From: an uncultured Spirochaetales bacterium
Lineage (GTDB): Bacteria; UBP6; UBA1177; CALOFP01
DNA: 36,659 nucleotides
Assembly: GCA_964542005.1 (NCBI GenBank)
Contig: CAZISX010000001.1
Span: forward strand, 51,071 to 87,729
Reading direction: 5' to 3'
Part shown: positions 1-36,659 of the stretch, in pieces
Numbering within the stretch: the first letter of the stretch is position 1
How the letters are laid out: each line of letters opens with the position of its first letter
Notes under the pieces: model-generated
Told to the model about the DNA's origin: nothing
The model's input: only the letters and a program-made list of their open reading frames with translations
Databases searched by the model: none
Position numbers and translations under genes: made by a program

Positions 1-522
1 CCCAACATTTCGTTTGCAGATGTATTAAAGTGTGTTAAAACATCGGGAGAAATAACTGAAAATGATTGTTTAAGAGGTGATTGGTCAAACAAAACAGATA
101 GTTATCTCGATGAACCGCGTACCCATTCGCCATGCTTTGGTTATGGAATTCTTAATGCTGGCAAACTTGTTCAAAGTGCGGTTGATGGAACTTGCGGCGG
201 TTTGTGCAAAAAAAATGAAGATTGCGTCAAAGGAACAATTTGCAACACAGAAAAAGGGCTTTGCGAATTTTCTGATGAACCTGCTTTAAACGATGATGAT
301 AATGTTGTCTCCTCCGATTCTGACGCTGAAATTGTTACTGATTTAGACAATACAGCTAATGATAGCGATACAGAGGTCACACTTGAAGATAAAGACAGCG
401 GCGTACATTCAGACAATGAAGCTACAAACGATGTCGAAGCAGAGGCTGAAACAGAGCTTGATAGCGATTTGATAAAAAATAATTCATCCGATGAGTCAGG
501 ATGCTCCTGCTCAGTCATATAG
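1..522 (+). CDS. secreted subtilisin-like (S8) peptidase, C-terminal fragment (5' end outside window)
   Basis: Frame 1 is open from the window edge; the track ORF 202..522 is only its tail. '...SPCFGYGILNAGKLVQSAV' resembles the extreme C-terminus of subtilisin-type catalytic domains. It is followed by a 5-Cys module (GTCGGLCKKNEDCVKGTICNTEKGLCEF) and a ~80-aa D/S/E/T/N-rich acidic tail ending GCSCSVI. The family call rests on a short motif only. Confidence 0.5.
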   Translation, partial: PNISFADVLKCVKTSGEITENDCLRGDWSNKTDSYLDEPRTHSPCFGYGILNAGKLVQSAVDGTCGGLCKKNEDCVKGTICNTEKGLCEFSDEPALNDDDNVVSSDSDAEIVTDLDNTANDSDTEVTLEDKDSGVHSDNEATNDVEAEAETELDSDLIKNNSSDESGCSCSVI

Positions 523-553
523 AGACTCTTTCAAATAATTCAGGGAGTTATCT

Positions 554-3517
554 TTGCAATTTCAGGAAATAAGTGAGATTTTTGACAGGCACAAATCTGA
601 TAGAGAAATTTTTCACGATCTTATGCAGGAAAAGGTTCAGGAAATACTTCTTGCTGCAACGCTGTATGATTCTTTTATTCTCGAGCAGGATGGTCAGCTT
701 TCCGAGCAAATTTATGAGGAATATTACCATCTTAATCTATCTTCAGCACCAAGATTTACAAGAGCTTCAACCCCTGAAACAGCTCTTTTAAAACTGTCGT
801 CAAAACATTTTGATATGGTTATTATAATGGCCGGAATTGATGCTGAAGCACCACTTAATCTGGCCGAGAAGATAAAAAAAGATTTCCCCGACATGCCAAT
901 AATCCTTCTTTTAAACAGCAACGCAACTATTGGAAACTTCACACTATTTAACAACAATCAAAAGGATATTGACCGCGTTTTTGTCTGGAACGGTTACTCC
1001 TCAACGCTTCTGGCCATTATAAAGTATATTGAAGACAAAAAAAATGTGGCAAAAGATACTCATATCGGGATGGTTCGCGTTATTTTGCTGATTGAAGACA
1101 GCATTAGATATTATTCGCGCTATCTGCCTGTTTTATATATGGAAATTATGAAACAGACACAGGCTCTGATTGCTGAGGAAACGACAGATGAGATGCTGAA
1201 AATTCTCAGAATGAGGGCAAGACCAAAGATTCTTCTTGCATCTGATTTTGATTCTGCAAAAAAGATTTTTGAGGAGTATGAGAATTTTATTATTGGCGTG
1301 ATTTCTGATGTGAAATATTGTAGAAACGGCGTGATTGACCCGAAAGCAGGTATTGATTTTATAAAATTTGTCAAATCAGTAAACAGCGATATTCCTGCGC
1401 TGCTGCAAAGTTCAGACTTTGAAAATCTGGTAGAAGCCGAAAAAATCGGGATAAACTGCATTAATAAGAATTCCGACAGTCTAGCTCTTGAACTCAGGGC
1501 TTTTATTGGCGAAAATCTAGGATTTGGCAGATTTGTTTTCCGGGATATTAACGCAAATCCTGTTGCAAGTGCCGGAAATATGGAGGAATTTGAGCTTTTA
1601 CTTAAAAATATACCAATAGAAACAATAGTTTATCACGCATCAAGAAATCATTTTTCTGCATGGCTTATGGCTAGAGGAGAGATTCAATTTGCAAAAATTT
1701 TAAGGCCATCCAGGGTTGAGGATTTCAAAACGCATGAAGAGCTGCGGAGCTTTATTATTTCAATTTTTGAAAATCTGAAACACTCAAAACTCCGCGGAAA
1801 AATTGTTAATTTTGATGAATCTCTGATTGGTCGGCAAGGCGTTATCCTTCGAGTCGCAAAAGGTTCTTTTGGCGGCAAAGGACGCGGCCTTACTTTTATA
1901 AACTCCCTTCTTGAACAGACAAATTTAGCCAACGAAATGGATGGAATAAAAGTTAGAATCCCTCAAACAGCAATAATTGGAATTGATGAATTCAATCATT
2001 TTATCGAAACACATAATTTTCAGGATATTATTTATTACGAAGAGGATTTTTCACAGATAGAGAAGCTTTTCATGAATTGTGAGTTATCAGATAACATCAT
2101 GAAAAAGCTTGAGATTTACCTCAGTTGCGTAAAAGTTCCTGTTGCTGTCCGTTCATCAGGGCTTTTTGAAGATATGCTGACGCAGCCATTTGCTGGAATT
2201 TATTCAACCTACCTTTTACCAAACAACAATCAAGATATAAAAATCAGATTAAAAGAGCTGTGCGATGCTATAAAACTGGTTTTTGCATCTATTTTTTCAG
2301 AAAAATCAAAAGCTTACTTTAATGCGGTTAATTACAAAATTGAAGAAGAGCGCATGGCAGTTATTCTTCAGGAAGTTGTCGGCAGAATATCCAGCGATGT
2401 TTTTTATCCAGATATCTCAGGAATTGCACAGAGTTACAACTACTATCCGGTTTCGTATATAAATCCAACAGATGGCATGTGTGTTATGGCGTTGGGGCTC
2501 GGAAGTTTTGTCGCAGAGGGAGAGCAGGCATTCAGATTTTCGCCAACTTATCCGAAACTTGATATTGTTTCACCGGAACATCAGATAGAATCTTCGCAGC
2601 GTTATTTTTACGCGATTGATTTATCACTAAATGGAATAAATCTTGAAAAAGGAGAAGATGCCTGTTACAGAAAGCTTGATATTTCTGATGCGGAAAAACA
2701 TGGCAGACTCGCTGATTTAGCTTCTGTTTTTGATTATCAGGATAGCAGGCTTAAGGCTGGACTTGGCGCAAAAGGAACACGAATTATTAATTTTGCAAAT
2801 ATCCTGAAGTATGAAAAATATCCTCTTGCAAAAGCAATTCAATCAATACTTTCAATCTGTGAACACGCAATGGGAACGCCTGTTGAAATAGAGTTTGCAG
2901 TAAATCTTGAGGAAGATAAATCAGGAAGAATTTCTCTCTATCTTCTTCAGCTCAAGCCTCTTATCCAAAACAGAGATTTATGCACAATTAAAAGAGAAAA
3001 TATTGTCAAAGATGAGCTTCTCCTTTTTACAGAAAAAGGGATGGGAAACGGTTTTATTGAAGATATTTACGATGTTATCTTCACAGACAATGCTATTTTT
3101 GACAAATCGGCGACGCTTGAAATGAGAGATGAAATTGCATATCTGAACAATCTGGCATCAAAAAACGGGAAAAAATATATACTTATCGGCCCCGGCAGAT
3201 GGGGAACAAGAGACAGATGGCTCGGAATTCCCGTGAGTTTTGACCAGATTTCAAACGCAAAAGTTATTGTTGAAACTGCTCTTCCCGATTTCCAGATTGA
3301 CGCATCATTAGGCTCCCATTTTTTTCACAACATAACTTCGATGAATATTGGCTATTTTACGATTCCTTTTAATTCGAGGGAGAGTTTTATAGACTGGAAT
3401 TTCCTCAACAGTCTCAAGGTAAATAAAAAAACCAAATATTTTATTCATGCCTCATCTGAAAAACCGCTGCATGTTGTTATGGATGGACAGAAAGGAATAG
3501 CTTTAATAAGAAAATAA
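554..3517 (+). CDS. receiver-domain protein fused to a PEP/pyruvate-binding (PPDK_N-type ATP-grasp) kinase-like domain
   Basis: TTG start at 554 with GGGAG at 543-547. 'GGKGRGLTF', 'VAVRSSGLFEDMLTQPFAGIYSTYLLPN' and 'VEIEFAV' match the nucleotide-binding ATP-grasp domain of PEP synthase/PPDK enzymes. The N-terminal ~330 aa hold two CheY-like modules. The first lacks the acidic pocket and acceptor Asp ('ILLAAT', 'FDMVIIM'). The second keeps them ('ILLIEDS', 'GVISD', 'LLQSS', 'INKNS'). No phosphohistidine swivel or PEP-utilizer TIM-barrel domain is present. Confidence 0.8.
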   Translation: MQFQEISEIFDRHKSDREIFHDLMQEKVQEILLAATLYDSFILEQDGQLSEQIYEEYYHLNLSSAPRFTRASTPETALLKLSSKHFDMVIIMAGIDAEAPLNLAEKIKKDFPDMPIILLLNSNATIGNFTLFNNNQKDIDRVFVWNGYSSTLLAIIKYIEDKKNVAKDTHIGMVRVILLIEDSIRYYSRYLPVLYMEIMKQTQALIAEETTDEMLKILRMRARPKILLASDFDSAKKIFEEYENFIIGVISDVKYCRNGVIDPKAGIDFIKFVKSVNSDIPALLQSSDFENLVEAEKIGINCINKNSDSLALELRAFIGENLGFGRFVFRDINANPVASAGNMEEFELLLKNIPIETIVYHASRNHFSAWLMARGEIQFAKILRPSRVEDFKTHEELRSFIISIFENLKHSKLRGKIVNFDESLIGRQGVILRVAKGSFGGKGRGLTFINSLLEQTNLANEMDGIKVRIPQTAIIGIDEFNHFIETHNFQDIIYYEEDFSQIEKLFMNCELSDNIMKKLEIYLSCVKVPVAVRSSGLFEDMLTQPFAGIYSTYLLPNNNQDIKIRLKELCDAIKLVFASIFSEKSKAYFNAVNYKIEEERMAVILQEVVGRISSDVFYPDISGIAQSYNYYPVSYINPTDGMCVMALGLGSFVAEGEQAFRFSPTYPKLDIVSPEHQIESSQRYFYAIDLSLNGINLEKGEDACYRKLDISDAEKHGRLADLASVFDYQDSRLKAGLGAKGTRIINFANILKYEKYPLAKAIQSILSICEHAMGTPVEIEFAVNLEEDKSGRISLYLLQLKPLIQNRDLCTIKRENIVKDELLLFTEKGMGNGFIEDIYDVIFTDNAIFDKSATLEMRDEIAYLNNLASKNGKKYILIGPGRWGTRDRWLGIPVSFDQISNAKVIVETALPDFQIDASLGSHFFHNITSMNIGYFTIPFNSRESFIDWNFLNSLKVNKKTKYFIHASSEKPLHVVMDGQKGIALIRK

Positions 3518-3589
3518 CTCAAAAATTATTTTTGCAAAAATCCTTATGTGTTGTATATTTATGAGACTAATATTTATTGAGGTATTTTC

Positions 3590-4807
3590 ATGAAAAACAC
3601 GATTGTTTTTATTGAGGACAATTCTGAAATCCTGGCTGAAATAAGGCATATTTTTCATAATATGGAGTCAGTCTGGAATCTCCATTATTTTGATCACACA
3701 GTTGAGGCATCATCATTTCTTCATCAACATCATGCAGACATACTCTGCATCTCGTACGATTTGACCTCTTCAAACAGTGAGAACTTTATTGGCTCAATAC
3801 AATCTGAATATCCAAATACTGCAAGAATTATCTACTACAATGAATCGTCTGATGTTCCCGAAAAAGATCTAAGAAAATATGCCCATGAAATTATAAAAAG
3901 GCCATTTGGATCAAGAGAATTTCTTTTTGTAATTCAGAAAACACTCAATCTTCACAAGATATTATCAGATGACAACCTAATTCAGACCCTTTCAAAAATA
4001 ACAGAGCTTCCCACTATGCCGGATATATATCTGAAGTTAAAAAATGAACTCGAAAAAGAAGATTGCTACATAAGAAATATTGCTGAAATAATTTCAGAAG
4101 ATGTTGCAATGACTGCTGAACTTCTTAAATTTGTCAACTCAGCCTATTTCAGCCTTCCCACAAAAATCATGGATCCGACAAGAGCAATCTCATATATTGG
4201 AATCGAGGCACTCAAAGCTATTGTGATTCAGGAAAAACTTTTCTCGTATTATGGCGACATACCTAACATGCCGTTTTCTTTCAGCGATTTCAACACGCAC
4301 TCTCAGCTTACCGGACATCTGGCAAAACAGCTCACCTCTTACGAGCGAAAAATGCCAAAAATGATTGAAGAATCCTTTACCGCAGGAATGCTTCACGATA
4401 TAGGAAAGCTTGTTCTTCTTAAATTCCCTGATTTTAACAAACAAAAACTTGAATATATAAAAGAACATAAGTGCTCCGGCGTTGAAGCTGAATACAAAAT
4501 ACTCGGAACTTCCCATGCTGAGATTGGCGCATATCTTCTTGGTCTCTGGAATTTTCCTGATTCCATACTTGAAGCAGTTGCGTTTCACCATTATCCCGAG
4601 AAGACACCGCTCTCCAGCTTCAGCACCCTTACCTCTGTCTATATTGCAAATGGCATGACCTCAAATGCCAAAAACATCAATGATTACGACACATCAACCG
4701 TTGACACTGACTATGTAGGACTTCTTAAAATGAGCTCTCACCAAAGAATTTGGAAAGATATGATGGAAAAACTGCTTCCTCACAAAAAAGATCTGGAAAA
4801 ATTCTGA
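3590..4807 (+). CDS. response-regulator receiver + HDOD domain protein
   Basis: ATG at 3590 with GAGG 7 nt upstream. The N-terminus is CheY-like ('IVFIEDN', 'ISYDL', 'IKRPF'). The rest is a typical HDOD region ('LPTMPDIYLKLKNEL...IAEIISEDVAMTAELLKFVNSAYFSL', 'MLHDIGKLVL', 'HAEIGAYLLGLWNFP'). Confidence 0.85.
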   Translation: MKNTIVFIEDNSEILAEIRHIFHNMESVWNLHYFDHTVEASSFLHQHHADILCISYDLTSSNSENFIGSIQSEYPNTARIIYYNESSDVPEKDLRKYAHEIIKRPFGSREFLFVIQKTLNLHKILSDDNLIQTLSKITELPTMPDIYLKLKNELEKEDCYIRNIAEIISEDVAMTAELLKFVNSAYFSLPTKIMDPTRAISYIGIEALKAIVIQEKLFSYYGDIPNMPFSFSDFNTHSQLTGHLAKQLTSYERKMPKMIEESFTAGMLHDIGKLVLLKFPDFNKQKLEYIKEHKCSGVEAEYKILGTSHAEIGAYLLGLWNFPDSILEAVAFHHYPEKTPLSSFSTLTSVYIANGMTSNAKNINDYDTSTVDTDYVGLLKMSSHQRIWKDMMEKLLPHKKDLEKF

Positions 4808-4836
4808 TTGCGACCCAGCCTGAACAAACCTAAAAA

Positions 4837-5478
4837 TTAGAACAACTCTCCATTTGAAAGTAGAAAATTGATTCTGACAAGTTCGTCATAAGAGGGGGTT
4901 TTTACTGAAAACGGGATTTTTCTTATCCGCGAATCATCTCTTGAAAATGGGAGCTCTGAATCTTCGCTAAAAAGATACTGTTTAAGGGCGACAGGTGTAT
5001 AAACAAAGATTTTGTCAGCGAAATCAGAGACTTGCCATTCATTTATCTTGTCGGCAATTTCATCAAAAAAGTTAAAACTGCTTCTTAATCTTACTCTTGA
5101 GCCTGCTCTTGATTTTCCCTTTGTTTTAAGGTAGGTAAGCTGCGATTTGCCCTGTTTTTTCCGTGTCATGTAGGCTGAAAGAACTTTGTGGTGAGTCATT
5201 TCGCATTTTTCAAAATAGCCGATTGAGCACGAATCTGCACGGAGCAGTATGATGAGATAGTTCGGTTTTATGGAAAGTTTTTCAAGTTCCTCAAAACTGG
5301 AGAAATTTCTATCAAAGTCTGGAAAAACCAGCGGAGGACGGAAAAGAATTTCTTCCTCACTTTTTTTTTCAGGGATTAGCCTGAAAATGTTTTTTTCAGA
5401 ATTGTAGTCTAAAATTCTGTTATTTATAAATGCACTTTTCAGCAGGATGGCACTGTCGCTATAATTAAGATAACTCAC
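4837..5478 (-). CDS. VLRF1-fold protein (Vms1/ANKZF1-like release-factor / putative peptidyl-tRNA hydrolase)
   Basis: GTG start 9 nt after the dgt stop, with no strong RBS, so it is probably translationally coupled. Three blocks are collinear with the Vms1/ANKZF1 VLRF1 domain as I recall it: 'LIILLRADSCSIGYF', 'HHKVLSAYMTRKKQGKSQ' (GxxQ = G110-Q113) and 'GKSRAGSRVRLRSSFNFF' against '..GHFAGA..', 'HKTFHRYTVRKKQGGSQS' and 'SAGSSLRRYNE'. This comes from memory of the family, not from a search. Confidence 0.55.
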   Translation of the reverse strand: MSYLNYSDSAILLKSAFINNRILDYNSEKNIFRLIPEKKSEEEILFRPPLVFPDFDRNFSSFEELEKLSIKPNYLIILLRADSCSIGYFEKCEMTHHKVLSAYMTRKKQGKSQLTYLKTKGKSRAGSRVRLRSSFNFFDEIADKINEWQVSDFADKIFVYTPVALKQYLFSEDSELPFSRDDSRIRKIPFSVKTPSYDELVRINFLLSNGELF

Positions 5479-5487
5479 TGAATTAAT

Positions 5488-6693
5488 TCAAAAACTTATA
5501 AGTTCAGAGTAAGAGTCAAGCGCGTATTGATCTGTCATTCCCGAGATAAAATCAATTACAGCTCTTACAAAATCATTTCTGCAATCTTTTCTGTAAAGTG
5601 GCGTTTCTCCGTTTTTAGATTCAGAATACTCTTTAAACCAGTCGTAAAAATGTTTAGCCAGTTTCGGGTAATGTCTGCCCTGGTTTTTCATCAATGATTT
5701 CAAATCGTTGATATCGCTATAAAAGGAATAGAGAGTATCAAAGAGAGAGTTGATAACAAGTGCGATGTATTTTTTGTAGTTTTCAATTCTTTTGTGGAAG
5801 TATATGTTTTCATAGTTGAATTTTTTGATTTCATCTATAAGTTCGCGGTATTTCTGACTAAGCATTATTCCGATTTCAGGAGAGCTGGTTCTACATAAAT
5901 CCATAACAAAATGGTTAATCAGGAATGAATTTGAAACCCCTTTTTTTGAGATTTTATATTTTTTCAGGATTGAATTCAGCTTTTCAAGCTCATGCACCGA
6001 AAGTATGCCAAGCTTTATCGCATCTTCGATATCTCTACCTAAGTATGCGATTTTATCGGCAATTTTCACGACGCATCCTTCCCAGGTGTAAGGCAAAACC
6101 TGATTTGGCCGGTCAATAGAATGCAAATCAATAAACTCATCTCTTGGCATTGCCCCTTTTTCATCAACCTCGCCACAGTGACAGATTATTCCATCTCTGA
6201 CTGCGTATGTAAGGTTCAGATTTCTTTCATTATTTTCAGGATCAGCCAAAGTTTCAATAAAATCGGCAAATCTAAGGCTGTTGTTTTCATGCCAGAACAT
6301 CCCGCCAGTCTCGTTTTTCAAAATTTTTGAAAGCTCCATCTCTCCGGCATGACCAAAAGGTGCGTGTCCCAAATCGTGTCCTGTCGCAATCGCCATAACA
6401 AGCTCGGTGTTGAGTCCGAAATACTGGGCAATTGAGTAACTTATTGATGAAACATGGGTTACATGCTCGATTCTGGTGCAGATGTGGTCGTTTCTGGTCG
6501 CAAAAAAAACCTGGGTCTTGTGCTTTAATCTGCGATAGGCATTGGAATGAAGTATCCTGTTGTAATCTCTGGAGAATTCTGTTCTCACATCATCCGGCTT
6601 CATAAAAAGCGGCTTTATTCTTGAGATAGAATTTTCCCACTTCGGATTTTTCGGATAACACTGTTCATTTAAAAAAGCAAATCGTTCTGACAT
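5488..6693 (-). CDS. dgt: dGTPase-like HD-domain triphosphohydrolase
   Basis: 'RTEFSRDYNRILHSNAYRRLKHKTQVF', 'NDHICTRIEHVTHV' and 'ATGHDLGHAPFGHAGE' are the canonical Dgt-family motifs. The start ATG overlaps the fhs stop (TGATG). Confidence 0.85.
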   Translation of the reverse strand: MSERFAFLNEQCYPKNPKWENSISRIKPLFMKPDDVRTEFSRDYNRILHSNAYRRLKHKTQVFFATRNDHICTRIEHVTHVSSISYSIAQYFGLNTELVMAIATGHDLGHAPFGHAGEMELSKILKNETGGMFWHENNSLRFADFIETLADPENNERNLNLTYAVRDGIICHCGEVDEKGAMPRDEFIDLHSIDRPNQVLPYTWEGCVVKIADKIAYLGRDIEDAIKLGILSVHELEKLNSILKKYKISKKGVSNSFLINHFVMDLCRTSSPEIGIMLSQKYRELIDEIKKFNYENIYFHKRIENYKKYIALVINSLFDTLYSFYSDINDLKSLMKNQGRHYPKLAKHFYDWFKEYSESKNGETPLYRKDCRNDFVRAVIDFISGMTDQYALDSYSELISF

Positions 6694-8354
6694 CAGAAAA
6701 GTCCTTTAATTTCGCCATGTTCTGAAATATCCATCAAATAAGCTGCAGGCTCTGGCGGAAGCCCTGGCATTGTCATAATATCGCTTGTAAAAACAACAAC
6801 AAAACCAGCACCTGCGTTTACCTTCACATCTCTAATTTCAACTGTAAAACCCTCAGGCCGGCCAATAAGATCTGGGTTATCTGAGAGTGAGGACTGTGTT
6901 TTTGCCATACAAATCGGGAGCTTACCATAACCCCACGATGAAATCAGCTCTATTTTCCGCTCAACAGCTCTAGGTATTACCACCTTTGCGCCGCCATATA
7001 TTTTTGTCACAACTTTCTCAATTTTTTCAGGAATTGAATCTTCGCAGTTGTAGGTAAAATTAACTTCACCTGAATCTTTCTGCACAGCTTCAAAGACTGC
7101 TCCAGCAAGCGAAATCGCGCCATTTCCTCCATCACTCCAAACAGTTACAGGAAAAACTTCTGTGCCGGAAATCGCGCCAAGCTCTACAACTTTTTTGATT
7201 TCTTCATCTGTGTCTGTTGCAAAAGTATTTAACGCAACAAACACCGGACGGCCAAAAGATTTCATGTTTTCAATATGTTTCGCAAGATTTGGGAATCCAA
7301 TTCCAACAGCTTCGACATTACTGCTGGCAAGATTTTTTTTCAAAACACCGCCATGATATTTTAAAGCTCTGACTGTCGCGACTATAACAACAGCGTCTGG
7401 CGGAGTCATTCCCTGCTGACGGGAAACAAGGTTAAAAAATTTCTCGCCCCCCAAATCACTTGCAAAACCAGACTCAATCACAACAATATCAGCCAGTTTT
7501 CTGGCTATTTCTGTGGCTGCGATTGAATTTGTGCCATGCGCAATATTTGCAAACGGGCCGGCATGAATTATTGCCGGATTTCCCTCAATTGTCTGAACAA
7601 GATTAGGCTTTATCGCATCTTTTAAAAGTATTGCGAGCGCGCCTTCTGCCTTGAAATCACTTGCATAAATCGGCTTTCCATCTGAGGATTCTGCAACAAT
7701 AATCCTGCCGAGTCGTTTTTTCAGATCTTCAAGCGAACGGCTAAGAGCCAGGATTGCCATAATTTCGGATGAGGCTGTTATTTCAAATCTACTTTCTCTA
7801 ATCATTCCGGCCTGTTTGCCAAGACCAATCACAATATTTCTGAGTGCTCTGTCATTCATATCAATAACACGATTCCACAAAACATTCCGCGGCAAAAGAC
7901 AAGCCCTGTGCTCGCGGCTATACTCGTTATCAACAAGAGCGGAAAGAAGATTGTGGGCTGCTGTTACTGCATGAATATCGCCTGTGAAGTGAAGATTTAT
8001 TTCAGCCATTGGCAAAACCTGTGAGTAGCCGCCACCTGTTGCTCCGCCCTTAACTCCAAAAACAGGGCCAAGACTCGGCTCACGGAGTGTGACAATTGAT
8101 TTTTTGCCGATTTTGTTGAGGGCTTCACTAAGTCCGATTGAAACTGTTGTCTTTCCCTCGCCAGCGGGAGTCGGCGTCATTGCAGTGATTAAAACCATCT
8201 TTGATTTCAATGGCTTATCTTTAAGCGCATGAGGCTCTATTTTCGCAATATATCTGCCGTACGGCGAAATTTCATCTTTCGAAAGTCCCGCTTTTTCGGC
8301 AATTTCTTCAATCGGCTTTAATTTTGCTTTTGAAGCTATTTCGATATCGTTCAT
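6693..8354 (-). CDS. fhs: formate--tetrahydrofolate ligase
   Basis: Full-length 553 aa with 'TPTPAGEGKTTVSIGL', 'REPSLGPVFGVKGGATGGGYSQV' and 'PGLP' near the C-terminus. This is unmistakable FTHFS. Confidence 0.97.
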   Translation of the reverse strand: MNDIEIASKAKLKPIEEIAEKAGLSKDEISPYGRYIAKIEPHALKDKPLKSKMVLITAMTPTPAGEGKTTVSIGLSEALNKIGKKSIVTLREPSLGPVFGVKGGATGGGYSQVLPMAEINLHFTGDIHAVTAAHNLLSALVDNEYSREHRACLLPRNVLWNRVIDMNDRALRNIVIGLGKQAGMIRESRFEITASSEIMAILALSRSLEDLKKRLGRIIVAESSDGKPIYASDFKAEGALAILLKDAIKPNLVQTIEGNPAIIHAGPFANIAHGTNSIAATEIARKLADIVVIESGFASDLGGEKFFNLVSRQQGMTPPDAVVIVATVRALKYHGGVLKKNLASSNVEAVGIGFPNLAKHIENMKSFGRPVFVALNTFATDTDEEIKKVVELGAISGTEVFPVTVWSDGGNGAISLAGAVFEAVQKDSGEVNFTYNCEDSIPEKIEKVVTKIYGGAKVVIPRAVERKIELISSWGYGKLPICMAKTQSSLSDNPDLIGRPEGFTVEIRDVKVNAGAGFVVVFTSDIMTMPGLPPEPAAYLMDISEHGEIKGLF

Positions 8355-8396
8355 TTTGTCACCCCGATTAAATATGATTCAACTCAAAGCTCTTTT

Positions 8397-8425
8397 ATCA
8401 TGCTGTTAAAACAAAGTTGTGTCAA
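8397..8425 (-). promoter_or_regulatory. candidate sigma70-type promoter for fhs-dgt-VLRF1
   Basis: Minus strand reads TTGACA (8425-8420), a 17-nt spacer, then CATGAT (8402-8397). It lies ~45 nt upstream of the fhs ATG, which has a GGGGTGA RBS. Confidence 0.35.
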
Positions 8426-8477
8426 TTTTTTTGGATTTTGTTGGCAGTATTCCTGGCAATTGAGAAATGTGAACTGC

Positions 8478-9593
8478 TTAACCTAAAACGCTCTCAATAA
8501 ACCTGCCGTTTTCGTAGAAAAGAATTCCGTCAGCAAAGATTTTTCCGCCGTTTCTCATGTCGCAAAGCATATCCCAGTGGATTGATGAACGGTTCAGGCC
8601 GCCAGCATCAGGCATTGAGTTGCCGATTGCCATGTGAACTGTGCCGCCGATTTTTTCGTCAAAAAGCATGTTTCTGGTGAATCGTTCGATTCCGTAGTTT
8701 GTGCCGATTGCGACTTCGCCGAAATAGCTTGCCCCTTCATCTGTTGAAAGGAGTGCTCTGAGTAAATCCTCCCCTTTTTTTGCGGTTGCTTCAACAACTT
8801 TGCCCTCTTTTATAACAAGCTTTATTCCTTCAATTTCCTTTCCTGCGTAAATGCCTGGAAAGCTGAATGATATTATGCCGTTAATCTTTGTTTCTTCCGG
8901 CGATGTGAAGACTTCGCCGTCAGGAAAATTGACTCTGCCGTCACAGTTTATCCATTTTCTGCCATTGATTCCGACTTTAATGTCTGTCTCTTCTGAAATA
9001 ATGTGAAGCTCTTTTTTGGTATCAAGCCATTTTGCCCATTTTTCCTGTTCTGCGCTGACTCTTTTCCATTCTTCTGCCGGATTTTCCTTGTCAAGAAGTC
9101 CTGCACCGTAAACAAAATCCTCATAATCAGAAAGGCTCATTGATGCTTCCTGAGCGTCAGAATAGGTCGGAAACTGGGTTCCGCACCATCTGAGCGAGCC
9201 ATTTCCGCATCTTTCTGAATAAATTTTGCGCCATGCACTCTGGCCGATTGCGTTAAGCTTGATTTTCTCTGAATCAATCGCGGAATTTACCTTTGTATTT
9301 CTGTTTGCCCACGCTGTCAGCCATACATCAGCTTTTACAAGCATTGTTTCAAGAATTGTGTTACCTTTCTGGAGCTGTTCTGTTGTGCAGTATTTGAGTT
9401 TTGCTTCGGCAACTTCCTGGGAAGTGAGCATTGTTTCAACATGCGCGCCAGCTTTTACCGCAGCTTTTGCAACTTCAACAGCCCAAGGTTCTGCAACTGC
9501 ATCACACATAATAAAAACTGTTTCGCCAGGCTGAACCTTTGTTGAATAATTTACAAGAAGATTTGCCAGTTTTTCGAGTCTTTGATCTTTCAT
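8478..9593 (-). CDS. M29-family aminopeptidase (AmpS/PepS-like)
   Basis: 'MKDQRLEKLANLLVNYSTKVQPGE', 'HWDMLCDM' and the 371-aa length are typical of thermophilic-metalloprotease (M29) aminopeptidases. Confidence 0.9.
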   Translation of the reverse strand: MKDQRLEKLANLLVNYSTKVQPGETVFIMCDAVAEPWAVEVAKAAVKAGAHVETMLTSQEVAEAKLKYCTTEQLQKGNTILETMLVKADVWLTAWANRNTKVNSAIDSEKIKLNAIGQSAWRKIYSERCGNGSLRWCGTQFPTYSDAQEASMSLSDYEDFVYGAGLLDKENPAEEWKRVSAEQEKWAKWLDTKKELHIISEETDIKVGINGRKWINCDGRVNFPDGEVFTSPEETKINGIISFSFPGIYAGKEIEGIKLVIKEGKVVEATAKKGEDLLRALLSTDEGASYFGEVAIGTNYGIERFTRNMLFDEKIGGTVHMAIGNSMPDAGGLNRSSIHWDMLCDMRNGGKIFADGILFYENGRFIESVLG

Positions 9594-9756
9594 TTTGTTC
9601 TCCTAAAGAATTAATTTGCGATTGAATCATAATAAATAGAATTATCAAGGTCAATTTTTTGTAGAAGTTTAAGGGAGTTTGATGTTTTGTATATTTTTCT
9701 TGCCTGCAGACGATTAATTGTTAACATCAGCGGAGTCTTTATTTTTAGGATTTAAA

Positions 9757-10551
9757 ATGGTTGAAAAATTAAAAAGCATAATAATCTGGCTTACAATTGA
9801 ACAATGGGAACAAATAGACCGCGACTATAAAAAGGAAAATTCCTTCAACATGAAGGTTTTTATTGTTTTTATTATTGCCGCAATAAACCTGATTGTTGCA
9901 AATTACTACGGAAAAGTAGATTTTATCTGTTCGTTTGATAGCGTAAACAAATTTTTCAGCTCTTTACCGTATCCGAATCTTTGGGGATATTTTTACTGGG
10001 CGATTTTTAATGTTATTAATTTTTTTCTTTTCCCATATCTGGTTATCAAGTTTATTTACAAGGAAAATGTCAGAGATTATGGTTTTCACATGCCCGAAAG
10101 CCACAAAATTCATCTTCTTTATGTTGTGATGTTTTTTGTTGTTCTGCCTCTGGTTTACCTTGTTTCGTTTTCTAAACCATTTCTTGATATGTATCCGTTT
10201 TATAAAGAGATTTCTTCAATCCGCGAGATTTTAATCTGGGAAGGTGCTTATGGACTTCAGTTTTTAATGCTTGAGTTTTTTTTCAGAGGTTTTCTTCTTT
10301 TTGCACTTGCCAGATATATGGGTTCTTATGCAATATTTTTCATGACAATTCCCTATGTTATGATTCATTTCAACAAACCGGCAATCGAAACTTTTGGCGC
10401 AATTATTACAGGTGCAGCATTAGGCACCCTTGCTCTACGGACAAAATCAATATATGGCGGTGTAATTATTCATGTTTCTATTGCCTGGAGCATGGATTTT
10501 TTTGCACTTATGCAGAAAGGACAACTCATGAAAATATTCAAAAACTGGTAA
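9757..10551 (+). CDS. CPBP (CAAX protease/Abi-like) family membrane protein, divergent motifs
   Basis: I prefer ATG 9757, with AGGA 6-7 nt upstream, over the track's TTG 9718. The protein is multi-TM. Motif 1 reads 'LEFFFRGF' where the family has EExxxR. Motif 2 'YVMIH' is intact. Motif 3 reads 'HVSIA' where the family has HxxxN. Confidence 0.75.
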   Translation: MVEKLKSIIIWLTIEQWEQIDRDYKKENSFNMKVFIVFIIAAINLIVANYYGKVDFICSFDSVNKFFSSLPYPNLWGYFYWAIFNVINFFLFPYLVIKFIYKENVRDYGFHMPESHKIHLLYVVMFFVVLPLVYLVSFSKPFLDMYPFYKEISSIREILIWEGAYGLQFLMLEFFFRGFLLFALARYMGSYAIFFMTIPYVMIHFNKPAIETFGAIITGAALGTLALRTKSIYGGVIIHVSIAWSMDFFALMQKGQLMKIFKNW

Positions 10552-10554
10552 AAA

Positions 10555-12429
10555 TCAGAATATTAACGATACTCTAGCACCTCTTGATTCCTGCTTATTC
10601 TCTATTTTTATTGTTCCGCCGTGAGCATCCATAATAAGTCTGGCTCCTGCAAGTGAAAGCCCAAGCCCTTCGTGATGATGAGCAATATCTTGAGATGAAA
10701 AAAGCTCAAATATTGAGTGGAGAAGATTTTGCGAAAAGCCCTCGCCATTATCTTCGATTGTAATTATGTAATTTCTCTCATCTTTTTTCCCTTTTATTGA
10801 GATTTCAGCTCCTTTCGGGCTGTGCTTTATCGCATTATCAATTATATCTTCGACAACTTTTTCAATAAGCGGAGCATCAATTTTAAGAAGAGATTCCTCA
10901 ACCTCTCTTAAAACTGTAATTGATTTTGCTGTTATTTTATCTATCACTTTATCAACGCTTTCTTTAATTATATCGTGAATCGGATTTGGGAGGAACTCCA
11001 TATCAAAAGCATTGGTTTTCATCTGGGTTATAAGAAGCGCTGTCTCTGAAAAATGGCGGAGTTTTTCAGCAGAAGTCTTAATAATATCAATACTTTCTCT
11101 GTATTCGTCAGAAGCAGATTCATCTTCTATCATAGAAGTCATTCCAATTATTCCATTAAGCGGCGTTCGCAGTTCGTGAGAAATAAGATGAAGAAAATCT
11201 GTTTTAGTTTTGTCTATTTTTGCAAGTCGTTCATTTGTATGGATAAGATTTGCGGAAAGTTCTTCTATTCTTGCGTAAGCTTTTGAAATCTTTATAGAAA
11301 TAACTGCAGCTTGAGTTGCGACAAAGACAACAAGTCCGTAGGAAGCAATCTGCCCGCTCCGTATAAAACCGTGAGAATTAAGTATGTCATTGATAACACA
11401 AAGAAAAAATATCACAATTCCTGCCAGAGAAAGGATTGCAGCATCCCTTCTTTTCCTGATTGCAAAAACATATTCAGAACAAAAATAGATTATAGATAAA
11501 AAAGCAAAAACATGATAATAACCAAGAAGTTTAAACGCAATATCGCCAGGAAGAAAGATTGCGGAAATTATATAAGCAAAAGAAACGCCGTAACATATAT
11601 TATTGATTTTATTGTTTGTTTCATGGGGAAACAAACTCGCAACATAGGCCGCTGTTGTTATTGTTGCCAACGCTACAATAGAAAGAGAGATAGGCATAAT
11701 TGTGGAATAAGAGATATTAAAAAATTTGAAAATTAAAGCTTCTCCAAAAAAAAGAGTTCTAACAGAAAAGATAAAACAAAAAACACTAAAAATAAAAGAG
11801 GTTTTGTCTTTTTTTCTGAAAACAAAAAGAATTATCTGATAAATAGCGATTATAAGAAGCGAGCCAGCAACAAAAATATCAAAAACAACTCCTTTTTCCC
11901 GCAATTTTGAAATTTTATCAGTTGAACCAATCACAATATCCTGACTGTTGATTCCCCATTCACTTTCAAGCGCACCTTCGTGAATAACAATATAAAACGC
12001 CTCTATTTCCGGGGTAAAAAAAACTGTGTTTCTGTTGGTTTTTGTTGATAAATCTTTCCCAACTTCACCAAAAGATGCAATCTCTTTTGTGTTGATAAAT
12101 AATCTGTAGCCACCAAAAAACGGAGGAAGTTTAAGCCCTACTCCATTTTCTTTGCCTGAAATATTCACCTTCAGCGCAAGAGTTCCAATTGAATCTATCA
12201 TGTCAAACTGAGAATCAAGAAAACTCTTAAATTCTATTCGCCCCCTGTTGCCTGATTCTATATCTGAAATTATTTTATCAGGAGAAACAAAATCGCCTTT
12301 GACAAAAGCCCATTTTGTCTTGATATCAAAAAGAGAGTTTTTTGATAAATCTACATTTATTTCAGGGATATCCTGTGCGAAAGAAAGCAGAGAAAAGAAA
12401 AAAAGCAGAAACAAAACTGCATATTTCAT
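10555..12429 (-). CDS. sensor histidine kinase with 7TMR-DISM-type extracellular and 7-TM input
   Basis: ATG 12429 lies 7 nt after GGAGGA; the track's GTG 12435 abuts the RBS. The protein has a signal peptide, a ~170-aa extracytoplasmic domain and about seven TM helices. It also has the H-box 'FLHLISHELRTPLNGIIG', the N-box 'DNAIKHSPKG', and 'IEDNGEGF' and 'GLGLSLA'. No cognate response regulator is adjacent. Confidence 0.85.
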   Translation of the reverse strand: MKYAVLFLLFFFSLLSFAQDIPEINVDLSKNSLFDIKTKWAFVKGDFVSPDKIISDIESGNRGRIEFKSFLDSQFDMIDSIGTLALKVNISGKENGVGLKLPPFFGGYRLFINTKEIASFGEVGKDLSTKTNRNTVFFTPEIEAFYIVIHEGALESEWGINSQDIVIGSTDKISKLREKGVVFDIFVAGSLLIIAIYQIILFVFRKKDKTSFIFSVFCFIFSVRTLFFGEALIFKFFNISYSTIMPISLSIVALATITTAAYVASLFPHETNNKINNICYGVSFAYIISAIFLPGDIAFKLLGYYHVFAFLSIIYFCSEYVFAIRKRRDAAILSLAGIVIFFLCVINDILNSHGFIRSGQIASYGLVVFVATQAAVISIKISKAYARIEELSANLIHTNERLAKIDKTKTDFLHLISHELRTPLNGIIGMTSMIEDESASDEYRESIDIIKTSAEKLRHFSETALLITQMKTNAFDMEFLPNPIHDIIKESVDKVIDKITAKSITVLREVEESLLKIDAPLIEKVVEDIIDNAIKHSPKGAEISIKGKKDERNYIITIEDNGEGFSQNLLHSIFELFSSQDIAHHHEGLGLSLAGARLIMDAHGGTIKIENKQESRGARVSLIF

Positions 12430-12600
12430 AAACACTTCCTCCCAACAATTTCGTATATTTATATATCGAAATCTAGTGTAAGTTGCGGTTGCTGCCTTTC
12501 TTGACAGTTCACATCATTTATTCCAGCACAAACACTGTTGGTTGAATTTATAACCTATTTCCGTGTCAAAGTGAAGTTTCTCTAAAGAAAGGTACAGATA

Positions 12601-13140
12601 TTATCCTTTTACGCTGAACGGCTTATAAGGCTTGTCTTTGTCGTTGGAAACATTTTTGAAAAGAGGTCGAACATTATTCTGAGGTGCTTTAGCTTCTTCT
12701 TTTGCTTCCGGCTGAGGAGGTGTTTTTTCCGGTTTTTCAGGAACAGCAACAGACTCTCCCGATTTTTGTTTGTGGGAAATTTCGTGCCATGCTTCTTTTA
12801 AACTCATAAAGATTTCAAGTGCTTCTTTAACCATTTTCGTGTCTTTTCTGATATTTGCATTTATAAGCCTATCCTGAATAAAACCGTAAAGATTAAAAAG
12901 ATTTCTTGAAATTTCACCGCCATTTTCCATATCAAGCATGTGTCCAAGCTCTGTAACAATTGCCTGAGCTTTTGTTATGTTGTAGTGAGTTTTTTCGTGG
13001 TTTTTCTCTTCAATGCAGAGTATAGCCCGATTCATAAATTTTATTCCGGCATCATACATCATAACAACAATTTCAATATTTGACTTTCCTTCTATCTCTC
13101 TTTTAAGATATTCGGTTTCAAAATCTCTTCCTTGAGCCAT
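12601..13140 (-). CDS. fliS: flagellar export chaperone FliS with P/K/E-rich C-terminal extension
   Basis: ATG 13140 lies 5 nt after GGAGG; the track's TTG 13152 overlaps the RBS. 'IVVMMYDAGIKFMNRAI', 'AQAIVTELGHMLDMENGGEISRNLFNLYGFI' and 'LKEAWHEI' are typical FliS. About 55 extra C-terminal residues follow. Confidence 0.85.
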   Translation of the reverse strand: MAQGRDFETEYLKREIEGKSNIEIVVMMYDAGIKFMNRAILCIEEKNHEKTHYNITKAQAIVTELGHMLDMENGGEISRNLFNLYGFIQDRLINANIRKDTKMVKEALEIFMSLKEAWHEISHKQKSGESVAVPEKPEKTPPQPEAKEEAKAPQNNVRPLFKNVSNDKDKPYKPFSVKG

Positions 13141-13155
13141 CTTAGCCTCCAATTA

Positions 13156-16100
13156 CTATTCGGTGGAAATTCCTAATTTCTGGGCAACCTGATTGCTTTG
13201 CTCCTGAAGTCTAGCAAGATTCTGCTCCATTGCATTGTACTTGTTTCGGAGGGTTTCCTCCCTTTTTGTCATTCGCTCTTCATATTGCTGATATTGTTCA
13301 TACATTGTTCTTAGTCGTTTGTCAATATAGCCATTGACTTTTGTCTGCTCTTTCAAAAAACCACCAGTTAGAATATAATCATTTACCTTGCCTTCAATTC
13401 TTCTTGCAAGTCCCTGTTCGCCTGCTACCTCAGAGCTTTTGCCAAAAAAAGTAAATATTTTGTCCTCATCTTTTTTAAGCACATCCATAAATTTGTAGTT
13501 TCGTTTTAGTTCTTCAACAATCTCTGCCTTGTACTCTTCTTCTGTCTGCTTTTCCGGATCGAACTGCTTAATAAGATAACCTTTTTTAGAATCCTCAAAA
13601 CCGCCAACAGAACCTGCCGTTATATTCAAATTAACAAGAATATCGTAGTCAGGATCTGCATTAAGCTGAGGCTTATTAGGCTCGCTTCTTAAAAAATCAT
13701 ACATATTTCTAATAGAGCTTTCTTCTCTTAATATCTTATAACTACTAAACTTTTTAAACTTAGACTGATAATCCTCAACCTCGGTTGCTGTTTTCATAGA
13801 ATCAAGTTTTTCCTGAGTAAGCGGCGTCAGATATTTTCTATCCTCCGTTGAAATTGTTGGCGGATTCAATATATCCAGCAGTTTGTTGTATTCAAGAATA
13901 AAATCAGCAATTGCATTTACAGCATCATCAGTTTTGTTATCAATCGTGATTGTAACCGCGGTACTTGAAGTTGACATCAGATTGAGCTCAACGCCGCCAA
14001 TTACATCATCAACCTTGTTACTTGTTCTTGTGTAAAAGACACCATCAACAGTAAATTCCGCATCATTTCCAAGATTTCCTGTACCTTTCTTAAGGCTTGA
14101 TTTTACTGCAAGTTCTCCAAAATAATCTCTGATTGTATTTGATGCCTGAGAAGCCTCATCAGTCATTATAAAAAGAGACTGAGTTCCTTCTGTTGTTGAA
14201 TTAACTGTGATTCCACCTTGACCGTCTGTTGTGACAAGCGCATTAGCCTTAACAGTTGTATTATTCATCATATATAAAGCAAAATTGAGAGCATTATATT
14301 CTGCGGTTGCGGTTGCGCCTGCCCCATTTGTGACCTGCGTTCCTGAAACAAAACCTAATTCAGCTGCATCCCCAGGCGTTACTTCAGTTATTGTAAAATC
14401 GCTATTAGCTCCTTGAGTACGATTAACAAAACGGATCTGATTTGTCCCTTCTTTAATTGCTGCAACCTGAATAGTACCGCTTGACCAGTTTGCATTTGTG
14501 TTCCATGCAGAAATAAAAGAATCAATATTTGTAATTGCGCTTCCTGAATTATTCGTCCAGGTATAACTATTTGTAATTCCATCAGTATTTACTGTAAATT
14601 GTGCTCCGGCAGCAATGCCGTCATTCCAGCTTAGTGCTAAAGGAGTTGAATTGTAGGCACCGCTTCCGATTGTTGCTGGAATTGTGATAGTTGCCTCCGA
14701 ACCAGTTCCCTTACTGAAGACAACAGTGTCTGAGCTGCGGTTTCCCGAAAGTGCCTGTCCCGTAATTGAACTTTCATTGTATGCGAGATTTAAGACCTGA
14801 AGCAGATTACTCGAATCATAAGTTCCGCCAAGCTCAATTTTTTCAAGATTTGTATCAACAGAATTTGGGTCAGCCTTCAAAACAAACTTATCGGAATTTG
14901 TATCATAATTGGCAATAACACCTGCGTTACTTGTATTAATTCTCTTTATCAGGTCATTGAGCGTATCTTTTGTAACATCAACATAAAGAGAAACCCCGTT
15001 TATTGAAAAAGTTCCGCTTGTCGGCGACTCGGAAAATCCGCCATCTTTTATAAAACTGTCAGGATCAATAGTTGCAGCGGCAGTTCCTGGATTCAAAGTT
15101 CCGCCATTAGCAATAGAAATCTTTGATAATGCTAGAAAATTAGTTGTATCGCCAGCATCTCCAAGCGTTATTGTTGTGTTGTAATAATTTTCATTCGCAG
15201 CAAGAATAAATCGGTCATTTGTTGAGTCATAACTTGCCGTAACCCCGGCACCAGAAGTATTTATGATTGACAAAACATCATTGACAGTTGCAGTTGTCAT
15301 GTCTCCAATCTTTACTTTGACTCCGTTAATTGTAAAAAAACCGCTCTTATCAGAAGCATATTCAAGTGAGCCGTTATTAAAACCAACACTCTCAAGTGTC
15401 TGATTTAAATCAATATTTGTATCAGCAACATCGCTGCCGCCCGTTATGGATGGATATATTCTGTCAAGTGTTCTAAGCTGCGAATTAACGCGCAAAGTTG
15501 AAGTTCCCACAGTCATCTGCTCGCCAGTTTTTGCGACCATAGAAACGCCTGGAAGCACGCCAGTTGTTGAATCATTCATTTTTGTTCTAAGAGTTGTAAG
15601 ACTTGCGTCAATCCACTTATCACTCATCTGGGTAACAGAGGTGAAATTTGGTGAATTTAAGCCAAGAAGTGCTTTTGCATTTCCGCTATTAAAAGTTATT
15701 CCTGTGGAAGAGTTGTCGTTGAGGTTATAAAAAGCAATTTTTTCGTTGCCTGTTCCATTAATTGCTTCGGCCTTAATCATTACGAAAGCAACATCAGTTG
15801 TCCCTTCCTGCGTATTTAGATAATCATTTATTTTCTTTTCCATATCTGCAGCAACCGACTTTAAAGAGGTCTGATTTGCAGCAGCATACTCAAGATTTAT
15901 TGAAAAAGTACGGCCATTTACCGTCATATTCAAATCAGAATTTGCACTTGTTATGGTTGAACCGATTGTTCCGTCAACTGTCGCAGATTCAATAACAGAG
16001 GTCTCGAATTTTCCCATCTGGCCGCCGCCATCTTTTTTATAAATCGCACTTGCTATATAATTTGCGCCCGCAGTTGTAACAGCAAGATCAACCTTTCCTT

Positions 16101-16515
16101 CAAAATTAGTGCTAGGTCTTCCCGCAATACTCTGTAAATTCATTGTGTTAGGAGGGCTGTTCAAAATTGTTGCTCTGGCATAGGTACTTTGAACTCTTGC
16201 AGGAACCGCCAAATTATTGACCTTGAGGGAATAGCTCCCTTTAACCGCAGTCATAGTTGCAGAACCAGTAGCAATACTTTCATCAGAAGAATTTAGTGTT
16301 TTATTTTTAAATGTTGACTCAAGTTTCAACTTTAAGGTCTTGTCCTTGAGCTTTTGCAGGTTTTTAATCTGCTCGTCAAGCACCTCTTTTTTCATATTTT
16401 GAAAATTCATCTGATCATTCAGCTTTGTCATAGGCTGTCGCTGAACCTCAAGAGACGCATTAATCAGGCCATCAATATCCATTCCTGAGATAACACCAGA
16501 AATTCTGTTTGGCAT
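13156..16515 (-). CDS. fliD: flagellar filament cap protein FliD (hook-associated protein 2), unusually long
   Basis: AGGAGG lies 5 nt upstream of ATG 16515. The N-terminus 'ISGVISGMDIDGLINASLEVQRQPMTKL' and the coiled-coil C-terminus ('AEFTVDGVFYTRTSNKVDDVIGGVELNL...', '...NKYNAMEQNLARLQEQ') match the FliD N and C domains. The 1119-aa length reflects a large S/T/N/G-rich central insertion. Confidence 0.9.
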   Translation of the reverse strand: MPNRISGVISGMDIDGLINASLEVQRQPMTKLNDQMNFQNMKKEVLDEQIKNLQKLKDKTLKLKLESTFKNKTLNSSDESIATGSATMTAVKGSYSLKVNNLAVPARVQSTYARATILNSPPNTMNLQSIAGRPSTNFEGKVDLAVTTAGANYIASAIYKKDGGGQMGKFETSVIESATVDGTIGSTITSANSDLNMTVNGRTFSINLEYAAANQTSLKSVAADMEKKINDYLNTQEGTTDVAFVMIKAEAINGTGNEKIAFYNLNDNSSTGITFNSGNAKALLGLNSPNFTSVTQMSDKWIDASLTTLRTKMNDSTTGVLPGVSMVAKTGEQMTVGTSTLRVNSQLRTLDRIYPSITGGSDVADTNIDLNQTLESVGFNNGSLEYASDKSGFFTINGVKVKIGDMTTATVNDVLSIINTSGAGVTASYDSTNDRFILAANENYYNTTITLGDAGDTTNFLALSKISIANGGTLNPGTAAATIDPDSFIKDGGFSESPTSGTFSINGVSLYVDVTKDTLNDLIKRINTSNAGVIANYDTNSDKFVLKADPNSVDTNLEKIELGGTYDSSNLLQVLNLAYNESSITGQALSGNRSSDTVVFSKGTGSEATITIPATIGSGAYNSTPLALSWNDGIAAGAQFTVNTDGITNSYTWTNNSGSAITNIDSFISAWNTNANWSSGTIQVAAIKEGTNQIRFVNRTQGANSDFTITEVTPGDAAELGFVSGTQVTNGAGATATAEYNALNFALYMMNNTTVKANALVTTDGQGGITVNSTTEGTQSLFIMTDEASQASNTIRDYFGELAVKSSLKKGTGNLGNDAEFTVDGVFYTRTSNKVDDVIGGVELNLMSTSSTAVTITIDNKTDDAVNAIADFILEYNKLLDILNPPTISTEDRKYLTPLTQEKLDSMKTATEVEDYQSKFKKFSSYKILREESSIRNMYDFLRSEPNKPQLNADPDYDILVNLNITAGSVGGFEDSKKGYLIKQFDPEKQTEEEYKAEIVEELKRNYKFMDVLKKDEDKIFTFFGKSSEVAGEQGLARRIEGKVNDYILTGGFLKEQTKVNGYIDKRLRTMYEQYQQYEERMTKREETLRNKYNAMEQNLARLQEQSNQVAQKLGISTE
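14782..15342 (-). repeat. tandem protein-level repeat inside fliD (two flagellin-hook 'IN'-type motifs)
   Basis: aa 392-468 'GFFTINGVKVKIGD..VNDVLSIINTSGAGVTASYDSTNDRFILAA' aligns with aa 501-578 'GTFSINGVSLYVDV..LNDLIKRINTSNAGVIANYDTNSDKFVLKA'. Shared residues are ING, ND, INTS-AGV-A-YD and D-F-L-A. Confidence 0.6.
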
Positions 16516-16561
16516 AATATCCTCCTAAAAAAGAGTTTATACAATTTTTCGGATTCAATTA

Positions 16562-16577
16562 TGCAATTGTCGTGCCT
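16562..16577 (-). promoter_or_regulatory. sigma54-type (-24/-12) promoter candidate upstream of fliD
   Basis: Minus strand reads AGGCAC-gacaa-TTGCA, against the consensus TGGCAC-N5-TTGCW. GG and GC have the correct 12-nt register. The element sits in the 85-bp pilZ-fliD spacer, ~47 nt upstream of the fliD ATG. Confidence 0.45.
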
Positions 16578-16600
16578 GATTTATGCCGGAAATTTGACGG

Positions 16601-16987
16601 TTAGTTTGCTTTTGAATCTGGCTGCTGGGAAGAGTTCCAGATAATATACTCTCTAAATTCTTTATCAATAAGGTCGGAATTACCATTGTTGTAGATAACA
16701 ATGTTGCGGAGGAGAATGAAAGTATCAAGTTCAATACCTTTAAACTGAACAGCAACACCTTCCGGTTCAATTCGCACAACATCTCCGGCAAGATTAAGAG
16801 ACATTTCTGAATTAACAGTGCTTAGATGGATAGTTGATTTGATTTCATCACCAATCTTAAAACCATCGGAAATATTGACAAACATGCCGTTAAGGCTGAG
16901 GTTACAAACCTCACCATGAAGATCTTTGTTTGCAGTCTTTATTTCAGCCTCGATTTTATAGCTAATTCTTGACATTCTTCTTTGCAC
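16601..16987 (-). CDS. single-domain PilZ protein (c-di-GMP receptor)
   Basis: GTG 16987 lies 4 nt after GAGGTGG. Both binding motifs are intact with normal spacing: 'RRMSR' (RxxxR, aa 3-7) and 'NLSLNG' (D/NxSxxG, aa 29-34). Confidence 0.85.
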   Translation of the reverse strand: MQRRMSRISYKIEAEIKTANKDLHGEVCNLSLNGMFVNISDGFKIGDEIKSTIHLSTVNSEMSLNLAGDVVRIEPEGVAVQFKGIELDTFILLRNIVIYNNGNSDLIDKEFREYIIWNSSQQPDSKAN

Positions 16988-17017
16988 AATACCACCTCAC
17001 AATAAAATTCTTGGTGA

Positions 17018-17045
17018 ATTATATAGCACCTGCTAGGTTTGTCAA
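17018..17045 (-). promoter_or_regulatory. near-consensus sigma70 promoter for pilZ(-fliD-fliS)
   Basis: Minus strand reads TTGACA (17045-17040), a 16-nt spacer, then TATAAT (17023-17018). It lies ~30 nt upstream of the pilZ start. Confidence 0.55.
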
Positions 17046-17149
17046 TCTATTTTTAGAATTTCTGAAAAGTTGTTTGATTTCAAAAGGAAACGATTGATAC
17101 CAAATTAGAACTCAGGCAAAACAATAAAAAAAATCGTTTTGCAATTGCA

Positions 17150-18319
17150 CTAAAAGAAAAGTTTTTGTAATTTTGGAAGCCAGATTCTTCTTCTTGTAGC
17201 AACAATTGCAATCAAAAGGTAAACAACAAAAAGAATAGCAATATGAACTAGATACGGCATAACAAGAGATATGTCTCCACTTTTTACAGAGAAAATCCTT
17301 AATGCCTGGAGCGCTGGTGTTGACGGAAAACAGGCAGCAATTATCTGAAGATAGCGAGGCATCTGCTCAAGCGGCCAGGTAAATCCAGAAATCATATAAA
17401 GAGGTGTTGAAACAAACATTAAAATCTGAAAAGCCTCAACTCTGTCTCTCATAAAGCTGGCAACTGCAATAGCAAGCGGTGCGAGTGAAAGAGAAAAAAC
17501 AATAAAAAGAAAAAACATTGCGGCCGGAAATGCTGCATGCCAGCCAAAAAGGGGAAAAACAAAGAAAACAATAAATGCAATACCTGCAATATAAAAGCCG
17601 ATATGGGCAAAAATCTTTGCTTCGATTGCTGTAAAAGGAAATTTATGGTGGAGCGTGTTGTAGCCTTTTTCGCGCCGAAGTCCAATTGAAAACGCAAGAG
17701 AAATAAGGATAACCTGCTGTATAACTATTAAAAAAATACCCGTTACCAGAAAATTTCCGTAGGCAAGTGTCGGATGATAAAGGAGTTTTTCATCAACAAA
17801 TATTGGAGAAATCCGGTTTTCAGCAGATTTTGAAGGAACTCCTTTATCAAGAAAAAACTCGATTGTCAGCTCTTTTCCGAGTGCATTCAAAGCATTATAA
17901 AGTGCTGGATAGGAAGTTCCATAAGTCAGCATATTGGCACTCTGAATCCATAACTTTATGCTCGACTGCTCCCCTTTTTTAACGAGCGAATCAAAATTTT
18001 CAGGAATAAATATAAGGAGTTCCGCCTCACCGTTTTGGACTGACTCAAACCCTTTTTCAAGAACAGCCTCCCGTTTTATAACACGGATTTCTCTGGTTGC
18101 ATCAATCATAAAAGAGAGTTTTCTCGAAATAGAAGAATTTGATGAATCAACGATTATCGCTGGTCTTTCTTCAGGGTTTTCCTTCTCATACAAAAACGAG
18201 ATTATAAATGAATAGAGAAACGGAACAGCAACAAGGATTAAAAGCACCGATTTTTCGGAAAAAATCCACCTGAATTCATCAACTATTCCGGCAAAAAGAA
18301 CGGCAAATCTGCTTTTCAT
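17150..18319 (-). CDS. ABC-2 type transporter permease (YhhJ/YbhR-like)
   Basis: An N-terminal TM helix, a ~150-aa periplasmic domain ('NSSISRKLSFMIDATREIR') and then 5 TM helices. It is a paralogue of the upstream gene. The ATGA start/stop overlap with 18316..19464 indicates coupling. Confidence 0.85.
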   Translation of the reverse strand: MKSRFAVLFAGIVDEFRWIFSEKSVLLILVAVPFLYSFIISFLYEKENPEERPAIIVDSSNSSISRKLSFMIDATREIRVIKREAVLEKGFESVQNGEAELLIFIPENFDSLVKKGEQSSIKLWIQSANMLTYGTSYPALYNALNALGKELTIEFFLDKGVPSKSAENRISPIFVDEKLLYHPTLAYGNFLVTGIFLIVIQQVILISLAFSIGLRREKGYNTLHHKFPFTAIEAKIFAHIGFYIAGIAFIVFFVFPLFGWHAAFPAAMFFLFIVFSLSLAPLAIAVASFMRDRVEAFQILMFVSTPLYMISGFTWPLEQMPRYLQIIAACFPSTPALQALRIFSVKSGDISLVMPYLVHIAILFVVYLLIAIVATRRRIWLPKLQKLFF

Positions 18320-19464
18320 GGATTTGCCCTCCTTCGTTTACCCGAGATTATGAATCCAATTGCACACAACTCTATTACAGAAATATAGATTGAAAGCTGC
18401 TTCATCATTGGAATTAAAACAACTGAAAGCATCGAAAAATCTGCCGGATAGTGGAGGAATATCCTCATCCCTTTTGCAAAAAATGTGAAAGGAATAAGAA
18501 ATGAAATCTGACGAAAAAATGACGGGAACATATCTGTCGGCCAGGTTATGCCTGAAAACATTAGAGAAAGCATCCCAAAAAGAATTGAAAGCTGAATACC
18601 TGACATCCAGTTTAAAAAAGAGAGCACTCCAATCATAAAAGCAAAAAGGATGTCAAGCACTATAAATATTGAAAGCATCGAAACTGTAATCAAAAAAGAT
18701 GAAGCAGAAAAAATCGAGGCATAAGGTAAAAAAAGATAGAAAAAAATCATGCCAGCTACAAAAGAATGGAGAAAAATAGCAGAAGATGCACCAATCCACG
18801 CCAAAAAAGAGGCTGGTTTTTCATAAGGAACAAATAATGATGCAGCCATAATCAGAATAAAAACATGAAGAAAAAAGAATGCAAGACCAGGAGCCATATA
18901 AACCGAATAGTTTGCAGCCGGATTAAATGGAACTGAATCCGAGATTGTAAGAGGCTGAACAATTGCAAGAGCCGATTCTTTTCTGCCGCCCATTTTCTTA
19001 ACAATATTAAGGGTTATCCCCGCAGAAATTGTTCCCGCAACCTTCTGGACAGCCCGGAGAACAGTTTTGCCTGTTAAAATATTGCTCCCATCAATCGCAA
19101 TTAAAGGAGAAGAGACCTTCCCTTTTTTAATATTGGAAGAGAAAGAGTCAGGAATAATCAAAACTGCGGTAACACTTCCTTTTAACAGCATATTTTCAGC
19201 ATCCTGCTGCAAAGAAATCCCTTTTTGAGTAATCTTTATCTCTCTTGTTGCATCGAGAAATTTTATCAAAGTCCGGCTTAAAGAGGAGTTGTCATTATCA
19301 ATAACCGCAACAGGAAGCTCCATCACAACATTGCCGCTATAAATATCCATACAAATCCACACAGCAAGATAAAGCATTGAAATTATTATAATATATCGTC
19401 TGACTTTAAAAACTTTAAGAAAATGGCTCTGGAAAGAGCTGAAAAACGGATTAAAAAAATTCAT
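18316..19464 (-). CDS. ABC-2 type transporter permease (YhhJ/YbhS-like)
   Basis: Same architecture as 17150..18319 ('NSSLSRTLIKFLDATREIK'). It starts 2 nt after the HlyD-family gene. Confidence 0.85.
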   Translation of the reverse strand: MNFFNPFFSSFQSHFLKVFKVRRYIIIISMLYLAVWICMDIYSGNVVMELPVAVIDNDNSSLSRTLIKFLDATREIKITQKGISLQQDAENMLLKGSVTAVLIIPDSFSSNIKKGKVSSPLIAIDGSNILTGKTVLRAVQKVAGTISAGITLNIVKKMGGRKESALAIVQPLTISDSVPFNPAANYSVYMAPGLAFFFLHVFILIMAASLFVPYEKPASFLAWIGASSAIFLHSFVAGMIFFYLFLPYASIFSASSFLITVSMLSIFIVLDILFAFMIGVLSFLNWMSGIQLSILFGMLSLMFSGITWPTDMFPSFFRQISFLIPFTFFAKGMRIFLHYPADFSMLSVVLIPMMKQLSIYISVIELCAIGFIISGKRRRANP

Positions 19465-19466
19465 AA

Positions 19467-20423
19467 CTACTTAATTCCCCATCGTGCAGTCATGCCTGGT
19501 CTTATCCCTTCGACCGGAGCAAGAGTTCTTGCCTTAACCTCAAAACTTTTCAAATCAAAACTCTTCTTTTCGGTTGTTGCCTTCCATGTCGCAAAATCAC
19601 CCATTGCACTTATCGCATAAATTTCCATATCAATATTTTTGTCAAGAGCTGGCAGAAAAACAGAAATTTTCATCCCCTTTTTCACATTTTTAAGCATATC
19701 CTCACGAAGAGAAAAAGAGACCCATAAATCGCTCAAATCAACAATAGTTATAATAGGATAACCTGTCGCTGCAAGCTCGCCTTTATGAAGAATTATCTTT
19801 GAAATCTCGCCAGAGACAGGAGCAATCTGGCTCATCTCCTTATGATAACTCTGAACCTCCGAAAGGGTTCCTTCGCCCTGCTTAACAAGTGCACGGAGTC
19901 CATCAATCTCCTCGCTTCTGGCACCTTTTAAAATAATAGAATATCTCGCCTCAGAAATCGCCACCTGATCGGTAGCAGCATTTACCGCATATTCTGCCTC
20001 ATCGAATTTTGCCTGAGGAAGAGCATTTTTATCACGCAGCTCCTTCATTCTGTCGAAATTTTTCTTAGCAATTTCAAGCTGATGGTTAGAAGCATCGAGT
20101 GCTTTTTTTGCAGCCTCTTTCTCCTCTGCCCGCGCTCCTCTTTCCGCCATTTTCAGCTTAGCTTTTGAAGCATCAATTGCAGCAGTAACCTGATCTATCT
20201 TTGCCATAATCTCTTCGCTTTCTATAGTAATCAACTTGTCACCAAGCTTAACCGTGTCGCCCTCTCTGACAAAAAGCTCTTTTACACGACCTGGAACTTT
20301 TGAAGCAACATCAATCTCAACCGCATCAACAAGACCTGTCACAACAACCGCGTCAGATGTTTTAGACTCGGAACATCCGGCAAAAAAAGCCATAGTCAAT
20401 ATCAAAACTGCAATCTTTTTCAT
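19467..20423 (-). CDS. HlyD-family periplasmic adaptor lipoprotein (YbhG/YhiI-like)
   Basis: Lipobox 'FFAGCSE'. Also a barrel-sandwich/lipoyl motif 'VKELFVREGDTVKLGDKLITIE', a long coiled-coil hairpin, and 'VPVEGIRPGMTA' at the C-terminus. Confidence 0.85.
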   Translation of the reverse strand: MKKIAVLILTMAFFAGCSESKTSDAVVVTGLVDAVEIDVASKVPGRVKELFVREGDTVKLGDKLITIESEEIMAKIDQVTAAIDASKAKLKMAERGARAEEKEAAKKALDASNHQLEIAKKNFDRMKELRDKNALPQAKFDEAEYAVNAATDQVAISEARYSIILKGARSEEIDGLRALVKQGEGTLSEVQSYHKEMSQIAPVSGEISKIILHKGELAATGYPIITIVDLSDLWVSFSLREDMLKNVKKGMKISVFLPALDKNIDMEIYAISAMGDFATWKATTEKKSFDLKSFEVKARTLAPVEGIRPGMTARWGIK

Positions 20424-20474
20424 CTCAATATCTCCTGAAATCAGAACAATAATTCATATCAAAAAAACATTAAC

Positions 20475-20504
20475 ATTATTTAGCAAAAACAAAGCAATAG
20501 TCAA
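20475..20504 (-). promoter_or_regulatory. weak sigma70-like promoter candidate for the HlyD/ABC-2 operon
   Basis: Minus strand reads TTGACT (20504-20499), an 18-nt spacer, then AATAAT (20480-20475). The spacer is longer than optimal. Confidence 0.3.
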
Positions 20505-20869
20505 GTATTATCGAGATAAATCAGTAAGTAACAGCTCTAACAAACATTTCAATTTTCATATTATTTTCAGATGAGCGAGACTGCATACTCAACTATTTCC
20601 AGCATATAGAGGTTAAATTTTTTAGTCACTAGCAACACTTTTTCTGAGGAACAAAAAAAAGCAAACAGAATATATCAGAACAGCTTTCATCCAATAAGAC
20701 ATTGATTAATCCATTTCAATACAATAATTGCAACAACAAACCAAAAAGCATAATCCGCTTAGAATTTAACTTATTATTCAAAGCAAATCAATAATTAGAT
20801 ATTGTTATATAATTTAAAGCAGTTACAAGACACACTTTTATGTAAATAATATTTGGAAAGAGCTGCCGA

Positions 20870-21286
20870 CTAGTTTTTCTTTTTTGAAACCTCAAGAAGA
20901 ACGAGCCTGTTTTCTGCTCTTTTCATCGAATAATAAGCTCTTTTGTATTCATGGGAGGTTGGCTTGTCTTTAAACTGGTCAACTCTCTTCTCTGCTCTTT
21001 CCCTGGCTGCAATTGATCTGTCTGCATCTATTTCAGCAGGGGATTCGGACGCATCTGAAAAAATTGTTACATCGTTATTAACAAGACTTAGGATTCCTCT
21101 TGAAATCGTAAAATAATAGGCTTCGCCATCTGCTTTAATTCTGATTATTCCTGTTTCAAGTGTAGAAATAATAGGCATGTGTCCGGCAAGAATTTCCATC
21201 TGACCGGCAGCCCCTGGAACTAAGACAGAGGTAATTTCACCATCAAATATGGTAGACATTCTGGTAAGAATTTTAAGATTAAGCAT
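20870..21286 (-). CDS. atpC: F1 ATP synthase epsilon subunit
   Basis: 138 aa with 'FDGEITSVLVPGAAGQMEILAGHMPIIS'. An AAGGAG RBS lies inside the end of atpD. It is the last gene of the atp operon. Confidence 0.9.
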   Translation of the reverse strand: MLNLKILTRMSTIFDGEITSVLVPGAAGQMEILAGHMPIISTLETGIIRIKADGEAYYFTISRGILSLVNNDVTIFSDASESPAEIDADRSIAARERAEKRVDQFKDKPTSHEYKRAYYSMKRAENRLVLLEVSKKKN

Positions 21287-21288
21287 AA

Positions 21289-22725
<1,437 letters not shown>

Positions 22726-22728
22726 CTA

Positions 22729-23607
22729 TCATTTCAGTGCTTCTGCGCCGCCTATGATTTCCATAAGCTCTTTTGTTATAGCATCCTGTCTGACTCTGTT
22801 GTAGAGTAAAACAAGATGAGATATCATCTCTTCTGCGTTTTTGGTCGCAGAATCCATCGCATTCATTCTGGCTGAAAATTCGCTTGCAACAGATTCCATT
22901 AAATCGTGGTAAAGCTCTGTTGCTGCAAATCTTTTTACTATAAAATCAAAAAGCTCTTCTGGTGAAGGCTCTATGATAAGGTCTCTGTTTTCTTTATCTT
23001 TTACCTCTTCTTCGTGAGCAAAAGTATCTTCTACAAGAGGAAATATCTGATCTTTTGTAACTTCCTGAGAAACAGCTGATTTAAATCTGTTATAGACAAC
23101 TGTAACTAAATCAAATTTTCCGGAAATATAGTTGTCAGCAATAAGATCAACCAAATCAAACATGTAATTAAATTGCAAGTCCTGAAAAAGATTGATAAAA
23201 TCATAGTTCTTTTCAGCATCAACCATCCGAAGACTCTCTCCGGCCTTCTTTCCTATAAAAAATATGGTTGAATTTACTCCTTCTTTTTTGCGGTCAGCAA
23301 TGTATTTTTTTGTGTAGCGGACAATACTTGCATTGAAAGAGCCGCAAAGTCCTCTATCTCCACTCACTACAATTACAGCCTCATTTTTTATTTCAGCTCG
23401 AGCAATCATTAATGGATGAATTTTTTCAACCTTATGAATCAGAAAATGAGCCATTTTTCTCATTTCAACTGAAAACTTACGAGTAGATAACATAGTTGAC
23501 TGAGCTTTTCTAAGCTTTGTTGCAGCTATCATTTTCATTGCCCGCGTAATTTTCTGAGTATTTTTTACACTCTGAATTCTTTTCCTAATCTCTTTTAAGC
23601 CAGCCAT
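22729..23607 (-). CDS. atpG: F1 ATP synthase gamma subunit
   Basis: 'MAGLKEIRKRIQSVKNTQKITRAMKMIAATKLRKAQ' and the C-terminal 'ITKELMEIIGGAEAL'. Confidence 0.95.
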   Translation of the reverse strand: MAGLKEIRKRIQSVKNTQKITRAMKMIAATKLRKAQSTMLSTRKFSVEMRKMAHFLIHKVEKIHPLMIARAEIKNEAVIVVSGDRGLCGSFNASIVRYTKKYIADRKKEGVNSTIFFIGKKAGESLRMVDAEKNYDFINLFQDLQFNYMFDLVDLIADNYISGKFDLVTVVYNRFKSAVSQEVTKDQIFPLVEDTFAHEEEVKDKENRDLIIEPSPEELFDFIVKRFAATELYHDLMESVASEFSARMNAMDSATKNAEEMISHLVLLYNRVRQDAITKELMEIIGGAEALK

Positions 23608-23628
23608 TAGAGCTTTGACTCCTTTTGG

Positions 23629-25176
23629 TTATTCATCGTGAGCATTAATCTGAAGCACTTCCTTTTTGAAATATACGCCGTAATCATTAAGTATTGTGTT
23701 CAATTCTGTTTCGATCTCTTCTGAAATCATTTTTTTCTCTTTAACTATCTTGAGAAAAGAATCATGTCTCATATCAAGAAAATTGAGCAATTCTTCTTCA
23801 TAGCGAGCAATATGCTCAAGCTTTACACCTTTGAGGAAGCCATTTAATGCCGCATAGATTACAACAATCTGCTTTTCAACAGAAAGAGGTTTGTACTGTC
23901 CCTGTTTTAAAACTTCGGTAAGCATTGTTCCCTGCTCAAGCTGATCTCTTGTCGCTTTGTCAAGATCACTGCCAAACTGAGCAAATGCCTTAAGCTCACG
24001 ATATTGTGCAAGGGTAAGCTTAAGCTTTCCTGCAACCTGCTTCATGCCTTTAATCTGCGCACTGCCTCCAACTCTGGAAACTGAAAGACCTACATTTACA
24101 GCAGGTCTTATGCCTGAGTAAAAAAGATCTGATTCAAGGAAAATCTGTCCATCTGTAATAGAAATTACATTTGTCGGAATATATGCTGAAATATCTCCAG
24201 CCTGAGTTTCAATAATTGGAAGTGCTGTAAGCGAGCCGCCGCCCTCTTCTTTTGACATTTTTGCAGCTCTTTCAAGAAGTCTTGAGTGAAGATAAAAAAC
24301 ATCGCCAGGATAAGCTTCTCTGCCTGGAGGTCTTCTAAGAAGTAATGAAAGCTGTCTGTATGCAACCGCGTGTTTTGATAAATCATCATATATAATTAAG
24401 GCATGCTGCCCTCTATCTCTGAAATACTCACCCATTGTAACGCCGGAATATGGAACAATAAATTGAAGTGGAGCAGATTCTGATGCTGTAGCCGCAACAA
24501 CAATTGTATAATCCGTCGCGCCAACTTTCTTAAGTTTATCAACAACTTGAGCAACTGTTGACTGTTTCTGGCCAATTGCAACATAGATACAAACAACATC
24601 GCCGCCCTTCTGATTGATAATTGTATCAATCGCAATAGCAGTTTTGCCGGTCTGTCTATCTCCGATTATAAGTTCTCGCTGACCTCTTCCTATTGGAATC
24701 ATAGCATCTATTGCCTTAATTCCTGTTTGCAGAGGTTCTTTAACAGGCTGTCTTTTTACAATGCCGGGAGCTTTTATTTCTACAGGGCTGTAGGATTCAA
24801 AGTTAATAGGCCCCATTCCATCAATAGGCTCTCCTATTGCGTTAACTACGCGGCCAATAAGATTTTTGCCGACAGGAACAGACATAATTCGTCCGGTTCG
24901 CCGCACCTCGTCACCCTCTTTGACTTTCTCATAATCACCCATAATAGCAATACCAACAGAACCCTGTTCGAGGTTTAATACCATCCCGGTAACACCATTG
25001 CCAAAGTCAACAAGCTCTCCAGCCATTGCATTGTCAAGTCCGTAAACCACAGCGATTCCATCACCGGCAGAAAGAACATAGCCAATCTCTGTCGTATTCA
25101 TCCGTTTTTCAAAATGTTCAATTTTTTCGCGGATAATTTTGCTTATTTCATCTGATCTTAGCGCCATTTCGTGCAT
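23629..25176 (-). CDS. atpA: F1 ATP synthase alpha subunit
   Basis: Walker A '[15 protein letters not shown]' and '[21 protein letters not shown]'. ATG 25176 overlaps the atpH stop (TGATG). ATG 25167 (MALRSDE...) is an equally plausible start. Confidence 0.97.
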
Positions 25177-25727
25177 CAGATATTCTCCATTAAGGTTTCT
25201 CGTAAATCTGTTATCATACCTTTTAGTGAGCCATCATATATTTTGTTGCCAATTTTCAAAAGAGCTCCTCCGAGAAGTGAATCATCTATTCTGGAATTTA
25301 TCCTGATTCTTTTCTCTGGAAAAATTTTTGACATTTTTTCTTTCACAAGCGTTATTTCTTCTTCAGAAAATTTAGATGCCGAAATCAGCTCTGCATCAAT
25401 AAAGCCAAGAGAGGCATCATAAAGTTTTCTGGTAAAAACAATAATTTCTTTTAAAGCAGGTGTTTTTCTGCGTTCAATTAGCAAATAGTATAGATTTGTT
25501 GCATATTCTGAGATATTGAGTTGTGCCACCAGTTCTTTGAAAACATTTTTTTTCTCATCTTCATAAAAAGCGGGAGAATATAGAAGCTCCCGAAGGTCAT
25601 CTGACGATTCAACAAGTTTTTCAAGCATCTCTAAATCTGCAAAAACCTTTAAAGCGTTGTTTTCATCAATTGTTTTCAAGGAGTTGAAGAGTGATTTGCT
25701 GTAAAGTGCTATAATTTCGTAGCTCAT
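25176..25727 (-). CDS. atpH: F1 ATP synthase delta (OSCP) subunit
   Basis: 183 aa in the canonical position between b and alpha. The C-terminus '[24 protein letters not shown]' is the OSCP signature. ATGA overlap with atpF. Confidence 0.85.
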
Positions 25728-26269
25728 TTTACATTACCTAAAAGTTCTATGAATTCCCGTTTTAAATCGTTTTTAGCAGTCTCATCAAGCTGTTTTGCTC
25801 TTTTTTCAACTTCAGTAATAAAGCTGTCAATAAACTCCAAAACAATAGACTCACGAAGAGAAACAATTTCTTCATTAAGCCTTTTTTCTGCATCTATTCT
25901 TATTGCGATAGCCTCATTCTTGGCTTTTTGAACTATATCTTTATAAAGAACTTCCCCTTTTTCTTCATAACTTTCCTCAATAGATTTCTTTTCCTCTTCA
26001 AGTTTGGAAATTTTCTCCTTGAGACTTCTTATTTCTGATTCTGCAAACTCATAATTTGATTTGTAGCGATTAAATTCTTCACGAATAGTCCGCTCTCTTT
26101 CTTCAAAAAAGGCCTTAATCTTCTTGCCAGCAAAATAAACAAGTATCCATGCAAAAAGTACAAAGTTAATAACTGCATACAAAAATGAAAGCCATGGATT
26201 TCCTCCGTGTTCGCCGCCAGAAGCAAAGATAAGCACAGGGCAACATATTATAAATATTAAGAATTTCAC
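25724..26269 (-). CDS. atpF: Fo ATP synthase subunit b
   Basis: GTG start overlaps the b' stop (GTGA). An extra N-terminal hydrophobic segment precedes the TM helix 'LSFLYAVINFVLFAWILVYFAG', followed by a long charged helix ('FFEERERTIREEF...'). Confidence 0.85.
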   Translation of the reverse strand: MKFLIFIICCPVLIFASGGEHGGNPWLSFLYAVINFVLFAWILVYFAGKKIKAFFEERERTIREEFNRYKSNYEFAESEIRSLKEKISKLEEEKKSIEESYEEKGEVLYKDIVQKAKNEAIAIRIDAEKRLNEEIVSLRESIVLEFIDSFITEVEKRAKQLDETAKNDLKREFIELLGNVK

Positions 26270-26691
26270 TTTACTCTCCAGAGCTTTTTGGTAATAAGAG
26301 AAACAAACTCATCACGCATCGTAATCATCTCTTTTTTTAACGATTCTGACGATTTTATTATCTCTCCCCTTTTCCTTTCCGCAAAAAGAATAGTTTTTTC
26401 CCGCTCTTCTGTCATAAAAAGACTCATTTCAGCAAGTGCCTCTGCCTTGCGGGAAGTTATGATTTTGATTCCTGATTTATGAGACAATTCTATCTGCTGT
26501 CTGTATTGTTCTTTTAATTCTCGGGATGTTGATTGAGAAGAGATTGCGTGTTTGTTTTCTTTGTTAAGTATTTCTTTCCGTTTCTCTAGCATTTTTTGAA
26601 CAGGTTTGATAATAAAACGGCTGCAGAAAATTAAAAAAAGGATAAACAATCCTGTTTGAATTACAAAAACAGTCAAATCAAAAGAAAGCAT
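26266..26691 (-). CDS. atpF2: Fo ATP synthase subunit b' (second b-type subunit)
   Basis: 'FDLTVFVIQTGLFILFLIFCSRFIIKPVQKMLEKRKEIL' is the typical b/b' N-terminus, followed by a charged helix. It lies directly upstream of b. Confidence 0.75.
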   Translation of the reverse strand: MLSFDLTVFVIQTGLFILFLIFCSRFIIKPVQKMLEKRKEILNKENKHAISSQSTSRELKEQYRQQIELSHKSGIKIITSRKAEALAEMSLFMTEEREKTILFAERKRGEIIKSSESLKKEMITMRDEFVSLITKKLWRVK

Positions 26692-26707
26692 AAATTGCCC
26701 CGCTCAG

Positions 26708-27232
26708 TTATCTTTTATAAAATGATTTCTCAAAAAATATCTTGTCTGTATCTTCATCGGTAAGATGCCATAACTCTTTGATTTTTCTATTCATCTCCTC
26801 GGTGTAGCCTCTGGAGATATAGTATTGAATTCTGTCAAAAAAGGTCATCATTCTGCCGGTAAGCTCGCTAAGCTGCTGCATTTCGTAGCCTGTTTCGCTC
26901 ATAACTTCGCTTGTAGCATATTTTAGCACGGTAGCTCTTAGAAGAACTAGAGCTCGAAGAACTTCACAAAGAGGAATCTGCATTTTGAAAAACTTCATTC
27001 CCTCTTTTGCATAAATTCTCCCGATTTCCTCGGGATCAGCACCATAATTTATCCATTTTTCAAGCTCACCAAGAACAAGACGCGCTTTTTTCTCAATTTC
27101 TATAAGATTTTCTCTTGTAAAAGTTGAAGTTGTTTTGTCCGCAAGAACATTTCTTGTCCATTTCTGAAGAATCTGGCCAGCATTTTCTTCTATTAATTTG
27201 GCAAGTTTATTTGATAGTAAGCTTACTGTCAT
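26708..27232 (-). CDS. non-ATPase ORF in the atp operon; resembles the RsbR N-terminal / sensor-globin-like domain
   Basis: AAGGAA RBS 5-6 nt before ATG 27232. The gene starts 11 nt after atpE and ends 16 nt before b'. It is soluble and all-helical. 'LAKLIEENAGQILQKWTRNVL', 'IPLCEVLRALVLLRATVL' and 'RMMTFFDRIQYYISRGY' resemble the B. subtilis RsbRA N-domain pattern ('FIAENQNELLQLWTDTL', 'GLSMKFLATALAEFWKRLY', 'IDRFFSPINTEIFNQY'). The coding call is strong; the family call is tentative. Confidence 0.55.
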   Translation of the reverse strand: MTVSLLSNKLAKLIEENAGQILQKWTRNVLADKTTSTFTRENLIEIEKKARLVLGELEKWINYGADPEEIGRIYAKEGMKFFKMQIPLCEVLRALVLLRATVLKYATSEVMSETGYEMQQLSELTGRMMTFFDRIQYYISRGYTEEMNRKIKELWHLTDEDTDKIFFEKSFYKR

Positions 27233-27243
27233 ATTAGTTCCTT

Positions 27244-27558
27244 TTAAATTTTGCCGAAAAGCATGAACGCAATCAAAAGTGCATAAATAACCAGAGACTC
27301 AATAAAAGCAATTGCTAATATGAAAAGAAGCATTAATCTTTTTGATGTTTCCGGATTTCTTGCACTTCCTTCAATTGTTGCTGATGCAGCATGTCCCATA
27401 CCAATTCCGCCACCAAGAGCAGCAACTCCTATTGCAAAGCCAGCTCCTAAAGCAAGAAGACCTTTTTCAATAGAACCAGACGAGCCTGCTACAGCTTCCT
27501 GTGCAAAAAGCGGAGCCATCATAAGAAATGCTGAAATAAATCCAATAAACTTTTTCAT
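27244..27558 (-). CDS. atpE: Fo ATP synthase subunit c with signal-peptide-like N-terminal extension
   Basis: AAGGAGA lies 6 nt before the ATG. The hairpin core is 'GAGFAIGVAALGGGIGMGHAA...RNPE...LAIAFIESLVIYALLIAF', with the carboxylate in 'IES'. About 25 extra N-terminal residues, 'MKKFIGFISAFLMMAPLFAQEA', precede it. Confidence 0.9.
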   Translation of the reverse strand: MKKFIGFISAFLMMAPLFAQEAVAGSSGSIEKGLLALGAGFAIGVAALGGGIGMGHAASATIEGSARNPETSKRLMLLFILAIAFIESLVIYALLIAFMLFGKI

Positions 27559-27574
27559 AAAATCTCTCCTTTAT

Positions 27575-28258
27575 TTAATGGTCAATATCTATAGAAAGAA
27601 GCACATAAATTGCTGATAATGTTGTGAAAACAAGTGATTGCACAACTGCTGTCAAAAAACCCATAAAAAGAAATGCAACAGGAACAATAAGAGGAACCAA
27701 TCCTGAAATAATTCCCATAACAAGATGCTCTCCACTTATATTTCCTGTTAATCGAAGTGTAAGTGAAAGAGGTCTTGCAAGATGAGTCATTATTTCAACA
27801 GGAATCATTAGAAAAGCAAGCCAAACCATTGGTCCCATAAAAGTTTTCAAATAATGAAATCCATGTTTTTTCAATCCAATAAAATTGTAAAAAACAAAGA
27901 CCATTATTGCCATAACCGCATTTATTGTCATGTTGTTGGTTGGCCCTACAACGCCTGGAATCAATCCAATTAAGTTTGAAATAAGAATGTAGATAAAATA
28001 AGATAAAAGAAGCGACAAAAATTCAGGGGTATGTTTTCCAAGAATTGACTCATAAAAATTGCCCATCCCTTCAATAATAACCTCAAAAATATTTGTAACG
28101 CTTAGTTTTGAAGAAGGAAGATAGCTATTTTCGTTCCGATAAGTTTTTCGAATAATAATCGCAATAATAATTGCAAGAATAAAAACCAGAGCAGATGCAG
28201 CAATTGGAACAAATTGTTCTGGAATATGTAAAAGCCCAAAAACAGTAATACCGTGCAT
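27575..28258 (-). CDS. atpB: Fo ATP synthase subunit a
   Basis: Polytopic membrane protein with the essential Arg context 'LSLTLRLTGNISGEHLV'. It is the first gene of the operon; no atpI/atpZ gene lies upstream. Confidence 0.9.
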   Translation of the reverse strand: MHGITVFGLLHIPEQFVPIAASALVFILAIIIAIIIRKTYRNENSYLPSSKLSVTNIFEVIIEGMGNFYESILGKHTPEFLSLLLSYFIYILISNLIGLIPGVVGPTNNMTINAVMAIMVFVFYNFIGLKKHGFHYLKTFMGPMVWLAFLMIPVEIMTHLARPLSLTLRLTGNISGEHLVMGIISGLVPLIVPVAFLFMGFLTAVVQSLVFTTLSAIYVLLSIDIDH

Positions 28259-28385
28259 GGCACTACCCCGCCAAATTTTCAGTAAGTAAAAAAAACTTTC
28301 AAAGGTCTCTAAGCCATATAACTAAACTGATTTTTTGTCAAGAGAATTTTTTCACTAAAATTACATTTTTTTGGATAGGAAAAAC

Positions 28386-28414
28386 TTGCCTAACAAAATC
28401 GCTAATGATATAAA
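28386..28414 (+). promoter_or_regulatory. sigma70-like promoter candidate for the HEAT/HD/pseudokinase operon
   Basis: TTGCCT (28386-28391), a 17-nt spacer, then TATAAA (28409-28414). It lies ~35 nt upstream of ATG 28450, in the divergent spacer shared with atpB. Confidence 0.35.
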
Positions 28415-28449
28415 TTGATAACCTCAAAATAACAGTGTGGAGAAATCTG

Positions 28450-30336
28450 ATGCAAAGTTGTTCCTCTTTGTCGGTTCAAAGTTTTTTAAAATGGCGAGAG
28501 CTTGAAAACAAACATAAAGAGGCACTGTTCCCTCTTGTTGAAAAAACATTTCAAACTTTTTTCAGAATTTACAAAACAATAAAAATTTACAGAATAGATA
28601 ATCCTATTTTTAAAAATCAGCTCTCTGAGTTTATTGATCTTTTAAATCATATTGAATTTGTTGATGGATTTTCTGTTGCTGTCAGGAAAACAGGTTTTTA
28701 TTTTTTGAACAAAGAACTTGAGCTGGATGATGAGGAGTTTAAGCCATTTCTTAGAATGATGGTTACAAACGGAATTAAGGAGATGTTTTTTGCAAAAGGG
28801 ATTGATGCACCTGAAATTACAAGATTTTTTCTTATAGCTCAGAGATTTATTGCCCACAACGATTCTGACTCCGATATTTTGAGCACTTCGTGGGATGCAG
28901 GGATTGAACACCTTATTTTTATTACAGATATGGAGTCAGGAGATTCTGAAAATTTTCAGGAATTTGATTTTGAAAACAAGTCTGAAATCAATAATCTGGA
29001 AGAAATTTTGCCAATACTCTCAAATGAACTAATTAATATTGCCTCCAGCTTAAAATCCTCTGACAACAAATCACTTGAAGCTCTCCGGCAGGATTTTGAA
29101 AATTATTCTGAGGAGTCTGTTATTTGTGCCTATTTTGAGAGGCTTAAAATCCAGATTCTTGATGATAAAAACAAAGATTCTATTGGCGAAGTCATTGAAA
29201 TTATTAGTTTCTTTCCTGACAGGCTTCTTAACTCCTCCTCTATTCAATATGGTGCGGCTTTTTTCAAATCGCTTCTAGCCCTGGAAAGTACACTTAAAAA
29301 AACAAAAAGCCAGTATGCTGGCGAAATCACTGCTATTATTACTAAAATTACGAGCAATGATTTTATTGACAACATATTTGTCCAGGCAAAGCATATAAAA
29401 CCCGAAAAATACAACTCTTTTGCGGAAATGATAGGAATTATGTCATCCTACAATTTTGCTAGAATATTTATAAATTCGACAAATCTTGACAGCAAGGATT
29501 TACGACTGGTTTTTCTTTCAGCGATTGCTGGAAATATGAAGGAAATCAGCGTAGTTAAGGAGCTTATTGAGAGTGATGACTGGAAGCTTGTAAGAAATGT
29601 GTTATATCTGCTTGAGCTATCAAAAAATGCTGATTTTCTGCCACTAATCAGAAAAATTATAAATCATCCAATAGAACAGGTTCGGGTTGAAGCAATCTCT
29701 GTTTTATCAAAATATTCTGTGGAAGAAGCTCTTCCTATGCTTGAAAAAGCTATTTCAAGCGAAAACAAAGAGGTTCGGGCTCTGGCGGTAAAAAAGCTAT
29801 CTTCTTTGGGCTCTTTTAGAGCAAAAGCAATTCTTGATAGAGTTTTCAGGCCTGCAAATCTCAACAATTTCACAGCTGACGAGATTGAAGATTTTATAAA
29901 AATTGTTGCTGGCTCGGCAAACAGAGAGCTTTTTGACCTTGTCGGAAATCTTCTTTTTTATCAGAACAAAGAAATTAGAATTCGCTCAATGAAATACATC
30001 AAAAGACTTGGCAGTTCTGAAACGCTTTCAAGAATTGTTCTGAAAAAGATTTCTGATGAAGATTTTTTTAAAACAGAAAAAGATGAACTAACTGAATTTG
30101 TTAAGTTATTTGTTCCTGAAATTTTTGAAGACATACTTCCTGCTCTTGAAAAAATATGGACTCTTAAAGGTGGACTTTTTAACAGACATCAATTCATCGA
30201 AACAAAAAAAATAGTTATCTCTCAACTGATGATGTTCAAAACAAATATCAATATTGTCCGCTGGGTTTCCAAAGCTTTGAAATCTGGAGATGAGGAAACA
30301 ATCTCCATTATAAACAGTTTCAAGGAGAATAACTAA
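28450..30336 (+). CDS. HEAT-repeat protein whose N-terminal module is shared with the downstream gene
   Basis: I prefer ATG 28450, 6 nt after GGAGA, over the track's GTG 28435. HEAT/PBS-lyase-type repeats are present: 'DDWKLVRNVLYLLELSKNADFLPLIRKIINHPIEQVRVEAISVLSKY..EALPMLEKAISSENKEVRALAVKKLSSLGS'. The rest is helical, with no catalytic motif seen. Confidence 0.8.
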   Translation: MQSCSSLSVQSFLKWRELENKHKEALFPLVEKTFQTFFRIYKTIKIYRIDNPIFKNQLSEFIDLLNHIEFVDGFSVAVRKTGFYFLNKELELDDEEFKPFLRMMVTNGIKEMFFAKGIDAPEITRFFLIAQRFIAHNDSDSDILSTSWDAGIEHLIFITDMESGDSENFQEFDFENKSEINNLEEILPILSNELINIASSLKSSDNKSLEALRQDFENYSEESVICAYFERLKIQILDDKNKDSIGEVIEIISFFPDRLLNSSSIQYGAAFFKSLLALESTLKKTKSQYAGEITAIITKITSNDFIDNIFVQAKHIKPEKYNSFAEMIGIMSSYNFARIFINSTNLDSKDLRLVFLSAIAGNMKEISVVKELIESDDWKLVRNVLYLLELSKNADFLPLIRKIINHPIEQVRVEAISVLSKYSVEEALPMLEKAISSENKEVRALAVKKLSSLGSFRAKAILDRVFRPANLNNFTADEIEDFIKIVAGSANRELFDLVGNLLFYQNKEIRIRSMKYIKRLGSSETLSRIVLKKISDEDFFKTEKDELTEFVKLFVPEIFEDILPALEKIWTLKGGLFNRHQFIETKKIVISQLMMFKTNINIVRWVSKALKSGDEETISIINSFKENN

Positions 30337-30337
30337 G

Positions 30338-31804
30338 ATGACAAAAAATAAAAGAGAACAAAAAATCAGAGATATTTCACCAACCAGGCTTAGAGAAATT
30401 GAGCGAAAAAAGAAAAAATATGAGTTTGCCAAATCATTTTTTATTCTCTGGAAAGCAGCCAGAATGCACAATCTTGAAAACACTTCTTTCAAAGAGCTGC
30501 TTGAGGTTTTTATAGAAAATGCAGAATATCTTTTTGACTGGGCTGGCGGCATTACACTCAGCTTTGACGGAAATTCTATTAAAATCAATGACTTGGTTCT
30601 ACGAGGGCTTAGAAAAGAGGATGAATATCTTGATCATCTTGCAGAAATGATGCTTTCAATCGCTGTTGCTGAAATAATATTTCCAAAAGGAATAGAAGAA
30701 AAAAACATTGTAGAATTTCTTACAATTATTAAGGATTACTCGATTGAAGAGAAGCCTGACATTAAGATTTTTAATGAGATACAGCAAGTGCTTGCAAACC
30801 GTGAATCAAGAATCAGAATAATTTCTTATATTCCAGAAGAGCTGGCATTGCCAAGACTTTTTTCAAAAGCAGAATCCGCAAGAGAACTTTACAAAAAAAT
30901 GATTGAGGATTATAGCTCTGTCCAAATAAGTGTCGAAGAAAATGAGCCTGTTCCGCTGAAAGACGCGGTAAGAAATATTCAGAAACTTATTGATTTTATT
31001 AAAGATAGCTCTAAAGACAGTCAGTTTTACCATTTTCTTTTTTTAGCTACTCTCTCTGATTACAGGGCAGGCCGCATTGCATCTCATTCCACAAATACAG
31101 CTATTCTTTCCTGCATGATTGGGGTTAAGGCTGGCCTTGACAGACGAACTCTGAAATTACTTGTTTTATCCGCATATCTGCACGATGCCGGAATTGGTGA
31201 GATATTGGAACATGATATGGCAATTGACCATCTCGGTCATACAGAAAAAGGATTTAAGAGCTTAAGTAGAATGAATATTTTTAGAATAGAACATGTTTAC
31301 GCTTCAATTTGTGCAGCCTCGCATCATGATTATTACGATTTTGATGCAAGTATTTTAGAGACAACCAGTTGTTTATATTCGGGAATATTTGAGCAAATTG
31401 TTAGAATTGCCGATTTTTACGATTTAGCAACCCGTTACTGGCCTGAAATCAATAGTTCCAAAATGAGCCGAATTGCAGCATTATGCAAGATATTTGAAAA
31501 CACAAAAACCAATATTTTTAGAAAAGAGACGGCAGATGCAATGCTTTCTGTTTTGGGAATTTTTCCTCCCGGCTCGATTTTAAAAATCCAAAACGAAAAC
31601 TTATTTGCAGTTCCATATAAAGAAGTCTTTTCAACAACAGAAAAGGTTCCGTGTTTTGTTTTGGACAACAAACTTTCTTTTATCAGAAAAGATGAAATTG
31701 ATGCAACCTTACTGTTCGATTTTGAACAAAGCTCAAAACTTCACCTTCCATCCGCAACAACCTCTCTTTTACTAAATATGATTTATGAACAATATAACAA
31801 ATAG
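30338..31804 (+). CDS. HD-domain protein of HD-GYP type lacking the GYP motif
   Basis: Starts 1 nt after the upstream stop, with AAGGAG upstream. HD-type ligands are present: H250, 'LHDAGIG' (H282-D283), H301, 'SHHD' (H329-H330) and 'RIADFYDLATRYWP'. 'HHDYYDFDAS' replaces the HHExxDGxGYP signature. Confidence 0.7.
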   Translation: MTKNKREQKIRDISPTRLREIERKKKKYEFAKSFFILWKAARMHNLENTSFKELLEVFIENAEYLFDWAGGITLSFDGNSIKINDLVLRGLRKEDEYLDHLAEMMLSIAVAEIIFPKGIEEKNIVEFLTIIKDYSIEEKPDIKIFNEIQQVLANRESRIRIISYIPEELALPRLFSKAESARELYKKMIEDYSSVQISVEENEPVPLKDAVRNIQKLIDFIKDSSKDSQFYHFLFLATLSDYRAGRIASHSTNTAILSCMIGVKAGLDRRTLKLLVLSAYLHDAGIGEILEHDMAIDHLGHTEKGFKSLSRMNIFRIEHVYASICAASHHDYYDFDASILETTSCLYSGIFEQIVRIADFYDLATRYWPEINSSKMSRIAALCKIFENTKTNIFRKETADAMLSVLGIFPPGSILKIQNENLFAVPYKEVFSTTEKVPCFVLDNKLSFIRKDEIDATLLFDFEQSSKLHLPSATTSLLLNMIYEQYNK

Positions 31805-31806
31805 AA

Positions 31807-32766
31807 ATGACTGAAGAAACCGTACAAAAAATACTATCTGTCAGAGATATTGACGCAGGCAATACTCACACCTGGGATGAAGTTCTGGCTATCGCAATAA
31901 AAATTGCAGAAACACTAAATGCAATATATGGCAGAGAAAAAAGAGCAATAATAAATATCAGACCAGAATCTGTTTTTATCGAAAATGAGCGGATAAAAAT
32001 TGACTATTTTGAACATGAAACAAGCTGTGAAATATCGCATCATCAAACAGTAAAGGACGCTTACGAAGATTCTGCTTTTCTGGCACCGGAAGTTTCTGAT
32101 GGAGAAATCGGTTTTTACTCTGATATTTATTCTCTAGGAGGCGTTTTTTATATACTTTTTGGTGGTGATGAAGCTGATATTATTGAGGATAATGAGAATC
32201 TTGAATTCCCAGGGAAAATGCACAATCAGCTTCAGAGACTAATCCTCCAAATGCTTTCTCCTGATAAAGAAAAACGGCCAGATATTATCAAAGTTATTAA
32301 AAAACTCAGGGAAATCAAATATCACAGAGAGCATGTTTCTGTTGTTGGAAAGAGTTTTGTTTTGTTCTTTTTGATTGTCCTTCTTTTTGCATCAGGATTG
32401 AAGCTTTTTATTCAATATGATGTTCCAAATGTCAAAAGTGATGTAAACAGACTTGAGTTTCTGGTTGATGTTTTTACAACTTTGGATTCTGATCCCAAAA
32501 AAATTCCACAGGTTTTTGAGAAGAACTTCTTAAACGAACCGCTAAAAATCAAAGTAAAAGCTCTTGATGAAAAAAATTATGAGGCACAGACACCTGTGAA
32601 AATTGAGAACTCTACAATCAGCAACTTGAATATTTCAATTATTCAAAATGGAATATGGGCTTCTCCGGATTTATGTTCAGGAGCAGGAAAAACATATAAA
32701 TGCTCAGGTATTATGAAAAAAAATTCCGATGAAATGCTGATTTATTCAATATATCCGGCTAAATAA
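31807..32766 (+). CDS. membrane-anchored Ser/Thr-kinase-like pseudokinase (C-lobe only)
   Basis: Starts 2 nt after the upstream stop. 'AIINIRPESVFI' aligns to the HRDLKPEN catalytic loop with HRD changed to IIN and N changed to S. 'KIDYFE' stands for DFG. 'FLAPEV', 'SDIYSLGGVFYILFGG' and 'LSPDKEKRPD' are conserved C-lobe motifs. There is no Gly-loop, VAIK Lys or alpha-C region. A TM helix (aa ~183-203) is followed by a ~115-aa tail. Confidence 0.65.
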   Translation: MTEETVQKILSVRDIDAGNTHTWDEVLAIAIKIAETLNAIYGREKRAIINIRPESVFIENERIKIDYFEHETSCEISHHQTVKDAYEDSAFLAPEVSDGEIGFYSDIYSLGGVFYILFGGDEADIIEDNENLEFPGKMHNQLQRLILQMLSPDKEKRPDIIKVIKKLREIKYHREHVSVVGKSFVLFFLIVLLFASGLKLFIQYDVPNVKSDVNRLEFLVDVFTTLDSDPKKIPQVFEKNFLNEPLKIKVKALDEKNYEAQTPVKIENSTISNLNISIIQNGIWASPDLCSGAGKTYKCSGIMKKNSDEMLIYSIYPAK

Positions 32767-35235
32767 ACAAATTCACATTCGCAGCCTCAGCATTTTCCAG
32801 ATAACTCGCAACGCCGCCGATTGTAACTCCTTCCATCAACTCCTCTTTTTGGACACCCATTACATCCATTGACATCTGACATGCAACAAGTTCAATGCCA
32901 CTTTTTAATGCTGCGGCAATAAGTGACTCGAGCGAATCAACCTTCTTATCCGCCATCCGCTTTCTCATCATTATTGTGCCAAGCCCGAACATATTCATTT
33001 TGGAGAGTTTGAGATTTAGTGATGAGGAAGCCATCATCATGCCAAACATTTTGGACATAAAATCTTTTTTGAGTGCCGGTTTTTCCACTTTTTTGATAAC
33101 ATTCAGTCCCCAGAATGTGAAAAACATTGTAACTTTTTTGCCCATACTTGCTGCGCCATTTGCAATGACAAAACCCGCGAGAGCTTTATCCAGATCGTCA
33201 GAAAAAATAACCAGAGTCTTGCCATCAGCTCTTTCAACAAGCTGATTTTTCTCATTTTTTGCAGATTTTTCAATCAGAGCTGTAATTTTTCCCTTCTCAT
33301 TTTTGATTGATAACAGCTTGTTGCCTGTAACCCTGCACCACGATTCAGAATCTTTTTTAAACCCCTGATCTGTCGCTGTTATCTCGATTAAAGTTCCGAC
33401 AGAAGCTTTTTCCATCTCTTTTTTAAGCTGCATAATCGGGCCTGGACACTGCAAACCGCACGCATTTACCTCAATCTTACTTGCCACAACCTGTTCGGAT
33501 TTCGCACTGTTTTCCCTAGGTTCTGACTGATAAATCATATCATCTTTCCCAATAAAATCATTTTTGAAAATATCCTCATTTGACTGTTTCTGGGTTGCAT
33601 GCTCCCATGTTTTGTAGCGGCCGGAAAGATTGAAAACATTAGCACATCCGAGCTGTAGCAAAATTCTCGAAGCAACATAACCTCGCAAACCAACGCCGCA
33701 GAAAAGGAGTATCTCCTTATCTTTCGGGATTTCATTAATCCTGCTTCTTATTTCATCAAGAGGAATATTTTTCGCACCTTCAATTGTGCCGAGTGCGAAC
33801 TCATCCGTGGTTCTCACATCAATCAGGCAGTGGCTCTCTTTTGTCGTGTTTTTAATATCGTACCACTGAACAACTTTTGTCCGTCCTTTTAAAATATTTT
33901 CAGCCGCAAAACCTGTTATATTTGTTATATCTTTTGCCGAAGCATAAGGCGGCGCGTAGGCGTGCTCAATATCCTGAAGATCATAAACCGTGCCGTTGTT
34001 TTTTATCACGGTCGCAAAAAGATCAATCCTCTTGTCAACACCGTCAAAACCCACAATCTGAGCACCAAGCAACCTCCCATTTTCAGGAGAAAAAACAATT
34101 TTCACACTCATCGCAAGAGCATCGGGATAGTATCCAGCATGGGATGATGGATGGATAATTAGCGTTTTGTATGGAATACTCAGTGTTTTCAATAGCTTTT
34201 CCGAAACTCCGGCTGAAGCTACGGTTAAATCAAACACTTTTGCAATTGCAGTATTTATCGAGCCTATATATTTTGTGGTGTTGCCGAAAACAATGTTGTC
34301 AGCAACAATTCTTCCCTGTTTGTTTGCCGGCCCTGCCAGATAAGTTATTGTTTTCTTTTGAGTTATAGGGTTTGTAAATTCAATAGCATCGCCAAGCGCG
34401 TAAATATCAGGATCGCTTGTCTGGAGAAATGAACAGAAATACCGCCAGTTTCACCAATCTCAAGCCCACCATTTTTAGCAAGCGAGCTTTCGGGTCTGAC
34501 TCCGATTGAAAGAATCACGATATCTGCCGGAATTGTCTTTGAATTTGAAAGAGTTACCATAATTCTGCCAGATTCTTTTGCAAACGAGGAAACACCGCTG
34601 CCGAGATAAAATTCGACATCCTTGCTTTTGAGATGCTGGTGAACCTCTGCTGCCATTTCGTAATCAAGCGGAGTCATAACCTGATCTGCAGCCTCGACAA
34701 TTGTTGTTAAAATTCCGGCATTGTGAAGGTTTTCAGCCATTTCAAGCCCAATAAAACCAGCACCAACAATCACAGCTTTTTTCGGTTTTTTCTCATCAAT
34801 ATACTTTTTGATTCTGTCAGTGTCGGGAACATTTCTTAAAGTAAAAATCCCCTCCTCATTAATTCCTGGAATCCTCGGGCGGAGCGGTTCCGCGCCTGGC
34901 GACAAAATCAGTTTGTCGTAAGTTTCCCAATAAATTTCACCGGTTTCAAGATTTTTAACCTCAACTTTTTTAGCAGCTTTATCAATCGAAACAACCTCAC
35001 TTAAAGCCCTGACAACAACATTAAATCTGGCGTTGAAACTCTCGGGTGTTTGAACAAAAAGATTGGCTCTTTCCTTAATAGTTCCGCCAACATAGTAGGG
35101 AAGTCCACAGTTTGCGTAGCTGATATATTCCCCTCTTTCAAACATAATAATTTCAGCAGATTCATCAAGCCTTCTAAGCCTGGCAGCAGTTGTCGCGCCA
35201 CCCGCAACACCGCCGACAATCAAATATTTCGCCAT
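32759..35235 (-). pseudogene. multidomain CoA-disulfide/persulfide reductase (FAD oxidoreductase-rhodanese-TusA-DsrE-like), reading frame broken by a 1-nt frameshift
   Basis: The N-terminal piece (35235..34363) has 'LIVGGVAGGATTAARL' and the redox Cys context 'SYANCGLPYY'. The downstream frame, open from ~34465, continues 'LQTSDPDIYALGDAIEF...', which is the expected next motif. It then carries the rhodanese motif 'LLFCGVGLRGY', the TusA motif 'ACGLQCPGPI' and the DsrE-like segment 'LVIFSDDLDKALAGFVIANGAA'. The track ORFs 34363..35235 and 32759..34237 are two halves of one ~825-aa gene. Confidence 0.8.
34427..34429 (-). other. probable frameshift site (homopolymer)
   Basis: The coding strand reads GGT ATT TCT GTT CAT TTC TCC AGA. 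Adding one T to the TTT run gives ...GTT CAT TTT CTC CAG ACA AGC GAT CCT = GGISVHFLQTSDPDIY, which joins the two frames. The neighbouring run at 34437-34439 is an alternative site. Confidence 0.5.
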
Positions 35236-35285
35236 TCAACCCTCCATCTATTTGCAATTTGTAAAAAGTGCTACCAGCAAGTAAA

Positions 35286-35313
35286 ATAATAGTTTTTAAA
35301 ACAGGATAGTCAA
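35286..35313 (-). promoter_or_regulatory. sigma70-type promoter candidate for the reductase gene
   Basis: Minus strand reads TTGACT (35313-35308), a 16-nt spacer, then TATTAT (35291-35286). It lies ~50 nt upstream of ATG 35235, which has a GGAGGG RBS. Confidence 0.5.
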
Positions 35314-35674
35314 GAAGAAGGATATAAATTGTTAACAAAAAATAGTCAAAAATCTGTTTTGCGGAAAATTAGGGAGTTTTGAAATTACAATCAAATATTT
35401 TATTTCAACTCGCCTGATAAAACTAATTTTAAAAGCAGGATACAACAAAAGAGATTTTTCGTCAAATTTATGTCCCGAAAATTGTTGAGAGATTCGGCTT
35501 TTTTTTCAATAGAGTCTCAAAAAGCTTTTGTTGTTTTTGCAGTTTTTCTGTATCAGCTCTGCTAAGACCGGTTGCTGCAATAATTGCTTCTGCAAGAATA
35601 TTTTGCAATTTTTATACTTGATTTGCTCTGGTTTTTGAAGTTTTTTTATTGAATTGAAGAATGTCAATTTCTTA

Positions 35675-36659
35675 TTAAAACCCTTCAACCTCAACGGCCT
35701 GAAATCTTTTTGTGTCTGCATCAAACGAAATGCCAAGCATGAATTTTTCTCTTGAATCAGTTTTGTAAGGTTCGGCATAACCCTTTTCTTTGATTTGAGC
35801 AATCGCATCACCAGCAGTTTTCGGCATCATTTTAAATTCAAGAACATACAAATAACTATCTGTTTTTATTACAGCATCAACCCGACCTTCGCTGGTTGAA
35901 ACTTCGCATTCAATATAAATTCCAATCATCTTAAGAATCAGAAAAATCAAAGAATGATAGTAAGCCTCTGTATTTTTTATGAAAATCTGGTGCGGAATTG
36001 AGGAGAAAAGAGCGTTTATGTTTTTCTGGAAATCGTTGATATTATTCTGCTCCAAAGCTCTTAAAAGATTTTTTGTTATCTGGCCGGTTGAGCTGATTTC
36101 TTTGCCCGATAAACCGCAGAGCAGATGACCGGAAAACGAATCTCTAACCTCTTTATTCGGATAATCCAAGATAAAGAAGCCGTATTTATCCTTCTCTTTT
36201 ATTGTAAGATAACCTGTTTGAAACATTAGAGCTTTTATATCCATCTCTCGCAAATCAAACTTGTCAAAAAAGATTGAGTCAACCTCTGTTTTTTCCAGTT
36301 CCTCCGGCGTTACTCCATTATCTCTTATAAAATTAACTAGAAAAGTCGGCGTGCCTGTTGCAAACCAGTAGTTGCTGAATTTATATGAACTGAAAAAACT
36401 GAGTAAAGAGAAAGGGTTATAAACCCGATCCTCTTCATTCCACGAATAGCCGTTGTACCAAATTTTAAGCTCTGAAAAAAGCTCCTCTTCTGTTACTTTA
36501 AGTTTTTCTAAAGCTATTTTTATATAGTCTGTAAATTCTTTTTTTATCTCTTCCTCAGTAATTCCAACAATTTGGCTATAATCTGGATGTGTTGTTATAT
36601 CAAGAAGATTATTCAGCTCAGAAAAAATACTCACTTTGGAAAACTTTGTAACCCCTGTC
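35675..36659 (-). CDS. AAA-ATPase_like / PD-(D/E)XK (PDDEXK_9, DUF1703-type) protein, 3' part (5' end outside window)
   Basis: The frame stays open to the window edge: upstream of the track's GTG it reads 'TGVTKFSKVSIFSELNNL', a conserved block of this family. The C-terminus is the nuclease-fold module: 'YYHSLIFLILKMIGIYIECEVSTSEGRVDAVIKTDSYLYVLEFK...AIAQIKEKGYAEPY'. Confidence 0.85.
   Translation of the reverse strand, partial: TGVTKFSKVSIFSELNNLLDITTHPDYSQIVGITEEEIKKEFTDYIKIALEKLKVTEEELFSELKIWYNGYSWNEEDRVYNPFSLLSFFSSYKFSNYWFATGTPTFLVNFIRDNGVTPEELEKTEVDSIFFDKFDLREMDIKALMFQTGYLTIKEKDKYGFFILDYPNKEVRDSFSGHLLCGLSGKEISSTGQITKNLLRALEQNNINDFQKNINALFSSIPHQIFIKNTEAYYHSLIFLILKMIGIYIECEVSTSEGRVDAVIKTDSYLYVLEFKMMPKTAGDAIAQIKEKGYAEPYKTDSREKFMLGISFDADTKRFQAVEVEGF

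Follow-up and report, generated by a model that had tools for sequence, protein, structure and literature searches.

The window (the whole stretch of DNA analysed, 36,659 nucleotides) carries three tandem genes on the + strand, here named g1, g2 and g3, separated by gaps of 1 nt (g1/g2) and 2 nt (g2/g3). This arrangement, put forward in the original prediction, is borne out by the ORF coordinates and by the public gene calls for the contig, which list the identical three genes. The features of the locus are as follows.

28386-28414, + strand: weak sigma-70-like element, TTGCCT-17 nt-TATAAA with TG upstream of the -10, read from sequence and unproven
28450-30336, + strand: g1, 628 aa; N-domain, helical middle region and HEAT-like repeats; putative non-catalytic partner
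28507-28944, + strand: g1 N-domain, aa about 20-165; paralogous to that of g2
29512-29889, + strand: g1 HEAT-like repeats, aa about 355-480; Pfam HEAT_2 and HEAT
30338-31804, + strand: g2, 488 aa; putative HD-GYP-derived metal phosphohydrolase without GYP
30380-30832, + strand: g2 N-domain, aa about 15-165; two long helices, then a small alpha/beta unit
30950-31537, + strand: g2 HD domain, aa about 205-400; ligands H250, H282, D283, H301, H329, H330 and D359
31550-31801, + strand: g2 C-terminal beta-rich domain, from the GIFPPGS motif onwards, placed by alignments and the secondary structure of the model
31807-32766, + strand: g3, 319 aa; orphan membrane protein whose kinase homology is confined to the C-lobe
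31867-32307, + strand: remnant of the kinase C-lobe in g3, aa 21-167; the catalytic loop is degenerate (I48-I49-N50, R52, S55; D66-Y-F)
32353-32418, + strand: predicted g3 transmembrane helix, aa 183-204; basic residues on its N-terminal side
32422-32763, + strand: g3 C-terminal tail, 114 aa, predicted outside the cell; matches no family

The g1 ATG is preceded by GGAG at 6 nt, with an alternative GTG start at 28435, and g2 has AAGGAGA 9 nt upstream of its start; no obvious Shine-Dalgarno sequence or separate ribosome-binding site precedes the start of g3. A promoter-like element had been proposed in the 191-nt spacer between g1 and atpB. Its motif string is present there at 28386-28414, but a consensus promoter scan returned no + strand site in the spacer, and promoter-like sites in the region do not exceed chance (15 versus 16.4 expected from shuffled sequence). 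The spacer contains no riboswitch or other Rfam family.

Both g1 and g2 begin with the same domain of about 150 aa, which is new and has no relative of solved structure. The two copies align by BLASTP (g1 14-133 versus g2 17-134, 27% identity, E 3e-7), and hhalign joins the two family profiles over 112 columns with E 2e-5. An HMM of the g1 N-domain moreover picks up more than 50 g2-type proteins at their N-termini. The domain is modeled with high confidence (AF2 of g2 aa 1-175, pLDDT 92.6, pTM 0.85); the model has no significant match in the PDB (best Foldseek E 0.5), and no Pfam model matches the g2 N-domain. Downstream of it, g1 had been described as a non-catalytic HEAT-repeat protein, and its domains are as described: HEAT_2 matches aa 374-455 above the Pfam cut-off (E 2e-17), and the g1 family profile retrieves the designed HEAT-like alphaRep proteins from the PDB (E 2e-11). 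The likeness to alphaRep and to the PBS-lyase-type HEAT proteins NblB and CpcE/F lies at the sequence level in the repeats themselves. Matches of g1 to the latter fall far under the family cut-offs (NblB, 25 bits versus 300), and, unlike these proteins, g1 has the extra N-domain common to the HD-GYP proteins and is never found in a phycobilisome context.

By sequence, g2 gives only a weak HD match (Pfam, E 1e-3). Its AlphaFold model (AF2, pLDDT 85.8) is closest in Foldseek to 4mcw, 4r8z and 9rbz, all HD-GYP structures, which upholds the earlier assignment to an HD-GYP-type fold without GYP. At E<1e-30, an exhaustive HMMER search with g2 yielded 17 full-length relatives; relaxing the threshold to E<1e-3 raised the number to 387. 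Residue columns were counted over 47 sequences. A profile alignment to PmGH (4mcw) places H189, H221, D222, H250, H276, H277 and D305 of that enzyme on H250, H282, D283, H301, H329, H330 and D359 of g2. Six of these seven core metal ligands are invariant in 42/42 sequences of the clade of the window and D359 is kept in 41 (one Ile), at an overall identity of only about 30%. As such invariance is otherwise hard to explain at this level of divergence, the metal site appears to be under selection. The view of g2 as a pseudo-enzyme or adaptor is thus at odds with its residues: all seven core ligands are kept, and what has been lost is confined to the nucleotide-contact motifs.

These losses are extensive. 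Throughout the clade the KPG loop is missing, GYP is absent, and Arg314 and Lys317 (PmGH numbering) are both missing or replaced, with an invariant Trp (W368 in g2) at the Arg314 position. E185 is replaced by R/M/Y/F and K225 by I/L, and the loop from HD to the next His measures 14–19 residues, compared with 28 in canonical relatives. In PmGH, c-di-GMP is contacted by the KPG loop, by the tyrosine of GYP and by the arginine of RxY[K/R] (Galperin & Chou, bioRxiv 10.1101/2021.11.05.467447). On the basis of motif loss alone, the substrate of g2 is therefore probably no longer c-di-GMP. Some HD-GYP proteins nevertheless tolerate changes in these motifs, as HdgA with RxxS still cleaves c-di-GMP (Galperin & Chou, bioRxiv 10.1101/2021.11.05.467447).

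Set against its best structural matches, the phosphodiesterases PmGH (PDB 4MCW/4MDZ), PA4781 (4R8Z) and DvhD (9RBZ), g2 shares the H..HD..H..HH..D metal ligands in identical positions and an N-terminal regulatory domain ahead of the catalytic one. In contrast to them, it lacks the E185-type third-metal ligand and the KPG loop, reads HHDYYDFDAS in place of HHExhDGxGYP and W-P-E-I in place of RxY[K/R], has an N-domain that is neither GAF, REC nor PAS, and is always encoded with a HEAT-repeat partner. The Bd1817 family (DUF3391, then HD-GYP) resembles g2 as a single chain of similar size with an uncharacterised N-terminal domain ahead of HD-GYP, and its DUF3391 domain has been suggested to promote the dimeric form (Galperin & Chou, bioRxiv 10.1101/2021.11.05.467447). 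DUF3391, however, consists of four beta strands followed by two helices, whereas the helices come first in the g2 N-domain; PF11871 matches no family member, and Bd1817 proteins have no described HEAT partner. In the cGAMP-preferring variants (V-cGAPs; RxxQ/RxxN "GAP" enzymes), nucleotide specificity is shifted via changes in the R314-K317 pair (Galperin & Chou, bioRxiv 10.1101/2021.11.05.467447). A sister clade of the pair (L031, L033, L061-L063) likewise retains GYP and reads R-x-x-Q, whereas the clade of g2, having lost the Arg itself, GYP and the KPG loop, is remodeled much more radically than the characterised cGAMP enzymes.

A g1-family gene lies directly upstream of, and on the same strand as, the g2-family gene in 50/50 other loci that have upstream DNA, representing 46 distinct g2 sequences. 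Stop and start usually overlap; within the clade of the window the junctions range from -3 to +4 nt. The distant canonical-GYP branch shows the same order in 5/5 contexts, with overlaps of 4–17 nt and partners recognized by the g1-family HMM at E 1e-15 to 4e-34, and members of this wider paired family such as P0022 and P0025 keep the canonical KPG, GYP and RxY motifs. A Verrucomicrobia-type g1 is related to the g1 profile with an hhalign probability of 98.5%. Three protein clusters (P0034, P0056 and P0065; 1393–1795 aa) fuse both genes into one chain, in the order g1-like N-domain and HEAT repeats, then g2-like N-domain and HD domain. The pair occurs in numerous uncultured bacteria, their MAGs carrying the labels UBP6, "Spirochaetales", Sumerlaeota, Verrucomicrobia and Nitrospirales, and nothing describing the HEAT/HD-GYP pairing was found in the literature or among family models. 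Since the two genes sit side by side at every related locus and form a single chain in some lineages, comparative sequence evidence indicates that g1 and g2 are functionally linked and constitute one copy of a widespread, undescribed two-gene operon.

The third gene behaves differently. It matches the Pkinase profile at positions 95–258 only, corresponding to the C-lobe (g3 aa 21–164); PDB alignments add to the evidence for this assignment. Its catalytic loop reads I-I-N for HRD, with the catalytic Asp changed to Asn50, Lys168 to Arg52 and Asn171 to Ser55, and D66-Y-F occupies the DFG position; APE (93–95), DIYSLG (106–111) and KRP (156–158) are retained. An in-frame stop precedes the ATG by 4 codons (12 nt) and therefore leaves no room for an N-lobe, which is not encoded elsewhere in the window either. 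The Kyte-Doolittle maximum (19-residue window) reaches 2.68 in g3, and g1 and g2 have no strongly hydrophobic segment comparable to aa 183–204. The predicted description of g3 as a C-lobe with a mutated catalytic loop, a transmembrane helix and a tail is thus accurate. The gene shares the kinase-transmembrane-extracellular order of Hanks-type receptor Ser/Thr kinases (PknB-like) and three landmarks of their C-lobe (APE, DxWSxG and the Arg of subdomain XI), but differs from them in lacking the N-lobe, the catalytic Asp, Lys and Asn, and any relatives. Known pseudokinases normally keep both lobes. In codon usage, g3 matches the host as closely as its neighbours do (correlation 0.90); together with the 2-nt gap to g2, this would fit co-expression and a genuine function at the locus.

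No relative of g3 was found in about 60 related loci or in a database of 5.8 billion proteins. Among these loci, only two other organisms have a kinase domain close to the pair; in one of them it is located 2 kb upstream on the opposite strand, and neither domain resembles g3 specifically. Of the undescribed three-gene module originally proposed, the g1/g2 unit stands, while the synteny of the trio does not extend beyond this genome. From these comparisons, g3 appears not to be part of the g1-g2 unit and to be a lineage-specific gene in a variable slot downstream of g2, which elsewhere holds unrelated genes. We accordingly regard as improbable a single transmembrane signaling device with the membrane pseudokinase g3 as an outward-facing sensor that docks on a cytoplasmic g1/g2 scaffold, a docking for which gene adjacency was the sole support. 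The tight spacing without a ribosome-binding site of its own, the host-like codon usage, the predicted N-in topology with a cytoplasmic kinase-like part, and a distant relative (L072) in which the pair is immediately followed, on the same strand, by a full-length Pkinase-AAA_16-TPR gene would all fit such a device, but the absence of g3 from every other locus and database searched, the scarcity of kinase neighbours and the changing content of the slot argue against it. The best reading of g3 is an add-on specific to this lineage or a kinase remnant in decay. That it is already a non-functional relic, a PknB-like receptor kinase reduced to its C-terminal half by deletion of the N-lobe, is conceivable but doubtful: its orphan status, the missing N-lobe and the three replaced catalytic residues suit a relic, as does the order of kinase, transmembrane helix and extracellular tail usual in bacterial receptor kinases, yet a 319-codon frame remains open in DNA of 35% G+C, the C-lobe landmarks persist and the gene is packed tightly against g2.

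For the pair itself, an ordinary though divergent HD-GYP c-di-GMP phosphodiesterase with g1 as accessory protein would account for the fold, the full ligand set, the canonical motifs of P0022 and P0025, and the presence of a PilZ protein and an HDOD protein in the genome. The clade-wide loss of the contact motifs and the invariant Trp at the Arg314 position, a sign that a different pocket has been selected, make it a poor candidate. Somewhat less improbable, though still unlikely, is a wholly non-catalytic pair, with g2 as a metal, redox or nucleotide receptor and g1 as an adaptor, signaling by protein-protein contacts only. Metal ligands have been lost in 5 of the 17 nearest g2 cluster representatives (P0010, P0013, P0015, P0017 and P0018), and catalysis therefore seems dispensable in part of the family; four of these close relatives (P0013, P0015, P0017 and P0018) persist despite the loss of the HD and HH residues, GYP is likewise missing from the fusion proteins, and HD-GYP domains are known in regulatory protein-protein interactions. 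Some RpfG-family HD-GYP proteins are indeed catalytically inactive, degenerate in signature motifs, and act through partner proteins; these, however, lose metal ligands and keep GYP, the reverse of g2, and the near-complete ligand conservation over 42 sequences speaks against the non-catalytic reading in the clade of the window.

Collectively, we consider it reasonably probable that the locus holds a conserved g1-g2 operon encoding an N-domain-paired complex with a hydrolase acting on a substrate other than c-di-GMP, to which g3 does not belong. The two genes would be co-translated, and their products may form a two-subunit complex by pairing their paralogous N-domains, a pseudo-dimer mimicking the homodimer of ordinary HD-GYP enzymes. 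The HEAT repeats of g1 could then serve as a regulatory or targeting arm, while g2, in the clade of the window, would still bind metals and cleave a phosphoester, its substrate having probably shifted away from c-di-GMP with the loss of the contact motifs. Beside this unit, g3 would be a recent recruit serving as membrane anchor or partner, or else a PknB-type receptor kinase of which only the C-terminal half is left and decaying.

Between 28450 and 32766, three genes follow one another on the same strand with next to no spacing:

28450-30336, forward strand: g1, HEAT-repeat protein of 628 aa; ATG start with GGAG 6 nt upstream.
30338-31804, forward strand: g2, GYP-less HD protein of 488 aa; start 1 nt past the g1 stop, with AAGGAGA upstream.
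31807-32766, forward strand: g3, membrane kinase C-lobe protein of 319 aa; start 2 nt past the g2 stop, without a clear ribosome-binding site.

The same three genes are present in the public gene calls for the contig (JGI metagenome 3300020048). The original prediction had joined them into one signalling module, and its description of their tight spacing and domain content is correct according to open reading frames, Pfam and structural alignments.

Word-indexed single-sequence protein searches with g1, g2 or g3 returned only the queries themselves. Exhaustive HMMER searching with g2 yielded 17 full-length relatives at E<1e-30 and 387 at E<1e-3. An alignment of eight of these relatives, the 17-sequence alignment being too diverse, served as query for a locus scan of GTDB genomes and JGI metagenomes, which gave 70 loci, a count that includes a few contigs present in both collections (e.g. 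L002 and L040); genes were then assigned by tblastn and family HMMs. All relatives stem from uncultured organisms, with taxa given as labelled in the MAG records. A g1-family gene lies directly upstream and on the same strand in 50 of the 50 other g2 loci with upstream DNA, representing 46 distinct g2 sequences, and the six loci without a g1 match are all contigs ending in or just before g2. In the clade of 42 sequences to which g2 belongs (the window's clade), the g1/g2 junction ranges from -3 to +4 nt and is mostly a 4-nt ATGA-type overlap. The gene 3' of g2 varies by sub-lineage, being a BcrAD-type activase, a lipoprotein with D-T-G repeats, or an opposite-strand OsmC or GT2 gene. The lipoprotein (~440 aa) directly follows g2 in nine loci of the window's clade, including L009 7417-8742, L014 3043-4374 and L022 5231-6406, and combines a long (D/N)-T-G tripeptide repeat with a Cys-rich region and no Pfam match.

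The same pair occurs in a sister clade, comprising MAGs with Verrucomicrobia or Nitrospirales labels as well as soil contigs, whose g1-like protein matches the g1 profile with an hhalign probability of 98.5%. In a distant branch with mostly canonical HD-GYP domains, contexts were examined for five protein cluster representatives (P0020, P0025, P0026, P0033 and P0068): each is preceded by a g1-family gene of 603-738 aa (g1-family HMM, E 1e-15 to 4e-34), with an overlap of 4-17 nt between this gene and the HD-GYP gene. Three further representatives, P0034, P0056 and P0065 (1393-1795 aa), are fusions in which a g1-like N-terminal domain, HEAT repeats, a g2-like N-terminal domain and an HD domain follow in one chain; they bear an additional N-terminal region of 260-610 aa, and the context of P0034 is L076 5001-9182. 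Thus, g1 and g2 form a two-gene module: they are adjacent, obligately co-occurring and co-translated, share an N-terminal domain and are fused in some lineages. This domain is present in about 115 of the 150 top-ranking cluster representatives, from MAGs assigned to several phyla, and in the source databases the naming of members does not go beyond “HD domain-containing protein” or “hypothetical protein”. A literature search combining HD-GYP and HEAT repeat returned nothing relevant; neither the survey of Galperin & Chou (bioRxiv 10.1101/2021.11.05.467447) nor the literature searched describes the partner protein, the common N-terminal domain or the obligate operon. Large STAND-type signalling proteins adjoin the pair in two different lineages: a 1221-aa Pkinase-AAA_16-TPR protein after the pair on the same strand in a distant relative (L072 6448-10113, GCA_021776775.1), and a Guanylate_cyc-AAA_16-TPR protein converging on the pair (L080 2028-5060).

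The HEAT-repeat assignment of g1 held, with PF13646 HEAT_2 scoring 63.5 bits against a cut-off of 27.7 (E 2e-17), and the g1 family profile matches designed HEAT-like alphaRep proteins in the PDB. Ahead of the repeats lies the N-terminal domain of ~150 aa common to g1 and g2 (N-domain): residues 14-133 of g1 and 17-134 of g2 are 27% identical (pairwise E 3e-7), the two family profiles align across 112 columns (E 2e-5), and more than 50 g2-type proteins have an N-terminus that matches an HMM of the g1 N-domain, as do both N-domains of each fusion protein. Modelled alone from 30 sequences, the g2 N-domain reaches a pLDDT of 92.6 and a pTM of 0.85, and consists of two long helices followed by a small alpha/beta unit.

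We considered whether g1 might be a degenerate paralogue of g2 over its full length, as a weak BLAST segment between g1 328-376 and g2 236-293 (E 0.077) had suggested; the profile-profile alignment supports the N-domain only, and full-length paralogy was therefore rejected. Identity of the N-domain with DUF3391 or DUF3369 was likewise rejected, as it has no Pfam match, DUF3391 included, and a different order of secondary-structure elements. Solved structures gave no significant match to the model either (best Foldseek E 0.5); a few GAF domains appear among these matches, all non-significant (E >= 0.5) and among noise.

At the sequence level, g2 yields an HD match in Pfam that stays below threshold. 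A model of the full protein (pLDDT 85.8) finds its best Foldseek matches in the HD-GYP proteins PmGH (4mcw), PA4781 (4r8z) and DvhD (9rbz), the top nine PDB matches all being 4mcw, 4r8z, 9rbz and 9rc0 structures at probability 0.96-1.00, in line with the predicted HD-GYP-type fold without GYP. Residues were mapped by aligning the g2 family profile to PmGH and counted over the 42 sequences of the window's clade.

Table. Active-site positions of PmGH (4mcw) and their counterparts in g2 and its clade.
PmGH H189, H221, D222, H250, H276, H277; g2 H250, H282, D283, H301, H329, H330; invariant in 42/42.
PmGH D305; g2 D359; 41/42.
PmGH E185 (third-metal Glu); g2 R246; R/M/Y/F in the clade, never acidic.
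PmGH K225; g2 I286; I or L in the clade.
KPG loop; g2 loop D283-H301; 14-19 residues versus 28 in canonical relatives, without KPG.
GYP; g2 HHDYYDFDAS; no GYP in any clade sequence.
PmGH R314; g2 W368; Trp invariant in 42/42.

The HD motif and the extra His/Asp metal ligands of HD-GYP proteins are all found in g2. In HD-GYP enzymes, c-di-GMP is contacted by KPG, which lies in the loop after HD and binds the second guanine, by the Tyr of GYP, and by the R314-K317 pair, the RxxK motif that sets specificity for c-di-GMP (Galperin & Chou, bioRxiv 10.1101/2021.11.05.467447). The loop after HD in g2 has no KPG; in place of HHExh(D/N)GxGYP, g2 reads H329-H-D-Y-Y-D-F-D-A-S-I; and RxY[K/R] is absent, with P369 kept and the positions of Y316 and K317 variable. 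The HD-GYP fold of g2 keeps its metal site whole and lacks the c-di-GMP contacts. GYP is present in the sister clade and the distant branch but absent from the window's clade. The g2-like genes of the sister clade (L031, L033, L061-L063) carry R-x-x-Q in place of RxY[K/R], a variant tied to a preference for cGAMP rather than c-di-GMP (Galperin & Chou, bioRxiv 10.1101/2021.11.05.467447). Most of the ~115 N-domain bearers keep both GYP and the Arg, so that the window's clade is a derived branch with a strongly constrained metal site and a rebuilt nucleotide pocket. A few neighbouring branches (P0010, P0013, P0015, P0017 and P0018) have also lost metal ligands. The g2 protein is predicted to work like, and to descend from, HD-GYP phosphodiesterases; it shares fold and metal ligands with the family but lacks KPG, GYP and RxY[K/R], and since these are three defining sequence features we term it HD-GYP-derived rather than a member.

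The third gene agrees in its architecture with the prediction of a kinase C-lobe with a mutated catalytic loop, a transmembrane helix and a tail. Its Pkinase match covers only profile positions 95-258 of 263, and the Gly-rich loop, beta3 Lys and alphaC Glu of the N-lobe are absent. The reading frame is closed by a stop 12 nt (4 codons) ahead of the ATG of g3, which precludes an in-frame N-lobe, and no N-lobe motif was found elsewhere in the window. Aligned to solved kinases, the catalytic loop reads I48-I49-N50-I-R52-P-E-S55 versus H-R-D-L-K-P-E-N, so HRDxKxxN is not kept; the DFG Asp and C-lobe landmarks are (D66-Y-F, A93-P-E, D106-I-Y-S-L-G for DxWSxG, and K156-R-P with the subdomain XI Arg). 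The sole strongly hydrophobic segment, aa 183-204, lies behind a cluster of basic residues and is followed by a C-terminal tail of 114 aa without family match.

The proposed three-gene system did not withstand the comparison across genomes: neither tblastn (E<0.01) nor phmmer with filters off detected g3 in any other locus, and it has no relatives in the protein databases. A metagenome scan with g3 gave no matches and did not recover the source contig itself. Base composition and codon usage of g3 are similar to those of the neighbouring genes, and it therefore gives no sign of having been imported recently. A kinase might nevertheless recur beside the pair without being g3, and kinases do occur in L072/L073 (Pkinase-AAA_16-TPR after the pair, one distant organism) and L003 (opposite strand, 2 kb upstream); these are the only instances and are not specifically similar to g3, and a kinase as a regular neighbour was rejected. 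An anti-phage defence system was rejected as well, since PADLOC and NCBIfam give just generic kinase-domain and HEAT similarities, those of g3 (MkoA, MADS6, PD-T4-6, PglW) reflecting kinase-domain likeness far below family cut-offs. From its orphan status, neighbour-like codon usage and the unspecific nature of both the neighbouring kinases and the database matches, we conclude that g3 either was recruited in this lineage alone or is what remains of a receptor kinase. It would be wrong to carry the three-gene “module” forward as a system.

Upstream of g1, the F-type atp operon starts with atpB on the opposite strand. A tie between the pair and this operon was rejected, because none of the other related loci scanned has atpB near the pair; its adjacency here is incidental. 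The promoter-like element predicted for the shared spacer exists as a weak TTGCCT-17-TATAAA, but in a consensus scan such sites are not commoner in the region than in shuffled sequence, and no Rfam family, riboswitches included, matched the spacer. Within the operon, a 174-aa ORF without Pfam match (26708-27232, reverse strand) separates the c-subunit gene (27244-27558) from a run of two b-type subunit genes (26266-26691 and 25724-26269). On the other side, a convergent CoA-disulfide-reductase/rhodanese/TusA/DsrE fusion gene (32759-35235, reverse strand) shares 8 nt at its 3' end with the 3' end of g3; it has one frameshift near 34240-34400, where the motif ...TSDPDIYALGD goes on in another frame, which marks it as a pseudogene or else reflects an error of assembly. 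Elsewhere in the window (12601-16987, reverse strand, and 3590-4807, forward strand), FliD is unusually long (1119 aa) and has FliS and a stand-alone PilZ-domain gene as flanking genes, with an HDOD-domain protein further upstream; by its PilZ- and HDOD-domain genes, the organism has c-di-GMP effector-type proteins. A bVLRF1-type release-factor-like protein and a PD-(D/E)XK (PDDEXK_9) protein (4837-5478 and 35675-36634, both reverse strand) are unrelated to the g1-g2 finding.

In the mechanism we propose, the N-domains of g1 and g2, which lie in one chain in the fusion proteins, would pair; g1 may be the non-catalytic partner, using its HEAT repeats to recruit a target or regulator, and the enzyme of the window's clade is predicted to hydrolyse something other than c-di-GMP. 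Confidence is high for the conserved pair and evenly balanced for the changed substrate; for the statement as a whole (conserved pair, paired N-domains, HEAT arm of g1, changed substrate), we lean slightly in favour. A wider reading appears rather unlikely, namely that the pair is an unrecognised heterodimeric class of nucleotide-signal hydrolases held together by a new dimerisation/sensor domain, with the active site of the window's clade rebuilt for a substrate other than c-di-GMP (e.g. cGAMP, an alarmone, or some other oligonucleotide, whether cyclic or linear) and the membrane-anchored kinase C-lobe captured in this one lineage as a further subunit for localisation or input.

There are two classes of c-di-GMP phosphodiesterases, and less is understood about the HD-GYP enzymes than about the other class. 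A large HD-GYP subfamily with a constant HEAT partner and a common N-domain points to an obligate two-subunit enzyme, which current surveys of HD-GYP architecture, examining single chains, would not capture. The N-domain, confidently modelled and without a relative among solved structures, would be worth solving structurally and screening for ligands. Because the window's clade keeps the metal centre with every c-di-GMP contact removed, it is a place to look for a new substrate and a natural experiment in HD-GYP specificity, of moderate relevance to the second-messenger field.

Follow-up and report, generated by a model that had tools for sequence, protein, structure and literature searches.

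PknB-like receptor Hanks kinases consist of a kinase domain, a transmembrane (TM) helix and an outside sensor, and PknB itself is active and carries PASTA repeats. In M. tuberculosis, MviN contains a bacterial pseudokinase domain without the catalytic residues. To our knowledge, both the PknB-like kinases and the bacterial pseudokinases such as MviN have the complete two-lobe fold and none of them is made of the C-lobe only. In a narrow literature search, we did not find a bacterial kinase domain lacking the N-lobe described. A kinase C-lobe without an N-lobe or catalysis acts as a protein-docking module in the KIND domain (reviewed in PMC3415841; structure 2YLE).

The protein studied here, P0001, is a variant of these known kinds, the bacterial pseudokinase and the C-lobe-only domain, and comes from a single uncultured genome. 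It shares with the PknB-like receptors a kinase-fold domain that is predicted to be cytoplasmic, a single TM helix and an outside domain, and with the pseudokinases of the MviN type the absence of catalytic residues. As in KIND, its C-lobe fold stands alone without the N-lobe, as seen in the structure model and in the Foldseek matches. However, KIND is a eukaryotic, soluble and conserved family, whereas the C-lobe of P0001 is membrane-anchored and was found in one bacterial genome. A Pfam scan of P0001 at E ≤ 10 returned Pkinase, PK_Tyr_Ser-Thr and a spurious Dynein_light only, from a Pfam copy that may lack a KIND model.

P0001 is encoded by the last of three tightly packed genes in the window (the whole 36,659-nt stretch of DNA analysed, from source genome G000):

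28435..30336, plus strand: gene 1, HEAT-repeat protein (Pfam HEAT_2, E = 2.2e-17)
30338..31804, plus strand: gene 2, HD-domain protein of 488 aa (Pfam HD, E = 0.0011)
31802..31809, plus strand: junction of gene 2 and gene 3, TAG-AA-ATG
31807..32766, plus strand: gene 3, P0001, bitopic membrane protein of 319 aa (from the list of open reading frames)

The three genes lie on the same strand with gaps of 1 nt (gene 1/gene 2) and 2 nt (gene 2/gene 3), and the unit is flanked by a divergent ATP-synthase gene and a convergent flavoprotein gene. Gene 2 has an AAGGAG 10 nt ahead of its own ATG. There is no Shine-Dalgarno sequence before the ATG of gene 3, and its translation from M1 would rely on coupling to gene 2. 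Sites resembling promoters and terminators were no commoner than in shuffled sequence, and the junction of gene 2 and gene 3 shows no repeats or mobile-element scars. The frame of gene 3 is open for 319 codons in a genome of 35% G+C. Its codon-usage score is 0.307, against a genome mean of 0.321 ± 0.068, and both of its halves are within the genome range (0.328 for the C-lobe and 0.281 for the TM and outside part). A neighbouring gene, similar to CoA-disulfide reductases, is split.

The layout of P0001 is a kinase C-lobe, followed by a TM helix and a conserved outside domain. Motifs were assigned from HMMER alignments to twitchin and from a MAFFT alignment to 43 kinase hits:

31846..32331, plus strand: kinase C-lobe, residues 14-175, alphaD to alphaI (Pfam, AlphaFold2, Foldseek)
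31945..31971, plus strand: degenerate catalytic loop A47-IINIRPES-55 in place of xHRDLKPEN (HMM and MAFFT)
32002..32013, plus strand: degenerate DFG, D66-Y67-F68-E69 (alignments)
32083..32091, plus strand: APE motif A93-P94-E95, E95 retained (alignments)
32119..32139, plus strand: alphaF motif S105-DIYSLG-111, D106 and G111 invariant in the alignment
32272..32280, plus strand: K156-R157-P158, the alphaH-I Arg (alignments)
32353..32418, plus strand: single TM helix, residues 183-204, continuous with alphaI in the model
32422..32763, plus strand: predicted extracytoplasmic domain, residues 206-319, about 115 aa (family HMM, alignment)
32701..32721, plus strand: signature C-x-G-x-M-K-K, here CSGIMKK, first Cys C299 (alignment)

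The similarity of P0001 to kinases is real and confined to the C-lobe, since the profile match, the structure model and the structural neighbours all point to it. Pfam Pkinase (PF00069) matched with an E-value of 7.7e-8 and 32.5 bits, above the gathering cut-off of 31.7, and the match pairs residues 21-164 with profile positions 95-258 of 263 only. When the genome was searched in six frames with the same profile, gene 3 covered positions 85-258. The AlphaFold2 model, built on a 44-sequence alignment, has a pLDDT of about 90-97 over most of residues 11-170 and dips at the activation-loop region (83, 52 and 75 in the blocks of residues 61-90). All Foldseek matches in the PDB were protein kinases, with a probability of 1.0 and about 170-190 aligned columns. 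A preliminary description of this DNA had called the protein a membrane-anchored kinase C-lobe without an N-lobe, and this agrees with our results; its proposal that the protein begins at helix alphaE does not. The start maps to about strand beta5, the hinge and alphaD (residues 8-22), and alphaE spans residues 23-44. At the expected position of alphaG, the model has just a short helix (residues 122-127).

In the catalytic loop, the Asp of HRD is replaced by N50, the Lys by R52 and the Mg-binding Asn by S55. The alignments put Y67-F68-E69 opposite D-F-G; the preceding residue, D66, could be brought into register by a shift of one. E95, D106, G111 and R157 are in invariant or nearly invariant columns of the MAFFT alignment. 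In kinases, the conserved Arg equivalent to R157 pairs with the APE glutamate. The alignments thus bear out the motifs that had been read by eye, i.e. the altered IINIRPES and DYF(E) as well as the preserved APE, DIYSLG and RP landmarks. Since the N-lobe and the catalytic residues are absent, ATP binding and phosphotransfer by this C-lobe are implausible, as was proposed from the start. PADLOC and NCBIfam matches to defence kinases (MkoA, mad6, PD-T4-6, PglW, LanL) were rejected as generic partial kinase similarity, far under the cut-offs.

We found no trace of the missing lobe. The frame of gene 3 is shut by a TAA three codons ahead of the ATG, and none of the three upstream frames holds an N-lobe remnant. 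The C-terminus of gene 2 was considered as a surrogate N-lobe and rejected, because the orthologues of gene 2 are as long as gene 2 itself and can be aligned with it to about residue 485 of 488; this is the conserved end of the gene 2 family and is also present in all orthologues without gene 3. The six-frame Pkinase search of the genome gave 11 matches including N-lobe positions, the gene 3 C-lobe and one sub-threshold match (positions 59-149), and no N-lobe-only piece. A tblastn search of the genome with the 95 N-terminal residues of P0002, the orthologue described below, gave nothing (best E 0.36). The Gly-rich loop, the beta3 lysine and the alphaC glutamate are indeed absent, and the end of the upstream gene is unrelated to kinases, both as the preliminary description had stated.

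To find relatives of P0001, several collections were searched. A word-based homologue search of 5.8 billion proteins returned P0001 itself only, and a scan of genome contigs with P0001 as the query returned nothing. An exhaustive HMMER search of 1.84 billion representatives gave 63 hits at E ≤ 1e-3. The sole end-to-end match among them was P0002 (residues 14-314 of P0001 against 88-385 of P0002), a protein of 389 aa from a sister genus, encoded in the one other genome of the same family (GCA_942492635.1, contig CALOFP010000001.1). Three candidates for further C-lobe-only proteins were rejected: P0039, with its start at base 16 of a contig of 1.5 kb, and P0021, on a 688-bp contig, are artefacts, and P0008 has a mis-called start with a full N-lobe upstream in the same open frame. 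A paralogue on contig C29 of the source genome is a normal, active-looking kinase.

P0001 and P0002 are collinear through the C-lobe, the TM helix and the outside domain, and both have lost the HRD aspartate and the catalytic-loop lysine. P0002 differs in being longer by 87 residues at the N-terminus, where it has a Gly-rich stretch and the lysine of a 'VLIKV' motif, and its model contains five N-lobe strands (beta1-beta5) and a vestigial alphaC. Its catalytic loop reads L-G-E-F-S-P-K-N, where Asp is changed to Glu and Lys to Ser, while DFG and the Asn are kept. The residues binding nucleotide and metal have drifted further in P0001 than in P0002, and those that define the fold are kept. Since the two-lobed P0002 already has a degenerate catalytic loop, the kinase domain of this family appears to have been degenerate before the N-lobe was lost. 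The truncation is local, because the only orthologue carries an N-lobe, albeit a degenerate one. Identity between the two proteins is 45/161 (28.0%) in the C-lobe and 27/96 (28.1%) in the outside domain, and the Pkinase scores are 32.5 bits for P0001 and 35.1 bits for P0002. A C-lobe as conserved as the outside domain, with a Pkinase signal near that of P0002, argues that it may be more than junk and that a function is possible.

Behind the C-lobe, the model has one long helix (residues 160-205) that runs into the membrane segment, and the top 19-residue Kyte-Doolittle window scores 2.68 from residue 184. Four K/R residues flank the segment on its N-side and two on its C-side. Since there is no signal peptide, a single hydrophobic segment and an excess of K/R on the N-side, P0001 is most likely an N-in/C-out inner-membrane protein. 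The preliminary description had noted the TM helix and, behind it, a short tail with two Cys residues. The helix stands, but the tail is a conserved domain of about 115 aa, and of its two Cys residues only C299 is conserved in the family. The model shows this domain to be beta-rich from about residue 241 (241-317), with lower AlphaFold2 confidence.

The outside domain belongs to an order-wide family of small bitopic proteins. In a first genome scan, residues 187-313 of P0001 matched a kinase-less ORF of 159 aa in another family of the order. This ORF adjoins a gene for a coiled-coil protein, a homologue of the gene downstream of P0002. Eight further genomes had proteins of 146-200 aa in which a TM helix separates a short basic N-terminus from the outside domain, encoded upstream of the coiled-coil gene. 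A family HMM was built from 9 kinase-less members, with P0001 and P0002 left out. Among the 17,512 ORFs of the source genome, it matched P0001 (residues 188-317, E = 3.8e-11) and nothing else; in P0002 it matched residues 257-384 (E = 2.9e-12). A scan with AtpD returned hits of 70-79% spread over many phyla, which says little about the taxonomic placement, and a search for the spirochaete marker FlaA found nothing, as did its controls. The collection for the phylum comprised 39 genomes, 36 of them in the order. The family was found in 31 of these 36, exactly one copy each, and in none of the 3 other genomes. The open frames are 152-211 aa long in 29 of the 31 genomes, 395 aa in the genome of the sister genus (G001) and 322 aa in the source genome; the kinase-like extension is restricted to the latter two, which are the two genomes of this family. 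The family signatures are P-x-x-I-x-V, a conserved Phe, C-R-G-I-M-K-K and a final Cys. P0001 therefore resembles the small proteins in its TM helix, outside domain, signatures and copy number, and differs from them in that they lack the kinase part, mostly have two Cys residues and in many cases are encoded upstream of the coiled-coil gene. Of the two Cys residues, P0001 retains C299 and has another residue in place of the second; P0002 has neither.

The coiled-coil protein is secreted. Its coiled coil is rich in K, E and R, its C-terminal domain is TPR-like and contains Cys, and the protein is conserved throughout the order (36 of 36 genomes, 46-61% identity). Judged by coordinates, 14 genomes, G001 among them, have the small gene immediately upstream of the coiled-coil gene, and 9 of these 14 adjacencies were inspected ORF by ORF. 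The P0002 gene sits between mgtE and the coiled-coil gene, on a contig other than that of the HEAT-HD pair of genes 1 and 2. The coiled-coil gene of the source genome is at 2381-3652 on the minus strand of contig C31 and has no gene of the small family beside it; upstream there is a spacer of 420 nt and then a divergent gene. Because the two genes adjoin in relatives, the original function of the family is probably carried out by the outside domain together with the secreted coiled-coil protein. No Pfam or NCBIfam model matched the small-protein family or the coiled-coil protein.

The surroundings of gene 3 are different. Gene 2 has full-length orthologues in all 36 genomes of the order, and no genome of the order that was searched lacks the HEAT-HD pair. 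In all 5 neighbourhoods inspected in relatives, gene 1 is paired with gene 2 and the pair is not trailed by gene 3. What follows the pair is different each time and includes a metallophosphoesterase-like gene, large BadF/HgdC-type ATPase fusions or convergent genes. The orthologues of gene 1 and gene 2 in the source genome and in G001 share 27-28% identity, close to the values for the C-lobe and the outside domain of P0001 and P0002. Gene 3 is next to genes 1 and 2 in the source genome only, a new arrangement, so there is no comparative support for a three-gene module. The idea of a pseudokinase purpose-built without an N-lobe to work with genes 1 and 2 finds no support here: P0002 has an N-lobe, the pair is conserved without gene 3, and the supposed tail is the conserved core of the protein.

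We used the C-terminal domain of the coiled-coil protein to build a tree, rooted on a paralogue from the source genome. The root has family f6 on one side and the group of f1, f4 and f5 on the other. Since kinase-less forms are on both sides of the root, the tree speaks for the kinase domain having been gained once, in f1, which would have been followed by the loss of the N-lobe in the lineage of the source genome. A single paralogue on a long branch roots the tree, and the supports that matter here are weak (0.47-0.57), so the kinase domain may instead be ancestral, with later losses.

On the favoured gain in f1, the ancestor would have been a small bitopic envelope protein with a single TM helix between a short cytoplasmic N-terminus and an outside domain of about 115 aa. 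A Hanks-type kinase domain may have been fused to its cytoplasmic end in the family of the source genome and the sister genus, which would have given a receptor-kinase-like layout with a catalytic loop that was already degenerate. In the lineage of the source genome, the gene was then truncated near strand beta5 and moved to a place 2 nt past the end of the conserved HEAT-HD pair, with which it is now presumably co-transcribed and to which its translation would be coupled. The surviving C-lobe is expected to fold but not to bind ATP or transfer phosphate. It could be a vestige that has not yet eroded, or a domain for docking or dimerisation like KIND; docking or dimerisation might use the alphaF-alphaI surface or the interface that once faced the N-lobe and is now exposed.

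Our main reading, to which we give a probability of about 65%, is that gene 3 is a catalytically dead, lineage-specific truncation whose C-lobe is either vestigial or reused for docking. Within this reading, a real scaffold role has roughly one chance in three. Most likely, the C-lobe is the remainder of a domain fusion that was severed as the gene moved, and is an evolutionary curiosity, not a new signalling system. It is doubtful that selection keeps it for docking on its own, as a KIND counterpart in prokaryotes which tethers the HEAT and/or HD protein or another partner to an envelope protein. If so, an outside-facing domain would be linked to cytoplasmic signalling without phosphotransfer.

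Several other explanations were weighed against this reading. Genes 1-3 could make up one signalling module of HEAT, HD and pseudokinase proteins with the C-lobe as its dedicated interaction platform. This would suit the 1-nt and 2-nt junctions on one strand between a divergent and a convergent gene, the kept structural residues of the C-lobe and its conservation equal to that of the outside domain, and lone kinase C-lobes such as KIND can serve as docking domains (PMC3415841). However, the HEAT-HD pair occurs in 36/36 genomes and is followed by varying genes and never by gene 3 in the 5 neighbourhoods, the orthologue P0002 lies on a different contig from the pair, beside the coiled-coil gene, and the adjacency was found in the source genome alone. 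We regard such a module as unlikely. It is still harder to believe that the C-lobe part is untranslated, with an internal Met (M138 or M149) as the true start of a product of about 170-180 aa. M1 has no Shine-Dalgarno sequence, a purine-rich AGGGA precedes the ATG of M138, and the resulting 182 or 171 aa fit the family range of 152-211 aa; yet the AGGGA is 2-3 nt from the ATG, too near for a typical Shine-Dalgarno site. Moreover, 137 open codons precede M138, for which we estimate a chance of about 4e-5 (stop frequency of about 0.07 per codon at 35% G+C), and the C-lobe has a normal coding score (0.328) and a well predicted fold.

A gene that is 5'-truncated, known from a single genome and adjacent to the split CoA-disulfide-reductase-like gene might also be taken for a pseudogene dying after a rearrangement. 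We consider this very unlikely, as it is the only copy in the source genome of a family that is single-copy in 31/36 genomes, and its ORF is intact, with normal codon usage and the family signature kept. A split kinase, in which an N-lobe encoded elsewhere joins the C-lobe of gene 3, has nothing direct in its favour except that the source genome, a MAG of 245 contigs, is just 92% complete. Neither the six-frame search nor tblastn with the P0002 N-lobe found a partner, the catalytic residues of the C-lobe are lost regardless, and the idea is highly improbable. The fragmented MAG would also be the ground for suspecting the assembly, together with a difference of 117 bp between assemblies, 1.7 kb downstream. 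The junction DNA, however, is 100% identical in three assemblies, including a 35-kb JGI contig and a 3-kb ENA contig which both encode the identical P0001 protein, and it contains no repeat. Because the three assemblies agree, a misassembly at the junction of gene 2 and gene 3 is unlikely, and a chimeric join of gene 2 with a kinase gene is scarcely credible. The source samples are JGI 3300020048 and ENA ERZ27262924. The truncated form is known from a single population, with no sequence variation among the three assemblies.

With gene 3 read as a dead, lineage-specific truncation, its interest depends on the fate of the C-lobe. If it is functional, it would be a bacterial kinase C-lobe acting alone as an interaction domain, so far described for the eukaryotic KIND, and would suggest one route to such domains, namely fusion, loss of catalysis and then loss of the N-lobe. 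If it is a vestige, it offers a snapshot of domain decay, in which no kinase part, a full pseudokinase and half of one are all found among the orthologues of one order. The more useful by-product may be the pair of genes for the small bitopic and the secreted coiled-coil protein, which is uncharacterised and restricted to the order and may deserve its own look. In one family, this pair appears to have recruited a kinase-like domain.

Seeming C-lobe-only kinases in protein collections have to be checked for a start codon that was called too late, by following the reading frame upstream. The database protein P0008 (L144:2276-3610) was rejected as an N-lobe-less kinase because its apparent lack of an N-lobe arises from such a start. 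Its frame stays open for a further 75 codons upstream, where a normal Gly-rich loop and an 'AIK' lysine are encoded. In the 4-Mb genome that holds the window, G000, 11 Pkinase matches extend into the profile's N-lobe portion (contigs C19, C23, C42 and C34). Of these matches, several lie within very long open frames of 1086-2180 aa, and the frame of about 1560 aa among them has relatives of the same size across the order.

For gene 1, which encodes the HEAT-repeat protein, the ATG at 28451 is a more likely start than the listed GTG at 28435 (window 28435-28453); GGAG lies 8 nt upstream of this ATG. The HD-domain protein encoded by gene 2 (window 30338-31804) scored 19.6 bits, under the Pfam HD threshold of 22 bits. 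It is conserved in every genome of the order with 29-34% identity, and a second paralogue is usual. In each of the five neighbourhoods examined, the HD-domain gene comes after the HEAT-repeat gene. Genes 1 and 2 also have an N-terminal module of about 120 aa in common, and gene 2 as the query matched gene 1 with an E-value of 4e-4 and 25% identity.

Window 28492-28869, plus strand: common module in gene 1
Gene 2 residues 18-141: common module in gene 2

We also observed that a CoA-disulfide-reductase/rhodanese/TusA/DsrE-like gene is broken into two ORFs of 290 aa and 492 aa.

Window 32759..34237 and 34363..35235, minus strand: split gene
Window 34237-34550: region of interest

The gene is likewise split on a 35-kb JGI metagenome contig from the same population. 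This contig lacks window 34434-34548 (117 bp, 39 codons), and its N-terminal ORF has 251 aa versus 290 aa in the window.

Another gene pair, uncharacterised, is confined to the order of G000. Neither product matched a Pfam or NCBIfam family. The first is a bitopic protein of 146-200 aa with the signature C-R-G-I-M-K-K. The gene directly downstream encodes a secreted protein of about 425-495 aa, in which a K/E/R-rich coiled coil is combined with a TPR-like C-terminal domain carrying 'KCECEEDAK', and which shows 46-61% identity across the order.

G000 contig C31:2381-3652, minus strand: coiled-coil gene
Loci L113-L141 and L006:1426-1905: further locations noted for the pair
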